DNA from: Trypanosoma brucei
Lineage: Eukaryota
Length of the DNA stretch: 64,000 nt
Reading direction: 5' to 3'
Assembly: GCA_000002445.1 (NCBI GenBank)
Contig: CP000069.1
Location: forward strand, 1,440,001 to 1,504,000
Made by a program: the position numbers and the translations under genes. Below, piece after piece: positions 1 to 64,000 of the stretch (positions within the stretch are counted from its first letter, which is position 1; the number at the start of each line of letters is the position of its first letter). The notes under the pieces were generated by a model that worked only from the letters and a program-made list of their open reading frames with translations, was not told the origin of the DNA and did not search any database.

Positions 1-2899
1 CCTTTCAAAAGTGATGTTTAATACGTTTTTTTTTGGAACCTTCCTCGTTCCTGTCCACCTCTTTATTTATTTTGGTAAAATTCTGTAATTGAAGGATGAT
101 GGAAAATAGACTAGGCGCATATGATTCGCTAGTTGATTTTAGTCAGAATTTGACACGTGCAGCATCGCTGCTTCTTCCCAGAGAGACAACCACATCATCA
201 CCGAAACACAAAGTTACACCAAAATATTATTGTAGAAAATAACTGTCATGCGGTAATGTTTTCATCCAGTTAACAAATCTATCACATTTGAGCGGCTTTA
301 GCTTTGTACCTTCCCTCCGCCATGTTGTTGTTGTTTCTTCCATAAGCATATATCACTTCATTTGATGTTTTCTGTTTAGTTTCGCCTCTGCGCCAAATTC
401 ATCACCACATCCCTTCGCCTGCAGTGCCGCTGTGGTAAAGAATAAATAAATAAATATTTATGTAGGTCACAGAGATTTTACATCTAATTAAATTATGCCA
501 CTTCATCCATTATTTATTTTTTGTTTTATTAAACCCACGTATCTTTACCGCGAAACAACAAATGACATATCGCAATAACCGCAGCATTCCATTTGTTTTC
601 TCCCTTATTATGTTAATAAATGCATGTGTTACTTGATAAAAGTGCAGAGCCCGTGATGCATGTGCATGGAATTTCAACAGTATGGCACTTATGGTGTAAC
701 ACAATATCCGTAACACACATACAAATACACACAGAATGGTTTCTTTCGGGCTCAAAATACGTTTTTCATTTTAAAATTCACATTCCACACCTTGTAAAAC
801 ATATACTGGCGAAGGAACTTTTTTGTTTGATACCATCCAAACTCTATCCGCTTATATGTTTAATAAACTGGACTAATTATATTTTTCATATACTTATATC
901 ACAACGGAATTAACGATAATTTGAATGTCGCATCTATTCTTACACTCATAATTTTTATACTTCCGTTTTCTTCCTCGAAACACGTCATGTCTTTTTGAAA
1001 AATGTCCTCATTTGTTTTTATATTTCAACGAATATATGAAAAAGCGAATATTCATATAATCTCTATGATTATCATCCTCTCTAGTGGTGTTGCATTTTTA
1101 TTGGAAGTAAAGAACAAAAGTAGTTTATTGTGTGTAACAACTGAAACATTATTTTTGAGGTGCATAATAGATTTCCGTTAAGTCAAGAAATATTGTGAAG
1201 CGACCGTACTGACTGCTTTTTATTGCGTGGAAACAGTGAACTTATCAATGTATCTTCGGATACGGTGGTGATTCATATTATTCCTTCAACATCCTTTTGA
1301 AGTTAATAGTGCTAAAAGCATCGTATTACACTTTACATGCATTCAAATGCAAACACTTCGACGAAAGCACCTTTTCAGCCTGGAATTATACATTTTTTCC
1401 AATACGTTATTTATTTTGCTGCAGTTACTGTCATGAAACTCTTGCAGCCACCCAATGCTAGCATATGAAACGGCATAGAGGTGCGTGCATGAAACTTGAC
1501 GAATAGATTTGTTAAAATGCAAATGATAGTTATTATACATCAGATGCGTTATTCAAATCATAACAGATATGCTCATGCTTTTCTTCACTTATGATGTATA
1601 TTTTCTTCGTTGTAACAGCGCACAGTGAGATCAAATTATAATCTTTTGATGTGATTACAGATGAGAAATCCTTCCTAAAGTGTCTGAAGTTGTACAAATC
1701 ATATGTATTTATCTACTTTCATTTATTGGGAGAAGCAGTCAAGCGCACATGTGTTTTGTTGATATGTAAACACGAATGAAGAGAGAAGTGAAGCAACTCC
1801 AACATTAGGCAAGCTTCCATGAGCATATAAGTTGTGGAATTAAAGGAAATGGTTGTAAAGTGTGAATAAAGAAAATTCGAATTGCCGTTGCATAAAATAA
1901 CAGAATATGATCTTTTTTTTGTGAAGTATTATCTTTAAGATATAAAAAGACACTTAAAAATATACGCGGATACAAATAACAGGATGATTGTCCAACTTGT
2001 GCACCTCTGACCTCAGTGCTTGTGATTGTATATTAATCGTGCCACTAGATGTCACCGCAAAAAAAATAACATCAGTTTTTGTTACACATACTCGTTTCAT
2101 ATCCATTATTTTGTAAACACGTCTATTTTTTCTTATTAGTTATTAGAGTAGTATGTTGCGATGACGCGTCTCTTGATTAGTTGCCCGTTATTAATTTGCT
2201 TATTTCTATATCCATTTGTTTATTTACTTACGTTAGCTTACACTAAGTTTACACATAATAAACAAACAACGTTATCCCTGCATTTTCCTTCGTGAAGGAG
2301 ACACTAAGGGAGAACACGCGTGATACAATTAATTTCTTTATTATTTTGTCCAATGGGTAGTGATAACTAACGATGCACAACATCTTATATTGCAGTTACT
2401 TATACTTGAGTGTAAAGTGTAATATACATTGCCTTCTTTCTTCATCCAATCAGCACGTCTCTCCCACGTCCATCCCGACACTTCTTTATCTGCCTATCTT
2501 ATTTTTTTAATTCCTTTGTCCGGAAAGGCGGTGCTACACCTTTATCCTTTGGTATGGTTTTCTTGGCCGCTTGCCTTGTGCTTCTCCTGATGGCTTTATT
2601 TAGTGCATCCGCATCCTTTATTTTTTCTTTAGTCTTGTTGAAAATGAAAGTATCACTAACCTTCCTGAAGTTATTACAATGCGCTTTATTCCACGCGGAT
2701 AACGCCCTGGCAGGTTTTGAGGGTGAGGTCACCTCTGCACCACAACTCGCAAAAACGCCAAAAGTGACCCAAAAATGGTCGCTATCAGGACTCAGTGTAA
2801 TTTTCCAATTTAATACCTCACAGTCTGTACATTGCGATGTCTCTTAAGGGAAATACATCCGTTCCCGCCTGACGACGGGTTTCTTTTCTGGCATTTGTT

Positions 2900-3518
2900 C
2901 CAACTATGTTTTTGAAACCATCGATTTTCTAGGAAAATAAACTGAAGTGGCTGTCAAATTAAAATCAGCTGAAAATATAAACGTTGCCGAGACTCTTTCT
3001 AGTAGACACTCCTCCTTCGAACTTTGGATGACTTTCACGACACCTTTAACTAAAATTGATACCACACCACCATGTGAAGAACCTGCCATCCTACATGCTG
3101 GTATCTGCCTATTCTAAGAATTTTACGTCCCGCTGGAGCCGAGTGAATCTCCTGCAGCAGGCAAAACAGCATACAATCCTCGTTGAGCTTCTTCTTCAAG
3201 GCGAGTCGTTGTACCTGAGGTAACGACCCATTGTTCCACTGGGCTCCACGAATCATATGGCAGGGATTATGTTCCACATTTCCCCTTAGTAGTATAAGCC
3301 TATGTATTCCAATCGAAGCGCGCTCGCACGTGCAGGGAAACATTCTAATATATTTCTTCACCCTAGAGTGCCGATACTGCTGCTTACTCCTGCTCTGGTC
3401 ACCTAAAGCCTGCTACCCGCCCCAATCCTGTCGGACAGGGTATAATACGGGCACTTGTCTTCCTCCGATGAGACGGTGTACTGGACCCTGGCGCCACAAT
3501 GAGGTGGCCGGCGTCACC
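2900..3518 (-). mobile_element. Divergent 5' fragment of an ingi-type non-LTR retrotransposon (DIRE/ingi-like)
   Basis: 3420-3518 aligns to the ingi 5' end at 49490-49590 (gatga.acgg.gtactggaccctggc.cca...ttgaggtggccggc.tc.ccaggg) and ends at the same ccaggg terminus. Minus-strand translation 3050-3361 (LLRGNVEHNPCHMIRGAQWNNGSL...CLLQEIHSAPAG) is homologous (~40% by eye) to ingi ORF seg1 (LLSGDVEENPCLSFHGMQWNCAGL...CLLSETRMTPGEA). Similarity continues weakly to ~2900. Confidence 0.5.
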
Positions 3519-3562
3519 AGGGATTTTTCATAATTTTCATAAAATTTGGAAATATCCTTTTA

Positions 3563-3945
3563 ATGCTAAAATTCTACCAAACTCACAAAAGCGGAAACAA
3601 TCAGAGCAATTATCTGATTGAAGAGAAAACTACCATTTCGACACTTCTCCTTTTCTGGTTCTGTTTCACCCTCTTTGCCTTTTCTCCAGCCACAAACGGG
3701 GGCTTGGCCGGGCGTGTTCTATTCTTCCAAGCTGTTTTTTTAGTATGGCCAGTACATTTATCCTCTTTCTTTCCTTCCGCTTTCACTCCCTCTTTAACTT
3801 TGCACTTTCCGTCTTGGAATTCGCAGCCATTTTCGTCGCTGTACACGCCAACTGACTTATCTTTGCATTTTTCTTCTGCTATTTCGGGGTCCAATGTGGT
3901 GGCTGTTGGTTGGTGCTCAAGACTCTGTGTATACAAAAACATTGA
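3563..3945 (-). pseudogene. VSG: VSG C-terminal-domain fragment (3' orphan), frameshifted GPI tail
   Basis: ORF 3610-3942 encodes a Cys-rich VSG C-domain (CEFQDGKCKVKEGVKAEGKKEDKC). The GPI signal (FLFNQIIALIVSAFVSLVEF*) is in a shifted frame at 3563-3640. No N-domain lies upstream. The ingi fragment starts 45 nt beyond the stop. Confidence 0.6.
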
Positions 3946-4106
3946 TAGAGTAAAAAAATCAAATTGGAAACTATGCGAATAAGGGTTAAGGTCGATGTAA
4001 AAAAGAGCCGCTTCATCACTAAAAATTAAAAAATGGCGAAATCAAAAAAATGAAAATTAAAAAAAAAAGTGAAATAAAAAATAATCCAAAAAATTAAAAA
4101 CTCTGA

Positions 4107-4120
4107 CCCTAACCCTAACC
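4107..4120 (-). repeat. Interstitial telomere-type hexamer tract (TTAGGG)2+ within T-rich VSG 3' flank
   Basis: Plus strand reads ccctaaccctaacc, embedded in an A-rich block (3960-4300) ~190 nt downstream of the VSG stop at 4310. Confidence 0.7.
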
Positions 4121-4309
4121 TTCCTACCTATCTTTCTACCTTCTTGTCTTATTGGACAACAAAAATTCAAAAGAAAATAGGAAAAAGGAGAAAAATTTTA
4201 GGTATCAAAAATAAAGTTTTACACGCGCAGGCAGCTTTAAAAATATATTTCCAGGGAATTTTAAATATGTTAAAATATATCAAATTTAGGCAAGAAAAAT
4301 AGGGGGAAA

Positions 4310-5879
4310 TTAAAACAGCAAGGCCATAAAAGCAGCAGCCATACTCAGAGCCAATTGTTTTCCGCCTATAAAACATTCGTCTAGACATTCGTGTTTGGGT
4401 AGTTTCCCTCTTCTATCGACATAATCAATCCATCCACAAACTGCATTTTTGCCTTCTGGTTTCTTACCCTCAACCTTTTTGCATTCCTCTTCCGTTGTCG
4501 CATCGGAGCATTTTATAAGTTTTTTCTCTCCTCCCTCTCCTTGTGGTGGCTTGTAATTTGGATCCTTTACGCACTTTTTATTTGGTCCGTCACTGTCCCA
4601 TTTACAACCATATTTGCAGTTATCTTCTGTTCCTTTCTTTTCGCACGTTACATCTGTTTCGGAAGTTGACTTCTCTGATGCGGAATGGCTTGTTAGACAT
4701 TTCTTGTCCTGTGTCGCTTTAGAAATGGTTTCCTGAATCAAAAGTGCTACGACTTCACTTAACCTGTTAGTCGGTATCTTCTGCATTGTACTGGCCGTCA
4801 GCTTGAGCTCCGATGGAAACACCAGTTCTTCTTCTAACATGTCCTTGATGAATTTGCTTTTGAACTTAGTGGCGCTGTCGCTAAAAAATCTGTTTGGCGG
4901 CCGCCTTGAGTTCATTAGTTGCTGAGACCTGTTCGGGTTTGGCTTTGACGTCGTTTATGGCGAAGTTGATCTCTGCCAGAAATACGTCTCCTGTTAATTC
5001 TTGATAGATACTTGCATAAACGTCGTCATCTGTTATCTCTGGTGTCGTCTTGTACGCATTAGCGGCTTCAATTGCTTCGAGGTATGCCGGTGTCTGAGCT
5101 GAGCTTGCGCTGGTCGGTTCTAGGTCGTCTATCCGGTGGATTTCTGGGCTTGTTGCGCCTGTTGTCAGCAGCCCGGCCATTAGAGTTATGTGTGATGCTG
5201 TGCTGCCAGTGAACATGCCCGTGGCGCTCGGGTGGTCCTCGAAAAACAGGCATTTGTCGAAGCTGGCTTCTGTCGATGCTGCGTTCCCTTCTGGGATTCC
5301 GCTTTTGAAGCTTTGTTCGGAGAATTCCTCTAGCCCTTCTAGCTTTACCGCGTCGGGTATTGCTAGGCTGTCGCATCCCTGTAGGTCCTGGCTACGTCTG
5401 ACCGCTGTTTTTCGGGTCGCTGCATTTGTTAGACATGCGCCGTTGGTTCCGACGTTGGACGCTTTGAGCTGCTCAAGAAGTGTGGTTGCTTCTATAATGC
5501 TGCCAGCCACGATATTTGCTTTTGCTGCTAGGTATATTCCTCCTTTGGCTTTCGTTATTGCTGCCGAGTAGATTTTGTTTATTGCTTTGGCCGCTGCCGC
5601 TGCTCCTATTGCTGCCATTTTAGCCCGCTGCTTGTGCGTTGCTGTAAGTGAATAGATGATTAATTGGTGTTGTAGTTTGATGGCATTGTCCACTATGGGC
5701 TCCGCTGCTTGCAAAGCTGTCGCTGCCGCCGCTGCAGTCTGGCGCATGTCGCCCGCTTTTTTACAGAGCCCTGCTATCTTTGAGCCGTCGAGGGGATTCT
5801 TCGCTGCCGCTGCTGCGTCGGCTATTTGCGTGCGACAGGCCGGTATAAACATCACTATTGGAAATGCTCGTGCTTTCAT
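4310..5879 (-). pseudogene. VSG: VSG, full length with a single frameshift near 4881-4915
   Basis: N-terminal ORF 4881-5879 starts at a true ATG (cat at 5877-5879) with signal-like MKARAFPIVMFIPACRTQ. C-terminal ORF 4310-4915 in another frame has a Cys-rich C-domain and GPI tail SMAAAFMALLF. The two ORFs overlap by 35 nt in different frames. Confidence 0.8.
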
Positions 5880-6769
5880 TGCTCATCTGGTATGTGCTTA
5901 TCGTTCTGTTATTATCTGACACTCAGGATCGTGCTGTTGTTGTTAGAACATATTCGAGGCGCTGAATTTGCCGGGTTTGGAGCTGAAGTCTGTAGTTTTA
6001 CAGATATTAGTGATTGTCCTTGTGAATAAATTCAACATTTTTGTTATGCGCTATCATCACACTTTGCCACCATTGTAGGGGTCGCATCGTCTTCCATGGT
6101 TTCGGGGGGTTTAGTGCATTAGTTCTTGACCCACCGCTATACAGAACTGTATGAGTTTTGATACTATACATCTAACCCATCTTTGTTGATCACCTATTAA
6201 TTTTGTTTTTCTATCATTGGTATTCTAGCGCTAAAGGAGCAGCCTCTCCTAAACACTCCATTAAAAAATAAAAGTTTCATAGGTTATTGCCGTCCCTCCG
6301 TTGTGACCAGCATATTGAAAACGATATTCGCCAACAAGCTCTCTGTAGTAGTGCTTGGCCATCCATGTGTGAATTCCACAGCACAATCACATACTCTTTT
6401 ATTATGAGCCGTGATGTTTCTGATTTCGTTGTGTTCTTCTATATTTTTCCTTTTTTTTATCGTGTTTTTCTTCCCCGCAAAACATTGCGACTCCATTGAT
6501 ATTGTAAAGTGGAGTCTTTCTTTCATTGCCTTTCCATCATATCCTTTATGTATTATAGCTCCATAGTCGTTTTTGTGTTTGAAACTTAGTGTATGACGCC
6601 TTCCTCCATCTGTACTTTCCTGCTGTTGCCTTAATAATATCCCTCGCGCGCCCTCAAAATCTTTTGCATACTCGCCATTTCACCATCTCACTCCCTCACT
6701 TACTCCTATTACAATCTCACGATATTAAAATTTTTTCCATTTTGCTTGTTCATTCGTTCCCTCCACCAT

Positions 6770-6852
6770 AGTTCTAATTATATTCGTCTATACAAACACT
6801 CACAACACTCTCCTATAATAATAATAATTATTATTATTGCAATTACAACCCT
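6770..6852 (-). repeat. 70-bp repeat (VSG upstream recombination repeat), single copy, reverse-complement orientation
   Basis: tatacaaacactcacaacactctcctataataataataattattattattg...aaccctaac matches the T. brucei 70-bp repeat core (GGAGAGTGTTGTGAGTGT + TAA-rich run) in revcomp. Confidence 0.8.
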
Positions 6853-7194
6853 AACTTTATATCTACAAAAAAATGGGAAATAAAATAAATTAATATATTA
6901 CTCATTTTAATATACAATCACCCTACTGCTGTACACACATGCCTCTGTCATACCAAAGTTTTACAAGTAAAATTTTTTAAAATTTTCAATGAATTGCACA
7001 ATTTGCAAAGGGTTGACAAAACGTGTTAAAATATATTATATTTAAAAAACGTTTTAAAAAATTCTCTCAAAATAGCAATTTTTATAAATTTTTATAAGTC
7101 TCATAAAATTGAGAAAAAGCTTTTACAAATTATTCGTAAAACTGTTATGCTAGAAGAAAAACTGCAAGCAAAAAAGAGACCTTAAGTAGAACAG

Positions 7195-7310
7195 AATTTA
7201 CTCCTGTTGTGTTTGTAGGATTTCTATCATTTCCACCTGTTTGCGCTTCTTTTTCTACTTCCTTCTTGATTTCCTCAGTCAATGTGCACATTTTTCTCTA
7301 GACGGACTTT
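7195..7310 (-). pseudogene. VSG: Short orphan VSG 3'-end fragment
   Basis: Revcomp encodes ...NPTNTTGVNS-like GPI-proximal motif (gaatttactcctgttgtgtttgtaggatt). A 16-mer-like gtgttaaaatatatta lies at ~7021-7036, and a 70-bp repeat at 6770-6852 further downstream. Confidence 0.4.
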
Positions 7311-7766
7311 GGGTTAAAAACGTACCTCCGGAAGTCGAGCACCTTTGGCCGGGATGTGCCAGCGTCAGATCGCGCCGCCGAGGTTTAATTGATAATTTTG
7401 ACTATCAGCTGTTCCCCAATATGAGTATTTTTTAATTTATTTTCCCTTTAAAAGCAAATCGTTTTGCGCAGCGAAACTGCCACGCGCCAGCGTTAAAAAA
7501 ATTTAAAGGCTGCGTGCAGCACAAAACGCAGAACTGAAATTCACAAAAGCAAAATGATAATAGGCTTAACGATATGAAGCTGAAAATGAAAGGAAAAAAT
7601 GAAGCGCGGATATCTCCAGTGGAAATAAGTGCCAGCCTTGTGCTTAAAAAGAAAAAAAAGAGCCGCTGCATCATTAAAAGAATAAAAATTAAAAATAATT
7701 TGGAGCAATCCAGGACGGAGGTGTGGGATTAAAAAAAATTAGCAGTAAGAGGAAAATTAACACGAT

Positions 7767-7786
7767 AACCCTAACCCTAACCTAAC
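7767..7786 (-). repeat. Interstitial telomere-type hexamer tract
   Basis: aaccctaaccctaacctaac on the plus strand, in the A-rich block 7670-8000 downstream of the VSG stop at 8010. Confidence 0.7.
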
Positions 7787-7931
7787 TACCCCACCCACCT
7801 GCACAAAAAAATTCAAAAAAAAAATTCAACGGGAAAAGAAAAAAAATTTAGTTGCCAGAGAAACACAGAATATTTTTTGCAGAGTCACAAACTTACGAAA
7901 CACAGTTCAATTTTTTCGACTGAATTTTTAG

Positions 7932-7947
7932 GTGTTAAAATATATCA
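7932..7947 (-). promoter_or_regulatory. VSG 3'UTR conserved 16-mer (TGATATATTTTAACAC), exact; adjacent TTGCTACTTGAAAAC motif at 7952-7966
   Basis: Plus strand gtgttaaaatatatca, 63 nt downstream of the VSG stop. The 16-mer is the known mRNA-stability element of VSG transcripts. Confidence 0.8.
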
Positions 7948-8009
7948 AAAGTTTTCAAGTAGCAAGAATTTTTTAGCAAAAATTTTTAAGAAAAATAGGG
8001 GTAAAAATT

Positions 8010-9695
8010 TTAAAACAGCAAGGCCGCAAATGCAGAAGAAACCACTAGGGCGAATTGTTTGTTTACTAGAATAGAGGAATCTTTGCACTCTTTTCCATCC
8101 CACTTACAATTCGGAGATTTGCATTCTTTCTCTGGTCTCCCTTTGCATTTCTCTGTTGTTGTTTCAGTTTCTACTCCCGTTTGAGTTTGTGGCAAAGAAA
8201 CTTCAGTTTTTTGTAGCTTTTGTTGCATTATATTTGCACTTTTTCTCTTCTGTGCTCTCTTTTTGAAAAGTACAGAAATCCTTGGAATCGCAGTTTGTAT
8301 CTGTTTCTATTGCTTCACACTCCTTTGCTTTTTCAGACGGCGTTGTAGTTTGCTGTTGGTTTGATCCATTGGTTTGCGCTGCGAAGGCTTTTGGTGCCCG
8401 TAGCAATGCTGTTGCCGTGGCGTTTAACAAGCTTATTTCTGCTTCTAGTGCGGCCAGCTTGATTTGTGTGTGGCGCTTGTCGTACACTTTTGCGGCATTT
8501 CGCAGATTTACTTGCCATTCAATTGGCGGCGTGCCGCCGATGATACTGCCATCGTTGTACTTTACGCAGCGCCCCGTGTGGCTGCCGCTTACGCCTTCGC
8601 CTGTACAGCCGCCGCTGCCGTTGCCTGTTGGTGTTTACGGCTTTGTATAAAATCACTAATCGGCTATTTAGAACAGCAGAACTTTTTTCGCCCGTTTTCA
8701 AGGCCGGTGGGCATTTGTTTGCTATGGCCAGGGCTTTTTCTCTGCCGGCCGTCGTCACATCCCAGTTGCCGTTGTTTGGGGGGGGGGGGGCTCTCATCAC
8801 ACCCTTTGCTGCATGTTTTGCCTCCGGTTGCTTCACTAGTGTGTCCGCAGCAGATGCAGAGCAAATCTGACAGGAGCGCCTTGCCGGCTTCCGTCCCTGG
8901 TGTTGCAGCACCCGTGCCGCACACCGCTTGTCTCGTTCCGGTAAATGTTAGTGTTGCTGCTTTCCCGGCAGAACCGTAAAGCGTTTTGTTTAGGTGGCCG
9001 TTTATTGCGGCTTTGTCGGTTCCTTTTGTCGTAGTCGCTGCAGCCTCTGATATAGTCAGTCCCTTATCGGCTATGAATGCCAATTGTCTTATGGCATCGC
9101 TGTTCGATTTTAGGACGCTAAACTGTTTTATCTTGTCTTTCAGGTTTTGAGGTGCGTCTTCCTGCACCGACTTAGTCCACGCCGTCCAGTGGTTTTCGTA
9201 AGGGGCGGCTTGTTCCTTGAAAGGGCTTTGCAATGCGCCCCATGCCTCTTCCTTTTTAGCTTTTGCAAGCGCCTGTATCGGTTCTGGAGCTAGAGAAAGG
9301 TTTATCGCCATTAGCTCTTCTGCAATGGTTTGAATGGTTGTTGCTGCTTGTACTTCCGGCGTATCTTCTCTTGCGAATTCGATGAGACCGCATAGAGCTA
9401 TGAAATCACCGCCGTTTTGTCCTTCCTTGACTGTCCCCTTTACGTTTTTGGCAAGTGTCGCAACTTCTAGCGTAATGACAGTCCAAAGTATGTTTTGGCG
9501 CATTTCCCCTGCAAGAACTCGGGCGGTCGGCAACTCCAGACATATTTTAGAAAAGAAAGTGGTGAAAATAGTGTGGTAATGTTTATATAAGCTCGAAAAC
9601 TTACCAACTATTGCAGTTCCTGGTGGTATAGCGACAACACTGTGGACCTTTGCGATTATTTGTCGCATCGGTTGCAGCGTTTCAACAATCCTCAT
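8010..9695 (-). pseudogene. VSG: VSG pseudogene (multiple frameshifts, degenerate N-terminus)
   Basis: Three ORF pieces in different frames: 8010-8228 (C-domain + GPI tail [13 protein letters not shown]), 8203-8487, and 8664-9695 (A-type N-domain). A G12 homopolymer at 8777-8790 sits in the gap between pieces. No recognisable signal peptide or ATG. Confidence 0.75.
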
Positions 9696-10854
9696 ACATA
9701 ATATTTGAAATATATGAAAAAATCATTTGGTTTCACCGCCAAATGAATGGGCCACTTTGAGAAAGTATTTAAATTTTTTCTTTACATATGAAACGATACA
9801 CTTCAATGTTTCTACGTATTTTTTTATTTCATGGCTGTGCATCGCTTCATTCTGTCTCCAAAAATAATCAGGTGAGGCTTTTGTCTGTCTCGGAAGTGGT
9901 GGATGCTTCGATTTTTTCCGCATTCCTTGTTGACTGCGTTTGCTTGGCGTTTAACACTACGTAAATTGGAGCCTGAAATTATATTTACGCTGATATTTTC
10001 TTATGAATCGGCACTGTCACTTTGAGGTTAGCAAACACGTTCATATGGTTTACTCTCCCCTTGAAATAATTTACTTTCTGACTCTTATACTAATACGAAA
10101 TTTGAGTATTAGCGTTGATCCTCTTCACTTTATATATATCTTATTACTTTTCATGTACGTTATATGTGAAGCAGTTTTCACGTGCCCATTTTTCTTTCTT
10201 TGCCCACGGAAATCCGTTAGTAGTCCTACTTTTCAAAATCTTCCTCCCGATAATATTATATTTTCCCCACAAATGTTAGCTATTTTAAATACATCTGATG
10301 AAAAGGAGTTTAAAACATTACCTCACACTTACTGACTCCCCTTCTCACTCATGCTCCTGCAGATGTTACCTCAAAGTTGCATAGTAGGATCCGCCATCAC
10401 ATTAAAAAGCACAGTCACCACTATCTCTGCAATAGCATTAATCCATTTGCGAGCCAAATACACAGCATCAGCATTAGCTTATTCTCTTATATGTAACATT
10501 GTCTTCTGTTCTTTCGCTTGCTTTACTTAATTCTGCGCTTTGATCTTTTCCTTTTCGTCTTTTGTTGCTGGTTTGGGGAATGATGAAGCAATGGCATCGC
10601 CGTTCTCTACTTTATCGCGGCTGGCCCCTGTCTTTTTCTTTTATCCCAGTGTTTAGAGTGACGGCCGGCACTATTTTAGTGCTTCAAACTCCGCATATTC
10701 AAGTCGTCTTTGTCTCCCTTTCTCATTCTGTGCATCCTTTAATAATAATATTTTTCACTACCCATCACTTAATTCCGTTTCACTAAGTTATTCCTATTTC
10801 ACTCCTGCAATTTTAAAGTTTATCTCTTTTCGCTTTTCAGTCACTACTCACCAC

Positions 10855-10942
10855 TATTATAATATCCGTATATACACACTCACATAACACTCTCCTATTA
10901 TTACAATTATCATCATTACTATTATTATCATTATTCTAACTA
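10855..10942 (-). repeat. 70-bp repeat, single copy
   Basis: tatatacacactcacataacactctcctattattacaattatcatcattactattattatcattattctaac. Confidence 0.75.
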
Positions 10943-11184
10943 ATATCTATTAAAATAAGCTAAATAAAAAATTAAAAACAATGCACAACAGCACCTTTTT
11001 CATACCAGATAACCCTACTGCTGTTCTCCCATAGGCCATTATCACACTCATTTTATAAATATTAAAAATTTTTCAATTTCTCATCAAAAGAGTTTAAAAT
11101 ATATCAAATGATATTAAATTTACCAAATTCTCTATCAAAATAGCAAATTTATAAATTTGAGAAAAAATCTTTTTCGAAACTTAA

Positions 11185-12651
11185 TTATAGAAGCAAAAAT
11201 GCAAGGAAAGTAGGGACTTTGCTAATGACAAAAGAATTGTTTCCTGTGGTATTTGTAGTTTTTCCATCATTTTCCATATTCACCCCCTCTTTAAGTTTGC
11301 ATTTTCCGTCTTTGTGTTCGCAGTCTGTGTCTGCAATGTATTTGCTTTTTTCTGTGTCTTCCTTGCATTTTTCTTTTTTAGTATCTGAAACTTCCTTTTG
11401 GGCTGTTATCGCTGATTTTTTCCGCTGTCGTCTGCTGTAGGAAAAAGCGAGTGTGGTAGCGAATTTTCCAGGCTTGTTTGTGTCTTTGATCGTTGTTTTT
11501 ACAGGGTTGTTATCATTGTCGTAAGTGATTTCCTCAGTTGCCAAGGGATCTACCAGGTCTGCGGTTAGAGTTGACTCTCCTGCCGGAAGTAGAGCCTTAA
11601 CTGCTTCGGTTTGGCTGGTGGCTTCTTCTTTTGTGTTGACTTTTCCTGTTGCCAGAAGCTGTGCGAGTGCCCTCAGGTTACCTTCGTTGGCTAGTGTCGT
11701 CTTGCTTTTCAGCAACGGCCGCTCGTATAATTTGATGTCTGCGCCACGGTGCCTGCAGATGGCATTTGCGACTTTCTTTTGTGTCGTTAAGTGAGATTTG
11801 CTGTCTGTGTCGGCGTCTACGCACCCCGATCCTGCTCCCTGTCCTTTGAATAGTGATTGCTTTGCTGGGTCCTCGTCCTCTCCCTTTTTCCTCGTAATTG
11901 ATTTAACGCCGAGTGCAACTGTTAGGCTCCTCAGGCTCGCGCCGCTGTCGCCGCTGGTTGCGCAGGCGCCTTTTTTGTACGAGCGGTGCGGCCCGCCGGT
12001 GCCTGCGTTACCTTGAGCTGCTACAATTAGTTCGTACTCTGGAGTTAAGAAGCGCTCATCTTTGAGTAGCTTGATGTTTTCAATTTCTTGGAGTTCTACA
12101 ACCGCTTTGTCTATGTGTGTGCCGCTGCCTGCTGCTTCGGTGCAGCTGTCGGTCGTTGACGGCCCTCGGGATGTCGGTATAGTGCAGTGCTCGCCTGTGC
12201 CGGCGGACAAAAACGTCTGCGTCGTCGTTGCTGGTGTTGCGACCTGCGTATCCACCGCGTCGCGTTCTGCATGGATTAGCGCTTTCGTTTGTGACACCCT
12301 TGCTTTCAGCGTCTTCACCAGCTCTGTTATTTGGGCTTCTCCGGCTGCTATTGCTGCCTCTTGCTTCAATTCGGCTTCTTTTGTTTCGGCAGAAAGTGCA
12401 ATGTACGCCGCTGCCTTCTGAGTGTCTTCTGTACACACTGCCGCGAGGGTCAGTAGGGAATAGTCGTTGCTTAGCGCTGTAGCCCTTGATCGTGCTGTTG
12501 ACAGTTTCCCTTTAAAGTTAGAGATGAGTTTCTCAAGGTACATTACTTCATGGTAGGGGGAAGTGACTGCTTCTATGGATGTCTCTGCTGCACCCCCAAA
12601 CATTGCCGGCAGCAACACAACTGTTTGCATTGCTAACAACACCGCCGTCAT
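11185..12651 (-). CDS. VSG: VSG, apparently intact (488 aa)
   Basis: Single ORF with a true ATG (cat 12649-12651). Signal peptide MTAVLLAMQTVVLLPAMFGGAAE. Cys-containing C-domain. GPI signal GNNSFVISKVPTFLAFLLL. 16-mer-like element ~80 nt downstream (11096-11112). Confidence 0.85.
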   Translation of the reverse strand: MTAVLLAMQTVVLLPAMFGGAAETSIEAVTSPYHEVMYLEKLISNFKGKLSTARSRATALSNDYSLLTLAAVCTEDTQKAAAYIALSAETKEAELKQEAAIAAGEAQITELVKTLKARVSQTKALIHAERDAVDTQVATPATTTQTFLSAGTGEHCTIPTSRGPSTTDSCTEAAGSGTHIDKAVVELQEIENIKLLKDERFLTPEYELIVAAQGNAGTGGPHRSYKKGACATSGDSGASLRSLTVALGVKSITRKKGEDEDPAKQSLFKGQGAGSGCVDADTDSKSHLTTQKKVANAICRHRGADIKLYERPLLKSKTTLANEGNLRALAQLLATGKVNTKEEATSQTEAVKALLPAGESTLTADLVDPLATEEITYDNDNNPVKTTIKDTNKPGKFATTLAFSYSRRQRKKSAITAQKEVSDTKKEKCKEDTEKSKYIADTDCEHKDGKCKLKEGVNMENDGKTTNTTGNNSFVISKVPTFLAFLLL

Positions 12652-13899
12652 ACTCTGTTTCTATTTTGGCTTTGCTTGAGGTCATTGTGGGCAACGTGCT
12701 GCTTTGGAAAAATCAATTGCTTACTGCTTGCTGTACAGGTCGCACACCTGGGCACTACATTGTGATTATTATGTATTTCCATGCTTTTTGCTTGAAATGT
12801 ATTGGCCTTAGAGTTTAAATTCCAATTGTACACTCTTTTGCAATATTCGAACCCATTTTACATCCCCCTTATCAATCTTTAAATTTTTCAGCCGCGCAAC
12901 AGCCACACCAGCACTTTTTTCTACTGCATACGAAAAAACTTCTTTCTCTCTCTACATAAAAAAGTGTTAAATTTCATATGTTTTCACCTCAGGCTAGCAG
13001 TTTTCAATCTAGTAGCATAGCTATGACTTTGAACAACAAGATAGCGTTGCCCCTTCCCACGGACACGATTGTTTTTCTGCTTAAGGATTCGATGATCTTG
13101 CTTCTAGTTGAGCCGATTGCGTTTAACACTGAGTAATTTGTGGTCATGACGTGCTTTTTTCGCTGGTGTTGCTTTTTAAGTACGGTCCGTTAGTTTTTCA
13201 CAGGCGGCAACCCTTATGTTAACTACACATCCCTTGTAGGTCTTCGTGTCTATCCCGTACACCAATAGGTAACTTTAGGTGCATCATGAAAAACTTGTTC
13301 TATTTCAATTCGGTCCTCTGCAGCCATAAACACGCACCATTTTAAGTGATGTCCGCGTTTATATTCTTTTTTTTACTCGCCACACTAATCCACTAGCGCT
13401 CCTGGTTTAAAAATAACCCACTTGATAATATTATATTGTTTACTGTTATTATTAGCTCTTATTCCTATATCTGATGAGAGGAATACATCGACATTAACTC
13501 TCAATAACCTACCATTTACCCTTCTTCTTCCCAAATGGAGATTACAATTTGCCAACGATTAAACGTTAGACGCTATTATCATGTTTGCTCTTGCATTGAA
13601 TAATTTTTAAGTGAACTGTTCTGCACAATCTCTTCTTGTTAAAATTTCTGCGCATTACTGTGTTTTGCTTTCAACAATTATTTAGTTTTATAGGTGTTCT
13701 TCCGTGGGTTTTCAGCATGGCATACCGACTCAATTTGTCCTGTTCACTAAGCTATCTCTTTCGCCCTCGCTGTTTCCTATATCACCTTGTTGTGTACAAT
13801 GGTGCCCATCGGTGACTTTTTTAAAACTCCACGCCTGCATCTTTATCCTCTCTTTCTCTCTGTGTTTTCTATAATAATATTCCCCTTGGACCCATTCTT

Positions 13900-14035
13900 T
13901 CTCACTAACAACACTCTCCTATTATTATTATTATTACTGCTCTTATTATAATATTAGTATATACACACTCATAACACTATCCTATCATTACTATCATTGT
14001 TATTAGTGCGATTAATATTATTATTATAACTCTAA
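13900..14035 (-). repeat. 70-bp repeats, two tandem copies
   Basis: Two consecutive units each containing cac(t)aacactctcctat + (tta)n + tattataatatt.gtatatacacactca. Confidence 0.75.
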
Positions 14036-14287
14036 CAAATATATATAAAATATGCAACATAACAAAATTGCGAAATTTTATAATAACACTAACTTTTGAT
14101 AATTTATTAACATTATATTTTACACTCATAGTCAACTAATCATCATAACTTTTTATATCTTTGAGAATATTCACTAATTTTACACTTATGTCTAAAAGTA
14201 TTAAAATATCTTACATTTCAGCAAATTCTTCAAAAATAGCAAATATCATAAATTTCATAGAGTAACAATCATCAAAATTCTGGAATG

Positions 14288-14700
14288 CTAAAATTGAAAC
14301 GTACTCACAAATAAGGCAGCAGCCATCAGAACCAATTTCTTATTTACAAGGAAACTGGATACGGAATTTTGGTTCAACTTTTCCCTGTCCATCAATGAAA
14401 TAAATCCATCCGAAAACAGATTTTTTTCCCTCCGTAGGCTTGCCTGGCGGCTTGGCACATTTCTCTGGATCAGCATACTGGCCACAATTAGGGTCTGCTG
14501 TCCCTGCAGCTCCACCTGTTCCTGCTGTGTTTGTCTGAGCTTCTCCATCATTGGGTTTGCAGTGGTTTCCTGTTGTAGCTGTGGTGCTATTCCATTTGAT
14601 GTTAGCTGCTGTGTACGTTGCGTTTGTTATGTAACGGTTGCTGTATGCAGGTGTCGCTGAAGCTTGCTGCCTAATTGGCCTCATGTGTTTCTGCTGAATA
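14288..14700 (-). pseudogene. VSG: Orphan VSG C-terminal fragment (frameshifted)
   Basis: ORF 14340-14684 encodes a C-domain (NCGQYADPEKCAKPPGKPTEGKKSVFGWIYFIDGQGK). The GPI tail (NKKLVLMAAALFVSTFQF) is in another frame at 14288-14345. Sequence upstream of 14700 is not VSG-like. Confidence 0.65.
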
Positions 14701-15045
14701 TCGTTCGACTGCCCCTACCTTGCCTCAAAAGCACAGAGAGGCTGCAGTGAAACTACCACACGACGCTGTAAAAAACGTGTTATTATTATTTAATTAAAGA
14801 CGGCAAAAAACGAAAGTAAGTTTAAAAAAATATATACCTCAAAATACAGAGTTGACACTCACAAAAGCGAAAAAAGTAACAAATAAAGGTGACGTTAGGG
14901 GTAAAGAATATAGAGGCGAAGATGCCTGCTGCGTTAATAAAGGCTAGCGTTCGCATCAAAATATAGGCGCCGTATCACTAAAAAAAACTAAACTCGAGAC
15001 GATTCAATGCTAATATATATAAAATTATTAGTAGAGAGAAGAAAA

Positions 15046-15075
15046 AACCCTAACCCTAACCCGCTAACCCGAAAC
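15046..15075 (-). repeat. Interstitial telomere-type hexamer tract (degenerate 4-5 units)
   Basis: aaccctaaccctaacccgctaacccgaaac. A second short tract, tcctaaccctaaaaag, lies at 15349-15363. Both are in the A-rich block 14790-15520 downstream of the VSG stop at 15529. Confidence 0.7.
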
Positions 15076-15470
15076 ACCGCGAGGTGCGTTTTGAAGAAAA
15101 AAGGCGCCGTCAAAAAAAAAAACGAAAAACCAAGAAGACAAAAAAAAAGTCGCGGGCGGGGCGTAAAAAAAAGTCAAATTCAAAAAATCATAAAATTAAA
15201 AAAATAAAATCATGTAATACAAAAAAAAGTGTAAAAAAGAGCCGGTGAAAGACGCGCTAAAAAAAACGCGAATTCCAAAAATTAAAAAAAAGCAAAAAAT
15301 GAACGAAGAAAATTGAGGAAAAAACCTTGAAAAAAACACCTAAAAAAATCCTAACCCTAAAAAGTTCAAAAAAATTAAACGTAAAAAGGAAAAAATTTTT
15401 AGTTTCCAAAAAATATTTTTTAGAGAATCAGATTTTTTACAACCAACAAAAAATTCTCGGCTGAATTTAG

Positions 15471-15486
15471 GTGTTAAAATATATCA
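15471..15486 (-). promoter_or_regulatory. VSG 3'UTR 16-mer, exact
   Basis: gtgttaaaatatatca, 43 nt downstream of the VSG stop. Confidence 0.8.
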
Positions 15487-15528
15487 AATAGCAAAAATTT
15501 TAGCGAAGAAAAAAGTTGAGGGGGAGCT

Positions 15529-16914
15529 TTAAAAAAGCAAAAATGCAAGTGTAAGAAGGGAAGTTTTAATAAGAAAAGAATTGCTTCCTGTGGTGTTTGT
15601 GGTTTTGCTATCTCCTCCATCTTTCTGCTCTGTCTTTTCTTCTAACTTTTTGGCCTCCTCTTTATTCAATTTGCACTTTGCATCCTTTCCTGTTCCCTCC
15701 ACTTTGCATGGTGGTTTACATTCATCTCCTGTTCCTTTCTTTTCGCAAGTTGTGTCTGTTTCTGTGATCTCAACAACTCCTGGAGTTGTTTGAGGCAGTG
15801 GTAAGGTCGTTCCCTCCGTGGCTAGCTTTGCTGCTTCGTACGCATTTCTTGCTGTCAGGGCTAGGTTTTTTAGCTGTTGTCGATAGTGACGAAGAGCTGC
15901 AGAAGCTGTTTGGCCAGCTTTTAGCTTTTCGATCGCATCCCTCATTTTGTTTTCCCAGGTTATTCCCGTCCCGGGTGTCTTTAACTGTGCGACGTAGTTT
16001 ACACAGTTTTGTTCGCTGGCGCCGTCGCATTGGCTGGCGCTGTACTTTCCAAGGACATATCTTATTTCGTCACCGGTTTCCCCGTTGGGATTCCGGCCCA
16101 GCATGCTGTGGAATATTGCTAGTCTGGCCTCGATTAGTTCCCCGGTTAGGGCTGGTGGTTTTGCCGGGGATTTGCAAAGGCTGATGACATGGGTTATCGC
16201 CTGCTGACCGGTATTACCGGCGCCGTCTACTTGTGGCGCGGTGGCGCTGCCGCACTCAGTGGTGGTGGCGGCCGCTTTGTTTGTGCAGAGGCAAATCATG
16301 TCGTCTAGTAAATTTTTTCCTGCCGCGCTATTACCGTTGCTGGTCGGGCCGCAGCTGTTTCTGCTGCCGCCGAAGTCGCCTTCTGTGTACTTGCTGTCTT
16401 TGTCGCCGTATATGGCCGTGAGTATATCTTCTATCGCTTTTGCGTGGCTTTCTGTCGCTGTCTTCTGGGCAGCGTCGTATTTTTCTTGTATTGCGTCCGT
16501 TTGTTTTATCAGTTGTGTTATTATCGCTTGCGCTGAGGCTTTTTGGGCTTTGTTTGTGAGTTTGGCGTATATTTGTTTGTTTTCATCTCCATGTTTTGAG
16601 TTTATTATCTCTGTTATGTGCTGTTGCCACGCTTTTAGTTTTGCCGCATCGTTCCCTTGCATCAGATCCTTGTATTTTCCATTCGCATCTTTTAGGAAGT
16701 CGTCATCTGCTACTGATACATTGAGGTTGTAGATTGGCGTTCTTAGCTCCGAGAAAGTCGCAGATGTTTCTTCGGTTGCTGGCGGGTCGGCCGCGTCTTT
16801 TAATGTGAACAAGTTGCATAGAGCGCCGAATTCAACTGCGTGCTGGTTCTTTGCAGCATTTGCATTCCTTAATAGTATACACAGAGCAAGAAATCTAATA
16901 ATTAACATATTCAT
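15529..16914 (-). CDS. VSG: VSG, apparently intact (B-type N-domain; ~461 aa from ATG at 16912-16914)
   Basis: The track ORF 15529-16947 begins at a GTG. The first in-frame ATG gives MNMLIIRFLALCILLRNANA (signal peptide), followed by AKNQHAVEFGALCNL. Cys-rich C-domain. GPI signal GSNSFLIKTSLLTLAFLLF. Confidence 0.85.
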   Translation of the reverse strand: MNMLIIRFLALCILLRNANAAKNQHAVEFGALCNLFTLKDAADPPATEETSATFSELRTPIYNLNVSVADDDFLKDANGKYKDLMQGNDAAKLKAWQQHITEIINSKHGDENKQIYAKLTNKAQKASAQAIITQLIKQTDAIQEKYDAAQKTATESHAKAIEDILTAIYGDKDSKYTEGDFGGSRNSCGPTSNGNSAAGKNLLDDMICLCTNKAAATTTECGSATAPQVDGAGNTGQQAITHVISLCKSPAKPPALTGELIEARLAIFHSMLGRNPNGETGDEIRYVLGKYSASQCDGASEQNCVNYVAQLKTPGTGITWENKMRDAIEKLKAGQTASAALRHYRQQLKNLALTARNAYEAAKLATEGTTLPLPQTTPGVVEITETDTTCEKKGTGDECKPPCKVEGTGKDAKCKLNKEEAKKLEEKTEQKDGGDSKTTNTTGSNSFLIKTSLLTLAFLLF

Positions 16915-17229
16915 ACCTCTTTCTTTATTTACTGCTATTCGTGGCACTACTTTTGTGTCACTTCAGCTTTGGTTAGGTGGCTGTCTGTGTAGGGTCACAG
17001 CTGGATACGTCGCTCAGGTTTTGTGGCGTTGGTTAAAAAAAGGCAGTAACAGATTTTTTGGCCAAGTGATATTACAAATTTTTTCCGCGCCTACACGAGA
17101 TTATCACATCTTTATTTTGTTCTGCCGCTTCTTACAATTCATTCGCCTAAAACAAATTCTTATCTCTTACCGTATAGACACAAATTCTATCATATTATAT
17201 TCAACATCTTCTCACATTCCGCATAAGTT

Positions 17230-18060
17230 GCAATTTTCTCCAAATATTCGGAAAAAACTGCCTTCCTTCAATCATTTATACCAAATAAGATTTTTCACAA
17301 TCAACTTCGCTTCCTTTTTACATGAAATAGGCTACCCTGGAAACGAATTAATAAAGCGTTTCCAATCACCACACTATTGGGAAGAGTAAAAAATCTCTCT
17401 TCATAATCGAATCCAGTCATTCCACCTCCTCAAAACAGATCTCTGCCCAACATTTTCTTCTTCGATTGCACTCCAAATGAGAAAATGTTTGTAAATGCTT
17501 TGCTCTGCCAACTATTCCTCACTTCCTCTCAGCAATTCTCCCAATGCATATTCAAATTTCTTAACTGCCATACTTTTGCTATTAAACAACCACCATTAAG
17601 GTAATATTTTACACTAGGAGGTGATTTCAGTAAATGAGGTAATTTTCTATCTTTCTTTTCTTTTCTGTAGCCAACATTAAAAAGCCAATAACATCTCTGC
17701 ATATGCTTCTTGTGATCTGAGTTCATAAGCAAATCCAACTGAGAAGCATAACATTCTGATGTTGTTATGAATAAAATAGGGGAAATATGCTTCTCTTTTA
17801 CTATATCTTCTCCACTAAATTTATCTTCATTATCAGCAGTATTTTGTGTAAAATATTTACTGCACTCTCATACTTCTCTTTCCATCAGAAACAATAACAT
17901 CAGACCCATCCAAATGAATTACAATATCCTCATCACTTGCATTATGTCTCTCTAAAATTTTCATAGCCCATCTAGGCCTTTTGACGTGACTATACAAACC
18001 TTCCATTGCAATTGTAATATTTTCAACATGACTTGATTTGGCGCTCAATATAAATCAGCC
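17230..18060 (-). other. Paralogous coding-like block copy A (unknown degenerate gene) immediately upstream of a VSG
   Basis: ~75-85% nucleotide identity to 54880-55610. Minus-strand peptides are conserved between copies: DLLMNSDHKKHMQRCYWLFNVGYRKEKKDRKLPHLLKSPPS vs DLLMNSDHRGHVEGCYWFFNVSYRKEKYKKIPHLVKSPPS; GFDYEERFFTLPNS vs GLDYEERFFSILNS; LYSHVKRPRW vs LYSHVKRPR*. Confidence 0.55.
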
Positions 18061-18699
18061 TACACTGTTCTTGAGTTGTATGAGTTTGTACAACAGCCAG
18101 AAGCACTTTGGGCTTCTTATGATCGTTATGTATTATATATTTTTCTTATTTTTTGCTATTGTATCTTGTGTGAGTGATATTTAACTTAAACAGGTCAAGT
18201 ATAATGGCAACAGTAATAGTCATGCTATAAAGGTAACAAATTTTATTTTTTAATCCACTTTTCAGAATAAATAGGGTTATTAGAAAAAATTGAAAATCTC
18301 GAGAATATGGGAAATTCTATCACAAGGTATATTTTAATTTTCGAAATTTTTACAAGTTTAATTACAAAATATACAGCTCTTTATCTAAATTTAAAACATC
18401 AATATTATGAGTTTCAGTGGTTTTTATTGCTGTTGGTGACGTATAAGCTCCAGCGGTATGTCTACTGCACTTCATCTTACCATCATTTTACTTCTAACAT
18501 ATTTCTGTGCATAATGCCTATCATCATAACTGTGTTTGAATGTGAGCATGCTCAAATTACATTCTTCTACCTTTCTTTGTACTTTTCTTTTAATAATATT
18601 CTTCTTGTCCTTTCTCATTAATCTCATATTCACACTGAAACCTCCCCATCTTTTTTATTGCTTCTGTATCTTCCATTCATTTAGTAACCACCACCGCCG

Positions 18700-18800
18700 T
18701 CAAAAATACTTGTACATTTACACTCACAGCTCCTTCCTATCATTCTTATTTTTTTTCCACATTTTTTAAATTAAAACCCCAACTAATATCCATAAGATAA
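18700..18800 (-). repeat. Degenerate 70-bp-repeat remnant plus conserved adjoining block
   Basis: cactcacagctccttcctatcattcttatt, then aaccccaactaatatccataagataaac...gcacgcatttttcataccctatcactctactac, the block seen beside most 70-bp repeats in this window. Confidence 0.4.
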
Positions 18801-19053
18801 ACATAATAAAAAATAGACCGAATGATAATAGCACGCATTTTTCATACCCTATCACTCTACTACTTTACACTCACAGACAATAATCATACACAGTTTACTA
18901 TAATTTCATCTCTTTTAGATTTTATAAAGTTTAGCAAATTCTCAAAAAAATTTTCATACTTTTCATGTGGCTGAGCAAAAATCATCATAATTTTAAAATG
19001 CTAAAGTTCTACCAAACTCATAAAGACAGCAGAAGTCAGAGCATATTTCTTAT

Positions 19054-20600
19054 TTATAATAAAACTGAAAGAGCGGAATTAACTTCCTCTTTATCACTCT
19101 CACTGTCACCTCCCTTTTTCCAGCCACAATGCTTTTTGCCATTCTTGTTTGCATCCTCACAAGCTTGTTGGGTTAAAAGTTTGCTGCAGTCAGGTTTTCC
19201 ATCTTTTCCTTCTGTTTCTTGGTTTGCTTTTTTCGCTTCTTTTTTGGCTTCCTTGCTCAATGTGCACTTTTCACCATCTTTGCCGTCTTTGTTAAAAACG
19301 CATTCCTTATCCTTAAGTTCCTTACATTTGTCTTTGTCATTTCCTGCTGCATTGCATACTTTCTCCTTGTCTTCTGTTGGTTGTTGTTGCTTTGGCTTTT
19401 GTGCCTCTTCTAGTTGCTTTTTCAAGGACTGCATATTCTTAAGGAGCTCTACATCATAGTAGTATTGTAGTTTCTCCAGTTGCTCTATGTCCTCTATTTC
19501 CCCTAACATCTTGTCCGCATGTAATCCTGCCGTTTTGGCGGGTATTTTTTCGCGGCTTATAGCATCTTCTGTTTCTCTTATTTTCTCTGGCGTGTCATCT
19601 TCAAAAATCTTTTTTATCTCGGCGCTGATTTTGGTCGGGTCGGCTATACTTCCGTCATCTAAATTGATTGCCAATAAACATTTCAGCTCGCCTCGTTCAG
19701 ACGGCTTGCCTGTTTGGTTAATGAAGCCGGTATTGCTGGCGCTTTTTAGATTCGTGATTTGTTCATGTGCATCCTTCCACGGTTTTGTTTTGTCGTCCCC
19801 CGTGTGTGTTAGGTCAGTTTTGCCAGTAAAGCTGCTTATACCAGCGTTAGTCGCTAGCTTCAGATAGTCGGCCATTGCAGTTGGGGTCCCATCCGGGCTA
19901 GTTTGTGCCCATCCGTTTGTGTTGTGGTATAGGAGGATGTTGCAGTGTCCTGTTGCTGCTGCTGGCGCGATGTTGTTGCCGCTGTTTGCGCCGTGTAGTA
20001 GGGTTTCGTAGCCGTTGCGTGTCACTAGTTTTGCGCTGTAAGGCGCCGCTGTCGGATCGGGGGCCGCGAGTCTGCAGAGTTTGTCGCCTAAGTTGTCTTG
20101 CTGCCGGGCAGCTGCAGTGTCTGCGTTTTTTCCTTGCAGCAGGCAGATGTTGTTCGTTCCGTTGACACTGTCAAGTAGTGCCATGAAATCGTCGATGCGT
20201 CCTTTCAGATAACTAGTGCTAGAAATTTCCGCCACGTGGCTTCCAACTATGGTAGATTCATATCGATTTAAGGATCCTGCCGCCTGTGTGGCGTAGTAAG
20301 CTTTTAACGTTATGGCTTTCCTAGCCAACGAGTTGTATTGGTTTTTTGCGGCATAAATGCTTGCCCGTGCATTCGCTTTCTATAGTGTTTGGATGTGGTT
20401 TAGCATTTGTTTGGTCTCGTGATGGACGCCGCCTGTTACCTGACCTAATTCTGTTAGTACTGCGCATATTGGTTCCCATGCTGTGTTTGATAGTCAACCG
20501 TGCCCCGCATCTTCCGATTGTTTGCTTGTGTGTGTTAAAAAACAGAGGAATACGCACACCAATGCATCGCGTCTTGTCTTTCCTTGCGAAATCTTGATCA
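19054..20600 (-). pseudogene. VSG: VSG pseudogene (A-type; in-frame stops at the N-terminus, degenerate C-terminal tail)
   Basis: ORF 19054-20328 begins at TTG, not ATG. Extending the frame upstream gives ...LSNTAWEPICAVLTELGQVTGGVHHETKQMLNHIQTL*KANARASIYAAKNQYNSLARKAITLK with TAG at 20380-20382 and TGA at ~20497. Architecture parallels the intact VSG at 40781-42244 (TTWEPLCQVSEELDG...). The C-terminus ends ...EVNSALSVLL without a typical GPI hydrophobic tail. Confidence 0.75.
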
Positions 20601-22206
20601 TTTGCAACGTAGCTACGTCGTTTTGTTGCCGCTTCTGGTTGTCCTAAGAGGTCTGTAATGTCCAGGATTGTCGGTTGGTGCCTAAGTCTGTGTAGAAGTG
20701 TAGTTGTGGATGAGTTTGTAGTTATTTTGTAAATATAGTAAGGCACTGTATTTATTTTGCTTTATTTATGTATGTGTTTTGTATAAGGCACCACAAAGCA
20801 GAAAAATTCAACCAGTAGGAGACGGGCGCAGGAGCTGAATTTTTTCTTATGCCATATCCGCTCTTACAGTTACATTGAAACGTTTCAGCGCTGTTGTTAC
20901 TTTATTAGAGCTGTCTGATTTTGTCATTTTTGAGCTAAAATCATTACCTATTGTTTGTTGTGTTGTTGCGCTTGCTCCGTGTGATCAGGTTATTTATTGA
21001 CAACATCCGCGTCGGGATTATAACCGAACTCCTCTATAGATATTTTATTCCATGTTTTTGTTTCTTTATGGAACGTAGAGGGGAAGAAAAGGGATAAAGA
21101 TGTTGGGTTCTTATTGCTTTTTTGTGATTCCAAAAAAAAAAGCGCACAGTTAAACTGAAAAATATTACTCTTAAACGCAACAAACATCGATAAATATCTG
21201 CATATAAAAAACTTTAAATTTATGGCTTTCACTATTTTTTAGGGTATGCTAATGCACAATATTGGCCTCGGTTAGAAATACCCTCGCAGGGTTGTTTTTT
21301 GTCACAGATATGGTTTTTTCTTTTCATTTGCATTCGGGCCGCTTTTAGACTATTTGTATCATTTAGGGCCTAGTAAACTTTTCCCTGTCCCCATCGTCGT
21401 CGACCATATGAGTTTTCTCATACCAGCAATTAATCAAGGATAGTTTTTGATTTTAACATCAAGGAGCTGTCGTGTCAACGAAGTTAATGTGTCGCCGTGA
21501 CGTTTGTAAGGGATTTGAAATGTGACTCATGTGATCTCTTCTGATTCATAGAAATCTGACGCTGGTTCATATACGCAGTATTTTAATAAGTATCGTAGTT
21601 TAAATCCTCCTTTTTTGTACACGGTAATCTATTAGTATTCATCATTTTAAAATTCTTCTTCGAATAATCTCATATTTCTGCACAAATTTTGACAATTATT
21701 ACTGTGTTTGATGAGAATACGACTCAACATTACCTTACACTTACCGAATCCCCTTTTGCTCCTGCTGTTTCCTATTTGGCCGGTTCTTCTTCATAGGTAG
21801 ACGTTAGAATATGCTAATAGATTTTAAACTTGAGTCACATTCATCTCCGCGATAGTATCGACAAGCCTTTGTGTGAAATACAGATACTCATCTCTTCCTT
21901 TATTATTTTTCCCTTCGCCGAGCTGTTACACATTCTGCTTTTTCATTCTGCATTTTCTGTTTATTTCTACTATCATTGCTTATTTTTATGACTGAAAATC
22001 CCATATGTCCTGTACGCTGGACTTTGCCTTTTCCTCATTGTCCCCTCCATCATTTCCTTGTGTATGGTCACGGACCTTGTCATATTTGCGGATGAAACTG
22101 CGTATATTCTCTTCCCCTCTTTACCTCACTTACCCCCACTGCACTCCTGTCACTCTATTATGTGTAACTATTTTTTTCAGTCATTCACTCAGCAATACTA
22201 CTTTTC

Positions 22207-22243
22207 TTACAATATTCTTATACACAGACTCACAACACTCTCC

Positions 22244-22295
<52 letters not shown>

Positions 22296-22303
22296 ACCTT
22301 ACC
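22207..22303 (-). repeat. 70-bp repeat with expanded (TTA)~19 microsatellite
   Basis: cacagactcacaacactctcctat followed by ~57 nt of pure (tta)n at 22240-22296, then ttataacc. Confidence 0.8.
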
Positions 22304-22546
22304 TAATATCAATAAAATAAACAAAAAAATAAATAAAGAAAATTACAATAGCATCCATTTTTCGTACCATAGAACCACAGTAATATGCAACAATATGTCG
22401 GTTTTATACCACAATTATATATTTAGATTTTTAAAAGGTTTTACAAAGTTTTTAAATATATCAAGTGTCAAAAATGTTAGAAATTACCTAAAAACATTAA
22501 GTTTTTTAAATTTTATTAAATGAAGAAAAATATTATAAAAAATTAA

Positions 22547-23960
22547 TTATGAAAAAAATCCAGGAAAAAGAGGAGCCTTGGTTACAACCGAATTGTTTCC
22601 GGTGGTTTTTGTGGCTGTCACACTTTCTTTTGCTCCATCTGCTTGTTTTGACTTGTAAGTTTTATCCACTACGCACTTTGCCTTCTCACCTGTTCCCTCC
22701 CACTTACAACCATCTTTGCAGTTATCTTCTTTCCCTTTCTTTTCGCAAGTTTCGGTTGTATCAGTGAATTTTGATGCCCCTTCCTCGCCTTTCTCACAGC
22801 CACCACTGCTAGTAGCTGCTTTTAAGGCTATGAGCAGCTGTCGGTTTGTTATGTGTTGTACTAGTAGGCTTTTTTCGATGTCAGCGGCTGCACTTTTGAC
22901 GTCTATATTTGTTAGCTTGGCTGATGTTTCCTCTACTTTTTGTGCTTTAGTTTGTGTTAGTTTTTCCCTCAGCTTGTTGACGATGGGCGTTTTGTTGTCG
23001 GCTGCTGCTTTGAAGGTGTCTGTTGCGCCGCTGTCGCCAGTAGTTATCTTTGTGCCACTGCGTGCTTGTATTGCTTCCTTGAGTACGTCTGCGCTGTTCG
23101 CAGGGTCAGGGGCGTAATTTATGACGTCACCTGTCGTCTGGCCGCATTTGGATTCTGGTATGTTGACTACTTTTCCGTATTTTACGTACAGTTTTTCGAT
23201 GTTTGTCTGCGGCGTTGTTTTTTCCCAGTTCGTCCCAAGGTTGTTAAGTGCTTTTTTGTTATTGCAGCGTTCCCGGCTGCCGTGTGTGCCGTAAGCGTTA
23301 GCATGCCGTAGAAAGCATCGTGCGCTGCAGTGGCCGAAGTTTGGAACAGCTTTGATGCGTCGTTGTTGCCTGCCGCCAGCAAGCTGCATTTGGTTTCCGA
23401 TGGCCCGTGCTGCGTGCCACCATCTCCGGCTGTTAATTTTAGTAGTCCTGTGGGCGACAGGTTCGGCGAGTCTGAGTGGTCCGACGGTGTGATGCCCGAC
23501 AGAGCCATGGGTGGGCAGCCGTAGCGAGCGGCCGCATTCCCTTGCGCGCCTGCCGAGCTTTCGGCGATGCATCGGCCATCTCCGCTGCCGCCGTCCGTTT
23601 TAATTAGGAGATCCACTAGCTCTCCGACCGCGCCCGATGCCCTGCCTGCATTGCTGCTCGCGAGGAGAGCCGCGCTAAGGCTTCCGTCAAGGTCGCTAAG
23701 CGCTTGACGTCGGCACTCTGACGCTTTAGTCGCTGCCGTCGCAAATACAGTGCTGAGGTTGACGTCTTCTGTTGCTGCCGCTGCTGAAGCCCCTGCTGTC
23801 AGAGCCTGCTGTTTCTACAGAGCAACGCCACCTACCTTGTCCAGTGCTGCAACAGCACCGCATACGTCTGTTATTGTCTCTGCTGCGAACGGTTTCGCTG
23901 AGCCTTCGCTGTTTGTTGATAAGTGCAAAATTGCTAGAACAATTGCTAACAAGTTTCGCC
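22547..23960 (-). pseudogene. VSG: VSG pseudogene (A-type; stop after signal region plus at least 2 frameshifts)
   Basis: Pieces: ATG near 23958 gives MYWRNLLAIVLAILHLSTNSEGSAKPFAAETITDVCGAVAALDKVGGVAL*; 23182-23616 (N-domain middle); 22547-23300 (C-domain ...CEKKGKEDNCKDGCKWEGTGEKAKC, tail TTGNNSVVTKAPLFPGFFS). Confidence 0.75.
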
Positions 23961-24295
23961 AGTACATGTTTGTCCTTACGCTTTTGTTTCTGCTTCCGAT
24001 CGAATAACAGCTGGTGTGGCCGTTTGGTATCTCACGCCCGTGCGGTCCACCTACGCTGGCGATGTTTTGATACCTGGTGGTATCACTATTGCCTCAATAA
24101 TAGGGTTTAGAGACCGGTTTCTGTTTGTTTTGTGTGACTAGAACTGTGTAAAGGTGCTCTTAGCGTTTTCTGTAAAAAGCAGATGGGCGGTTACCTTTGT
24201 TCGATTATACTGTGGTGCTAAGCCGCTTGTTGTTTTACCACCGCCTGAATACTGCTAGACGTCTAAGGCGCAGGGTTTGAGTTATTCCTCATAGG

Positions 24296-25949
24296 TTCTC
24301 AAAATGCTACCCAAATCACAAAAGCAGAATCCGTACTCAGAACTAACTTCTTATTGATGAGAAAATTACCATTTTGATATTTAACTTTGTCTTTCCCCTC
24401 TTAGCTATCTTTGCCCTTTCTCCATGCAAATTTTGTTTATCGCCTGTTTTGTCATTTTCACAAGCCTCCTTATTGGCTCCATTCCTTGCACATCCAGTTG
24501 CTCCTTCTCCTCCTGAAGCCCCATATTCTGTTCCTGCTTCATTTTTCTGAGTTGTAACATTACTTTCATCTACTTTAAAGGTGCCAGGTTTTTCATCAGT
24601 ACCTTCTCATTTGCACTTTTCTGCGTTTTCGCATGCGGTTTTATTGTTTTTGTGCTGTTCGCATTCTTTTTTTCTGCGTTAGAAATTTCCACGTGTTTTC
24701 TTCGTGCTTCTAGAGTGGCATGACGACAGCTGTAAAGAGCTTCTGTGTACAGCGCTCCCATTACACCGGCAAGAGATATGAGCCGAGACTGTTGTTGTTG
24801 TTTCTTTGCTGCTAACGCTCGTCTGTTGATCAGAAAGCTGCGTACCGATAACAGCTTCTCCACCCATTTAATCGCTTCCAGTGGGTTGGACCTGCTTCCA
24901 GCTCCGGCTAATACCGCGGCGTAACTAATGCACACATCCGCCGTGCTATGGTCACCACTACACTGCTAGCTGCTGTCTTTTCCTTTGCCGTAGCGGTATG
25001 TGAAGCCGTCGTTGGCGCTGCCTTTGTATCGGCAAAGTGTTGACCTGAAACTTTGCAGCAGGTTGTCTATGTTGGCTACTTACAGTGCCTGTTTGTTGCC
25101 TTTGAGAGCACACAGCCCTAGGATCTCTGTCAGCGCTGTTCCTGCAGTGCTTTTTCCGCTGTATTCAAGTGCTAGAGCTGTGAAAGTGTTGTCTGTTGAG
25201 TCACATATTTTTGGCCCTGTGCCTGCTGCCTGGCTGGACGCAGCTACGCTGCACAAGCACATCATATCTGACCCTAGTGTGGCGCCGGCTGCGCTTGCTG
25301 ATGATCCGCACGCCGTGGCGTAGTTTGCTTGAAATGTGTAAGTTCCGTGTGTATCTGTGTGCGCTCTTGTCACGGCAGTGTCAGCGCCGTATAGCGCTTC
25401 ATGGGCTTCCTTTGTGATTGTGGTTTGCTGGGCTGTTATTGTTTGCTGTGCCGTTGCGGTCGCGGCATGAAGATTTGTGGCAATGGTGTAAAGCCTGTCA
25501 AGCTTGTGTGCTGTTTCTTCTGGGAAATCTGTGCGATGTTTGCACGTATACTTGTCAACGTGCTGGCCCCTGGGGCCAGCCACTTTGAGGTTTGTGAGCT
25601 CTTTGCGCGTTGTTCTTGCCAAGTTTGGGTCGTATTCCATGATTTTACCTTTGCCGGTGGGTTGGTCTTTTTCACCTACGACAGGACCCTCGTCGTAAAA
25701 TGTTTCATTGCTTGTCGCGATGTAAATCGCGTGGATTTCCTTCCATGCCGTCAAATAGTCCTGTTCGAGGTCGGTTGCTGTTGCATCCTCTAACTTGGCA
25801 CCTTTTAGCATGTTGGCTATCGCGAAGAATATGTTAAGTTCGACTGCATTCTCGTCGTTGTTTGTTGGCATCGCGAGCTGCGATACCTCTATCGCTAGGC
25901 AAAAATACCTAATGGAGATCATTCCGGTTACACCTTGCAGCAATCCCAA
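24296..25949 (-). pseudogene. VSG: VSG pseudogene (B-type N-domain; multiple frameshifts)
   Basis: 25080-25949 B-type N-domain (DMMCLCSVAASSQAAGTGPKICD), track start is TTG. C-domain and GPI tail (NFLINKKLVLSTDSAFVIWVAF*) are recoverable only in shifted frames at 24296-24600. Confidence 0.7.
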
Positions 25950-26030
25950 AAATGGAAAACAATTATGATGAGAGGCTTTATAAAAAGACTTCCAGGAATG
26001 CAGAATGAGTTATGCCATGTTTCAAATAGC

Positions 26031-27110
26031 TTAGCAGTTGAAGAGAGCCCAATGATCATTCAGAAAAGTCAAACCGTTAACAACTACAGCGTGGCTAGTC
26101 ACCCCCTTGGTTTCCATCAGAGTTGCATAATCCTCCTCACGTAAATGATGAACTACTATTATCTGTTCTGTCGTTCGCTCGCCTGCTGTGTCTTTTGCAT
26201 GCATTATATACCGACAATCCTGCATATCCACTGTCAGTAATCCTTCAAATTTCAAGTTGTTCCTTATGACTTCCCCAACCATAATATCTTCATTAAGTGC
26301 TCTAAAATCCATATATGTTTCGAAATTTCTAAATTTGATTGGCGATTTCACTAACTTTTTCAAAGGGTCATAATCAACAATTGCTCTAACTACATCCCTT
26401 GATGAAGTGGACGCATAACCAATAGTATGCCATGTAATTTCGTCACTAAAATCTTTATAATATCCAATCGCCCTCCCCATATTCAGTTTCTCTTGTGGAA
26501 GCACTTCTAGATATTGCAGATACAATGGTACTCTCATAAAAATATGTCATCATCTGCTATTATTATATAGGGACTATTTTTTAGAAAATACTTTAACGGC
26601 AAATTTGAACCACAAATATGTTTTTTTAATCATCGTGAGTTCTGTTTCCCAACCCCAATTACCCGCGTCTCCCACCTTTTTATTTGTTGTGGGGTTGACA
26701 TCGCAAACGGGTAAAATAATAATATCCTGGTTTAACTCTGCCTCTTCTTCAACAATACCCTCTCTGAGCACGCAGTTGTTATTTGTCTGAGGTGAAAGTG
26801 CATATACTATAAGCAACTTGCCAGTAAAATTATTTGACCTCCTTGCGACTTCAGGATAACTCCAACAAGTTTCTCTCTGTAAATTCCTCCTTCTCAATCT
26901 TTCATCGTTATCTATTGAAGGAATTCCAGCCACAACCAAATAATTTTCAGTTTTCCAAATCTTCCTTACATCCAGTGGAACAAATCTCATATATTAATCT
27001 TCAATGATTTCAAGTGGAATAGACTCACCCCCACAGAAAAGCTGTATAGCGAAACAAGTATATTAATCCCCATAACAATAAAAGATAAACAACCTATTAT
27101 TGCATAAATT
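26031..27110 (-). pseudogene. UDP-Gal/UDP-GlcNAc-dependent glycosyltransferase (beta-1,3-GalT/GT31-like) pseudogene, at least 2 frameshifts
   Basis: Type-II membrane anchor MKYIERIYAIIGCLSFIVMGINILVSLYSF (ATG ~27108) runs into a TGA. The catalytic domain restarts +1 at 26990: VVAGIPS...RRRNLQRETCW...LLIVYALS...EEAELNQDIIILPVCDV (DxD-type). The C-part 26031-26537 (...EDIMVGEVI...) is in another frame. The family is inferred from motif pattern, not from a search. Confidence 0.65.
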
Positions 27111-27280
27111 CTTTCTATATACTTCATAGGACTTTATTGTCATACTAAGACGAGCTTATTATGAGTTAGAAAATCACATAAAACATTAAGGAAAGAAGCC
27201 AGTGGGAGCAACTAAGATGTGTAGTAAGGTAAAAAGCGTTTACAAATATAAGTAATGACTTTTTATTGATATGATTTAAC
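26255..27280. repeat. Segmental duplication copy 1 (~1 kb, ~99% identical to 33440-34460)
   Basis: Identical 138-aa ORFs (26574-26990 vs 33757-34173). Only a handful of substitutions were seen by eye, clustered near the right end (catactaagacgagc vs catgctaagaagagc). Flanks are unrelated. Confidence 0.85.
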
Positions 27281-27969
27281 TGTTTAAGGGTGTACACTAA
27301 GTAATGACAGTTTACATTCCACCATGTATAAATTTTTTTCTAGAAGCTAACTTCAGATAGTCACGGCACTGTCTTTGAATATAGAGTGCCTCTTTATACA
27401 TTTACACGGTAATTTCAGTAGATAGTTTCACTGTTTCATTCAAATATAGAAAGAAATTTAATAGTTTCTATGTTGCCTGTATCGGACACCTGGAACCTCC
27501 ATCATACTCGCATTATCGGGGTTTTTTAAACAGCTTCTACAACTTCTTTCACTATCATTTTTGTGCTACTATCTATTCCACTTGAATAAAATGTGTGGAT
27601 CGACAATCGATTAAACTATTCCACACTGTGGTTTAGTCTATCGCGTTGTTACACTCTGTATTTTTCTTCTCCATCTCCTCTGCTTTGTATGTGCAAAAAT
27701 GCAGCTTAAGCCTGACGTGTATACTGAATGCATCCACTTATATCAGCTCGTTGTGTTTTATGCTGACCATCGTGGCGTTTATGTTCTGAAATTCTTACAT
27801 TCTATTTTTATCCCTCTTTCTCTTTTTCTTTACCTTCACTTTCCTCAATAATAGTCCTTGTTTTCTCTCTCTTTGCACTCGTCATTCCTGTCACTCACTT
27901 ACTTCCACTGCACTTTTTCTAGTGATTAGAGCGGCTATGCTTCTTGTTGGCTGTCGGTGCTCAAACTTG

Positions 27970-28155
27970 TACTACTACTACTATTTTATTATTATTACTA
28001 CTCTTATTATAATATTCGTATATATACACACTCACAACACTCTCCTATCATTATCATTATTATTATTATAATTATTACTGCTCTTATTATAATATTCGTA
28101 TATACACACACTCACAACACTCTCCTATCATTATCATTATTATTATTATAACGCT
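27970..28155 (-). repeat. 70-bp repeats, 2-3 tandem copies
   Basis: Two near-identical units ...ctcttattataatattcgtatatatacacactcacaacactctcctatcattatcattattattattataat..., preceded by (tac)/(tta) runs. Confidence 0.85.
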
Positions 28156-28372
28156 AATCATATCCATTAGATACACAAAATTAAAATATCACCCATTTTT
28201 CATTTCTTACCACTCCATTATTTTTCGCACATATGCCACTATCACATATTTTTCATGTTCCATAATTTTTAGTAATTGGCACATTTTTTATTAAATGTTT
28301 CAAAATATATCAGGTTATAAGATATAGAAAATTTTATAGATTTAACAAAAAGGGCTCGATTTACAATTTTTC

Positions 28373-29631
28373 TTACTCTAATTTACTTTTGTCAGTATGT
28401 TGGCCACAGTTTACAGTTGTTGTTCTTTCTACTATCACTTTAACTTTGCACTCCCCATCTTTGAATTCACACCCATCTTTTTTGTTGCACTCAGTTTCGT
28501 CTTTTTCTGCGTTGCAATCTTCTGCTGTTTTGGGATCTACTGCTGTTGGGATCGGTGCTGGTTTGGCTGCTTCTTCTCTGGCTGACCTCTGCTGCTCCAA
28601 ATGGCTTATGATTTGTTGTGCTTCAGTGTCTGTTGTCACTTGGCCGATTGTTTTTGTCCCCATTGTTGTTCCTGTTTTGATCTGGACGCTTTTCTTATCG
28701 ATTATATTTTCGAATAGGTTTTTGAAGGCTGCTTGATCGGAGCCGTAGGTAGTTTCCACGTATTTTGTTAGTGCGGCATTCTGGCTAGTGTCTGTTGGGT
28801 TTTCTATGTTTTTAAATGTCGCGTCACATGCTGCGACTGCTTGAAGCAGTGCCGCGTTTGCTTTGAGACCTGGGCCGCTGTAGGTGGGCACGTGTGCCGG
28901 CTGCGCTGACTGCAGAGCTTCGCAGAGCACTCTGCCCATATATGCGTCGGGGTCGCCTGAGTGTTGCTGCCTCCATTACAGCTGCCGCTGGCTGTTGCCG
29001 TGAACGCCGTCTCCCCAGCCAGTTTATCGAGCTTTGTTTCATCGACTATTTTCATGGTTACTAGCTTGCGTATTTGGATGTCGCTGTTCTTGATTTTTGT
29101 CGTTGTTGCTGGTTCGAGTGTTGCGCAGCCGCCGGCCAGCTTTGAGTCGGTTTCGAGGAGAATTTTCACGGCTTCTGCGCCTGACGGTTTTCGCGTGTGT
29201 AGAGATCCCGTTTTTACTTTTGTTTGAGTGTTGTGCAGTTGCTTTGCTCTGGCAACTCTGGTTAAGTGCTTGCTAAGTAGCTCCGCTGCAGCTTTGGCTT
29301 TTGCCTGTGTCTGTCTGCGGAGCTGCTCGTTTGTCTGCAGTGCCGCTGCGACAGCGGCTTTTAGACCGTGTAGCACACAGCGAGTTTTGCTGTCCGGTGC
29401 TGCTGCCGCTGCTAATGCGAATCGTCTCATGTCTTTTGTGAGATGCGTGATGGCCGATTCGTAGGGCGCGCTAATTGTGCTGACATGCTCCTTAAGTTTA
29501 GTGATGTAAAGCTCTTTGTCACAAGCGTCAGCGATTGCAGTTGCCGCTGCATCCGGTGTTGCTTGGCCAGACAGCTCCGTTAGGTAAAAAGATATCATGG
29601 CCACGAGGACATATCCCTTATTTCTCAACAT
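28373..29631 (-). pseudogene. VSG: VSG pseudogene (frameshift ~28800-28940; C-terminus truncated, no GPI signal)
   Basis: 28804-29631 has a true ATG, signal MLRNKGYVLVAMISFYLTELSG and an N-domain. 28373-28939 is a C-domain ending ...CEFKDGECKVKVIVERTTTVNCGQHTDKSKLE* with no hydrophobic tail. A 16-mer-like element follows within ~60 nt. Confidence 0.75.
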
Positions 29632-31179
29632 CTTTGCTCACTACGTGCCGTTATATCTAAGGTGGAAAATTGTAGTTTCTTTAGTTTACATCTGCTGGTA
29701 TTTTTGTTTTCGTCAAAGTAATCTCCATTTTTGAGGGCTGTCTTCGGCACAAATTTCATTTTTAAGTATCAATGGGCCGTCTTTCCTATCAATTCCTGCA
29801 TGTTAAAGATATGTTGTAGACGAGATTCCTTTTTTTGGGAGTATGTCGTCTCTTAGAAAATTTCAGAAGATTTTTACGGTAGAGGTTCTGCAAGCCTATA
29901 GTTTTTAGTTTTCTTGTGAATTAATTCCATAAATAGCCCAAAAATAACGTCCACCTCTGTTTGACCTGGACACCCTATTTTATTTATACTAAATACTCTT
30001 AGATTCCCGAGCATCCGGTTTGCACAGCACCATGCAAATATTTTTTCAAGCCACCGTCGTTTTTCGCACTAGTTTCAAGCTAATTTAGTTGTTGTCTTAA
30101 TTCATTACTGATTATAGTACAGTTGTTTTGCATTTATGTGCACTGCTGTGCGCTTTATCGCTTGTAGCTCGTGAGCTATTGCAGAAGGTAATGTCGCAGT
30201 TAGTTGGGCTTTACATAATATTCGTGCTTTTAAGTTATTCCTTGTTGTTTATAGTCTAGGGGATGATTCTACAGTTAGTGCTAAACTCTTTTTTATATTA
30301 TGCATCCTTTTAGCATAGAATCAATTGGTGACAGGTGACAGCCTGCTTTGTAATACAATCTCCAAGTTTCCTTCATTTATAAAATTCCAAGCTGTCTTTG
30401 TCATTATCTATCACATTCCCATATGCAGTCAAGAATTCTAATCTCTTCTCACAAAATCGCTAAAAACTCTCTATACCTATACTTACAACCTATATTTATG
30501 TTGTTGGGTTCTACTTTATCTACAAAATTGTCTATGCTTTTTTGCTGGTGGAACAACAAATTAATGGTGTTGTCTATCCACGATCCGCTGATGCGGCTAG
30601 TTTTTTCTGCCCGTCCTGTTATATTTTTTTGGTTTTCCACTTAAGGTTTGGCAATTTTCGCCAAATAAAGTTCTTCTCCGCTGTCTTTCTTTTATAAATA
30701 CTTACTATTAGATGTATAGAAGCCACATCTCTTATATAAATTACTCTGTCCTTGAAGTACTTCAGCGGCTGGCCAGTATACCAAGAAAGAATTGGCAAAG
30801 TGTTGCTGCTAATACTCTCCACTTCATATAGAGTCCTTGTAAAGGTTAATGTTCGCGTTTTCTTATTATCTTCTAGTCTCTCTTTCCTTGCACTTTCTTC
30901 AGAAGCAGCTCCTTATCCTGCCGTTATATGAAACGTAGCAGCCACATTCGCTGTGGCTGCCGGGTGCTAGCTGTTGCTGACCAGGGTTGCCATATTAATG
31001 GGGGTGACACTCACTTGTGCATATCGATTTCTAAAGGTGAGTATAGTCCGCATACTTCTTTGCATCTCGTTAATAATAATATTCTTAGTGGCTGCCGATC
31101 ATCTTTCTCACTACTTGGCCTCATTTTATCATACCATTGTTTAAGTATTTTGGATTTGAATTTATCATAAATTTTCTTA

Positions 31180-31262
31180 TTATAATAGTAGTATACGCAA
31201 AATCACAACACCTTTCTGTCATTATCACTATCATCGTCATTTTTACGGCTATTACCGTAAAT
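31180..31262 (-). repeat. Degenerate 70-bp-repeat remnant
   Basis: tataatagtagtatacgcaaaatcacaacacctttctgtcattatcactatcatcgtcat, then conserved block gcactaatttttcatgccctatcacc. Confidence 0.4.
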
Positions 31263-31436
31263 CACTCTTAAAATGTACAATATAGACAAAAAAGTTAATT
31301 TGAATAGCACTAATTTTTCATGCCCTATCACCATAATACTGTGCACTCATAGATCACATTCGTGCATATGTTACTACATTTTTCATACCTCCAAAATTTT
31401 ACTAATTTGCATATTTTAACTAGAAAGTGTTAAAAT

Positions 31437-31452
31437 ATACCAAATATATGAA
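31437..31452 (-). promoter_or_regulatory. VSG 3'UTR 16-mer (1 mismatch)
   Basis: gtgttaaaatatacca, ~75 nt downstream of the VSG stop at 31524. Confidence 0.65.
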
Positions 31453-31523
31453 TTATGGACAATTCTCTGAAAGTAGCATATTTTCATAAATTTCATAAAA
31501 ATAAGAAAAAAATCTACTAATTC

Positions 31524-33094
31524 TTAAAATTTTACTAAACTAACAAAAGCAGCAGCCATCTTAGCCAATTTCTTATCTACGAGAAAACTGGAATCTTTGC
31601 AAGCATTATTTTCCCATTTGCAGTTTCCAGTGCAATCTTTCTGTTGTTTGTCCTTGCAATCTGAAGAAGTTTGGGTCCCTGCTTGGGTTGCTTGTTGTTC
31701 TACTGCTGTTGTATTCAATTCACAGTGGTTTCCTGTTTGTTCAGTTTCTTTAGTCCATTTGCATTTTGTGTTTTTTGTGCAATCTGTTTTTTCTCTAAGT
31801 TCTTGCACTCTTTTTCGGCTTCTTCTTGTTGTTTTTTTGAGTCACCTGATGGTGCTTGAGCCGGGTGTGCTGGCTTTGGTGTTGGTTGTTTCAGGGCTTC
31901 CATCGCGTTTAGGCTTAGCAGTGTTGTTAGCGTCTGGTTGAGCGCGTGTATTTGGGCTTCAGCGGCTTGTATATTTGCAGTGTCGCCGGCGGCGGCTTCT
32001 AACTTTGACGCTGCTTCATCTATTAGTGCTAGCCAGCTGGGCTCTTCTATTGCTGTTCCGCTTGTCGCGAATGACGCACATGCCCCTGCGTTGCTGCTCT
32101 CTGTTCCGTCGCAGCTGCCGCTACCGTCGCCTGTCCTCGTTCCGAGAAAGCCCCAGTGTGTTCCGGCGCTGCCCTTGGTTGCATAGAGGTCTGCTTTGAT
32201 ACCTTGTAGCAAATGCCGTAGGCGTTGCGGGGTCAGCGCTTTGCCAGGCGGGTTTGCTGTTTTGCAGTGGGCCTTCATTGTTGTCTAGTCTGTTATGGCG
32301 GTGTTACTGTTCCAGTCTCTCTGCTGTGTTGTTTGGGTGTGGTAACACGCCTTGTTGTTTGAGCCGTCGTTGGCGCAGAGGCACGCTATGGTCGCTGCGA
32401 TTGTCAGTTTCGCCGACGTTCCCGGGGTTGACTGAGCGTTGCCGCAGTGCTCCGTCCGGGAGCTGCCCGCCCCTTTGAGTGCCGCTGCGCTGGTCACTGC
32501 CCCGTCGCCGTAAACCGCTTGTTTCAGCAGCTGCTTTGCGGTTTGCCTGCCATCGGCTGCCTTTTCCTCGCTGGTGCGCTTGCTAGCCTGCACGACGGCG
32601 AGGGCTGTCATATTGATTAAGTTCTTGAAACCCCGGTCATCGGTGGCCGCTTTTGTTACTGCTGACTTCTGGTCTGCTGTAAGCGCTTTGTAGTAAAGTG
32701 CCGCCGCTTTGCAGGTTTGCAGTTTTGTGCCTTTGCAAGACTCCGGTGCTTTGTCGTCTGTCAAGGCGTTTATCTCCTCTGTTGTTTTTGTTTCGCCGAT
32801 GGTTTGCAGTGCCGCTGTGTTGTTAAGGTACAACGCCAGGTTTTCTGCGCCTGTTACCGCCTTTTGTGCAGCGGCCGCTAGTGTCACGGGTTGGCTATCT
32901 TCTTCCTCTGCCGCCAGCACCACACCGCACAGTAAACCAAATATCTTTTTGTTTTCTCCTTTGGCTGGCTCCGCTGCTTTGCAGTCCATTTTCAGCAGTG
33001 ATATTGCCAGTGTTACCGCTACTATCAGCATTGATTGGTTTAATCGCTGGCCTAGACTTAGCTTCAGTGTCGACTTCGGCTGCTGTCCTTGCAT
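31524..33094 (-). pseudogene. VSG: VSG pseudogene (B-type; one in-frame stop ~32279-32284 and one frameshift ~31715-31808)
   Basis: 32285-33094 (ATG at 33092-33094, signal MLIVAVTLAISLL; CLCANDGSNNKAC); 31715-32278; 31524-31808 (C-domain + GPI tail DSSFLVDKKLAKMAAAFVSLVKF). Confidence 0.8.
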
Positions 33095-33439
33095 TCAGTC
33101 CCTGGTGTCTGTTGCTTCTAGTGTTATCCTGATGCGCTACTGGCGAGCAGAAAATGTGGAGGTCGGGCAGTAACTTAGATGGACTTAATGTGCAAAAACA
33201 AACTCTCAAATGTCAAATTCACTCTACATCATTGGGCTTTTATACAGAGTTGATGTAGAATATTTAAGGAAGCTTTTGTGAAAAATAGTCTGTTGCCAGG
33301 TATATTCATACCCTGTTTTATAATAAAAGACTGTGCGTTAGTTAGATGTTGATACATATTTGATTAGTGATTCTTGTATATTCATCGAATATAGACAAAC
33401 CCGCATTTCCACAGCTAATAAACCCCTTAATTTCAATTT

Positions 33440-34460
33440 AATCCTTATAACTTCTCCGACCATAATATCTTCATTAAGTGCTCTAAAATCCATATATATT
33501 TTGCGAAATTTCTGAATTTGATTGGCGATTTCACTAACTTTTTCAAAGGGTCATAATCAACAATTGCTCTAACTACATCCCTTGATGAAGTGGACGCATA
33601 ACCAATAGTATGCCATGTAATTTCGTCACTAAAATCTTTATAATATCCAATCGCCCTCCCCATATTCAGTTTCTCTTGTGGAAGCACTTCTAGATATTGC
33701 AGATACAATGGTACTCTCATAAAAATATGTCATCATCTGCTATTATTATATAGGGACTATTTTTTAGAAAATACTTTAACGGCAAATTTGAACCACAAAT
33801 ATGTTTTTTTAATCATCGTGAGTTCTGTTTCCCAACCCCAATTACCCGCGTCTCCCACCTTTTTATTTGTTGTGGGGTTGACATCGCAAACGGGTAAAAT
33901 AATAATATCCTGGTTTAACTCTGCCTCTTCTTCAACAATACCCTCTCTGAGCACGCAGTTGTTATTTGTCTGAGGTGAAAGTGCATATACTATAAGCAAC
34001 TTGCCAGTAAAATTATTTGACCTCCTTGCGACTTCAGGATAACTCCAACAAGTTTCTCTCTGTAAATTCCTCCTTCTCAATCTTTCATCGTTATCTATTG
34101 AAGGAATTCCAGCCACAACCAAATAATTTTCAGTTTTCCAAATCTTCCTTACATCCAGTGGAACAAATCTCATATATTAATCTTCAATGATTTCAAGTGG
34201 AATAGACTCACCCCCACAGAAAAGCTGTATAGCGAAACAAGTATATTAATCCCCATAACAATAAAAGATAAACAACCTATTATTGCATAAATTCTTTCTA
34301 TATACTTCATAGGACTTTATTGTCATGCTAAGAAGAGCTTATTATGAGTTAGAAAATCACATGAAACATGAAGGAAAGAAGCCAGTGGGAGCAACTAAGA
34401 TGTGTAGTAAGGTAAAAAGCGTTTACAAATATAAGTAATGACTTTTTATTGATATGATGC
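33440..34460. repeat. Segmental duplication copy 2
   Basis: See copy 1. Right boundary ~34459 (gatatgat|gcaactg vs gatatgat|ttaactg). Confidence 0.85.
33445..34290 (-). pseudogene. Truncated second copy of the glycosyltransferase pseudogene (5' ~840 bp only)
   Basis: 33757-34173 encodes the identical 138-aa catalytic-domain N-part. The anchor segment is identical upstream. 33445-33720 matches copy 1 only as far as ...SPIKFRNF, then diverges at the duplication boundary. Confidence 0.7.
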
Positions 34461-34844
34461 AACTGTTAAATGGTTCATGCGCAGTGTGTGTAGGTTATCT
34501 TTCAGCATGTATATGTTGCATTTATTTTATAAATTACCTTCACCCGTCCTTAGTGCCACACACTGCGTGCATTCCGCTATTCCTTTCATTATCCACATTA
34601 TACAAAATTTAACACTATGCATTGCTATGTAACTTGGAGTAAATAGTTGACTACAATGTTTCCACATACTAATAATTTAATCACCTTCCTCTGATATATA
34701 TACCGCAAATCCAGTTTCGCCGCCAGACCCCTATCAGAGTTGCTTTATGAATCACGTATTTTCATTGCGCACTTACCATTGTTTTAAGTATTTTTATTTT
34801 CGTTTTTCAGTTACTTTTCTCCCTTGCCCTTCATTTGATATTAC

Positions 34845-34905
34845 TACATGCCCACTCACAACACTATTCTATCATTATGCTTACTGCTATAAACCTCGCC
34901 AATAT
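34845..34905 (-). repeat. Degenerate 70-bp-repeat remnant
   Basis: catgcccactcacaacactattctatcattatgcttactgctataaacc, then the conserved block (...atatcactcatttttcataccccatcactctattac). Confidence 0.45.
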
Positions 34906-35187
34906 GCATCAAAAAGTGAAAATAAGAAAATTAATATATTTTCATAATATCACTCATTTTTCATACCCCATCACTCTATTACTTTACTCATTAGCCAGTT
35001 TCATAAACATTTTTTAAAATGCAATTCTTTTATATTCTCAAAAAATTTTCAACAATTTGCCAAACTTTGACAAAAAGTGTTAAAATTTATCATATTTCTA
35101 AAAAAATTAGCAAATTTTCTCAAAGTAGAAAATTTCATATATTTATAAAATTGGGCAAAAATCCTTTAGAAATAACTCTTAAAAGTT

Positions 35188-36637
35188 TTATGCTAGAATC
35201 AAAAATGCAAGCCAAAGATGGGCCTTGTGAATGACAATAGAATTGCTACCTGTGGTGTTTTGGGTTTCTGCTGTTCCTGTTTCTTCAACTTGAGCTATGC
35301 ATTTGTCTTTTTTTAATTCGCATCCATCTTCTGTTTTGCATTTTTTGTCATTTATCGCTTTGCATTTGTCGCTTATTTCTTTTCTCACTCCAGGACTTCT
35401 TGATGCAGTTGCTACCGCCCTTGAGTCTATGAGCTGTTTGCCTTTCAAAAATGTTAGAACTTTTGCGGCGCCGTCGCTCCCTGCTGTTTCGAAGATCGTC
35501 TTGTCAAATGTCGTTTCTATTACTTTCAGATTGAGTGGTGCCTTCTCGATTGAATCTGTTATTTGTGCTGTGAACGCGTTTTGGTTGCTGCCGAGGTAGG
35601 TGTCTGTTATTCCCTTTTTTGACTGCGGCTCTGTTGGTGCTTTGCCACCTGGGTTTATCAGGTCCGTTAGAGCCTGCAGTGGTTTGTCGTTTGCTCTAAC
35701 CGTTGCCATGATATTCGGTGTATTGGCGTATAAGTGGGTTTTTGAGCTGAAGGATGCTGCAGAGTGCATTGCCTAGAGTATCCTTGTCGTATTCTGAGTA
35801 CGGAACTGTGTCGCTGACTTTGGCGCACGCTTTTGTTACCACATTTGTGAACAGATTGACGTCAACGGTTTTGTAGGCCGTTGTTTGCTCAGTTAGTCTG
35901 GTTGCCATGGCGTTGGCCCTTTGATTTACGAAGTCGTTGCCTTGCTCTATGCATGCTCCATGTTGCGTAGCTGATGCAGTTGGTGTTGTTTTTACTGTGC
36001 CTTTACAATGTTTTGTTACTGTGAACGTTGTTGGCGGCTTTGCAAGGTCGACCAATTTGATTTTCGTGTGCTTGGTCGGTTCTATGTCCGCTGCTTTTAC
36101 GCCACCGGTTTCAGATTCAAGTGTGCAGTTCGTTGTATCTGCTGTGAAGGACGCTGTGCTTGTGCACGTTGTCATTCCTGTTACGCTGCTTAGTTATTGT
36201 CCAGACTGGGCTTCAGAGCTAGAGACGTTCGCCGTCTCCGGCTGTGTTTTGTGTAATGTCAGCATAGTGGCTTCCTGCTGCTTGATTGCTCGGAAGGCTC
36301 TTTCGTATACTTGGCTCTCCTCATTGGTTTGGCTGTCCAGCGTGTGTAGGTCTGCTTCGGTTACCGCCATTGCAAGAAAAGTTATGTGACTCGGCTTCCC
36401 TTGGCTGAAAGCGGCTTTTATTCTGTAAGCTAATGCTGCTTGTATTGCTTGTCGGCGGATCGCTATTGCAGAGGGCCGAGATTGCTCTAGTTTTCTTGCC
36501 AATTTGTGAAGGTACTGCGCCGCGGCGCAAGCAGTTGATACTGCCTTCGTCGCCGTGTCCTCGATTTCTGCGGCTCCTACAGGCATGCTACTGACAAGTG
36601 TCATAACAAATGCGTGCCACAGGCTTTCTGACTTCAT
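35188..36637 (-). pseudogene. VSG: VSG pseudogene (A-type; 2 frameshifts)
   Basis: 36194-36637 true ATG, signal MKSESLWHAFVMTLVSSMPVGAAE; 35696-36175 middle; 35188-35769 C-domain (CKAINDKKCKTEDGCELKKDKC) + GPI tail GSNSIVIHKAHLWLAFLILA. Confidence 0.8.
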
Positions 36638-37434
36638 TTTTCTATTCTGTTTTGCTTTGACCAGAGAAGAAGAGCTGTTTTATCGCTTGAATGGGGTCTT
36701 ACTGCCTCATATGGTGTCGGTATATCAGGAAAACGGTAAATGCACACCTGTGTTTATTATGTCTGTAGCCCTTTGTGTTTTGTGTTGGTTCCTAATTTTT
36801 TAAGTTGCTACGTTTCCCAATATTGTCCTCTATTTAAATCCTTTTCCTCCTTTTATTCACTATGTCAATACATTTCACGTTAAACTATTTACCTTGATTG
36901 ACATATCCTGCTGTTGGTAAAACTTGCAAGTGCTTCACGGCCATTTTGAATTCTCCCTCGTCGGCTTCAGTGCTAATAACCTTGAAACGCCATCAGATTA
37001 AGCACCACCTCCGCAAAAATCTCTTCCTTTGTACCAAAATATTTTCTAATAAAATATTTGGCGCCATCGGGTCTTTTTCATTAATAAGTATCTTCCGTTT
37101 TGTGCTTCTCAATTGTTTTACACTGTCATTTTATTCTTTATTTTTCATTTTCTTCGCCTGCTGTCGCTTTTTCTGTTAATAAAGTCCAGACCGCATTTAT
37201 CTTGTATAGTGAACTCTGTTTGTCCATCATTCCCTTGTGCATAATAATGCCCACCTCTGTGTCTGTGCAGGAAAATTCGCATATTCTATCTCCTTTTCCA
37301 TTTTCCTTCCTGAATTCCTTCAATAATAATATTCCACGTACTCTCCATCTTGCTCATTGTTTCTTCTAACTCACTCGCTCTCACATAACCTTTGCTATCG
37401 TTTTAACTTCTCGCATTTTTCTCTTCCACTTAGT

Positions 37435-37535
37435 CATTATTATCATTACTGCTCTTTTTATTACATTAGTATGCACACACTCCCAACACTTTCCCATTAT
37501 CGCTGTTAATATTACTATTACTCATAACTCTAAAT
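37435..37535 (-). repeat. 70-bp repeat (1-2 copies, somewhat degenerate)
   Basis: attatcattactgctctttttattacattagtatgcacacactcccaacactttcccattatcgctgttaatattactatt...ataactctaaataatatccataaaataaac. Confidence 0.7.
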
Positions 37536-37789
37536 AATATCCATAAAATAAACAACATAAGACAAATTAAAATATCACTCATTTTTCATACCGTGCCACC
37601 CTACTAATTAAAACCTATAAGCAACTTTCACACCAAAATTTCATATTTTCAGTTGCTGAGAAAGTGTTAAAATATGGCAAAAATAGCTAAGTTTATAAAT
37701 TATATAGAGTTTCATAAAACTGAGCAGAATTATTTTAGAATATTAGAATGCTAGAATTAAACGAAAAACTAACACAGCAAGCACCTGAG

Positions 37790-39240
37790 GAACAGAAACT
37801 CTCAAATTGTGAGAAAACGATTTTTCATCTTACTTGTCAGTTTCAACTGCCGGAAAGCATCTTTCACCCTCAGGCTTTTTATTATCAAAATCACAGCCAG
37901 TTTCATCTTTCCAAGGTTTCTCTGTGGTATGCTTTTTGCATTCGTCTGCTGTTTTAGGTGGATCTGCTGGTTTGTCTGCTTTTGATGGACATGAGGAGCC
38001 AGCTTGGTGTTTCTTTTTTTATTCCTGTTCCTTAATGAAACGGCGAACAGCGTAATAAGTCGTAGCATCTGCGATATCTTGTGGTGCTGTTATTGTTTTT
38101 AGCTGTCTGTCGCCATTTCCTCCGACAGCGGCTTTGGGCGGAGTCAGGTCGTCAAGCGACTTTCCTATAGTGTTTATGATTTCGTCTCCATTTTCACCAA
38201 TGGCTTCCTTTAGTAAGTTATCCACTTTGGCTTTAGTCTCTTGGTTGCTGTACTTCGCCGTTTCACCTTCTATCACTGTCGCTATTTTTTCCATGAGAGT
38301 GCTACTTGTTATTACCGTTTTTAAGTCCAGGTTCATCGTCAGCCGTCTAAGCTCCGAGGTTACTTTTTCTAGGACTGCTATGTTTTTTTAACTCTGCCGC
38401 AATGGTTTTGGCGCTCGGTATGTCCGTGCTCCCTGTGGATGCTGTATACTCTTCCTGGCTCCCGTATGTTTTGCGCGTTAGTGCAAGTGTTTCTTCAACG
38501 AATAGTTTGCCGCTCACTACCGCTAGTTTGGTGGTTTGGCCACTCGTGCAGGCGTTGCTGGCTGTGTGTTTGCCTGTGGCCGCCGCATGTGCGCACACCG
38601 TGAGTACTGAGTCAACTCCAGCGTTGGTTACAGTTGCCGTTTTTAAGCCGATTAATACGATTGAGTTCGTTCTTGTGCTGTCTGCCGTCGGCGGTGTTGC
38701 ATCAATGTCTCGGGCGGTTGCATCCCGCATGTAAGCCGCGTTTTCGTTGATTTTCGTCGTCAGCTAGATCTTCTGGTACCTGTTGTCAGAAAATCCGTTG
38801 TTTGCTCTGACAAAGTTAGAGGAATTAATGGCAGCTGTTGCTAGCTCTACTATAGCTTCCATTTGGCCTCTAAGTTTGTAAGCTGATCTCGCAGCAGCGT
38901 AGATCGTCTGACGGTGCTTATTGATCGTGTTTTATACCTCGCTAGCTAAACCCAGTAGCCTCTGGGACAGAAGATTGGCGACAAGCGATTGTTGGCCGCT
39001 TGATGCTTGAGCTACTAGCTGTAGCTTCGCCGCTGTAGCAGCTGCTGCAACGCTCTGCTGTGCTCCTGTTGTTAATATGGCCAGAGCGTTGTCTGCCAGT
39101 TCCTTTAGATAATCTGCCGTATGTCAGGGTTTTTTTGCTGCCGCCTTCAGTGGGTGCAGAGTAGGGGGGCCGACTGCATTTCTTGCTGCGAATAGAGCTA
39201 ATAGAATGTATACTCTTACATGCGATAGCGGTAAAGGTAC
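37790..39240 (-). pseudogene. VSG: VSG pseudogene (A-type; multiple stops and frameshifts)
   Basis: C-domain ECKKHTTEKPWKDETGCDFDNKKPEGERCFPAV plus an out-of-frame hydrophobic tail VLAVLVFRLILAF at 37790-38000. N-domain pieces 38019-38336 and 38347-38730. Further N-terminal sequence with stops at 38740-39130. Confidence 0.7.
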
Positions 39241-40494
39241 ATGTGCCAACGTTACTGTTAAAGTCCGTCGGAAGTTCTGGCCGTTTCGGGTTTGCTGGTG
39301 CATCGCTACCTTCTTTTGTTTTTTGAGAGATTTATTGCTCTTCAATGTTCCAAAAGTGGGAAATTGTACGCCATATGATTAAAAAATGTTTCTAGAAAAA
39401 TAGAACTCAGTTGAGCTAAAATTGTCCACTTTAAAAAAACCTTTATAATTGTACATCTATATCTCAAACAGTTAAGATTTGTTTTTTTTGCTTCTAATGT
39501 ACCACAATTCCTTTGTTCTGATGCACATTAAATGAAGATATAACGCCGGTGTTTTCGGCTCACACGTTGATATTTTCATTTTTCGCAATAATACTGGCTT
39601 ACTGTAGACCTCTTTCGTTTTTTTCTTGGAAATTAATATACTGGTTTCAAAGTTTTTCCTGAAGTTTCTTAATGCATTCCGTCACTGCCGCGTCAGTGCG
39701 TATTCTTCTGGGAATTAACTGTTTCCTGAAATCCCTTAATGTGTGGCAAGTTTAGCAATACGAAATGGGAAGAGTATCATTACAATTTTTTGTAGTTTAT
39801 AGAATCCCTCTATCGCATCATATACGTTGAAGTTCAAGCCGTTTTCTCCTTTTGATTCTCCTTTCGCTGTTAAAACTAGTATATTAGAGTTCTTAGTTTT
39901 AAATTGTCATCCACATAATATAATATTGTTGCCGAAAAATGTTACTAAATTTTAGTGTATTTGTTAAGAAGAGGCCTTTGACATTATATAAACTTACCCA
40001 GTCCATCACCATCTCTTACCCTTTACAGCTAGACATTATGATCGGTAATCAGAGTAAAAACAATAGTCACCACAATCTCTGGTGTAGTATCTATCTTTTT
40101 TAAAGAAACGCAGTGCATCATCGACAACTCCTCTTCCTTCTAAAGTATTGTTTCCCCCGGTGTTGTGATATCCGTATCGTCTTGTTTTTTTTCATATTTT
40201 CTTCCTTTTCAATTAGTTTTCTATCGATGCTTCTGTAGGAAACGTAGCAAAACTATTTTTCTTGTGTGATAGACTCTGTCACTCCACAATTGTCCACTTA
40301 ATAACACCCTTGTATGATAATATATTTCATCCTATTTGTGTTTAAAAATGCATATATTCCATCTCTCTCCTTTTTCTTTAATAAAAATTCTTTATGCTCT
40401 CCGATTACTACTCCAATTCACTCACTTATTAGAATTGCACCCTTGTTATTAATTAAGTGTCTCTCTTTAGTGGTTTCGGCTAACCCACTACACA

Positions 40495-40572
40495 TCTATT
40501 ATAATATTAGTGTAAACAATCTCATAATACTCTCCAATAACTATCATTATTATTACTATTATAACCCTGACT
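40495..40572 (-). repeat. 70-bp repeat, single degenerate copy
   Basis: ataatattagtgtaaacaatctcataatactctccaataactatcattattattactattataaccctgac. Confidence 0.65.
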
Positions 40573-40780
40573 GATATCCATAAAATTAAAAAATAAGCAA
40601 AATAAAACGAATTAAGGAAATTATAATAGCACTCATTTTTTATACACTATCAGCTTGCTAATTTTCACCCATAGGACACAATCATAAAACTTTTAGCACA
40701 CTTCATAAAATTTTAGCGAATTTTCTCAAATATCAAATTGCATAAACTTCATAAATTTAGACAAAAATATTTTATAAACT

Positions 40781-42244
40781 TTATTTTAGAAGCAAAACTA
40801 CAAGCAAAAGAGGGCTTTTATGAATGAAAATAGAATTGCTTCCCGTAGTGTTTGTTGTTTTCCCATCATTCCCTTCTGTTTCTTGGTTTGATTTTTCTAG
40901 TTTTTCTTTCACCTCCTTTTTCAACTCACACTTTTTGGTGTCAGTATTAAAACTGCACCCCTTATCCTTTAGGCCTTTACATTTATCTTCATCATCTTTT
41001 GCTTCACCGCAAATTTTTTCTGTTGCCTTTAGATCTTGGTGTTTGGTAGACTCTTCTAGCCTTTTATCAAGCGTTGCGAAGTCTTGGGATAAACGTTGCT
41101 GGTAGTAGCTCAACAAGTTGGTTAATTCGATGCTGTTTTTGATGTCCTCGAGTTTTGTAGGAGTTTGTCGCATCGCTGCACCTTTTGGAATATCCTCTTT
41201 TTCAATTAATGTTATAATTGTGTTGATGGTATCCACATTTGTATTGGAGAAAACGGTTTCTATTGCTTTCTTTTCATCGCTGCCTTGGTGGTCTTTTGCT
41301 TCGCCGAACAAATTTTGCGCGGCTTCCTTCAGTGCCGCTCGTTCTGTGAGGTCGCCGCTTTCGTTGGCGTACTCTGTGGGCAGCGTCCGGTCGACCAACT
41401 TTATGGCTGCATGTGCCTCCGCCCAGTGCTTTAAGCCGTCGCTGGTCGTTTTGATTAGGTTTGCCTTGTTTGCCGTTGCCAGTTCCCCCGCCGTGTTGGG
41501 AATCGTCAGGTACCCAGCCATCACCGTCACCGCTGCATCTGTTCCCCCGCTCTTGGCGAAACCCTTGCTGTTGTGCGCCGTTGTTAGGTGGCATTCTTTG
41601 GTCGCCGCTGTTGGTTGGTGCTTGTTGCCGCCGGTCCCTTCGACTAAGTTTATGTATCCTGCGGTTGTTATGTGGGTCGGTGTCCGTCGCGTTGCGGTGA
41701 TTGGGCTTTGTGTTAGCTTGCACTCTGTTTGGCCGAGTTTTGTCGTAGCGCTGCGTGTCACTGGCGTGTCTGCGTTTTCATCTGCCAGTAGGCACGCGTT
41801 GTTGCTCCCGTCGACCGTTTGCTCCAGTAGCTTAAGGAAATCGTCGACCAGACCCTTTACGTAAGCGCTCCGACTGGCGGCTTCTACTTGTTGTTTTATA
41901 TAGGTGTCTTTTAGTTGCCTAACTGCTGTGGCTGCTTTGGCTTCGTAGGCTGCTGCTATGGTGATAGCCGCTTTTGTCCATTTGTGCTTGGGGTTTTTTA
42001 GGCTGAAAATCCTTGCCCGCTTCGCTGCCGCGTCGAAGTCTATTGTGGCTGCGATCATCTCCGTCGCTTCTTGTAGAACGTGACCTTCTATGCCGTCTAA
42101 TTCTTCGCTTACTTGACATAGCGGTTCCCACGTGGTTTTCTTTATGCCGACGCCTGTGGCGGCGTCTACGCGTTTAAGCCCGGTTGCGAGAAGCAGCGTC
42201 ATCACGAAAAGCACTAATGGCTGCAACCATTGCGAGCTCTGCAT
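40781..42244 (-). CDS. VSG: VSG, apparently intact (A-type, 487 aa)
   Basis: True ATG (cat 42242-42244). Signal MQSSQWLQPLVLFVMTLLLATGLKRVDA. N-domain TTWEPLCQVSEELDG. C-domain CGEAKDDEDKCKGLKDKGCSFNTDTKKC. GPI signal GSNSIFIHKSPLLLVVLLLK. Confidence 0.85.
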   Translation of the reverse strand: MQSSQWLQPLVLFVMTLLLATGLKRVDAATGVGIKKTTWEPLCQVSEELDGIEGHVLQEATEMIAATIDFDAAAKRARIFSLKNPKHKWTKAAITIAAAYEAKAATAVRQLKDTYIKQQVEAASRSAYVKGLVDDFLKLLEQTVDGSNNACLLADENADTPVTRSATTKLGQTECKLTQSPITATRRTPTHITTAGYINLVEGTGGNKHQPTAATKECHLTTAHNSKGFAKSGGTDAAVTVMAGYLTIPNTAGELATANKANLIKTTSDGLKHWAEAHAAIKLVDRTLPTEYANESGDLTERAALKEAAQNLFGEAKDHQGSDEKKAIETVFSNTNVDTINTIITLIEKEDIPKGAAMRQTPTKLEDIKNSIELTNLLSYYQQRLSQDFATLDKRLEESTKHQDLKATEKICGEAKDDEDKCKGLKDKGCSFNTDTKKCELKKEVKEKLEKSNQETEGNDGKTTNTTGSNSIFIHKSPLLLVVLLLK

Positions 42245-44099
42245 ATTATCCTCTCTTTTTCACCTTCTCTTGAGTAGCTGTTGCCTTGGCCTTGCAAAAT
42301 AGAGGAGGAAGTTCTTAGCGTTGGTATTTCAGTGAACATTCGTTGATGGAAACTTGACTGATTGCCCACATGCGAGGTAACTTTGCTAGTAGTTGGGGCA
42401 GCTTTGTTCATGTCTGTGGTTTCCGGTGGTTACACCTGCAGCGCTACAGCTAATAAAGGCGGTAGTAGAAGAGTACATTCTAGCAGCTCGTTCTGTGTAC
42501 TGTTGCGCGGGTGTAAGGCTCCGTCCAACCAGGCATTTCTAGTAGTGTTGTTACAGAAAATTTTTTTAGAATGCGCTTGGCTATGCTGTTCTTAGGCTGG
42601 ACGTTCATGGAGTTCCATGGTTGTTGTTCACCGGTGTTCGGGTTACAGGCGACAAGCCACCTTTGCATTCGGTTTTCCTAGCAAACCTTTTTGCAGTGTC
42701 GCGCCGTAAGGCGATCCTTGGTTCACGAGTTAGCTGTTCCGCTGCGTAAGACCAGGAAGGATAAATTCTCCACTGCTTTGGTTTGTTTCTCGCAGCCCTC
42801 TATTTTTTTCCTGCTTCAGCTACGATAGGAATCTCTTTTTTTTTTCACAAAGGCCTGTCCTGTTTAAGTTACGCCTGTATTCTGCTTCAGAAGGTCCATG
42901 GTGTTTTGGTTTAGGCTGTGTTCCGGTGTACTTAGAGCGTCCGCATAGTGCTTGATGATTTTGGCTATGATTGGTTCGCATACGCACGATGAAGTGCATT
43001 CGTTGTTTTTGTTCGTAGAAGAATGTGCCTTTTCCATTATTTTAGAGTAGAATAGAAACGAAATTGTAAGTGTTGAGTGTCACTTCATCTTTTTTTCATG
43101 GTTTTTTTTGTTTAGGGGAAGAGGTGAGTAACTTTTGGAGAGTCCATTGGAAACTTCTCTGTGCTTTGCCCCTTCTGCGTTAAGGATAAAGACTGTCCAT
43201 TGAAAATATTAACCTAGACAGTGCGTGTAGGCAGAGAAGTGTCGTGTCTTCCAGCTTAGGTGACCTTTCTGCGATACCTTGGTATTTCTCATTGTATTTT
43301 GTGGTTTAGTTTTCTTTTTTTTGTGAGGTGCCCTGTCATGGCGGGAAGAAGGCAAATTTTTCTGCTGCATTTATAAATGAAGGTGCTATAGCGGTTACAC
43401 CGCCGTCAGTTCCTCTGAGTTGTGCTTGTATAAGACTTATCGTGAGCTGGTGTGACGTAATCTATACGATAACTACAGTTGAAGTAAACTTCAACTTTTT
43501 GGCGGATGTTTTGCCACATACGAAGCCGATGTGTTTGCCAGGTAATCTGCCGCCGTCATCGGCTATCGACGGAGATGATTGCTGTAAAATCTCTATGTGT
43601 CTCTTTGATGGTTTCTTCTGCTGTGATAAAGCGACCGTCGTACATTTTTGCTGTCCTGCAACTTCTTTGTTTGCTTTCCTTAAATTTTCATAACAATTCT
43701 TCATTACCAAGTATGCTCAAACGAAGCTATTGCGCAGGTCAGTGTTGAGTTCGTGCCAGAAAATGGTTTGTTGCCAGGTGTGTTTGCCGAGGCATGGATC
43801 AGCAGGAGGAGATTGTATTTGATAAATCCTGACACTTGTCGGCTCTGGTCTGCGTAGTCAATCGTTTTTACTCGTCAACCCTGTTTTGTGTTGTTTATTT
43901 TTGTTTATATTAACCTTCGAGCATATTTTTAGTTGCGTGTGCTCCATATAGTTTTTCTGATGTTCTAACAGAGCCATAAAAATCGGAACAATCTCCTTTG
44001 CATCAATTTAATCGCCTTTTCAACTCATAAATTAAAACACGTTACCCGTATCTCCTTCCACACAGTAAAGTAAAACCCCACATTCATTTGATAAACCGT

Positions 44100-44111
44100 T
44101 ACTCACTTGAT
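44100..44111. repeat. 12-mer tactcacttgat, copy 1 of 3 (flanks the RIME-A-type fragment)
   Basis: Identical 12-mer at 44100-44111, 44337-44348 and 49591-49602, each abutting an ingi/RIME terminus. Confidence 0.7.
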
Positions 44112-44336
44112 GGATGACACTGCTGATGGCACACTGGCACGTGCCAAGGGACCGACAAATGAAAAACGGTGTCCCAGCAAGACGCTGCTGATCCCTGTGC
44201 TGTATGATGCCGTAGCCGGAACAAAGCAGTGTTCCCTATGAGAGGAACTCTGCTGGCTCTTGGCTTCCCCCGATGATACGGGGTACTGGACCCTGGCACC
44301 ACGTTGAGGTGGCCGGCATCGCCAGGGTACTCACTT
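44112..44336 (-). mobile_element. RIME-A-type fragment (first ~225 bp of an ingi/RIME 5' end), 3'-truncated
   Basis: ~95% identical to the ingi 5' end at 49366-49590. Ends at the same ccaggg terminus. Bounded on both sides by tactcacttgat. Confidence 0.75.
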
Positions 44337-44348
44337 GATTTTTTGGAA
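44337..44348. repeat. 12-bp target-site duplication of the ingi (3' side), followed by a T5-6 run that is the poly(A) tail on the minus strand
   Basis: tactcacttgat then ttttt, then the ingi 3' terminus begins at 44354. Confidence 0.7.
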
Positions 44349-45145
44349 TTTTCTTCGTGCCTTCGTGGGAGTTTCCCCCCACTGGCGCGGCCATCAGCCA
44401 TCACCGTAGAGCCCTGAGATGCTATCGGTCTGGCGACTGTGGCAGAGTCTCCCTTTTTTATTCATCCTAACACACCCTCTATAATTTTTGTTGTAGCTCC
44501 GCAGTTGAACGGAATACAGCAGATGGGGCGAGAAGCCCCCCTCACCCCGGACTCTCCCAAAGATGTCAATTAGCAATCCTTTTGTTTTGATTTTTGTTAT
44601 TCGTTTATTATTCTCTTCCCCTCTTTCTGTTTCTGTTGCTTGTTGATTGCATACCCCCTCTGTCTCTGAGGGTGTCTGGACTATTCCTGCGTCCGGTGCT
44701 TTTCCTGCTGGCTCCACACTCGGCAATAAGGGGGGAAGTTGCAGAAGGGAAAGTGGGTTGTATGACTTTTACCTTAGGTGAGGACTTCACCTGTGGCCGG
44801 CTCCGTTCAACCGCAATGAGAAACTGTGCCAGCCTTTTAGAGAAACATACATCCTGCACACACACACCTTCTACCGCAAACCTGACACGTAACTCCTTCA
44901 AACCGGGACAGCTCATCAGGTGCAGCGACGTTTCTTCGCAGTCGCCGCGTTGGCTCGTAACAGTGCGCTCTGCTCCCATACCGTGCATCTTCTTTTGATG
45001 TAGGGTGAGGCCAGTTTTGCTAGCACACTGCCTTCCGCCTGTCTGGCACACCAACATGGATGTGTTTGTATGCGGGGAATCAGTGGCACCCAATTTTGTG
45101 ATTTTGCTGCATTTAAGCTCGACTCCCTCACCTTAGTGGAAAGCC

Positions 45146-45706
45146 TTACAGTGTCGGATGAGGGAGGCCCCGCAACTGAGCACTTTTTTGGCACACACCA
45201 CACTGCACCTCGCCCTTCCCCGGGACGTCAACGTTTCCCTCACGGGCACGCTTACGAGGGAATTGCACCAACACCACGGTACCGTCCTCCGTCACTATGC
45301 TTTTATGTTTGAATTTCTTGTGTAGTGACAGGGAAGAGTGTGTACCGAAGCTCGCCTCGCACAAGTCACATTGAAACGGCAGCTTCCGTGTATCCTGAGA
45401 GGCTGGCGCTGTTGGGACGCTACCATCTCCTTGCAATGAGTCTTCGTTCTCTCGCCCCCTTTTCACGCGGCAACTACCGCTGCCTATGCCATGTATTGTT
45501 CTAAGGTGGTGTAGTAGTCGGGCTGGCACTGCGAATTTGGAGGCACAGATGGTACAATGAAGCACCTGCGGTCTCATCGGGACTCGTGTGCTCGATGGTA
45601 GAGGAACGATCGCCACCACTGGAGGGGGCTCCGGGGGGGATGTCCACTGCGGGTGTTGCATCGCCGTATTTGATCCTCCGGAGGGCATCAGCTCGCACAA
45701 AGCCAT
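45146..45706 (-). pseudogene. ingi ORF fragment: C-terminal C2H2 zinc-finger region
   Basis: HCTICASKFAVPARLLHHLRTIHG and FQCDLCEASFGTHSSLSLHKKFKH. Confidence 0.7.
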
Positions 45707-47942
45707 GTTTGTTTACCATATGCGTTACAGCACTCGAGCGGCATTGGTATGTGGCATCACATTCCGTACATTTGGTCGGTTCGGAGGTTCTTTGAAGAGT
45801 GCGTGTCGCAACAGGTGGGGCCGTTTGTATTGTTGGCCCTATCGCTGCATGTTGCGGGTTGCACCATCGGCACTGTGGAGGCACACTCGGGTTGATCTTT
45901 CGCAACATCCATCCATAGTGTCTTGAAGACCCAACCCGAAAGCGTGCCAGTGCTGTTTCTTCTTCCCTCGTCAGTTCTTCCTTATGTTTTGTTGGAAAGT
46001 GGTTGCCCGTGATACCAAACCTATGAGTGTTCTCATGGACTTCTTCCGACCTAAGCACTCGCTTCGCATAAGCAATGATGTCGGGGATCCATGTGTCTCG
46101 CAACTGTGGTAAATCTGCGGCCTTTTTGGCCATTTCATCGCAAACCTCATTCCGTTTCATGCCACAATGGCCAAACACAAATTGCAGTCGGATACACACC
46201 TTTCTTCTCTGAACTTGAAGCAGAAGCCTCCATAGTCGTCTTAGAATTGGGTCCGTTACGGCTAGGGGGCCTGTCTGCAGTGCTGTTAACATTGACAGCG
46301 AGTCAGAGAAGATGGACAACCTGCTCGGTGTGCTTCTGTATGCCGGAAGCCATTTCAGCAGCCTTTGCAGTCCTATCTCTAATGCTACGCATTCCGCTCT
46401 GTAACTGCATGAGAGTTCCCCTGCTCCTGTCTTGGGTGCGCAAATCAGCGTGTTGTTTCTGTAGAGCAGGGCAGCTGCTCCGGACTTCTCACCGAGGGAC
46501 ATGGATCCATCAGTCCACAATTCGTAGTGCTCTCGCCGCGGTGGCTCCTTCCCCCTCCGTGCAAAATGCCGTTCAATCCACTTTTCGGAAGCCTCCCTTT
46601 TGACATCGTCAGGGTCATCAGCGCACACAGGCTTTATCTGCGTGTGAAATATCGGTCGGCAGCTGTGGCGGAGCGTCGATGTCTCTAGTGGGTGCTCGCG
46701 TGGCTCAATGCGGAGGTGGGGGTAGGACCGCATGATGCGGGAATGTAGGACTCTGACTGGATGTTTGCTGTGGTATACTTCTTCAGCACTGCGCCGTAAA
46801 CATCCGCCTCGTGACTCACACATCAGCATGAATTTCATGCTGCGCACAAGAGTGGTCGTCTTGAGTGGCAGGAGGTTTGCTTCCAGCAGAGAGTCCTCTT
46901 TGCGCGTCCCATGCGGTATGCAAGCTATGATGCGACTGGCTTTGTGTTGTGCTGCTGCAAGGAGGTCGCGACTTCGTTCCGAAGTGTCCCAGTACCATAC
47001 CTCAATGCCATACATGGTGTGTGCCTGTACGAGTGCTAGATAAAAAGCTCTCAGTACTTGTCTTCTTGGCTCCCATGTAGAAGCTGAGATGGCTGCTATC
47101 TGCAGTAGTCGGAAGTCCATCTTGCGTCTCGTTTCTGCAGCATGTGTTGCCATCCCCTGCAGACACTGGAATGTTACTCCTAGAAGCTTCGGTGTCCTGT
47201 CAGCTCCTATTCTTTTGCCGTCCAGTTGTAATGTAAGGGGGTGGCGCTCTATAAACCCGAAGAGTGTGCACATTGTTTTCGCTACATTGACAGACATGAA
47301 GTACTCTTTTGACCACTGTAACACCACGGTTAGGCCGCATTGTAGTGTGTGGTTGATGACATCCCTCTCTGTGTGCCTCGCAAGTAGCGTCAGGTTGTCT
47401 GCAAAGAATCCGTGCTGCAGTAACGGCACTTCTGCAAGGCATTGGCTCAACGAGTTCATGACAATAATGAACATGATTGGACCAAGGACAGTTCCTTGTG
47501 GCACTCCTCGCTCAAATGTTCTGCTTCTGGAGAGCTTCTCCTTGAATCTCACTCTGCCAGTTCGGTTACTCAGAAATGATACGCACCACTTCACAATGTG
47601 GGGTGATACCTTCATTCTGTGCATTTCCCTCGCAATTTTGTCGTGGTCTACTGTATCAAATGCCTTCTCGTAGTCGACGAATACAGCACCCGTACGATAT
47701 TGGTGCGTGGGGCGGCAGAGGGCAGCGCGGACGTGCAGGAGTTGTTCGAGCGTTGAGCATCCGGGGCGAAAGCCTGATTGCTGCGGCGTCAGCTGGAACT
47801 CAACAGTGTCTCTAAGCCTCGTGGCAAATATGCGCTCCATGACTTTGCAGAGACAGCTCGTGAGCGTCACAGGCCTGTAAGAATCGAGGTCCTCCGCCTT
47901 TTTCCGGCCTTCAGGATGGGGATGATAACACCAGTCTTCCAT
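45501..47942 (-). pseudogene. ingi ORF fragment: reverse transcriptase domain
   Basis: 813-aa ORF with RT motifs (…GPIMFIIVMNSL…, QHGFFADNLTLLARH). Confidence 0.8.
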
Positions 47943-49090
47943 GCAGGCGGCACGACTCCCGTTCGTAGGCTCTCATTGAATAGCCTCACAACAACATTCA
48001 GCGCTGTTCTGCCGAGATGTTGCAGTGCCTCGTTGTATAAGCAATCAGGTCCGGCTGCGGATCCACTAGGTAGCAGTTTGATCGATCTCCGTAGTTCAGC
48101 CATCGTGATGGGACTGAACTCACTCGCTATCGTCTTTATTGGTGCCGGTGGGTGTGAGTCGGGGTGCCTTCTTGCGCGGGAAGAGTACAGTTTACTGAAC
48201 CTCTCAGCTTGACGGTAGTCCGTGATGGCCGCGTTATCAACAAGTACAGCCGGTGTGGTTAGTGGTCGTGGCGCATATACCTTCTTGACAATGTGCCAAC
48301 TGCAGCGGTCTGACACCGCAAGTCTGGAGCATAGCGTGCTCCATCTCTTCTTTGTGGTACGGTCCAGGATCTGCTTACGCGTGGCTACCAACTTTTCCCT
48401 TCGGTGGGAGGGTCCGCATCCAGCGATCTCTTCATCGAGTTTCGCGAGCTCAGGTGTCCAATGTGGTGGCGTTGCTCTGCAGCCACGGGGGACGGAGACC
48501 TTCGTCGCAATGCGGATGGCGGAGCTCAATTTCTGTTCCAGGGTCTTGACGTTCTTCTCTCTACCAATTTTCCTGCAGAGCTCGTCAACCTTGAGACGGA
48601 AATTCCTCCAGTCAGCTTTTAGCCATGCGTACATGGGCTTTCGAAGCCGCGGGCAGCTCAGTGCATCTGTGTCGTCTCCAAAGATAACGTCGAAAAATAT
48701 GTGATGGTGATCGCTATCGGGAGAATACAGCGATGTCCACGTGTACACTGTGCAATTCCTTGACAGTGTCACATCAGGGGTGGACTCCCCGTGGTGGCGC
48801 GCGTACCTGGTGCACTCACCAGTGTTGCAGACCAGAAACTGGTTGTCAATGCACCACTGTGTGAGGGTTTCACCCTTGGTATTTGGTGGGCTCGCGCGAT
48901 CCCATGCCAACGCGTGTGCGTTAGCGTCTGCACCGATGAGCTGGGCACCGTCAGTCGTCAGAAGCGTATCTAGGTCAGTTGCCGTGAAGGTGTGTTTTGG
49001 TGGGATGTATGCCGACGTGACAGTCAGCGCCGTTCCACGTGCAAGGTGAATTGTTGCATGCACTTTTTCAATGCGACCAACAACGGCCAT
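47867..49090 (-). pseudogene. ingi ORF fragment: AP-endonuclease domain
   Basis: Separated from the N-terminal segment by a stop and from the RT segment by a frameshift at ~47867-47942. Confidence 0.75.
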
Positions 49091-49590
49091 ACCGGTCTCG
49101 ACTGGTATGTCCTCTCACTAGTATTGATACACCTCATCCTTTGCAGTTACGAGCTATTCCGTGATGTTGGTAGCCAGCAACGCTAAAGCAAGCCGCCTCT
49201 CCAGGCGTCATCCTTGTCTCGCTCAACAGACAAAAGGCGATCCGCTCATCAACAAGGGTTTTGTGGAGTGCTAATCTCTTTCCTTGAGATAGCCCGGCGC
49301 AGTTCCACTGCATCCCGTGAAACGACAGGCAGGGATTCTCTTCCACATCACCGGACAGCAGCATCTTAGTGCGGATGATATACTGCTGATGGCACGCTGG
49401 CACGTGCTCAGGGACCGACAAATGAAAAACGGTGTCCCAGCAAGACGCTGCTGATCCCTGTGCTGTATGATGCCGTAGCCGGAGCACAGCAGTGTTCCCT
49501 ATGAAAGGAACGCTGCTGGCTCTTGGCTTCCCCTGATGATACGGGGTACTGGACCCTGGCACCACGTTGAGGTGGCCGGCATCGCCAGGG

Positions 49591-49602
49591 TACTCACTTG
49601 AT
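49591..49602. repeat. 12-bp target-site duplication of the ingi (5' side)
   Basis: tactcacttgat directly abutting the ingi 5' terminus. Confidence 0.7.
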
Positions 49603-50087
49603 CTCAACCCTCCGCATTTAAGTCGGCCACCATATTTCAAACTATATGTTACACCATTTCTTACGCAGCATCTATTCACTTATATTTGACATAGGAAGCA
49701 CAAACCACCCCGTATTATTTCTTTCTGTGCCGCTTTGAGCTTTTGCGTGTCCATTTGTTTCTTTCTGTATCTTCTTCCCTATTTTTGTCAACTGCATCAC
49801 TCGCTTTGAGTAACACAGAGACTCTATTTGACATGTAACAACTAATTCTGTCTCTAACCACTATATTTCTTCACCTTCTCAATGTGCATCATGGTACTCA
49901 TCACCATGTTTATGTACGAAAATGTTCGTATTCCCTATTCTTTTTCTTTTGTATCTCTTATTTTCCTTCAATAACATCAAACGTGCTCACAGTCTGTCTT
50001 ATTACTTCTTCTACTCACTCATTTACTCAAATTATGCCATTGCAATTATTTTAAACTCCTTATTTTGGGGGTTATTTCAGCTGGCAG

Positions 50088-50195
50088 CCCTCTTATTTTA
50101 ATATTCGTATACACACTCACAACACTATCCTAGTATTATCATTATTGGCATTTCTATATTATTATTAACACTACTTCTACTATAGCCCTAACTGA
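50088..50195 (-). repeat. 70-bp repeat (1-2 copies)
   Basis: cttattttaatattcgtatacacactcacaacactatcctagtattatcattattgg...attattattaacact...atagccctaactgata. Confidence 0.75.
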
Positions 50196-50499
50196 TAGCG
50201 ACAGAATAACGAAATAATCAAAATTATTGTACTAATCATTTTTGACGCCCTTTCATCCTACTACGTTATGTCCACATGCCACTATTATACACATTTTAGT
50301 ATAAGTTTAACTATTTTTCTCACTTTTAAAAGGTTTTTAAAAACTGTTAAAATATAGAAATTTTTGTCAATTTCTATCAAATTCTTTCAAAATATCAGCG
50401 TGTCATTGTATTTTATAAAATTCATGACGTTCGATAAAATTGAGCATATATCCTTATAGTTCTACAAAAACCCACAAAAAAGCAGTAATCAGGGCAATT

Positions 50500-51225
50500 T
50501 TTTTTTTTATCTAGAGGAAAACTAGTAGAGCGGTACTTGCCTTCCATCCATCCAAAAACAGCTTCTTTCTGGCGGAATGTCACCTTTTACTGGTCCTTTG
50601 GCTTCCTTACTTAATGTGCACTTTTCTTCTCATCTTTTTCTTCGGGGTTCCATTTGCATGGGGGAGTGCATTCCGTCTCTTTGTCTTTCTTATTGCAATT
50701 TTTTTCGGCTTCTTCTTGTTTGGCCTCAATGCCTTGAAGTGGTGTCTGCTGCATTGTTGGTGCGAGAACTGTAGCAGCATATCGGGCAAAGGTATATGCC
50801 TGTTCTGCTTGGCTGACAAGCTGCTTCTGTTGGGCTTCTAGTAACTTGAGGTGTGCCGCTGTGCCGGTTGCGTTGTCTACCAGGTCTGCCGCCTGGTCCA
50901 GGTTAGACAGCCATGTGATTCCTTTGCCGCTTGTTGCAATGGCGTCTGTATAGTCGATACACAGTGTTGCCGCTGCTCCGGTGCTGGTGCTGCCGCTTGT
51001 TTCGCCTAGTATTAATGGTTTGTCGTAGTAAGTGTCTGTTGCCGTTGAAATATTATAGTTTGTGAGTTTTTCGATCATTTCTGTCGCTGCTGGCGCCGGT
51101 ACGTTGCTGATCCGCTTGGTCCTCGCTTTGTACAACAGGTAGATATCGCAAAGCGCCTTGAATTCTCGTATGTTGCCGTTGGTGGTTGCACCGCCTCGTT
51201 CGAATGCCATTGCCGCTAAAAACAA
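50500..51225 (-). pseudogene. VSG: Internally deleted mini-VSG pseudogene (B-type N-terminus fused to C-domain; no in-frame ATG before the signal region)
   Basis: ORF 50611-51225 starts at TTG. In-frame upstream is TGA-DEILGIPTALLFLAAMAFERGG. Only ~120 aa of N-domain (EFKALCDIYLL) then NCNKKDKETECTPPCKWNPEEKDEK. GPI-like tail (KKIALITAFLWVFVEL) is in a shifted frame at ~50500-50560. A 16-mer-like element lies at ~50345. Confidence 0.65.
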
Positions 51226-52727
51226 GAGAGCAGTTGGTATACCTAGAATCTCGTCTCAGCTTATGCTGTTGCTGAAAGAAGATCCTTTTGAAGGTTTGGA
51301 AAGGAATATTGCTTGCCTTGCGAAGGTATTATGAGTGACGGAACAGGATTATTTTAATATTTAAGGCATGTTGTGTTTTGAACATCCCAATCTCAAGGAC
51401 TTATTGCTTTCCCAAACACTTAAGTGTTGGACTGTGAATGCAAGGTTAATGTATACGTGAGTAGATTAGTTATTTATGGGAGTTGTGTTGCTGTCAAAGT
51501 TAAACAGTGCCGTCGACATTTGCCTTGAGAGTTTCGTTGGTTTTTTTTCAAATTTGTAGGGACACAAAGAGGGATTCTTTATCCAAGTCTGTTGGTTGCA
51601 TTGCCAGAAAAAGGACACGAAACTGAATCGAAAAAAACATACTATTAATTGCAGACCGTATTTAAACGTATTTAAATTATATAAAAGCTGCTCTTCTTGC
51701 TCTGTTTTATCATTTTCTAATTTATAAATTTCAGTTTTAACTCGAAAAAAAACTATGTATGGTTAGTGCTTCCTCCGTTAATGATTGATTTTTGCTAGCG
51801 AATCCGATTATGTTCCCTCTTTTTGTTGAGATAGTTCATTAATACTGGGAAATTGTGACATTGGAAGCGCTTTCTCTGCAAATTTTGTTTTGTTTACTAG
51901 CTTCTACAGTTGAAGGTATGCGACCACTTTTATGTTAATTATACGCTCCTTGAAAGGTCTTAGTTACTTGCCAGTATACCGATATGTAATTGGAGGTGTA
52001 TATCCATTGAGCTTTTCCACCTCATAGTGTTCCTCCACTGTTTCATATATATTCTGTTTCAAGCTGTGTCCGTGTTTTTGTTTTACTTTTTCTTGCCAAC
52101 ATAATCCATTAACAGTCCTAGTGTAAAAATCCTTCTCCCTATAATACTATATTATTTTCCACAAGTGCTTGCCGCTATTACGATATCTTATTGAGATCAG
52201 ACTTCAAAATAACCTCACAATTACACAAACCTTTTATTATACCCCTGCTTCTTCAAAGCTAAAAATTATTATTCAACCTAAAATTAAAAACCAAAGTCTC
52301 TGTTATCTCTGCAGTTTCATCTATCCATGTTGGAGTTACAACGGGCAGCAGCGGTGGTTCATGCTTTGTTTCCTCCTGAACACCGCTGTTAAGTATCAGA
52401 TTTCTATCATTTCACACCGTATTTTGTTTCGTTATCTAGTTTTCACTATCACCATTTGTGCGGATAACGTAGCGACTCTGTTTATCCTGCACAATGAACT
52501 ATGTTTCTTCCTCACTCTCCATACAATCATTTTTTGTGTGCAGATTCCGGTCGTCGTGTTTGTGTCTCTGAGTACGCATATTCCATATCTTTCGCTATCA
52601 CTATCTTCCCTTAATAATATTCCCTTTGCACTTACTCACTTACTCATACTCACTCATTTATAATCACTTCATTCCTACTACTGTTCTAGGTTTCATCTAT
52701 TATGGGTTCCCTGTCGCTCAGAACTGT

Positions 52728-52800
52728 CACTCTTATTATAATATTCGTATATATACAGACACTCACAACACTCTCCTATAAATATCATTATCATTGTTCT
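52728..52800 (-). repeat. 70-bp repeat, single copy
   Basis: cttattataatattcgtatatatacagacactcacaacactctcctataaatatcattatcatt. Confidence 0.75.
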
Positions 52801-53129
52801 CGGTATATTACTAATGTCCGTAAAAGAAATAAGATAAAAAAATTAGAATGGCACTCATTTTTAATACCCTATCACACTAATAATTTGGAGCCATAGGTAC
52901 GTACATACCAAAGTTTCCGATTTTTAATTCTTAAAATTTCCGAAAAATTACCAATATTAACAAAAGTGTTAAATATATTAAATTTCAAAAATTATAAAAA
53001 TAAAAAAACATTCATAAAATGCTACAAACTCACAAAAAAATCCATCAGAGCCAATTTTCTATTCGCAAGGAAACTGGGATCTTCGCATTTTTCTTTAATT
53101 CATCCGCAGTTGGCTTTTTTGCCGGGTTT

Positions 53130-54596
53130 CTAACCATCATTCTCCTTTTCACAGTTTGCTTTGTCTTTGTGTTTTGTGCACCTGTCTGAGGGTGCTGTTG
53201 TTCCTCCCGATTGCGTTTGTGTTACAGGGACGGCGTTTTTATTAGCTTTGGTTTCATTAAATTTGCACTTTTTATCGTCGGCGCTGTCTTTTTGATAAGT
53301 ACAATAAAGGTTGGCGTTGCAGTCAGTATCTTTCGTTATTCCTTCGCATTCTTTTTTCTTGGCTTGAGTCGATTCTGCTGTCGCTTCTGCTGCCTTCGAC
53401 GCGCTTTCGTCCTTTCCGTCTGTCTGCTGAGCTGCTGCTGTCGCTTCTACTTTGTCCGCTATGTTGTACGCAATTTTTAGGTTCATTTCAATTGCTTTTT
53501 TGAGGGTTTCTTGATGTTGTTCTGCCTTCTGCTTGCGATCCAGTAGGTCGGCTGCTTGCATGACGGCTGTGGAAAATGTTAGTTCCGGCCATTTGTCGGC
53601 GTGTGCCGTTATTGTCGTACTGTACTTGACGCAGAGCCCGGTATCGCTGGCACCGTCGCAACCGCCGTTTGCTGTCCAACCTAGATAGCCGGCATTGTTA
53701 TGGATGGTGACCGCTGAATGCAGGTCCTGCAGAGCCGCCCGCAGGGCCGAGGCCGTTGCGTGGAGCGTTCCGCTTGTACTGCACTTCTGTCGCACTTTGT
53801 CGTAGGTTGCTTTGGCTCCGCTGCCTCCTGCACTCCACTTGTCCGCCCCTTGCGAATTGCGGAGTGGCTTTGGGCCGTCGTTGCCCCCTTGCTTTTCCAG
53901 CACAAGGCACATCGCCACATACGCTAGCGGGTTGTGATTTTGGATTTTGCCCTCCTGCGCGCATGCCGTGACTGTTGCGGCACCGTTGTCGGTCCCGCTA
54001 TTTGTTGCGAATTTGTCTCGGTCTTTTGTTTCGCCGTAAATGGCTTCAGCTAGTTTGTCGGCTACCGCTTTTTGTTTGCCTGCCTCTATGTCGGCCGCCT
54101 CCATTTTCAATTGATTGTTTAGTTCCAGCGTAGTGTTCAGAATTTGGTTCATTTTTGTTGCTGCTAATTTTCGCGCTCTTTCGGCAAACTTGTTGAGCTT
54201 GCTGGCCTTGATTCTCTTGGCTGCGTCGTTATTTCCTTCAAGCATGTGCCGTGCATCTGCCCAGCCCTGCCAGCTGTCTTCCCCATGTGGGAACGCCGTT
54301 TTGGCATGGTTGGGTTTTTCTTTCCACGTGAGGTTGTCTTTTCCCTTTTTTAGAAACAGCTTCTGCCATGCAGGGTCGCTTAGGCTCATATTAAGCGCCG
54401 CTAGTTCTGCCAGATCCTCTTCAGCAGTCACCTGCTGGCTGTCAGGTGCCGATCCTTTTTCCTGTAGCTGAATCAGCTTACACACCTTTGCAAATACATC
54501 CGCGTTGGCGCCTTCTGGTATCGCCAGCATCTTAGGGAAGCTCGTGGCGAGCACAACTACCGCGACTAGAGCAGATTTAACATTTTTTTTATCCAA
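53130..54596 (-). pseudogene. VSG: VSG, full-length uninterrupted ORF (488 codons) but initiator codon is TTG (probable ATG->TTG point mutation)
   Basis: Reading frame from 54596: TTG GAT AAA AAA AAT GTT AAA TCT GCT CTA GTC GCG GTA GTT GTG CTC GCC... = (L/M)DKKNVKSALVAVVVLATSFP, a signal peptide. No in-frame ATG upstream (GSNNNNSRCGD precedes). The only nearby ATGs are out of frame and hit stops. The rest is an intact B-type VSG with Cys-rich C-domain. Confidence 0.6.
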
Positions 54597-54879
54597 GTCC
54601 CCGCATCGGCTGTTGTTGTTGTTGCTTCCGATACCTTTTCCAAAATTTTGGATATTTACCTGATATAGTTGACGCTGCTATTTTGGACATGCCGTGAATC
54701 TGTTTGGTAGTTTTTTAAAATTTAAAAGCTTTGGGTCTTGCCGCCGGAGTTAGACTTAGCAATATTTTAAAAACTTTTTAGTTGTAAACAAAGCCCCTTC
54801 CATAAACCCATCACCACAATTTTTTTATATTTAAAATCCAACTTCTTTCTACTTATTGAAAGAGTTTGAATTTTACCCA

Positions 54880-55610
54880 ACTCTTAAAACTAAACTTCCT
54901 TCCTTCCAAATATCCATACCAAGTAAGATTTTTCACAATCAATTTGGCTTTTTCTTCCCATTCAATTGGCTGGTCAGCAAAATAAGTAAACGACACTTCT
55001 CTAAACTCTCTACTATTGAGAATAGAAAAGAATCTCTCCTCATAATCTAACCCAATCATTCCTCACTTCAAAACAAATCTTTGTCAAACAGCTTCTTTTT
55101 GAGTTGCACTACAAATAAGAAATGGCTTGTAAATACTCTTATCTGACTGCCATTCCTTACCTCCTTTCAATAACTCTCCAAATGCATATTAAAAAATTTT
55201 TAAGTTCTCAAACCCTAGCTATTAAACAACCACCCCTAATATACGGATTTGCCACTAGGAGGTGATTTCACCAAATGAGGTATTTTTTTATATTTCTCTT
55301 TCCTGTAACTGACATTGAAAAACCAATAACATCCCTCCACATGCCCTCTGTGATCTGAGTTCATAAGCAAATCCAACTGAGGCGCATAACACTCTGATGT
55401 TGACGTGAATAGAATATTACACAGCGGTTTCATATTTTTGACGGTAGGAAACAATAACATCAACTCATTCACTGTTATAACAATATCCTTATTACTTGCA
55501 TTCTGTTTTTCTAAAAATTCCGTAACTCATCTAGGCCTCTTAACATGGCTATACAAACTTCAGATCGCAACTGTAACAATTTCAAGATGAATTAGTTTGT
55601 CACTCAATAT
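54880..55610 (-). other. Paralogous coding-like block copy B, immediately upstream of the VSG at 53130-54596
   Basis: See copy A (17230-18060). The two are in the same position and orientation relative to their VSGs. Confidence 0.55.
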
Positions 55611-56444
55611 GAGTCTACACCATCCTTGAGTTGCATGAGTTTGAACTACAACAACAAACGCTCTTGGTTTCTTATGCCCATTCTCTTTCATTTTTGTTTC
55701 GTTAATTCACCATGTTGAAAAGCTATTGGGTACAAACACACCAAAGATAGCAGCAAGAGTAATAGTGAAGCTTCAAAGATACCAGGGTTCATTCCCTAAT
55801 CTACCATTAAAATTTGAAAGGATTATAAGAAAAAATATAAAATTAAGAAAAAGAGACGGTTGTGATACTACGGTGTTTTTTTAATTTGTACTGTGTTTGC
55901 ATATATGAGCAATTCCTTGATATTGTTATAATAGATGTGTTTATGATTGTATGCTTATTATCTGCGCTTTATGTTTGAGTGTGAATTCATTTTTTTAGTA
56001 GTTAGCTTCAGCCACACATAGCTCTGCACACTAAATTATTTTATCTCTTCATTGAACTCACATTTCCACTCCATGCATTGCTATAGAAATTAAGGCAGCT
56101 AGTTGTAATAGTTATTGGTTCAGAAATACTAAGATTTCTGCTGGTGGATGCGTTACCTACAACAATCATCTAATTTTATCATGCACGTTCCATCACTGTG
56201 GATACGTCAGAGGTTCCATTTTTACTGAGCCTGGACTCTGTTTCTCCCATATTGTCCTTCAATCATCTTGTTTATTATAATTCCAATATTCATATTTGTT
56301 TTTGAAACTGTGCTTTTTCCATTTCTTTCTCTTTATCTGCATTTTTTCTTTCTTGTGAAAATATTCCTGTTCCTCTTCCACTCACTCATGCTCACTTATA
56401 CTCACTCAGTTTACACCCTTTCTATTGTTGTAAGTGATTTTATT

Positions 56445-56575
56445 TTGTATTATTATCATTATCATTAATACTTTTATGAAAATAGTAGCTTATACATACT
56501 CACAAAACCTTTTTCCAAAAATAATCATTATCATCTTTTTTCTTTACAGTTACTATTATTCCCATTAGTCTATCC
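56445..56575 (-). repeat. Degenerate 70-bp-repeat remnant plus conserved block
   Basis: ttattatcattatcattaatac...cttatacatactcacaaaacc...tatcctggtatccataaaataaac...ttcatttttcatatcctatcactctgacac. Confidence 0.45.
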
Positions 56576-56740
56576 TGGTATCCATAAAATAAACGGAACA
56601 ATCATATTATAATAGAATTCATTTTTCATATCCTATCACTCTGACACTTTACATCTATATGCTAGCATTGCGCACATTGTCAAAATTTTTATATTTTTAT
56701 AATTCTCGAGTTTTTGAAAATTTGCACATTTCATCAAAAA

Positions 56741-56756
56741 GTGTTAAAATATATCA
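56741..56756 (-). promoter_or_regulatory. VSG 3'UTR 16-mer, exact
   Basis: gtgttaaaatatatca, ~115 nt downstream of the VSG 3' end at ~56870. Confidence 0.75.
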
Positions 56757-56869
56757 AATTTTAAAATTTTAACAAGTTATATAAGGGAGAAAAATTTAAC
56801 AATTTCATAATCTTCATTAAAAATTCTCAAAATGATACAAAACTCACAGGCGGAGCAGCCATCAAAGCC

Positions 56870-58322
56870 AATTTCTCATTGAGGAGAAAACTGGAATCTT
56901 TGCAAGCATTATTTTTACACTTGCAATTTTGTCCTTTTGTGCTGGCATATTGTGTTAAATGGCTGGTACAATTTGCAGTTGTGGTTTTATTATCCACGTC
57001 TTTTTTTCTGTTGTTTTGTCTCCTGTGTCCGTCTTCTTTTCTGAGTCCTTATCTGAAGATCCCTGGTTTTCATTTTTTGCTTTTGTTCGTCGGTAATCGA
57101 GGCCTATAAAATGTGCTAGTATTTCTTCGGCATTCGGTTTCTGTATGATTTCTTCGATGCTAGCTGATTCACTTTGGTCGCCTAAGTTGTATTTTCGTTT
57201 TACTGTCAGGGCACTTAGATAGTTTGTTTTAAAGTCAGTTGGCCCTGTGCCGTAAATGCTCTTTATTCTTTCTTTTACTTTTTCGGCTACCTTGCCTTTT
57301 GGCATCGCCTTTATTTCCTCCGGCGTGATTAGTAGTTGACGGCCTATGGTCGCCATTTCTGGCAGCTCGCTTACTTCGGTGCCTGTTGTTGGGTTGAGGT
57401 CTTCTGCCGTTGGGATTGTAGTCGTAAGCCCGGTGCAGATACGGCCGCTACCTCTGCCCTGGTCGGGACTCGGGCGTCATCTGTCTTGGGGAGCTCCGCG
57501 CACGTAACCGCGTTCCCTGCGCCGGCTGTAAGCTCTACTTGGTCGTACGCTTCGTCTCACAAATATTGCCTTTGCTGCCAATGCGTGTGTGTCGCCTCGA
57601 GCATTGCTGCCGTTGTCAGTGCAGACGTTACCACTGTTCGCGTTTATTGTTCCGTGAGTGCCCGCCGAGTCTCCCTTTGCGAATGCGGTAACTGTAATCT
57701 CAGGCATCTCGAAGAACTTGTCTGGCAGTAGCTTTATTGTTGAGGACCGGTCGATCGTCGACGTTTCTTGTGCTATTTCTTGCCCATTTATTTGCTTTAA
57801 GTTGCAGCCGTGTGCTGCTCTCTTTACTACTACGCTTATTTGGCACGCTGCGGCGCCCCCAAGTTGCCCGCTAGCTCCGCTCGTCGCTTGACTTGCTGTT
57901 TGGGTGTTGCCTGTCGTGTCAGTTAGAGCCTTTGCCGTTAGCACCGCCGCTGCTCTGTACCGAAGAATTTGGGTCGCTCGCTGCAGTTTTTCTTGTGCAC
58001 TTTCTGCATGGGTTTTCGCTGTGGTTGCGCGTTGCTTGGCGACTAAAGCGAGTGCTTCTTTAGCGGCTTTCTTTGCCGGGTCTGTTTCCACCGCCGCCAT
58101 CAATCTCCACTTCAATTCGGTCCGGCCTAGTTCTGCTAGTTGTTGATTGATTCTTGTTGATTTTTCTTCAAACTTCTTAGCTAGATCGTTTGTGTAGGCT
58201 GCTTCATCGCACGGCTGGGCTAGTTTGCTACTTTCCGTCAGAACCGCGGCTTGTGTTGCAGTTGACATTGCTTGGAGTATTAGAAAAGTAGCCATTGGCA
58301 CATTGCTCTGAAGGTTCGTCAT
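56870..58322 (-). pseudogene. VSG: VSG pseudogene (A-type; 2-3 frameshifts)
   Basis: 57477-58322 true ATG, signal-like MATFLILQAMSTATQA, then N-domain; 56955-57356 middle; C-terminal CKCKNNACKDSSFLLNEKLALMAAPPVSFVSF* in another frame at 56870-56960. Confidence 0.75.
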
Positions 58323-59284
58323 TTTTTAAACCTTTTACTTTCGCTGCGGAGAAAGCGGTTCTTTTGCCTATGCCTTTTGTGTTCGCTGCGATGTTGCCTA
58401 GTTTTTGGGGTCTGGCTTGTTTTCTGTGTGTGTGAGGTTATAAAAAGAGATTTTGACAGAACGTTTTTGAATCATCGGCGGATGCGCAACGGGGGTCGGC
58501 GGCGATTGCCGCTACAAGCGTTGGCTTGCTACCGATTTTGCCGAACTCCGGTAGTTTGTTTGGCCGCAGGAACATGGATGCTGTTTGTTCCTTGGGGCTT
58601 TTATTAGGTTATTTAGATCTCGATTGAGGATCATAGCTAGCAAGACAGCTGCTTATAGAGCATAAAATCTACTTTATAACCATTTACAATATGCTAATTC
58701 ATTTTAAATCCTCACATACAAAATACTCTGTGTATCTTATATTCCTTTAATAAAGGGCAGAAAAGACATTTAGTCTATGAAAAGGTCACTTTTATTATTA
58801 GTGTTTAACATTTGAATCCACACTTAGATTTAAAAACAGTGTGTTTACAATCATCCCAGCTTCTGAACCTATCCATTTCTGTGCTAATTACAGTGCATCA
58901 TCGGTCCTTCTAGTGTTTTCATTCCATACGCGCTGTTCTGTACATTGTCATTAATTACATATTTTCGTTTTTTTGACTTCTCTTACTTCTTCTGTAGATA
59001 ACATGGTGATTCCATTCGGTCTTTTCACTTCAATATGCCCCTCCATCATTGTCCCTTTTCTTCTTCTTTTGTGCACGATCATGCCCATTATCATATTGTT
59101 ATTTGAAAATTGGTACATTTCGTTATTGATGCTTATCTCTGCCGTCTTGTGTTTACTTCAACAATATTTGTCATCTTCTTCGTCAATCAGTTACTCGCTA
59201 TACCATTCAGTTACTCTCACCAGCAGCATCCTTCCCATTGGTATAAGTTATTCCCTTTATGCTGTCCATTTAGTCTTCACCACC

Positions 59285-59328
59285 TTCATCATCACATTAT
59301 TCGTATGCACACACTCACAACACTTTCC

Positions 59329-59413
<85 letters not shown>

Positions 59414-59425
59414 CTAATTAATATC
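59285..59425 (-). repeat. 70-bp repeat with expanded (TTA)~27-28 microsatellite
   Basis: cattattcgtatgcacacactcacaacactttcctat followed by ~82 nt of pure (tta)n (59330-59411), then ttaccctaattaatatccataaaataaac. Confidence 0.85.
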
Positions 59426-59649
59426 CATAAAATAAACATGTCACTTACTTTTCATACCATATCACTATACTGCTACTTTACTCTCATATACCTCTACCAT
59501 GCATATTTTTTTCTCAAAAAATGTTTCACATTTTAATCGAAATTAATTAAGGTACATTAAATTTTAGCAAATTTACCAAATTATCTCAAAATATCAAAAT
59601 TTCTTGAGTTTCATAAATGTTAAAAAATTGAGCAACTATCCTTAAAATA

Positions 59650-61215
59650 CTATAACGCTATCAAACTCACAAAAGCAGCAGTCATACTCAAAGCCAATTT
59701 TTTTGTTTACTATAAAACTGGAATCCTGACATTTTCCTTTGATCCAACCGCAGACAGACTTTTTGCCAGGGGGATCGTTCCTTTCACAGCTTCACATTCT
59801 GTATGGTTTAGAAAACTGCTGCACACAGCTTTGGCAGTATTACTCCCGTCTTTCTTTTCTTCTGATTTGTTTGTTGTATCTGTTTTGCTCTCTCCCTCGG
59901 AGTTAGCTCCTGCTGAAGTTGTCTTTGCTTTTTTTAGGTTCGTTGCATAAAAATAACCCATTGCATCGGCAAAGTTTCTTTCACTTAATTTCTGCGTGGA
60001 CCCTTTTATTTCAGGTTCACTGCTGATGGTGATCTCGTCATTTTCCAGATGCTTGATGTACAGTGTTTGAATGTCAATCTTTTTGTCTCCAAACACAACT
60101 GCTGCGACATCTTCGTTGGATAAAGAAGCGGTTGCTTTGTCCTCACTTTTGGCGGCTAATGTTTTTGAAAACGCCTTTAAAACGGGGTTGCTGAGGACTT
60201 GCGCAGTGGTTAGGCTGTTGGCGGAGTCAGCGGTTGGGATTGAGGTGGCGAAAGCCGCCTTTAATGCCGCTGCCAGGTGCGTGTCGCTGACTAGAAGCTC
60301 AATTTTGCTGGTGTGGTCTTGCTCGTGGTGTGCGCCGGTGTTTTCTTCTGCCCCTACAGTGAGGTCAATGGCGTTTGCTTTGAAGTCCGTTGCGATGGCG
60401 GCTAGGCCGCCTAGCACGCCATTGACGTGCTGTGCCGTGGTTTGAACTGAGTCGGAGTTGTTGTGGCATCCTGGTGCATTGCTGTAACCGCCTGCGTTCG
60501 ATTTTGAGGCGTTGCCGTTTCCTTTTGCTGTTATGCGTGTGTCGGTTGTTAATATCTTCAGGCTGTCTGCCTGCCTTATGAGTATTTTGTCCAACGTTCC
60601 AGCCCTTTTTGCTTCGGTGATGGCTTCCGCTTTGCCTTGGGCGTTGTTTTGGCAGTTTAGTCCTGCTGTTATCTGAAGTTTGTCCGTGACTTTGCAGTGT
60701 TTGGCTTTTCCGCAGATGAACAGTGTATTGCCCCCGCTCGATTCCAACGCCCCTGTGCCGGTTAGCGCCGGTGCAGTTACTGATGAAAGCGCTATACTGT
60801 AGGTGTGCCAGACCCAGCGCTGTGACAGCTTTTGTATTTCCTCCGCCTGCTCTTTTGCGAAAGTAAGTGTTCGGCTCGCTAGTTGGTTGGCTTCTTGTGT
60901 TGCCGCAGCTAGCAACGCCTCATATGCCTTTTCTTGTGGGTTTCCCTTGCATCGGGTTGCTGCTAACTGAAAAAGCTTAACGTTGGCGTTGTTTTGGACA
61001 TTGGCTGGCTCCGCCTGCGGTGCTCGCTCCTTGAGATCCGTGATCAGCTGCGGTGTGTACCATGTTTCTGTGCAAAAGTCTTTGACTTTTCTGGGGTTAA
61101 AAGCGCTCTGCACGCCACCGCAGACTTCAATGAAAAGAATGACTGGCTTTACTATTGGTTTAGTGCTTAACTTCTTCGGTTGAGGTACTAGAATTGTTGT
61201 GGCTGCCTATGCCTT
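59650..61215 (-). pseudogene. VSG: VSG pseudogene (no in-frame ATG; frameshifted C-terminus)
   Basis: Track ORF 59710-61113 starts at GTG. The in-frame upstream extension to a TAG at ~61213 contains no ATG. The proper tail DSSFIVNKK...LALSMTAAFVSLIAL* is recoverable only by a frameshift at ~59660-59740; the main frame reads ...AVCSSFLNHTECEAVKGTIPLAKSLSAVGSKENVRIPVL*. Confidence 0.75.
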
Positions 61216-62524
61216 TGTCTCTATGCCGATTCGTACTTTTTTCTACAAATATCTGTTCGTATCCCGTTTAGGATCCAATTTTTGTGCCTATGTGGAAGCC
61301 CGTTTTGCTTTGTTAGTTTGAGTTTAAGGATGTGAACGGGAGGGGAGAAAGAAGTGCCATTTATAAAATTGTAAGGCATCAGAGCGCGAACAATTACCGA
61401 ACATCCCCCTTACTTCCTTTCACGACTTGCTTGTCCCTGATATTTGTCGTTTTGGCTTCTTGATTATACAGTCTGTGTTGGTTGAAGTAGGTTTGAAGTT
61501 TTTTCTCTAGATGTTTTGTCAGTTGCTGCTTCACATATCGTTTACCGCCTCGCCTTTGGTACACTATATCTTCATAAAAAGATGTCGTTACATTACTTTT
61601 CTCGCTTCGTTTTTCGTTCTTTTGCGATAAGCACACTTTTTCCCGTACTTTCTTATTTCTTCCTGCTGTATCCGCCTCTTGGCTGTTTCTGGTCCTGTAT
61701 TTTTATCAAAAGTTCTGAGTGTTTGACTCTGCACTAACCGCTGAAATAGCCGGTAGTTGACGTGGATATTCCTTCATGATCTTGGTACCTGGCTAATAGT
61801 TACGCTTGTGTCTGCTGGCAGTCACCTGCACTTTTTATTTATTTATGACTGCTGAAATACAAATACCTTTGTTTCTTTCATTCCTCTTTACTATTGTTGC
61901 CCCATTTTATATTTGAAAAACAGAAAGCTGTAAGAAGGTTAAAATTAATCAGGGAAAAGACTCAGTTTTGCAGGGTTCTACACACTAACGTAGACTGTAA
62001 TATACTCTTCTAAGCTACTACGGCTCCCATGTACTAAAATTTACATTTAAATTGTCTTCCCACACCTTTGCGTGCAGCATTATAAAAACCGTAGAAACAT
62101 TCGTCCAATCTCATAACTTTTTAAATCCATATACGTTTAGGGTATACTATGATTCGCTGTTCCTACACCTTCTTGCGGTACCGTAACTCTTCTCTTGATG
62201 TTTGTTCTCTGTTATTACGCATCGTATCGTTTGATTCTACTGTCACCGATAAGACAAAGCTTTTGGAACATTAACACGGAGCAACCCCTATTCTTATTCT
62301 CTATACCCTTCTGATATATCCATGTTTAGCACTCTCATCTTTCTACACAACAATACCATAGCACTGCGGCATATTTCTCAGCTACCATTTCCCTCAGCAC
62401 CAGGTTTGTAACCTTTTTCCCTTGGCCCAACGTCGAATAAACAGTGGGTACTTTTTTTCTGTTTCATTACGATCCCTTCTGTCTTTACTACTTCTATTAT
62501 TTGTTCCAGAAGTTCTGCAACACT

Positions 62525-62610
62525 TTCCCATTATTATAATATTCGTATATACACTCTCACAACACACTCCTATCATTATCATGATTACTATTATGACCCT
62601 AACTAATACC
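62525..62610 (-). repeat. 70-bp repeat, single copy
   Basis: cattattataatattcgtatatacactctcacaacacactcctatcattatcatgattactattatgaccctaactaatacc. Confidence 0.8.
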
Positions 62611-62879
62611 AATATATTAAAATTAATAAAATCAACCAAATTATAATACCGCTAAATTTTCATAACCCATTACATTTTTTTGTACCTATAGGCCGCTATA
62701 ATGACAATTTTTCAAATTTCACTAATTTCAACATTTCGTCAAAAAAGTATTAAAATATATAAAATTCTATCAAAATGGCAAATTTTCATAAAGTTCTATA
62801 AAATTGAGGAAAAAACCTCCGAATTCTCAAAAACTTTTCAAAAATAGCAACCTCATATAAGCTGCAGTAGTCAGTGTGT

Positions 62880-64000
62880 TTCTTATTGATGTGAAAACTG
62901 AAATCCTTGCAAGTTCTTCCATCCTATTTGCAGCCATGAGCCTTGGTGCATTCCTCTTGCTTTTTTTATCAGAGAATTTTGAACCTGTTTCTCCTGCTTC
63001 TATAGTTTTCGCAGTTTCTTCTTCTCATTTGCTATCTTTTTCATTATATTTGGACACTGGGGTGTTGTTGCACTTGTCTTTCTCGGCTTCACCTTTGCAA
63101 ACGTCTGTCACCCCTGGTGGTGGCTGCTGTGGCTTGTTTTCTGCTGTGGCAAGGCGTCTACGAATTCTTGCAGTAAAGAAGGCCAGAGTGTGCGCGAAGT
63201 TTTTTTCTTTGGAGAGTTCGGAAATCGGCCTTGTGGCTTCTCGGTCCCCTATTTTTATTGTGGCGCTTCCTTCGCTTAGGGATTTTACAAAGTTCTGTTC
63301 TAGGGCATCTTCGCTGCTGCCGTAAGCTTGCTTCAGAATGGCGAGTGTTTTGCCTTCTGTTATGTCCACTTTGTTGTTTACAGGTTGCTTTACCAGTAAT
63401 GTTGCCATGATTCTTTGCATTTGAGGGTCTTTGCTTAGGCTGGAAATCGTTTCTTTAGTGACTTGTTTTGGCGAGTGGATCGTGATGCTCCGGGCATTAC
63501 AGAGCGTGTAAGCTAGTCGGTCCTTGGTGACGGTTAGTCGTTTCTTGTCCGGTTCGCTGCCGCATCCGTTTCCTGTGCTTGGTTGGCGTTTGATGTCTTG
63601 GTCCTCCAGTTGTTCGTCCGTCGGTGATGTGTAGCTGAGGTCAGCGTTTAGGCCGTTGGATGCATAGCTGCTTGTGGTGCCGGTTGTGCCGCACCTGCCG
63701 TCGTTTGTTTTTTCTCCGCTGGCTGTTGTTGGTGTCCCTTTGGCTTCCTCTTTGAGCGTTTGACCCCGGCGGCCGAACATTAAATCCTTTGTTACTTTGA
63801 TGGCTACTTCGCTTTCGATTTCTGCCGCAGCATTTGCGAGGTCCTGTTTGTTTTGCAGCTCCACTGCGCAGGCGACGTTATTGCCAGTTTTTGCTGGTGT
63901 CGTTAACGTACAGATTTCAGTTGACCCTCCAAACCTTCCAGCTGCGCTTGTTGATCCGCCGCCACTGACCGTCCATACCGGTGCCGCTGCTGGGTTTACT
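62880..64000 (-). pseudogene. VSG: VSG (partial in window; N-terminus beyond 64000), degenerate C-terminal tail
   Basis: 63025-63864 resembles the 59710-61113 VSG in layout (...CKGEAEKDKCNNTPVSKYNEKDSK). C-terminus ...CKDFSFHINKKHTDYCSLYE lacks a hydrophobic GPI tail in any single frame. A 16-mer-like element lies at ~62743. Confidence 0.65.

What the first reader, a model, noticed from the sequence alone, without database searches (positions are those of the whole stretch)
3960..4300. Class-II VSG 3' flanks: T-rich block with interstitial (TTAGGG)2-5, each followed by an orphan VSG 3' fragment
Three VSGs (4310-5879, 8010-9695, 15529-16914) share a homologous ~250-400-nt A-rich (minus-strand T-rich) downstream flank. 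It contains the 16-mer and then short telomere-hexamer tracts at 4107-4120, 7767-7786, 15046-15075 and 15349-15363.

In all three cases the flank is followed by an orphan VSG C-terminal fragment with its own 3'UTR element (3563-3945, 7195-7310, 14288-14700) and only then the next 70-bp repeat.

The other cassettes go straight from 3'UTR to the conserved block and 70-bp repeat.

This looks like a footprint of incoming VSG segments that carried telomere-proximal sequence, from telomeric or minichromosomal donors. They were joined into a resident VSG whose 3' end was left behind, which suggests break-induced or telomere-associated recombination rather than classical 70-bp-to-3'UTR conversion.
Basis: partly seen in the sequence, partly recalled or inferred. 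Interest (0 to 1): 0.6.

Follow-up and report, generated by a model that had tools for sequence, protein, structure and literature searches.

The report
Telomere-type flanks behind internal VSG genes
In a silent surface-antigen (VSG) gene array of Trypanosoma brucei, three genes are followed by the T-rich, TTAGGG-containing flank reported in the literature for chromosome-end VSG copies, and each abuts the leftover tail of another VSG gene; this is most likely an old recombination scar made of known parts, not a new kind of element.

Summary
The window is a T. brucei brucei TREU927 VSG array with every gene on the minus strand. TTAGGG dimers occur only four times, all on the VSG sense strand, in the 3' flanks of three VSGs (A 4310-5879, B 8010-9695, D 15529-16914). 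These three flanks are homologous to each other and to nothing else in the window or in 58 kb of arrays from T. equiperdum and T. b. gambiense. They differ from the ordinary array flank from the first base after the conserved 3'UTR 16-mer. Each is followed by a VSG C-terminal fragment that is unrelated to the gene upstream. Two fragments keep the ordinary array flank and 70-bp repeat; the third is cut by a retroelement.

The TTAGGG tracts sit at the same aligned position inside the flank family, 170-450 nt from the junctions. They are inherited flank modules, not fused telomeres or telomerase insertions.

Papers describe TTAGGG-like repeats 3' of telomere-proximal VSGs. The best reading is therefore that telomere-derived VSG copies were joined illegitimately into truncated array cassettes. 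I could not obtain telomeric donor sequences, so this origin is inferred, not shown.

Interest is modest: known components, with a non-classical 3' end point and an implied telomere-to-array direction.

The parts
4310..5879 (-). VSG A, an A-type pseudogene with one frameshift near 4881-4915
   Evidence: ORFs 4881-5879 and 4310-4915. Pfam Trypan_glycop 6.7e-27 and Trypan_glycop_C 2.7e-14.
4267..4282 (-). 3'UTR 16-mer of VSG A (TGATATATTTTAACAT, 1 mismatch)
3938..4266 (-). Telomere-type flank of A. It has a proximal T-rich module, a TTAGGG-like run ending in the perfect tract 4106-4120, then a T-rich module holding the conserved GGCTCTTTTTT at 3999-4009. Sense strand is 48% T and 25% A.
3566..3957 (-). 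Orphan A: the end of another VSG (hinge, C-terminal domain and GPI signal GSFLFNQIIALIVSAFVSLVEF*). It is frameshifted and unrelated to VSG A's C-terminus.
   Evidence: Translation. tblastn to VSG C residues 397-484 and others, E 4e-5 to 6e-6. Stop codon at 3566-3568.
3450..3537 (-). 5' end of a degenerate ingi-type retroelement that interrupts orphan A's 3' flank
   Evidence: 81-86% identity to the ingi 5' ends at 44255-44342 and 49518-49590. Endonuclease-domain homology at 2427-2825.
8010..9695 (-). VSG B, a B-type pseudogene. The N-terminal ORF is intact; the middle has several stops and frameshifts. C-terminus is ...[32 protein letters not shown].
   Evidence: VSG_B 4.1e-36
7932..7947 (-). 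3'UTR 16-mer of VSG B (perfect)
7440..7931 (-). Telomere-type flank of B. Proximal module, perfect tract 7766-7782 preceded by a G-rich degenerate run, GGCTCTTTTTT at 7654-7664, and a distal module shared only with D.
7145..7318 (-). Orphan B: the last ~50 codons of a VSG with an NTTG...-type GPI signal, unlike VSG B's own C-terminus
6790..7038 (-). Orphan B's own 16-mer (7023-7038), the ordinary array block and the 70-bp repeat (6790-6860)
15529..16914 (-). VSG D, an intact B-type VSG (XP_845634)
15471..15486 (-). 3'UTR 16-mer of VSG D (perfect)
14715..15470 (-). Telomere-type flank of D, with the TTAGGG + T-rich module duplicated. Tract 1 is 15350-15360; GGCTCTTTTTT is at 15233-15243; tract 2 is 15046-15062 (degenerate units to 15075); the distal module is shared with B.
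   Evidence: (second copy 15128-14961, E 0.014)
14288..14603 (-). Orphan D: a frameshifted VSG C-terminal domain with the GPI signal SSFLVNKKLVLMAAALFVSTFQF*. It is a different class from VSG D's C-terminus. VSG-like coding may extend up to about 14700.
   Evidence: (Trypan_glycop_C 22.9 bits against a 21.4 cut-off)
13903..14270 (-). Orphan D's degenerate 16-mer (14198-14210), the ordinary array block and two 70-bp repeat cores (13903-13977)

Best explanation
VSGs A, B and D are chromosome-internal copies that still carry the kind of 3' flank that lies between a telomeric VSG (expression-site or minichromosomal) and the terminal TTAGGG array. That flank is a T-rich spacer with short embedded TTAGGG-like runs.

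Each VSG-plus-flank unit was placed in the array by a recombination event whose downstream end did not use the usual homology in the C-terminal coding region or 3'UTR. The copied or transferred tract instead ran 350-900 nt past the stop codon into the telomere-type spacer. It was then joined illegitimately, probably by microhomology, to a broken resident cassette. The last 150-400 nt of the resident VSG, its 3'UTR, the ordinary array block and the 70-bp repeat were left behind.

My preferred sub-mechanism is ectopic gene conversion by synthesis-dependent strand annealing from a telomeric donor. Homologous capture at the 3' end failed because the donor and resident C-terminal classes differ.

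Shown here:
- the discrete flank family;
- its modular homology;
- the orientation and fixed position of the tracts;
- the unrelated orphans and their ordinary array context.

Inferred:
- the telomeric origin (from the literature only);
- the direction of transfer;
- the type of junction.

The elements are relics with no demonstrated present function.
For: - All four TTAGGG tracts are on the VSG sense strand, against 0.14 expected by chance.
- A, B and D flanks are homologous only to each other.
- They split from the ordinary flank immediately after the 16-mer. Within-class local scores are 26-41, against 10-26 between classes; ordinary flanks score 23-56 among themselves.
- The sense strand is T-skewed: T 43-49% and A 19-25%. 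Ordinary blocks have T roughly equal to A.
- The stop-to-tract distance is 168-227 nt. Expression sites show 200-1590 nt from VSG to telomeric repeats (PMC2567434).
- T- and G/T-rich sequences lie downstream of expression-site VSGs, and 'residual ES sequences from recombination' are reported in subtelomeres (PMC10686619).
- The orphans align to the C-terminal ends of other VSGs, differ in class from their upstream gene, and two are followed by the ordinary block and 70-bp repeat.
- Orphans accompany 3 of 3 telomere-type flanks and 0 of 14 ordinary cassettes, by my own count of cassettes (Fisher p=0.0015).
- None of 15 further VSG 3' ends in 58 kb of T. equiperdum and T. b. gambiense arrays has the flank or a TTAGGG dimer.
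- Three different junction positions and three unrelated orphans argue for separate events.
Against: - I could not fetch any sequence of a real telomeric VSG flank, so 'telomere-type' is not shown by alignment.
- The flanks are only 61-67% identical to each other. VSG B is heavily degenerate and A is frameshifted. The events are therefore old, or the family could be an old internal one.
- All three cassettes lie within 17 kb, so local history rather than three independent imports is possible.
- Nothing explains why all three junctions fall in the last ~400 nt or less of a VSG coding region.
- The sample is small: about 17 cassettes here and 15 elsewhere.
Confidence: 0.6

Rival explanations
1. 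Serial healing of a chromosome end. Each flank-bearing VSG was once the terminal gene. Its telomere was lost and the end eroded into the spacer. The end was then extended by microhomology-primed break-induced replication, starting inside the C-terminal region of a VSG on another chromosome end. That template itself ended in a telomeric VSG. Repeating this three times would give D, then C and B, then A in series.
For: - The three cases are consecutive and separated by only 0-1 ordinary cassettes.
- The flanks are truncated at different depths: 352, 691 and 925 nt from the stop codon to the orphan.
- Break-induced replication of telomere-adjacent VSGs is documented in T. brucei (PMC12137147).
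Against: - It requires the VSG sense direction to point at the telomere when each event happened. I could not establish the orientation of the window on the chromosome.
- It gives no reason why invasion should start in a C-terminal coding region.
- The flanks are diverged (61-67%), so no recent series is visible.
Confidence: 0.15
2. A second, purely internal family of VSG 3' flanks. The T-rich block with its short TTAGGG run is an old array intergenic variant unrelated to telomeres, and the orphans come from unrelated deletions.
For: - Flank divergence (61-67%) is similar to that among ordinary blocks (59-68%).
- Two of the three VSGs are pseudogenes.
- No telomeric sequence was compared.
Against: - The hexamer is exactly the telomere repeat, in telomere orientation, at about the minimum VSG-to-telomere distance seen in expression sites.
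- The literature ties TTAGGG-like repeats to telomere-proximal VSGs.
- The flank is absent from 28 other VSG 3' ends examined, 13 in the window and 15 elsewhere.
- The 3-of-3 association with orphans of three unrelated classes (p=0.0015) is unexplained under this view.
Confidence: 0.15
3. The tracts are remnants of a telomere fusion, or were added by telomerase at a double-strand break, as proposed for short interstitial telomeric sequences in vertebrates.
For: Short (TTAGGG)2-3 runs at internal sites resemble vertebrate short interstitial telomeric sequences, which are reported to be inserted during break repair (PMC7215372 and PMC2246262, abstracts listed).
Against: - The tracts occupy the same aligned column in three diverged homologous flanks, so they were inherited and not inserted independently.
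- They lie 170-450 nt from the junction with the orphan, and family sequence continues beyond them.
Confidence: 0.05
4. Assembly artefact: telomeric clones were mis-joined into the array.
For: VSG arrays are repetitive and hard to assemble.
Against: - There are three separate instances with different junctions and diverged sequence.
- The flanking cassettes are continuous and ordinary.
- The tracts are only 11-17 nt long, not long telomere arrays.
Confidence: 0.03

Closest known systems
Conserved 3' organisation of telomere-proximal VSGs (Aline & Stuart 1989, as cited by Hall et al. 2013, PMC3708902)
   Same: Directly after the VSG 3'UTR comes a T-rich spacer with 'TTAGGG-like' repeats in G-strand orientation. 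The first tract lies about 170-230 nt after the stop codon, matching the ~200-nt minimum spacing in expression sites.
   Different: Here the spacer is chromosome-internal. It is truncated after 350-900 nt and runs into another VSG's C-terminal coding sequence instead of the terminal repeat array. I could not compare the sequences directly.
Classical duplicative transposition (gene conversion) of VSG cassettes, bounded by the 70-bp repeat upstream and by the C-terminal coding region or 3'UTR downstream
   Same: The moved unit is a VSG cassette. The two flank families diverge exactly at the 16-mer, the usual 3' limit. The window also holds a textbook example: cassette C has a 96% copy in T. equiperdum whose homology starts in the 70-bp repeat.
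   Different: The 3' end point lies beyond the 3'UTR in non-homologous spacer. The product is a junction with a leftover resident 3' end, not a clean replacement. The implied direction is telomere to array, the reverse of the usual flow.
VSG gene fragments in the silent archive. The genome papers, as I recall them (Berriman et al. 2005; Marcello & Barry 2007; neither could be read here), report many fragments, mostly C-terminal.
   Same: The three orphans are C-terminal-only fragments with their own 3'UTR elements, lying in an array.
   Different: Here each fragment is tied to a specific upstream structure, the telomere-type flank. That suggests how at least some such fragments arise.
Short interstitial telomeric sequences of vertebrates
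   Same: A few TTAGGG units at non-terminal sites.
   Different: Those are thought to be added at break sites. Here the tracts are inherited parts of a repeated flank and are not at the junctions.

Membership tests
T. brucei subtelomeric VSG array cassette | VSG coding sequence (A- or B-type N-terminal domain plus C-terminal domain and GPI signal) | tested here: met
   Pfam Trypan_glycop, VSG_B and Trypan_glycop_C hits. D is 100% identical to TREU927 XP_845634.
T. brucei subtelomeric VSG array cassette | 70-bp repeat upstream and the 3'UTR 16-mer TGATATATTTTAACAC downstream | tested here: met
   12 matches to the 70-bp core motif against 0.27 expected. 11 matches to the 16-mer against 0.10 expected, including A, B and D.
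T. brucei subtelomeric VSG array cassette | Ordinary conserved block between the 16-mer and the next 70-bp repeat | tested here: not met
   A, B and D lack it directly after their 16-mer. It follows orphans B and D instead.
Telomere-proximal VSG 3' flank | TTAGGG-like repeats 3' of the VSG, in G-strand orientation on the sense strand | tested here: met
   Four tracts, all on the sense strand. The defining feature is taken from PMC3708902.
Telomere-proximal VSG 3' flank | Spacing from the VSG to the telomeric repeats within the 200-1590 nt range seen in expression sites | tested here: met
   168-227 nt to the first tract and 466 nt to D's second tract. The range is from PMC2567434. D's 168 nt is slightly below 200.
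Telomere-proximal VSG 3' flank | Sequence homology to the spacers of real telomeric (expression-site, metacyclic or minichromosomal) VSGs | not testable with these tools
   No trypanosome telomeric DNA could be reached. Exact-protein look-ups of the TREU927 VSGs and of a Lister 427 VSG failed. Two metagenome scans gave nothing useful.
Telomere-proximal VSG 3' flank | Continuation into a long terminal TTAGGG array | tested here: not met
   The flanks end in VSG C-terminal fragments. The tracts are only 11-17 nt long.
Telomere fusion or telomerase-healing scar | Telomere repeats located exactly at the junction between the two joined sequences | tested here: not met
   170-450 nt of flank-family sequence lies between the last tract and the orphan.

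The most novel reading that the evidence does not exclude
The silent VSG archive is regularly replenished from telomeres. VSG copies that have resided at expression sites or minichromosome ends, possibly including mosaics assembled there, are written back into internal arrays by conversion tracts that overshoot the 3'UTR. Each event truncates a resident cassette and so generates the abundant C-terminal-only VSG fragments. The telomere-type flank would then be a genome-wide marker for dating and counting telomere-to-array transfers.
Probability: 0.2. Interest if true: 0.6.

Novelty: new member of a known kind. Interest (0 to 1): 0.35.

Why it matters
Antigenic variation depends on a flow of VSG sequence from silent arrays to telomeric expression sites. 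How the arrays themselves are built, renewed and littered with C-terminal fragments is much less clear. Suppose the T-rich/TTAGGG flank is confirmed as telomere-derived. These loci would then be direct sequence evidence for the reverse flow, from telomere to array. They would also show one concrete way in which orphan C-terminal fragments arise. The flank would be a simple marker (16-mer, then ~110-150 nt, then TTAGGG x2) for finding every such event in complete assemblies. The short internal TTAGGG runs are also candidate weak binding sites for telomere proteins inside subtelomeres. As it stands, this is an ordinary-looking recombination scar built from known parts.

Tried and rejected
1. Fetching the source chromosome or telomeric VSG loci by exact-protein look-up.
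- The TREU927 VSGs and a Lister 427 VSG (CAQ57400) are not on record.
- Only T. equiperdum OVI and T. b. gambiense array loci came back (L001-L004).
- L005 is an unrelated eukaryotic contig, brought in by a spurious 52-residue cluster member.

2. Protein homology searches to widen the set of VSGs with genomic context.
- The D search gave 18 hits, the A C-terminus search 4, and a C-terminal-domain profile none below E=0.001.
- Cluster look-ups found no further members with contigs.

3. Metagenome scans. The pattern 16-mer + gap + TTAGGG x2 gave 0 hits. The extended 16-mer gave 2 chance hits in AT-rich contigs; the one contig inspected shares only the 24-nt query match.

4. Literature.
- Marcello & Barry 2007 and Cross et al. 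2014 are not held.
- No paper in the library describes this flank-plus-orphan arrangement.

5. Rejected ideas.
- The orphans are not tandem duplicates of the upstream gene's own 3' end: the classes differ and there is no BLAST match.
- The three units are not recent local duplicates of one another: the orphans are unrelated and the junctions differ.
- The weak hits of flank D in L001 and L002 are chance; the L002 hit lies in an ordinary cassette and the L001 hit was not inspected.

Full report
WHAT THE WINDOW IS

The window is a silent VSG array of Trypanosoma brucei brucei TREU927.
- The intact VSG at 15529-16914 is 100% identical to XP_845634/AAZ12075, on a 1,618,915-bp record. Its neighbours at 11185-12651 and 40781-42244 are XP_845633 and XP_845635.
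- All VSG-coding segments lie on the minus strand.
- The array is interrupted by an ingi retrotransposon at about 44.3-49.6 kb.
- I call the three genes of the finding A (4310-5879), B (8010-9695) and D (15529-16914). C is the gene between B and D.

CHECKING THE OBSERVATION

TTAGGG tracts
- TTAGGGTTAGGG with at most one mismatch occurs four times, against 0.14 expected. All four are on the VSG sense strand.
- The perfectly periodic runs are 4106-4120, 7766-7782, 15046-15062 and 15350-15360.
- That is 2-3 perfect units, flanked in A, B and D's second tract by degenerate TTAGGG-like units.

Flank homology
- The three flanks align.
- In a sensitive self-BLAST of the window, the stretches 3938-4285, 7522-7949 and 14840-15489 match only each other.
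- Local alignment of the sequence 3' of the 16-mer beats dinucleotide shuffles: z=7.5 for A-B, 7.3 for B-D and 3.1 for A-D.
- An nhmmer profile of the family finds only A, B and D, plus a weaker second copy inside D (15128-14961, E=0.014). It finds nothing else in the window or in the external array loci L001-L004.

Orphan fragments
- All three are real VSG C-terminal fragments: 3957-3566 and about 14603-14288 (both frameshifted), and 7318-7145.

Other cassettes
- In the other cassettes the 16-mer is followed by a ~200-nt conserved block and then the 70-bp repeat. The same block follows orphans B and D.

- Orphan A's 3' flank is cut at 3537 by the 5' end of a degenerate ingi-type element, so no 70-bp repeat follows it inside the window.
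- 'Class II' is not a property of the proteins. A is A-type and B and D are B-type. The three have different C-terminal and GPI-signal classes.

ANATOMY

The flank family is modular. Read on the VSG sense strand, the order is:
1. The 3'UTR with a perfect or near-perfect 16-mer.
2. A proximal T-rich module (...GGAAACTAAAATTTTTTCCTTTTT...GAA-TTTTT).
3. The TTAGGG tract.
4. A T-rich module ending in (G/C)CGGCTCTTTTTT (3999-4009, 7654-7664, 15233-15243).
5. A distal module present only in B and D (about 7640-7440 and 14960-14715).

Further features:
- D carries modules 3 and 4 twice.
- The sense strand is 43-49% T and only 19-25% A. The ordinary block has T roughly equal to A.
- The two flank classes separate from the first base after the 16-mer. 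For the 160 nt downstream, A/B/D score 26-41 with one another and 10-26 with ordinary flanks. Ordinary flanks score 23-56 among themselves.
- The flanks stop at different depths: 352, 691 and 925 nt from the stop codon to the orphan.
- The tracts are never at the junction. Between 170 and 450 nt of family sequence follow the last tract.

THE ORPHANS

- Each orphan belongs to a different C-terminal class from the gene upstream of it.
- Orphan A resembles the C-termini of VSG C and of the VSG at 28373. Orphan B resembles the NTTGSNSF-type ends of D and of the VSG at 40781. Orphan D resembles A's own C-terminal class.
- They are therefore not duplications of the neighbour's 3' end, and they are not related to each other.
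- By my count, orphans accompany 3 of 3 telomere-type flanks and 0 of 14 ordinary cassettes (Fisher p=0.0015).

EVIDENCE FROM ELSEWHERE

- I recovered 58 kb of VSG arrays from T. equiperdum OVI (L001, L002, L004) and T. b. gambiense DAL972 (L003). They hold 15 ordinary 3' blocks, no TTAGGG dimer and no match to the flank profile.
- L004 also gives a contrast case. Cassette C has a 96.4% copy there, and its homology begins inside the 70-bp repeat, the classical boundary.

WHAT THE LITERATURE SAYS

- Hall et al. [quoted passage not shown] They flag such repeats on five minichromosomal reads of this same strain (PMC3708902).
- In the Lister 427 expression sites, the VSG lies 200-1590 nt from the telomeric repeats (PMC2567434). 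Here the first tract is 168-227 nt after the stop codon.
- RAP1 ChIP found T- and G/T-rich sequence downstream of expression-site VSGs. The authors attribute weak subtelomeric peaks to 'residual ES sequences from recombination' (PMC10686619).
- T. brucei is stated to have chromosome-internal TTAGGG repeats (PMC8191777).
- I found no paper in the library that describes the flank-plus-orphan arrangement. The two papers most likely to do so, Marcello & Barry 2007 and Cross et al. 2014, were not available.

INTERPRETATION

- Best reading: A, B and D are internal copies that kept the spacer normally found between a telomeric VSG and its telomere. Each was joined, beyond the usual 3' limit of VSG conversion, into a resident cassette whose 3' end survives as the orphan.
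- The tracts occupy the same aligned column in three diverged flanks and are not at the junctions. They are therefore inherited spacer modules. They are not remnants of the terminal array, not fusion points and not telomerase additions.
- Plain break-induced replication would run to the end of the donor chromosome, so an internal product needs a second, illegitimate join.
- I favour ectopic gene conversion that failed to find 3' homology. This fits the mismatch of C-terminal classes in all three cases, but that step is inference.
- Serial end-healing of a former chromosome end would explain why the three cases lie in a row. It depends on the orientation of the array relative to the telomere, which I could not establish.
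- The events are old, or the donors were already diverged. The flanks are 61-67% identical, B is heavily degenerate and A is frameshifted.

WHAT REMAINS OPEN

- No real telomeric flank was aligned, so 'telomere-type' rests on published description.
- All three junctions lie in the last ~400 nt or less of a VSG coding region, and I have no explanation for this.
- The sample is small and the three cases are clustered within 17 kb.

VERDICT

- The components are known. The particular combination (a non-classical 3' end point and an implied telomere-to-array direction) is at most a new instance of known recombination biology.
- Interest is modest.

Noticed in passing
window 1-3537 (minus strand): A degenerate ingi-type retroelement. 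Its endonuclease domain is 30% identical to the window's ingi ORF at 2427-2825. Its 5' end at 3450-3537 is 81-86% identical to ingi 5' ends. It is inserted directly after orphan A's 3'UTR, replacing the expected ordinary block and 70-bp repeat.
   Followed up: partly
window 44109-49602: A near full-length ingi (ORFs 45501-47942 and 47867-49090). Next to it, at 44109-44339, is an extra 231-nt copy (95% identical) of the ingi 5' end, which suggests a second RIME/ingi fragment alongside.
   Followed up: partly
window 11093-13968; L004 8683-11556: Cassette C (an 'atypical' VSG, XP_845633) has a 96.4% identical copy in T. equiperdum OVI contig CZPT02001608. The homology starts inside the 70-bp repeat and the upstream context is different. 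This is a clean example of a classical cassette boundary.
   Followed up: partly
window 3566-3957, 7145-7318, 14288-14603: All three acceptor junctions fall within the last ~400 nt or less of a VSG coding region, and each orphan is of a different C-terminal class from the VSG upstream. The positional preference is unexplained.
   Followed up: partly
window 4267-4282, 7932-7947, 15471-15486 compared with the other 16-mers: The three telomere-type cassettes have perfect or single-mismatch 16-mers. Most ordinary cassettes in the window have 1-2 mismatches or no detectable 16-mer. The numbers are too small to test.
   Followed up: no
window 40781-42244: This intact VSG (XP_845635) clusters at 90% identity or more with a separately deposited 486-residue T. 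brucei VSG (AGQ50180.1).
   Followed up: no
window 22244-22294, 59329-59411, 27982-28151: Long (TAT)17 and (TAT)28 runs and a 2.1-copy 80-nt tandem. These are the 70-bp-repeat regions of ordinary cassettes, and repeat length varies widely between cassettes.
   Followed up: no
window 37700-39300 (minus strand): A VSG pseudogene whose C-terminus (...CDFDNKKPEGERCFPAVETDK*) was missed by all tblastn queries. It shows only by translation upstream of the 16-mer at 37664.
   Followed up: partly

What the first reader, a model, noticed from the sequence alone, without database searches (positions are those of the whole stretch)
17230..18060. Paralogous ~0.8-kb coding-like block immediately upstream of two VSGs (one intact, one disabled only by an ATG->TTG start change)
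17230-18060 and 54880-55610 are ~75-85% identical. Substitutions preserve several peptide stretches on the minus strand (DLLMNSDH..CYW.FNV.YRKEK..K.PHL.KSPPS; G.DYEERFF...NS; LYSHVKRPR). This suggests a shared degenerate gene rather than neutral spacer.

Both copies sit in the same position and orientation directly upstream of full-length VSGs: 15529-16914, and 53130-54596, whose only visible defect is the ATG->TTG start. I could not see this block upstream of the other cassettes.

I do not recognise the product. It may be a VSG-array-associated pseudogene family, or a relic of an expression-site-associated gene copied along with these two VSGs.
Basis: seen in the sequence. Interest (0 to 1): 0.5.

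Follow-up and report, generated by a model that had tools for sequence, protein, structure and literature searches.

The report
Two decayed ESAG3 pseudogenes beside VSGs
The two similar blocks are broken copies of ESAG3, a known trypanosome gene whose dead copies are already known to litter the silent surface-antigen gene arrays, so the finding is real but ordinary.

Summary
The similarity is real. The product is ESAG3 of Trypanosoma brucei (E=5e-68). Copy 1 is 18246..17150 (aa 1-363, 8 frameshifts, 6 stops, ATG->ATA). Copy 2 is 55792..54774 (aa 1-367, 7 frameshifts, 6 stops, 78-nt deletion). Both have lost residues required for ESAG3's glucosyltransferase activity.

They are the only two copies in the window. 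Each lies between a degenerate 70-bp-repeat remnant and a B-type VSG.

They are not the product of one cassette duplication. The two VSGs are 25% identical, the flanks do not align, no disabling lesion falls at the same site in both, and the copies are not sisters in a tree.

The VSG at 53130-54596 also has two in-frame stops before its GPI signal, so the TTG start is not its only defect.

The window is T. b. brucei TREU927. ESAG3 pseudogenes in VSG arrays, and between the 70-bp repeats and the VSG in expression sites, are published. Verdict: already known, low interest.

The parts
17150..18246 (-). ESAG3 pseudogene, copy 1. It covers ESAG3 aa 1-363 of 368. The start codon is ATA instead of ATG. 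There are 8 frameshifts and 6 in-frame stops. The DXXD motif is retained, but W242 is L, H297 is S and W345 is V.
   Evidence: ESAG3 hit, E=5e-68; frameshift-aware protein-to-DNA alignment, 67.7% aa identity; catalytic residues; start codon read from the sequence.
54774..55792 (-). ESAG3 pseudogene, copy 2. It covers ESAG3 aa 1-367. The ATG is retained. There are 7 frameshifts, 6 in-frame stops and a 78-nt deletion (about aa 128-150). D110 is N, W242 is Q, E244 is D, Q245 is K, H297 is Y and W345 is L.
   Evidence: 65.7% aa identity; 78-nt gap in the DNA alignment.
15529..16914 (-). Intact B-type VSG directly downstream of copy 1, about 220-235 nt after the end of the ESAG3 homology. It is 100% identical to an annotated T. 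b. brucei TREU927 VSG.
   Evidence: VSG_B, E=4e-66; GPI signal; P0061, 100% identity.
53010..54596 (-). B-type VSG pseudogene directly downstream of copy 2, about 175 nt after the end of the ESAG3 homology. It has TTG in place of the start codon, two in-frame stops in the C-terminal domain and a damaged GPI signal.
   Evidence: VSG_B, E=1e-59; C-terminal domain matched only at 1-68 of 104; translations.
18706..18748 (-). Degenerate remnant of a 70-bp repeat upstream of copy 1. It lies between the 3' end of the preceding VSG (19054-20328) and the ESAG3 pseudogene.
   Evidence: profile hit, E=0.11, below significance but at the position expected in a cassette; sequence.
56473..56537 (-). Degenerate remnant of a 70-bp repeat upstream of copy 2. 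It lies downstream of the preceding VSG's 3' UTR 15-mer (56755).
   Evidence: profile hit, E=0.55, below significance; sequence; 15-mer position.

Best explanation
Both blocks are non-functional pseudogenes of ESAG3. They lie in a silent subtelomeric VSG array of Trypanosoma brucei brucei TREU927.

Intact ESAG3 is a GT-A-fold, Mn2+-dependent O-glucosyltransferase that modifies VSG and is co-transcribed with it in bloodstream expression sites. That function comes from the literature and was not tested here.

Each pseudogene spans almost the whole 368-codon gene, carries 13-14 frame-breaking lesions and has lost catalytically required residues. Neither can encode the enzyme (shown).

Each sits between a decayed 70-bp repeat and a B-type VSG. 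This is the stretch that would be copied together with the VSG if gene conversion started at the 70-bp repeat (position shown; the consequence is inferred).

The two copies are separate, old offshoots of the T. brucei ESAG3 lineage. They are not products of one cassette duplication (shown). I infer that they are passengers of the frequent recombination that moves ESAG3 sequences between telomeric expression sites and subtelomeric arrays, and that they have since decayed mostly neutrally.
For: **Identity**
- The conceptual translation hits ESAG3 (P0001, 368 aa) at E=5e-68 against 5.8 billion proteins.
- Most of the other cluster members are named ESAG3 by their depositors.
- tblastn and a frameshift-aware alignment cover aa 1-363 and 1-367 at 67.7% and 65.7% identity.

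**Subfamily**
- BLASTP identity to expression-site ESAG3 proteins is 58-67% for full-length members. It is 20-30% to the other full-length family representatives.
- In an NJ tree both copies branch inside the ESAG3 lineage, below the expression-site crown group. That crown is monophyletic without them in 100% of bootstraps.

**Pseudogene status**
- Copy 1 has 8 frameshifts and 6 stops. Copy 2 has 7 frameshifts and 6 stops.
- W242, H297 and W345 are lost in both copies, and D110 is N in copy 2.
- D110N or W242A alone abolishes ESAG3 activity in vitro (bioRxiv 10.64898/2026.01.27.701950).

**Independent origin**
- The copies are sisters in 0.5% of bootstraps.
- They share 14 non-ESAG3 residues, against 60 and 59 private ones.
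- No disabling lesion falls at the same site in both.
- The VSGs are 25% identical, and the flanks do not align beyond about 47 nt upstream of the start codon.

**Context**
- The 70-bp-repeat profile finds about one site per cassette on the minus strand across the window. Weak remnants lie upstream of each pseudogene.
- The source organism follows from a 100% identical TREU927 VSG.

**Literature**
- Most subtelomeric ESAG3 copies are pseudogenes, and ESAG3 sequences are thought to transpose between subtelomeres and telomeres (PMC6152948).
- ESAG3 pseudogenes lie between the 70-bp repeats and the VSG in BES7 and BES15 of strain Lister 427 (PMC2567434).
Against: - The 70-bp-repeat remnants upstream of the two pseudogenes are below significance (E=0.11 and 0.55). 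Placing the pseudogenes inside the cassette therefore rests partly on where a repeat is expected.
- The NJ tree uses conceptual translations of badly decayed sequences on long branches, so their exact branching order is uncertain.
- A protein-guided codon alignment gives dN/dS of about 0.37 between the copies. That would suggest past constraint, but this alignment is biased towards amino-acid matches. The DNA-only control is not significant (p=0.077).
- No ESAG3 coding DNA was available here, so nucleotide identity to functional ESAG3 genes was not measured.
Confidence: 0.95

Rival explanations
1. The two ESAG3-pseudogene-plus-VSG units are duplicates of one ancestral cassette. The pseudogene was already dead and was copied together with its VSG.
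For: - Both copies have the same orientation.
- Both lie at a similar distance from a VSG start codon: about 220-235 nt for copy 1 and about 175 nt for copy 2.
- Both downstream VSGs are B-type.
- Both copies share the G216C change.
Against: - The VSGs are only 25% identical (E=0.24).
- The intervals between ESAG3 and the VSG do not align.
- No frameshift or stop falls at the same site in both copies.
- The copies are no closer to each other (53% aa identity) than to expression-site ESAG3 (66-68%).
- They are sisters in 0.5% of bootstraps.
Confidence: 0.03
2. The blocks are copies of a dispersed repeat or retroelement (ingi, RIME or DIRE), or of a generic spacer upstream of VSGs. On this view their coding-like appearance is incidental.
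For: - The window does contain an ingi-like element at about 44600-49700.
- Array VSGs do share upstream repeat sequences.
Against: - Only two copies exist in 64 kb holding about 15 cassettes (nhmmer; tblastn).
- Homology to ESAG3 runs the full length of the gene at E=5e-68.
- The block translations had no match in Pfam, which includes the reverse-transcriptase and endonuclease families.
Confidence: 0.01
3. The blocks derive from the divergent GRESAG3 (ESAG3-like) paralogues found in chromosome cores and subtelomeres, not from ESAG3 itself.
For: - The copies lie outside the tight expression-site ESAG3 crown group.
- They share a few residues that differ from expression-site ESAG3, for example C216.
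- The literature reports about 50 intact GRESAG3 genes in T. brucei.
Against: - Identity to expression-site ESAG3 is 58-67%, against 20-30% to the nearest other full-length family representatives.
- The tree places both copies on the ESAG3 side of the split.
- The protein library clusters sequences at 50% identity and carries no names. I could not confirm which representatives are T. brucei GRESAG3.
Confidence: 0.04

Closest known systems
ESAG3 (expression site-associated gene 3; cell-surface phylome Fam53) of Trypanosoma brucei, and its subtelomeric pseudogenes
   Same: - Homology runs the full length of the gene: aa 1-363 and 1-367 of 368, at 58-67% amino-acid identity.
- The signal-peptide region, the GT-A core motifs and the conserved stretches (LYSHVKRPR, DLLMNSDH, LDYEE) are all recognisable.
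- A location in a subtelomeric VSG array matches the published statement that most subtelomeric ESAG3 copies are pseudogenes (PMC6152948).
   Different: - Neither copy is an intact gene. Each has 13-14 frame-breaking lesions and has lost W242, H297 and W345. Copy 2 has also lost D110.
- They are much more diverged than expression-site ESAG3 genes are from one another. Those genes all fall in one 90%-identity cluster.
ESAG3 pseudogene located 3' of the 70-bp repeats in bloodstream expression sites BES7 (VSG 427-3) and BES15 of T. brucei Lister 427 (Hertz-Fowler et al. 2008, PMC2567434)
   Same: The order is the same: 70-bp repeat, then ESAG3 pseudogene, then VSG (for the expression sites; for the window).
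   Different: - The units here lie inside a silent array of about 15 cassettes, not at a telomere.
- Their 70-bp repeats are single degenerate remnants, not long tracts.
- I could not compare the DNA sequences directly, because no expression-site DNA is available through these tools.
Human LH3/PLOD3 glycosyltransferase domain (GT-A fold)
   Same: - Intact ESAG3 shows weak sequence similarity to the LH3 GT domain over aa 44-118 (PDB 6wfv, E=0.029; Pfam GT_PLOD, E=0.005, below the curated cut-off).
- The published cryo-EM structure superposes on LH3, with an equivalent DXXD motif.
   Different: This is relevant only to the ancestral enzyme. The two window copies are dead, and the sequence-level similarity is below family thresholds.

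Membership tests
ESAG3 (Fam53, ESAG3 in the strict sense) | Significant sequence homology along the whole ESAG3 protein | tested here: met
   E=5e-68. Aligned over aa 1-363 and 1-367 of 368 at 67.7% and 65.7% identity.
ESAG3 (Fam53, ESAG3 in the strict sense) | Closer to expression-site ESAG3 than to the divergent GRESAG3/ESAG3-like lineages | tested here: met
   58-67% identity to full-length expression-site ESAG3 proteins, against 20-30% to the other full-length family representatives. The NJ tree places both copies on the ESAG3 branch. Caveat: the representatives carry no names.
ESAG3 (Fam53, ESAG3 in the strict sense) | Intact open reading frame of about 368 codons | tested here: not met
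   Copy 1 has 8 frameshifts, 6 stops and ATG->ATA. Copy 2 has 7 frameshifts, 6 stops and a 78-nt deletion. Both are therefore pseudogenes of the family, not functional members.
ESAG3 (Fam53, ESAG3 in the strict sense) | GT-A catalytic residues: DXXD (D110/D113), W242, E244/Q245 and H297, as defined in bioRxiv 10.64898/2026.01.27.701950 | tested here: not met
   Copy 1 keeps D110, D113, E244 and Q245 but has W242L and H297S. Copy 2 has D110N, W242Q, E244D, Q245K and H297Y.
ESAG3 (Fam53, ESAG3 in the strict sense) | [quoted passage not shown] | tested here: not met
   The window is a tandem array of VSG cassettes, each with a 70-bp repeat, all on the minus strand. These are array copies. Transcription cannot be tested with these tools.
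VSG (the flanking genes) | VSG N-terminal domain, C-terminal domain and GPI-anchor signal | tested here: met
   15529-16914 has VSG_B at E=4e-66 and an intact GPI signal. 53130-54596 has VSG_B at E=1e-59, but its C-terminus is interrupted by two stops, so it is a VSG pseudogene.
VSG cassette of a silent array | 70-bp repeat upstream of the VSG | tested here: inconclusive
   The other cassettes give profile hits at E<=5.7e-5. The two cassettes with ESAG3 pseudogenes give only E=0.11 (18748-18706) and E=0.55 (56537-56473).

The most novel reading that the evidence does not exclude
The ESAG3 pseudogenes might not be inert passengers. They could serve as alternative upstream homology for gene conversion of their VSGs into expression sites.

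- Expression sites carry two or three ESAG3 copies, and BES7 and BES15 have an ESAG3 pseudogene just upstream of the VSG.
- The two cassettes with pseudogenes have the most decayed 70-bp repeats in the window, so such homology could compensate for that.
- Hertz-Fowler et al. noted that recombination breakpoints in expression sites coincide with ESAG3 loci.

My evidence does not exclude this reading, but it gives no positive support either. The copies are highly diverged, which argues against efficient homologous recombination.
Probability: 0.04. Interest if true: 0.45.

Novelty: already known. Interest (0 to 1): 0.1.

Why it matters
It matters little beyond correct annotation. ESAG3 was recently reported to be the O-glucosyltransferase that modifies VSGs. 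Its dead copies are a known feature of T. brucei subtelomeres.

Two small points may be useful. The arrangement of 70-bp repeat, ESAG3 pseudogene and VSG seen in two Lister 427 expression sites also occurs in silent TREU927 array cassettes. This fits exchange between arrays and expression sites. Also, the two array copies are old, independent lineages rather than recent duplicates.

Tried and rejected
- **Pfam on the raw frame translations of both blocks.** No hits even at E<=10. ESAG3 itself has no Pfam family above threshold.
- **My first guess from the '...NSDH' motif.** I suspected the C-terminus of an AP-endonuclease domain from an ingi/DIRE retroelement. The ESAG3 hit rejected this.
- **Fetching genomic DNA.** I looked up an ESAG3 protein (P0010), the intact VSG and its database twin (P0061). 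None is on record. I therefore could not measure nucleotide identity to functional ESAG3 or compare with expression-site DNA.
- **Searching with ESAG3 itself in the word-indexed protein database.** It returned only its own cluster. The exhaustive representative search was needed to obtain outgroups.
- **Selective constraint between the copies.** A protein-guided codon alignment gave dN/dS of 0.37. I consider this biased. The DNA-only control shows only a non-significant third-position excess.
- **Link between ESAG3 pseudogenes and B-type VSGs.** Both linked VSGs are B-type, but three other B-type VSG fragments in the window have no pseudogene upstream. With two cases this is not significant.
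- **Homology beyond the gene.** There are about 47 nt of weak similarity just upstream of the start codon, plus the generic region around the 70-bp repeat. Nothing aligns between ESAG3 and the VSGs.

Full report
**1. The observation**

BLASTN of 16900-19500 against the window finds two collinear matches. 17226-17778 matches 54863-55416 at 75.1% over 558 nt (E=7.7e-100). 17888-18121 matches 55448-55676 at 75.6% over 234 nt (E=3e-41). This is far beyond chance.

The identity is lower than the stated 75-85%. It is 71.6% over 1001 aligned nt globally, and only a few 60-nt windows reach 80-85%.

**2. What the blocks are**

Pfam found nothing in the raw translations. A conceptual peptide from copy 1, searched against 5.8 billion proteins, hit one cluster at E=5e-68. 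Its representative (Q26748/AAA63784, 368 aa) is mislabelled 'variable surface glycoprotein'. Most of the other 14 cluster members are named ESAG3, from T. b. brucei and T. b. gambiense.

I then ran tblastn and my own frameshift-aware protein-to-DNA alignment.

| | Copy 1 | Copy 2 |
|---|---|---|
| Window coordinates (minus strand) | 18246..17150 | 55792..54774 |
| ESAG3 residues covered | 1-363 | 1-367 |
| Amino-acid identity to ESAG3 | 67.7% | 65.7% |
| Start codon | ATA | ATG |
| Frameshifts | 8 | 7 |
| In-frame stops | 6 | 6 |
| Other | none | 78-nt deletion |

**3. Which branch of the family**

An exhaustive phmmer search with ESAG3 over 1.84 billion representative proteins returned 46 relatives. 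The two conceptual translations are 58-67% identical to full-length expression-site ESAG3 proteins. They are only 20-30% identical to the next full-length representatives.

In an NJ tree rooted on those representatives, both copies branch on the ESAG3 lineage, below the tight expression-site crown group. That crown is monophyletic without them in 100% of 200 bootstraps. The two copies are sisters in only 0.5%. They are therefore old offshoots of ESAG3 in the strict sense. Long branches make the exact branching order uncertain.

**4. They cannot work as genes**

A 2026 preprint (bioRxiv 10.64898/2026.01.27.701950) reports that ESAG3 is a Mn2+-dependent, UDP-glucose-specific O-glucosyltransferase for VSG. 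It has a GT-A fold resembling LH3/PLOD3. Its active site comprises D110/D113 (the DXXD motif), G215-G216, W242, E244/Q245 and H297. D110N or W242A alone abolishes activity. My own checks agree weakly with the LH3 link: PDB 6wfv at E=0.029 and Pfam GT_PLOD at E=0.005, below its cut-off.

Mapping these residues onto the copies gave the following.

- **Copy 1:** keeps the DXXD motif but has W242L and H297S.
- **Copy 2:** has D110N, W242Q, E244D, Q245K and H297Y.
- **Both copies:** have G216C and have lost W345.

Together with 13-14 frame disruptions each, this rules out an active product.

**5. Context**

The window is a head-to-tail VSG array on the minus strand.

- A 70-bp-repeat profile built from seven good units finds about one significant site per cassette. 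The sites are at 6846, 10928, 14015, 22271, 28079/28159, 31253, 34890, 37516, 40569, 50160, 52809, 59359 and 62603.
- In the two cassettes of interest it finds only sub-threshold remnants: 18748-18706 (E=0.11) and 56537-56473 (E=0.55) (sequences).
- Each pseudogene therefore lies between a decayed 70-bp repeat and its VSG.
- The end of the ESAG3 homology is about 220-235 nt (copy 1) and about 175 nt (copy 2) upstream of the VSG start codon.

Both downstream genes are B-type VSGs.

- **15529-16914** is intact. It is 100% identical to an annotated T. b. brucei TREU927 VSG, which identifies the source.
- **53130-54596** has TTG in place of ATG.

**6. How far shared ancestry extends**

It extends essentially no further than the ESAG3 gene.

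- The VSGs are 25% identical (E=0.24).
- The intervals between ESAG3 and the VSG do not align. Upstream, only about 47 nt next to the start codon and the generic 70-bp region show weak similarity.
- No frameshift or stop falls at the same site in both copies.
- Across 324 codons aligned through ESAG3, the copies share 14 non-ESAG3 residues, against 60 and 59 private changes. That is a star-like relationship.

One cassette duplication is therefore rejected.

**7. Constraint**

A protein-guided codon alignment gives dN/dS of about 0.37 and a third-position excess. That alignment favours amino-acid matches. On a DNA-only MAFFT alignment, with frames assigned separately for each copy, differences per site are 0.247, 0.219 and 0.315 for codon positions 1, 2 and 3 (p=0.077). 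The conserved peptide stretches mostly reflect limited divergence from a common gene, not continuing selection.

**8. Comparison with what is known**

[quoted passage not shown] - In Lister 427, BES7 and BES15 carry an ESAG3 pseudogene between the 70-bp repeats and the VSG (PMC2567434). This is the same order as here.

From my own knowledge, not checked here, the TREU927 annotation already lists many 'ESAG3, pseudogene' features.

**9. Verdict**

The thing itself is ordinary and already described.

The most novel reading still open is that such pseudogenes act as alternative recombination anchors where the 70-bp repeat has decayed. I give it about 4%. The copies are highly diverged, and nothing here supports it positively.

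Noticed in passing
window 44600-49700 (minus strand): An ingi-like non-LTR retroelement interrupts the VSG array. ORF 45501-47942 carries reverse-transcriptase and RNase H domains. The overlapping ORF 47867-49090 carries an endonuclease domain, which implies a frameshift between them.
   Followed up: partly
window 18706-18748 and 56473-56537, compared with the other 70-bp repeat sites: The two cassettes that carry an ESAG3 pseudogene have the weakest 70-bp repeat matches in the window: E=0.11 and 0.55, against E<=5.7e-5 for the other cassettes. This may mean they are old cassettes. With only two cases it could be coincidence.
   Followed up: partly
window 11185-12651 and 59710-61113 (minus strand): Two VSG-length ORFs (488 and 467 aa) have no Pfam N-terminal VSG domain hit even at E<=1. 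11185-12651 has a typical VSG C-terminus and GPI signal; 59710-61113 shows neither that tail nor a blastp match to the other VSG ORFs in the window. The first is probably a VSG with an N-terminal type that the Pfam models detect poorly; the second is unresolved.
   Followed up: partly
window 19054-20328 (minus strand): The A-type VSG just upstream of ESAG3 pseudogene copy 1 starts at TTG and matches the Pfam A-type profile only from position 77. It appears to be an N-terminally truncated VSG pseudogene.
   Followed up: no
window 15529-16914 and 53130-54596, compared with 8664-9695, 25080-25949 and 32285-33094: Both VSGs linked to an ESAG3 pseudogene are B-type. So, from memory, is VSG3 (427-3); it is the ESAG3 substrate in the 2026 preprint and, in BES7, also has an ESAG3 pseudogene upstream. 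Three other B-type VSG fragments in the window lack the pseudogene, so the association is not significant here.
   Followed up: partly
ESAG3 codon 216: window 17586-17588 and 55226-55228: Both pseudogenes carry the same G216C change (TGT) in the glycine-rich loop of the GT-A active site. It could be an ancestral state of array-type ESAG3 lineages or a parallel change.
   Followed up: no

What the first reader, a model, noticed from the sequence alone, without database searches (positions are those of the whole stretch)
26255..34460. Recent ~1-kb segmental duplication carrying a frameshifted glycosyltransferase pseudogene, spanning two VSG cassettes
26255-27280 and 33440-34460 are ~99% identical over ~1 kb, while everything around them is unrelated.

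Copy 1 contains a complete but frameshifted GT31-like UDP-sugar glycosyltransferase: type-II anchor, DxD-type catalytic N-part, and an EDIMVGEV C-part in three frames. Copy 2 keeps only the 5' ~840 bp and ends exactly at the duplication boundary.

Shared frameshifts mean the gene was already dead when copied.

The two copies sit in equivalent positions (just upstream of a VSG, downstream of the next cassette) 7.2 kb apart. This looks like a gene-conversion or unequal crossing-over footprint within the array, not independent decay.
Basis: seen in the sequence. Interest (0 to 1): 0.55.

Follow-up and report, generated by a model that had tools for sequence, protein, structure and literature searches.

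The report
Gene-converted glycosyltransferase pseudogene pair, VSG array
Two dead copies of a trypanosome sugar-transferase gene, each sitting just upstream of a surface-antigen (VSG) gene in the Trypanosoma brucei reference genome, recently had about 1 kb copied from one to the other, which is an ordinary event in these recombination-prone gene arrays.

Summary
The repeat is real. Window 26248-27291 matches 33429-34474 at 98.3% over 1046 bp, and nothing else in the window matches either flank.

It is not a uniform "1-kb duplication". An 812-bp core (26332-27143 = 33515-34326) is 100% identical. It is flanked by a ~95% 5' stretch and by a 3' stretch that decays from 94% to 70% to noise.

[quoted passage not shown] They are 65-74% identical to intact TREU927 paralogues. 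The four inactivating lesions all lie in the identical core, so they are shared.

Copy 2 does not stop at the repeat boundary. An older, more decayed GT tail continues to at least 33350 and is no closer to copy 1 than to other paralogues.

The best reading is recent ectopic gene conversion between two pre-existing paralogous pseudogenes. It is neither a fresh insertion nor unequal crossing-over.

Each copy lies inside its own VSG cassette, between a 70-bp repeat and an unrelated b-type VSG pseudogene.

The window is the annotated T. b. brucei TREU927 genome. Subtelomeric GT pseudogenes and gene conversion there are well known, so interest is low.

The parts
26248..27291 (-). Repeat copy 1 (BLAST-defined high-identity block)
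   Evidence: 98.28% over 1046 columns to 33429-34474; alignment
33429..34474 (-). Repeat copy 2 (BLAST-defined high-identity block)
26332..27143 (-). Perfectly identical 812-bp core in copy 1, read as the most recent conversion tract
   Evidence: No difference between 27143 and 26332; clustering of all differences outside it has P about 2e-12
33515..34326 (-). Perfectly identical 812-bp core in copy 2
27144..27291 (-). 5' flank of the repeat: non-coding, pyrimidine-rich region upstream of the GT start codon. About 95% identical (8 substitutions in 148 bp). Homology starts abruptly at 27291/34474.
26031..27127 (-). GT pseudogene 1, full length. ATG at 27127, hydrophobic anchor, DDD at 26554-26546, EDIMVGEV, C-terminal Cys, TAA stop at 26033-26031. 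Lesions: a frameshift (probably -1) within the T4/G5-run stretch 27043-27028; TAA nonsense 26996-26994; +1 in the A6 run 26582-26577; +2 in the T5 run 26542-26538.
   Evidence: Three-frame translations and coordinates; tblastn of paralogues covers 27127-26034; family hit
33290..34310 (-). GT pseudogene 2. It carries the same four lesions (nonsense 34179-34177, A-run 33765-33760, T-run 33725-33721). It also has a private CA insertion at 33503-33502 and a diverged tail with an internal stop. The end of homology is certain to 33350 and probable to about 33290. The C-terminal ~30 codons are missing.
   Evidence: A tail-only profile built from the paralogues hits 33439-33350 with E=2e-7
27986..28145 (-). 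Two 70-bp-type repeats (80-bp period) that open the VSG cassette containing GT pseudogene 1
34853..34878 (-). Degenerate partial 70-bp repeat that opens the cassette containing GT pseudogene 2
   Evidence: 26 bp at 92% to the 70-bp unit; sequence read
25080..25949 (-). N-terminal part of a b-type VSG pseudogene, starting about 80 bp downstream of GT pseudogene 1
   Evidence: Pfam VSG_B, E=1.4e-17
31715..33094 (-). b-type VSG pseudogene (two ORF pieces) downstream of GT pseudogene 2, unrelated to the VSG at 25080-25949
   Evidence: Pfam VSG_B, E=2.1e-21; 48-68% identical to T. brucei VSGs; no relation to the other VSG
28373..29631 (-). Frameshifted ORF pair lying between the two GT-bearing cassettes. 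I infer it is a VSG pseudogene from its position, its Cys-rich C-terminal part and the VSG-type 3' flank. There is no Pfam hit.
   Evidence: no family hit. A degenerate 70-bp repeat lies upstream of it at 31162-31234

Best explanation
[quoted passage not shown] They lie 7.18 kb apart in the same orientation. Each sits inside a silent VSG cassette, between that cassette's 70-bp repeat and its VSG.

Homologous recombination (ectopic, non-reciprocal gene conversion within the chromosome or between sister chromatids) recently copied about 0.8-1.05 kb from one pseudogene onto the other. The copied stretch covers the 5' untranslated region and the first ~265 codons.

The 3' end of the tract resolved in the conserved YMDFRALNEDIMVGEV-coding region, where the two paralogues were still similar. 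Each copy therefore kept its own older 3' tail.

The ~95% 5' flank next to a 100% core means one of two things: two nested events of different age, or patchy mismatch repair at the tract end.

The sequences have no enzymatic function. Their only likely consequence is structural: an 812-bp perfect direct repeat that can mediate further deletion or duplication in the array.

Shown: the repeat, its mosaic identity profile, family membership, the shared lesions and the cassette context. Inferred: the recombination mechanism, its recency and its direction. I lean weakly towards copy 1, or a copy-1-like donor, converting copy 2.
For: - Repeat and identity profile: 100% over 812 bp, about 95% on the 5' side, and 94% falling to 70% then 50% on the 3' side.
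- The differences are significantly clustered outside the core.
- All four lesions lie inside the identical core and are shared.
- The copy 2 tail is still GT-derived. tblastn aligns P0001 residues 229-317 to 33547-33287. A profile built only from the paralogue tails hits 33439-33350 at E=2e-7.
- After the EVIR motif the two copies share only 12/46 residues. Copy 1 shares 16-23/46 with intact paralogues and copy 2 shares 16-18/48.
- The flanks and the downstream VSGs are unrelated.
- Published background: HR dominates double-strand-break repair in T. brucei, ectopic templates are used, and tracts are under 2.5 kb on one side (PMC2377438). Partial gene conversion producing chimaeric copies was found in 21 of 47 T. 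brucei tandem arrays (PMC1855330).
Against: - No outgroup or second strain could be obtained, so recency, direction and the existence of an unconverted ancestral state are all inferred (searches found nothing usable).
- The 5' edge of homology at 27291 is abrupt rather than graded. A pure conversion between old paralogues does not predict that; it needs an earlier event or a limit of ancestral homology.
- The published T. brucei survey found ectopic conversion rare compared with conversion inside tandem arrays.
- A third, unseen donor locus elsewhere in the genome cannot be excluded.
Confidence: 0.75

Rival explanations
1. Both pseudogenes were converted, at the same or different times, by a third GT pseudogene located elsewhere in the genome. 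Neither copy in this window is the donor.
For: The ~95% 5' flank beside the 100% core suggests more than one event. GT pseudogenes occur in multiple subtelomeric copies in T. brucei-group genomes (PMC4288722; PMC2854126).
Against: No third copy exists in this 64-kb window. The closest proteins in the large database are only 65-74% identical. A perfect 812-bp match between two independent recipients would need two very recent events.
Confidence: 0.12
2. One reading: a single recent segmental duplication inserted a new ~1-kb fragment of pseudogene 1 at a previously GT-free site, and copy 2 ends at the duplication boundary.
For: High identity over about 1 kb with unrelated flanks. The 5' boundary is abrupt.
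Against: GT homology in copy 2 continues at least 90 bp, and probably ~150 bp, beyond the block, in a lineage distinct from copy 1. The differences cluster at both ends and do not fit a single event followed by uniform decay.
Confidence: 0.06
3. Unequal crossing-over duplicated a 7.2-kb array unit. The repeats would be the remains of that tandem duplication.
For: The repeats are direct, have the same orientation and lie 7183 bp apart in equivalent positions of two cassettes.
Against: Nothing else in the two units is similar. The downstream VSGs are unrelated (BLASTP E=0.13, no tblastx hit), and the upstream spacers have no match. The unit between them holds a different cassette.
Confidence: 0.03
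4. Assembly artefact: reads from one GT pseudogene were placed twice, producing a false perfect core.
For: The perfect core of 812 bp is about one Sanger read long. Subtelomeric arrays are hard to assemble (PMC4288722).
Against: Both copies are joined to unique flanks through stretches of graded, non-identical homology on both sides. A collapsed or duplicated read set would not produce that.
Confidence: 0.03

Closest known systems
[quoted passage not shown]
   Same: 65-74% amino-acid identity to TREU927 members. Short cytoplasmic N-terminus followed by a hydrophobic anchor, a DDD motif, an EDIMVGEV motif and a C-terminal Cys. This matches the type-II topology and DDD motif described for TbGT10 (PMC8477195).
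   Different: Both copies are dead: three frameshifts and a nonsense codon, and copy 2 also lacks the C-terminus. They lie in a silent VSG array, not in a transcribed core region. The repaired protein scores only 18.1 bits on Pfam Galactosyl_T, below the 23-bit cut-off.
Subtelomeric glycosyltransferase genes and pseudogenes of the T. brucei group
   Same: Glycosyltransferases make up 1.1-1.5% of subtelomeric genes in T. b. brucei and T. b. gambiense (PMC2854126). Multiple GT pseudogene copies are reported in T. evansi, and the family is described as subtelomeric and variable between strains (PMC4288722). The window itself is TREU927 sequence.
   Different: I found no paper describing this particular pair or its conversion tract.
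Partial (chimaera-forming) gene conversion among T. brucei gene duplicates
   Same: A tract of perfect identity inside older, diverged paralogues, with breakpoints near the start codon and inside the coding region, as catalogued for 21 of 47 tandem arrays (PMC1855330). HR-based repair with short tracts and use of ectopic templates has been shown experimentally (PMC2377438).
   Different: The partners here are pseudogenes separated by another VSG cassette, not adjacent tandem copies. No selection can be acting on the product.
VSG cassette duplication and segmental VSG conversion (70-bp repeat to VSG 3' end)
   Same: Both copies lie inside cassettes bounded by 70-bp repeats. The cassette as a mobile unit is visible in this window: a T. 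equiperdum contig shares only 11093-13968, running from a 70-bp repeat to a VSG 3' end.
   Different: The tract uses neither the 70-bp repeats nor the VSG 3' end as a boundary, and it does not include a VSG. It is a conversion of the spacer only.

Membership tests
T. brucei GT67 (beta3GT-derived) UDP-Gal/UDP-GlcNAc-dependent glycosyltransferases | Significant full-length sequence similarity to named family members | tested here: met
T. brucei GT67 (beta3GT-derived) UDP-Gal/UDP-GlcNAc-dependent glycosyltransferases | Pfam Galactosyl_T (PF01762) domain above the gathering score | tested here: inconclusive
   The frame-repaired protein scores 18.1 bits against a 23-bit cut-off. Its homologues P0001, P0003, P0004 and P0007 carry PF01762 in precomputed annotation.
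T. brucei GT67 (beta3GT-derived) UDP-Gal/UDP-GlcNAc-dependent glycosyltransferases | Type-II membrane topology (short N-terminal tail followed by a ~20-residue anchor) | tested here: met
   MKYIER followed by IYAIIGCLSFIVMGINILVSLY, read directly from the translation. It is 93% identical to the N-terminus of P0004. No dedicated transmembrane predictor was run.
T. brucei GT67 (beta3GT-derived) UDP-Gal/UDP-GlcNAc-dependent glycosyltransferases | DXD (DDD) nucleotide-sugar/metal motif and the EDIMVG motif | tested here: met
   IIIADDDIF at 26554-26546 and EDIMVGEV in both copies. The DDD segment is out of frame with its neighbours.
T. brucei GT67 (beta3GT-derived) UDP-Gal/UDP-GlcNAc-dependent glycosyltransferases | Intact open reading frame, i.e. 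a functional member | tested here: not met
   Three frameshifts and one nonsense codon are shared by both copies. Copy 2 also has an extra 2-bp insertion, a stop in its tail and a lost C-terminus. These are pseudogenes of the family, not working members.
   The literature places the T. brucei family in its own CAZy family, GT67, derived from a beta3GT ancestor (PMC8477195). 'GT31-like' holds only as a resemblance.
Gene-conversion tract between paralogues | A run of identity significantly longer than the flanking divergence predicts | tested here: met
   An 812-bp run with no differences while all 18 differences fall in the remaining 234 bp. P is about 2e-12, and 0 of 200,000 simulations reached it.
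Gene-conversion tract between paralogues | Older, lower-identity homology continuing beyond the tract on both sides | tested here: inconclusive
   On the 3' side it is met: a graded fall plus an independent GT tail in copy 2. On the 5' side there are only 148 bp at ~95%, then an abrupt end at 27291/34474.
Gene-conversion tract between paralogues | Segment-wise phylogenetic incongruence and donor polarity, shown with outgroups or other paralogues at DNA level | not testable with these tools
   No DNA of the other T. brucei paralogues or strains could be fetched. Only protein-level counts are available.
Tandem duplication by unequal crossing-over | Similarity extending over the whole repeated unit, including neighbouring genes | tested here: not met
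   The downstream VSGs are unrelated. The spacers have no match.
Silent-array VSG cassette | A 70-bp repeat upstream of a VSG coding sequence on the same strand | tested here: met
   70-bp repeats at 27986-28145 and, degenerate, at 34853-34878. VSG_B domains at 25080-25949 and 32285-33094. The window's intact VSGs are exact matches to TREU927 proteins XP_845633 and XP_845635.

The most novel reading that the evidence does not exclude
The GT-pseudogene tract might be more than a passive footprint. It could serve as a long, perfect upstream homology block in the spacer between the 70-bp repeat and the VSG. That would let the two cassettes exchange or lose their VSGs without using the 70-bp repeats, for example by deleting or duplicating the 7.18 kb between the repeats. 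It would then be one of the substrates that shape turnover of the silent VSG archive.
Probability: 0.1. Interest if true: 0.35.

Novelty: already known. Interest (0 to 1): 0.12.

Why it matters
It matters little. It is a clean small example of how T. brucei subtelomeric arrays are homogenised piecemeal by homologous recombination, here acting on sequence that cannot be under selection. That makes the tract a neutral marker of recombination.

It could be used to calibrate tract length and recency of ectopic conversion in the silent VSG archive. It also flags an 812-bp perfect direct repeat that could drive deletion or duplication of two VSGs.

It does not reveal a new gene, system or mechanism.

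Tried and rejected
- Comparative dating failed. Exact look-ups of GT paralogues P0001 and P0006 and of a window VSG found no contigs. Fourteen ORFs or ORF pieces in and around the repeats, plus the retroelement ORF at 45504-47942, are absent from the protein collection. The VSG next to copy 2 has no orthologue with a contig; its best hit is 52% identical.
- The one contig obtained from another taxon (T. equiperdum, L001) shares only the cassette at 11093-13968 and does not reach the repeats.
- I looked for an older duplication of whole cassettes. tblastx and BLASTP between the two downstream VSGs found nothing.
- I looked for further GT fragments in the window. There are none beyond the two copies.
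- I looked for other copies of the repeat flanks. There are none.
- A mobile-element explanation was rejected. There are no inverted repeats, and I saw no target-site duplications at the repeat ends when reading the alignment.
- Selection as the cause of the perfect core was rejected, because the core carries the inactivating lesions.
- An Rfam scan of the whole window found nothing.
- Pfam gave no family for the ORFs at 28373-29631, and local BLASTP against the few VSGs in hand also found nothing. Its VSG label is therefore an inference.
- Literature searches found no description of this specific pair. The Marcello and Barry archive paper is not held.


Full report
**Where the window comes from**

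Two intact ORFs of the window (11188-12651 and 40784-42244, minus strand) are exact matches to VSG proteins XP_845633 and XP_845635 of Trypanosoma brucei brucei TREU927. Both are recorded on a 1,618,915-bp chromosome.

The window is a silent VSG array, with all genes on the minus strand:
- VSG_B and Trypan_glycop domains.
- 70-bp repeats on the minus strand upstream of most VSGs.
- An ingi-type retroelement at about 44.3-49.6 kb.

**The observation**

The repeat is real. Window 26248-27291 matches 33429-34474 at 98.28% over 1046 columns, with 16 mismatches and 2 gaps. It is the only long repeat of this quality in the window. The flanks do not align and have no other match in the window.

The identity is not uniform. 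Read in gene (minus-strand) direction:
- Homology begins abruptly at 27291/34474.
- The first 148 bp carry 8 substitutions (about 95%).
- The next 812 bp (27143 to 26332 = 34326 to 33515) are identical.
- Identity then falls to 94%, 70% and about 50% in successive 50-bp windows.

Placing all 18 differences outside the core by chance has a probability of about 2e-12.

**What the sequence is**

Joining the reading-frame pieces of copy 1 gives a 365-residue protein. [quoted passage not shown] It matches T. congolense and T. rangeli homologues more weakly.

It has the following features:
- a short N-terminal tail and a hydrophobic anchor;
- an ADDDIF motif;
- the EDIMVGEV motif;
- the family's C-terminal cysteine.

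This fits the published description of the family: type-II Golgi enzymes with a DDD motif, 19 genes excluding pseudogenes, CAZy GT67, derived from a beta3GT ancestor (PMC8477195). Pfam Galactosyl_T is hit only below its cut-off, at 18.1 against 23 bits.

Copy 1 (27127 to 26031) is full length but has four lesions:
- a frameshift (probably -1) within 27043-27028, a stretch with a T4 and a G5 run;
- a GAA-to-TAA nonsense codon at 26996-26994;
- a +1 insertion in the A6 run at 26582-26577;
- a +2 insertion in the T5 run at 26542-26538.

All four lie in the identical core, so copy 2 has them too.

Copy 2 does not end at the repeat boundary.
- tblastn aligns residues 229-317 of paralogue P0001 to 33547-33287, and residues 96-173 of P0006 to 33547-33296.
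- A profile built only from the C-terminal tails of six paralogues, with the conserved EDIMVGxV motif excluded, finds just two significant pieces among 2529 six-frame pieces of the window. One is the copy 1 tail (E=8e-18). The other is the copy 2 tail at 33439-33350 (E=2e-7).

In this tail copy 2 has a private CA insertion (33503-33502) and an internal stop, and it has lost the last ~30 codons.

After the EVIR motif the two copies share 12 of 46 residues. Copy 1 shares 16-23 of 46 with intact paralogues, and copy 2 shares 16-18 of 48. The two tails therefore belong to different, old lineages of the family.

A new 1-kb insertion cannot explain this. The 5' ~1 kb of one resident pseudogene was overwritten from the other, or both were overwritten from a third copy.

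**Context**

Each pseudogene lies inside a VSG cassette, filling most of the spacer between the cassette's 70-bp repeat and its VSG.
- Cassette with copy 1: 70-bp repeats 28145-27986, then 0.7 kb of unique sequence, then GT pseudogene 1, then 80 bp, then the VSG_B pseudogene at 25949-25080.
- Cassette with copy 2: degenerate 70-bp repeat 34878-34853, then 0.36 kb of unique sequence, then GT pseudogene 2, then about 0.2-0.3 kb, then the VSG_B pseudogene at 33094-31715.

A different cassette lies between the two. It has a degenerate 70-bp repeat at 31234-31162 and a frameshifted ORF pair at 29631-28373. I infer that this ORF pair is a VSG, but I did not confirm it.

The two downstream VSGs are unrelated: BLASTP gives E=0.13 and tblastx finds no hit. 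There is thus no trace of a duplicated 7.2-kb unit, and unequal crossing-over is not supported.

**Mechanism (inferred)**

I infer homologous recombination repair using an ectopic template 7.18 kb away, on the same chromatid or the sister chromatid.

In T. brucei, HR dominates double-strand-break repair, can use ectopic templates, and gives tracts under 2.5 kb on one side (PMC2377438). Partial conversion producing chimaeric duplicates is common in its gene arrays (PMC1855330).

The 3' end of the perfect tract falls at the start of the most conserved coding stretch (YMDFRALNEDIMVGEV). This is where two old paralogues would still offer homology for resolution.

The 5' flank is non-coding yet ~95% identical, and it sits beside a 100% core. 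Under one event followed by uniform mutation this is unlikely: (148/960)^8 is about 3e-7, by my own arithmetic. So either two nested events of different age occurred, or mismatch repair at the tract end was patchy. I cannot separate these.

Direction is uncertain. The core is lightly damaged, like the copy 1 tail (no lesion in 300 bp), and unlike the copy 2 tail (two lesions and a truncation in about 220 bp). This leans weakly towards copy 1, or a copy-1-like donor, converting copy 2.

For scale, the one inter-taxon comparison I could make is a VSG cassette shared with T. equiperdum, which is 96.4% identical. A perfect 812-bp tract therefore looks young.

**Comparison with what is known, and verdict**

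Glycosyltransferase genes and pseudogenes are a recognised component of T. brucei subtelomeres. They make up 1.1% of subtelomeric genes (PMC2854126), and they occur as multiple pseudogene copies that vary between strains (PMC4288722).

The locus is part of the published reference genome. Gene conversion in these arrays is textbook.

I found no paper describing this particular pair, but nothing about it departs from known kinds.

Noticed in passing
window 44100-49602 (minus strand): An ingi-type non-LTR retroelement, with a reverse transcriptase + RNase H ORF at 45501-47942 and an endonuclease ORF at 47867-49090. Its first ~231 bp are repeated directly downstream of its A-rich tail (44109-44339 vs 49374-49602, 95%). 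The motif TCAAGTGAGTA occurs three times, at the junctions 49602-49592, 44340-44330 and 44110-44100. This looks like a target-site duplication plus a solo 5' fragment.
   Followed up: partly
window 17226-18121 and 54863-55676: A second, older shared segment: about 75% identical over about 0.9 kb. In both places it lies just upstream (minus sense) of a VSG (15529-16947 and 53130-54596). The two copies share a minus-strand peptide, LDLLMNSDH..CYW.FNV.YRKEK. I did not identify it; it may be another decayed non-VSG gene in the cassette spacer.
   Followed up: partly
window 11093-13968; locus L001 8683-11556: A T. equiperdum contig (CZPT02001608.1) matches the window only across one VSG cassette, at 96.4%. 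The match starts at the 70-bp repeat (13968) and ends after the VSG 3' end. The flanks are not syntenic, which illustrates the cassette as the unit of movement.
   Followed up: partly
window 25949-26031: The stop codon of GT pseudogene 1 lies only about 80 bp from the start of the downstream VSG ORF. No GT 3' UTR seems to remain, which suggests an old recombination junction right at the end of the GT coding region.
   Followed up: no
window 28373-29631, 35188-36175 and 22547-23572: Several ORF pairs sit in VSG positions but give no Pfam VSG hit at E<=1. Only their C-terminal parts resemble VSG C-terminal domains, and 28373-29631 matches none of the few VSGs I had in hand. They are probably diverged or frameshifted VSG pseudogenes.
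   Followed up: partly
window 26538-26582 (also 33721-33765): The +1 and +2 insertions flanking the DDD motif sit in homopolymer runs (A6 and T5) about 35-40 bp apart. Together they restore the reading frame, so only about 13 codons around the catalytic motif are read out of frame.
   Followed up: no

What the first reader, a model, noticed from the sequence alone, without database searches (positions are those of the whole stretch)
44100..49602. Degenerate full-length ingi with an intact 12-bp TSD, followed head-to-tail by a 3'-truncated RIME-A-type fragment flanked by a third copy of the same 12-mer
The ingi body (44354-49590) is bounded by tactcacttgat on both sides plus a short A-tail. That is a textbook target-primed reverse-transcription footprint.

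Immediately downstream sits a ~225-bp copy of only the first part of the element (44112-44336). It again ends at ccaggg and is followed by the same 12-mer (44100-44111).

Non-LTR retrotransposition produces 5'-truncated copies, not 3'-truncated ones. So this arrangement is more likely a recombination product, for example unequal exchange between two elements inserted at the same preferred target, or a partial duplication. It could also be a second hit into the regenerated target site.

The arrangement TSD-fragment-TSD-An-ingi-TSD is unusual and would date the events relative to each other.
Basis: partly seen in the sequence, partly recalled or inferred. Interest (0 to 1): 0.6.

Follow-up and report, generated by a model that had tools for sequence, protein, structure and literature searches.

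The report
Two retroposon insertions sharing one target
A broken full-length ingi retroposon and a 216-bp, tail-less copy of the ingi/RIME 5' end sit head-to-tail in a Trypanosoma brucei VSG array, each bounded by the same 12-bp target duplication; same-site tandem insertion is already described for this family, and only the 3'-truncated copy with its own exact duplication is unusual.

Summary
On the minus strand the order is:
- T1, ATCAAGTGAGTA (49602-49591)
- ingi, 5,246 bp (49590-44345)
- A5 tail (44344-44340)
- T2 (44339-44328)
- ingi/RIME nt 1-216 (44327-44112)
- T3 (44111-44100)

The 12-mer occurs nowhere else in the window. It does not precede four canonical ingi/RIME copies fetched from T. 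b. equiperdum, so it is flank, not element.

The window matches TREU927 chromosome 6, 1,440,001-1,504,000, where a published table already lists this hit.

The fragment is not a copy of this ingi's 5' end. They differ by 9 substitutions and one indel, and four fragment variants recur in other family copies.

Only the L-T1 junction matches the published Tbingi target signature: 7/10, against 3/10 at T2 and T3.

Best reading: two independent target-primed insertions into one preferred site, fragment first and ingi second. The fragment was already truncated when it inserted. Its junction shows no microhomology, it has no tail, and its duplication is exact.

Tandem elements separated only by a 12-bp duplication are already reported as frequent in T. 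brucei. Interest is low to moderate. I could not compare other strains.

The parts
49603..49624 (-). L flank: the 22 nt upstream of the first-strand nick. Together with T1 it matches the published Tbingi/TbRIME (ingi4) target signature at 7 of 10 positions.
   Evidence: The signature is taken from PMC3820030. Only 0.59% of window positions score 7 or more.
49591..49602 (-). T1: 12-bp target-site duplication ATCAAGTGAGTA, at the 5' side of the ingi.
44345..49590 (-). Full-length but degenerate ingi (5,246 bp). It runs from CCCTGGCG... at the 5' end to ...GAAGAAAATTCC at the 3' end.
   Evidence: for the ends; 97.4% identity to an intact copy, with 5 frameshifts, 1 in-frame insertion and 3 stops. 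Exo_endo_phos_2, RVT_1, RNase_H and zf-C2H2 on ORF pieces 47867-49090, 45501-47942 and 45146-45706.
49512..49590 (-). 79-nt 5' signature (Pr77 hallmark) of the ingi, with one private substitution at nt 57.
   Evidence: The role of the signature is from PMC4035085 and PMC3820030.
44340..44344 (-). A5 tail of the ingi.
   Evidence: Canonical copies have about A10 at the same place.
44328..44339 (-). T2: the same 12-mer, between the ingi tail and the fragment.
44112..44327 (-). 216-bp copy of ingi/RIME nt 1-216. It has an intact 79-nt signature, no 3' region and no A tail.
   Evidence: The Data in Brief table row 'NC_007279 1484112-1489590, element 1-216' covers it.
44100..44111 (-). T3: the same 12-mer, directly abutting the truncation point and followed by unique R flank.

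Best explanation
Two separate target-primed reverse-transcription events hit the same preferred ingi target (L|ATCAAGTGAGTA|R). The target lies inside a silent VSG cassette on T. brucei TREU927 chromosome 6.

Proposed order of events:
1. A 216-nt RNA, or a cDNA started at nt 216, was inserted. It consisted only of the ingi/RIME 5' end. This gave L-T-fragment-T-R.
2. The endonuclease signature lies mostly in L, so each insertion regenerates an intact L-T junction.
3. A full-length, already defective ingi RNA was then inserted at that junction, mobilised in trans. This gave L-T-ingi-A5-T-fragment-T-R.

Shown by the data: the anatomy, the exact 12-bp triplication, the independent sequence lineages of the two 5' ends, and the match of L-T1 alone to the target signature.

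Inferred: the order of the two events, and that the 3' truncation arose during retrotransposition rather than afterwards. Two routes would give that: an RNA ending at nt 216, or internal or end-to-end initiation without base-pairing.
For: - The exact 12-mer occurs three times, only at element boundaries.
- The 12-mer is absent upstream of four canonical copies.
- The fragment and the ingi 5' end differ at 9 substitutions plus a TA indel. Four fragment variants are shared with other copies, 3 are private to the fragment, and 2 substitutions plus the indel are private to the ingi.
- L-T1 scores 7/10 on the published ingi4 signature, against 3/10 for A5-T2 and 3/10 for fragment-T3. Only 0.59% of window positions reach 7 (signature).
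- PMC3820030 states that tandem retroposons separated only by the 12-bp duplication are frequent in T. brucei. It attributes such arrays, from experiments on human retroposons, to independent insertions at one recognised site.
- The fragment/T3 junction (CATCC|ATCAAG, where the canonical element reads CATCC|GCACTAAG and a tail would read AAAAA|ATCAAG) has 0 nt of microhomology.
- An ordinary 3'-truncated ingi remnant in T. b. equiperdum (L004, nt 1 to about 301) has no downstream duplication. Exact duplication at a truncation point is therefore not the default.
- No displaced ingi 3' part exists elsewhere in the window.
- There is a precedent for a mobile 5'-only derivative in this clade: T. 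cruzi NARTc is L1Tc with a 3' deletion (PMC2323293).
Against: - The fragment has no A tail, whereas every described ingi-clade element ends in an A stretch.
- The part of the TREU927 table I read listed no other row ending at nt 216, so there is no sign of a family or of recurrence. Only part of the table was read.
- Target specificity is only relative. One canonical copy with a good duplication sits in a 3/10 site, so the inferred order is probabilistic.
- Private divergence is the same for the ingi (1.3%) and the fragment (1.4%), so age gives no independent support for the order.
- No other strain, no empty site and no fragment-only site could be examined.
Confidence: 0.55

Rival explanations
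1. Two complete elements were inserted in tandem at the same site: the ingi upstream and a RIME or ingi downstream. A later deletion removed the downstream element from nt 217 through its A tail.
For: 3'-truncated ingi 5' pieces are common in TREU927. The table has many rows marked '5' ok, 3' tr', ending at nt 184, 197, 206, 220, 243, 301, 321, 420 and so on. One such piece, fetched from T. b. equiperdum, is a plain remnant.
Against: The right-hand deletion end would have to fall exactly at the tail/duplication boundary, to the base. The junction has no microhomology. From my own knowledge, not tested here, trypanosome end-joining normally relies on microhomology. The comparison remnant L004 has no duplication at its break.
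Confidence: 0.2
2. Two insertions occurred at the same site on different homologues or sister chromatids: an ingi on one and the fragment on the other. Unequal exchange within the 12-bp duplication then brought them into tandem.
For: It gives the same final arrangement and the same independent sequence lineages. The array is recombinogenic: a paralogous L-T-ingi(1-3771) copy lies 32 kb away on the same chromosome.
Against: It needs crossing-over within 12 bp, and it still needs a fragment bounded by the duplication to exist first. It is less economical than re-use of the regenerated L-T site, which is the route favoured in the literature.
Confidence: 0.1
3. Partial duplication: the unit T plus ingi nt 1-216 was copied from this same ingi, by slippage or template switching between T1 and T2, and then diverged.
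For: Both 5' ends share the non-majority A at the CATAGGG site. The unit T+1-216 is repeated in direct orientation.
Against: They differ by 9 substitutions plus an indel in 216 nt. At four of those sites the fragment carries variants seen in other, unrelated copies. There is no homology that could bring a switching polymerase back from nt 216 to T. The shared A also occurs in L002_ingiB, so it is a variant of the family.
Confidence: 0.07
4. Assembly artefact in the reference chromosome.
For: The region is repeat-rich and subtelomeric. No reads could be inspected.
Against: The fragment has its own substitutions and a unique junction to the R flank. A collapse or mis-join of ingi reads would give identical sequence and would not produce exact 12-bp duplications on both sides.
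Confidence: 0.03

Closest known systems
Tandem ingi/RIME (and L1Tc/NARTc, Tvingi/TvSIDER1) arrays separated only by the 12-bp target-site duplication (Bringaud et al. 2004 and 2006, as summarised in PMC3820030)
   Same: The elements lie head-to-tail and share an identical 12-bp duplication. The site matches the endonuclease signature. The literature explains such arrays as independent insertions at the same recognised target.
   Different: In those arrays the partners are complete elements with A tails. Here the downstream partner is a 216-bp 5' piece with no 3' region and no tail.
TbRIME (500-bp non-autonomous partner of ingi)
   Same: The first 216 nt are shared, including the 79-nt signature. 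The fragment is bounded by a 12-bp duplication.
   Different: RIME is ingi nt 1 to about 248 joined to the last 250 nt or so, plus an A tail (L001). The fragment stops 32 nt before the RIME A/B junction and has neither a B half nor a tail.
T. cruzi NARTc (0.25 kb; L1Tc with a 3' deletion; PMC2323293)
   Same: It is a short derivative made only from the 5' end of the autonomous element and is mobilised in trans. This shows that the clade's machinery does not need the LINE's own 3' region.
   Different: NARTc has an A tail and more than 100 copies. The fragment has no tail and is the only row ending at nt 216 in the parts of the TREU927 table that I read.
Ordinary 3'-truncated ingi remnants (for example T. 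b. equiperdum L004, nt 1 to about 301)
   Same: It is a 5' end with an intact signature that breaks off inside the element.
   Different: L004 has no duplication at or near its break. The window's fragment has an exact one abutting the break.

Membership tests
Tbingi (ingi4 subclade non-LTR retroposon): element 44345-49590 | Conserved 79-nt 5' signature starting CCCTGGCG | tested here: met
   78/79 identical to four canonical copies.
Tbingi (ingi4 subclade non-LTR retroposon): element 44345-49590 | About 5.25 kb, colinear from end to end with a canonical ingi, and ending ...GAAGAAAATTCC(A)n | tested here: met
   5,246 bp, 97.4% identical over its full length to L002 ingi; A5 tail.
Tbingi (ingi4 subclade non-LTR retroposon): element 44345-49590 | [quoted passage not shown] | tested here: not met
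   All the domains are detectable, but the ORF is broken by 5 frameshifts and 3 stops. This is a degenerate, non-autonomous copy of the family.
Tbingi (ingi4 subclade non-LTR retroposon): element 44345-49590 | 12-bp target-site duplication and the ingi4 upstream signature | tested here: met
   The 12/12 duplication is exact. The signature matches at 7/10 positions, in the top 0.6% of window positions.
TbRIME: fragment 44112-44327 | 5' half (ingi nt 1 to about 248) joined to the 3' half (last 250 nt or so of ingi) | tested here: not met
   Only nt 1-216 are present. No ingi 3' sequence follows.
TbRIME: fragment 44112-44327 | Terminal A stretch | tested here: not met
   CATCC is followed directly by the duplication.
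TbRIME: fragment 44112-44327 | 12-bp target-site duplication | tested here: met
   T2 and T3 are identical 12-mers.
NARTc-like 5'-only mobile derivative: fragment 44112-44327 | Multiple dispersed copies with the same 3' end | tested here: inconclusive
   The TREU927 table shows only this one row ending at nt 216. Only parts of the table were read, and no genome scan was possible.
Same-site tandem retroposon array | Adjacent elements in the same orientation, separated only by the shared duplication | tested here: met
   ingi-A5-T2-fragment, with nothing else between them.
Same-site tandem retroposon array | The partners are independent insertions, not copies of each other | tested here: met
   Nine substitutions plus an indel; four fragment variants are shared with other family members.

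The most novel reading that the evidence does not exclude
The 216-bp copy is a genuine retrotransposition product of a tail-less RNA, or of a cDNA started internally, that contained only the first 216 nt of ingi/RIME. If so, the T. brucei ingi machinery needs neither the element's 3' end nor a poly(A) tail. It would recognise its template through the 5' Pr77-containing region, as PMC3820030 speculated. The end at nt 216 lies in the loop of a predicted 10-bp hairpin, which could mark an RNA cleavage or initiation point.
Probability: 0.4. Interest if true: 0.45.

Novelty: new member of a known kind. Interest (0 to 1): 0.25.

Why it matters
The result mostly confirms known behaviour: the ingi endonuclease re-uses preferred sites and builds tandem arrays that share one 12-bp duplication.

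The modest added value is the tail-less 5' fragment with an exact duplication. If more such copies exist, they would be natural evidence that template choice by ingi-clade reverse transcriptases depends on the 5' signature rather than the 3' end. PMC3820030 says this question awaits a trypanosome retrotransposition assay.

The pair also sits inside a VSG cassette, between the 70-bp repeat and an apparently intact VSG. Any 70-bp-repeat-initiated conversion of that VSG would therefore carry 5.5 kb of retroelement with it. That last point is inference only.

Tried and rejected
- **Cross-strain comparison.** I made exact-protein look-ups for the flanking VSG, a 90% TREU927 paralogue, both large ingi ORFs, a TREU927 RIME ORF and the ORF spanning A5-T2-fragment-T3. 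All returned nothing. Only the T. b. equiperdum assembly was reachable. Its chromosome-6 ingi (P0044) is 93% identical, so it is not the orthologue.
- **Truncation at the RIME A/B junction.** Rejected. The junction is at about nt 248.
- **Microhomology or internal priming by the target primer.** Rejected. The only nearby partial match (ACTAAG against ATCAAG) would predict a different junction.
- **Displaced ingi 3' half elsewhere in the window.** None found.
- **Rfam family for the 5' ribozyme.** There was no meaningful hit, only a sub-threshold mir-1249 match.
- **Dating by private substitutions.** No resolution: 1.3% for the ingi against 1.4% for the fragment.
- **Key papers.** Bringaud 2004 (MBE) and 2002 (Eukaryot Cell) are not held in the library. 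Their content is cited only through later papers.
- **Duplicate rows in the Data in Brief table.** These turned out to be chunk-relative versus absolute coordinates, with offsets of k x 175,000 - 70, and not extra loci.
Full report
**What is there**

The feature lies on the minus strand. Read 5' to 3' on that strand, the parts are:
- L flank
- T1, ATCAAGTGAGTA (49602-49591)
- ingi (49590-44345), from CCCTGGCGATGCC... to ...GAAGAAAATTCC
- A5 tail (44344-44340)
- T2, the same 12-mer (44339-44328)
- a second CCCTGGCG... start that runs 216 nt (44327-44112) and stops at ...GCAGTGTCATCC
- T3, the same 12-mer (44111-44100)
- unique R flank

The 12-mer occurs exactly three times in 64 kb, even with one mismatch allowed, against 0.25 expected by chance. 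The first 40 nt of the element occur exactly twice, both times abutting the 12-mer. The description is otherwise accurate.

**Context and provenance**

All long ORFs in the window are on the minus strand, and those scanned against Pfam near the element are VSG or VSG fragments.

The element pair sits about 490 bp downstream of a single VSG 70-bp repeat at roughly 50090-50170. It lies 1.86 kb upstream of an apparently intact 487-aa VSG (40781-42244). It is therefore inside a silent VSG cassette.

A published table of ingi/RIME BLAST hits in TREU927 (PMC4660242, supplement 1) contains three matching rows. The first is 'NC_007279 1484112-1489590, element 1-216, minus', with a 100-nt upstream flank identical to the window's L-T1. 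The second carries the flank ...GAAGAAAATTCCAAAAAATCAAGTGAGTA and ends at 1484327. The third is a 69-nt signature at 1443454-1443522, which matches window 3454-3522.

The window is therefore TREU927 chromosome 6, 1,440,001-1,504,000, and the hit is already catalogued, although that table does not interpret it. The same table shows a second locus with the identical L-T flank followed by ingi nt 1-3771 at 1,517,892-1,521,661. So L-T-ingi was later copied within the array.

**Is the 12-mer flank or element?**

I fetched canonical copies from the T. b. equiperdum assembly:
- a RIME (L001)
- an intact ingi encoding a 1,656-aa protein (L002)
- a second ingi (L002, minus strand)
- a third ingi (L003)

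All four begin at CCCTGGCG behind unrelated sequence, and two of them have their own duplications of about 12 bp. The 12-mer is therefore target DNA.

**The ingi**

It is 5,246 bp long and colinear end to end with the intact copy at 97.4% identity. Its indels are +2 (nt 209), -2 (475), -1 (1688), +3 (2808), +1 (3950) and +1 (4399). It has stops at codons 28, 149 and 1482. Pfam finds the endonuclease, RT, RNase H and zinc-finger pieces on separate ORFs. It is a full-length but dead copy, presumably mobilised in trans or decayed in place.

**The fragment**

It equals canonical nt 1-216 with no indel. The 2-bp difference from the neighbouring ingi is a private TA insertion in the ingi.

The RIME A/B junction in L001 lies after ...GGTGATGTGGAA, at about nt 248. 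The fragment therefore stops 32 nt before that junction. It is neither a RIME half in the strict sense nor assignable to ingi rather than RIME.

The fragment and the ingi 5' end differ at nine substitutions:
- At four sites (nt 79, 86, 104, 195) the fragment's base is found in other family copies.
- At three sites (107, 182, 210) the change is private to the fragment.
- At two sites (57, 183), and for the indel, the change is private to the ingi.

The two 5' ends therefore descend from different source copies. This argues against a partial duplication of this ingi and against an assembly collapse.

**Why a second hit at the same site, and in which order**

PMC3820030 gives the Tbingi/TbRIME target signature as AxxxxxxxTxxxGTxGGxTxxx^xTxTxxTxxxxx, where ^ marks the first-strand nick and the last 12 nt are the duplicated bases. 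It also states that tandem retroposons separated only by the duplication are frequent in T. brucei and T. cruzi, and it attributes such arrays, on experimental evidence from human retroposons, to independent insertions at one recognised site.

L-T1 matches 7 of the 10 specified positions. Only 0.59% of all window positions do as well. A5-T2 and fragment-T3 each match 3 of 10, which is background.

Most of the signature lies upstream of the nick. Each insertion therefore regenerates one good site, at the 5' junction, so a newcomer lands upstream of the resident. That makes the fragment the older event and the ingi the younger. This step is an inference. Specificity is only relative, because one canonical copy with a duplication sits in a 3/10 site. 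Private divergence does not separate the two events either, at 1.3% for the ingi and 1.4% for the fragment.

**How the 3' truncation arose**

The break is CATCC|ATCAAGTGAGTA. The canonical element continues CATCC|GCACTAAG, and a tail would read AAAAA|ATCAAG. No base can be assigned to both sides, so there is no microhomology for a deletion or a template switch.

A post-insertion deletion would have to end exactly at the tail/duplication boundary. For comparison, an ordinary 3'-truncated ingi piece in T. b. equiperdum (L004, nt 1 to about 301) has no copy of its upstream 12-mer anywhere in the 4.5 kb downstream. No stray ingi 3' half lies elsewhere in the window.

An exact 12-bp duplication at the break is what target-primed reverse transcription produces when cDNA synthesis starts at nt 216. 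Two routes would give that: the RNA ended there, or the enzyme initiated without base-pairing. I consider this the most likely route, at about 0.6 given two insertions.

There is a precedent for 5'-only templates in the clade. T. cruzi NARTc is L1Tc with a 3' deletion (PMC2323293). PMC3820030 argues that the 5' signature may be what the machinery recognises.

In the predicted fold of canonical ingi RNA, nt 216 lies four bases into the 11-nt loop of a 10-bp hairpin (CAGCAGUAUC / GAUGCUGCUG). That is compatible with cleavage in a loop but proves nothing.

**Rivals**

- Deletion after tandem insertion of two complete elements (0.2). Truncated pieces are common, but the break is base-exact and lacks microhomology.
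- Unequal exchange joining two alleles (0.1). This changes only how the two came to lie side by side.
- Partial duplication of this ingi (0.07). The sequence lineages contradict it.
- Assembly artefact (0.03).

**Limits**

I could not examine any other strain, the paralogue or any reads. Six exact-protein look-ups failed. The two primary papers on ingi site specificity are not in the library. Rfam has no model that hits the 5' ribozyme region.

**Verdict**

The ingi part is textbook, and the tandem arrangement with a shared duplication is a described property of this family. The locus is in the reference genome and in a published hit table. The one unusual detail is a tail-less, 3'-truncated copy bounded by its own exact duplication. 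It is a single example. It is worth a genome-wide search, but it is not in itself a new kind of element.

Noticed in passing
window 2427-3522 (minus strand): A degenerate ingi-related element (DIRE-like). The intact ingi protein P0040, aa 2-406, matches at 25 to 40% identity. Its 5' end at 3450-3522 keeps an 85%-identical Pr77-type signature. The TREU927 table lists it as 'RIME A 1-69'.
   Followed up: partly
window 50090-50170 (minus strand); similar copies near 13940, 22211, 28001-28141, 52730, 59298, 62531: VSG 70-bp repeat units mark cassette boundaries. The ingi and fragment lie between this repeat and the VSG at 40781-42244, so they would travel with that VSG in a 70-bp-repeat-initiated gene conversion.
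   Followed up: partly
window 40781-42244 (minus strand): An apparently intact A-type VSG of 487 aa. It is 93% identical to a Lister 427 VSG (S5G7H4) and 90% identical to a TREU927 'atypical' VSG on another chromosome. No identical protein is on record.
   Followed up: partly
window about 49358-49390 (minus strand); L002 10193-10223: Canonical ingi RNA nt 201-231 is predicted to form a 10-bp hairpin. Its 11-nt loop holds the fragment's truncation point. Its 3' arm holds the ATG that precedes the 2A-like motif.
   Followed up: no
window about 49320-49350 (minus strand): The 2A-like 'DVEENPGP' motif of ingi is degenerate in this copy, which reads DVEENPCL.
   Followed up: no
outside the window: TREU927 chr 6 (NC_007279) 1,517,892-1,521,661: A second locus has the identical 100-nt L-T flank followed by ingi nt 1-3771, 32 kb from the first. 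This is a segmental duplication whose end lies inside the ingi. No second A5-T-fragment junction is listed.
   Followed up: partly
L004 3993-4295 (T. b. equiperdum chr 4): An ingi 5' fragment (nt 1 to about 301) joined to unrelated sequence with no downstream duplication. The same locus appears in the TREU927 table as 'NC_007277 ... 1-301'.
   Followed up: yes
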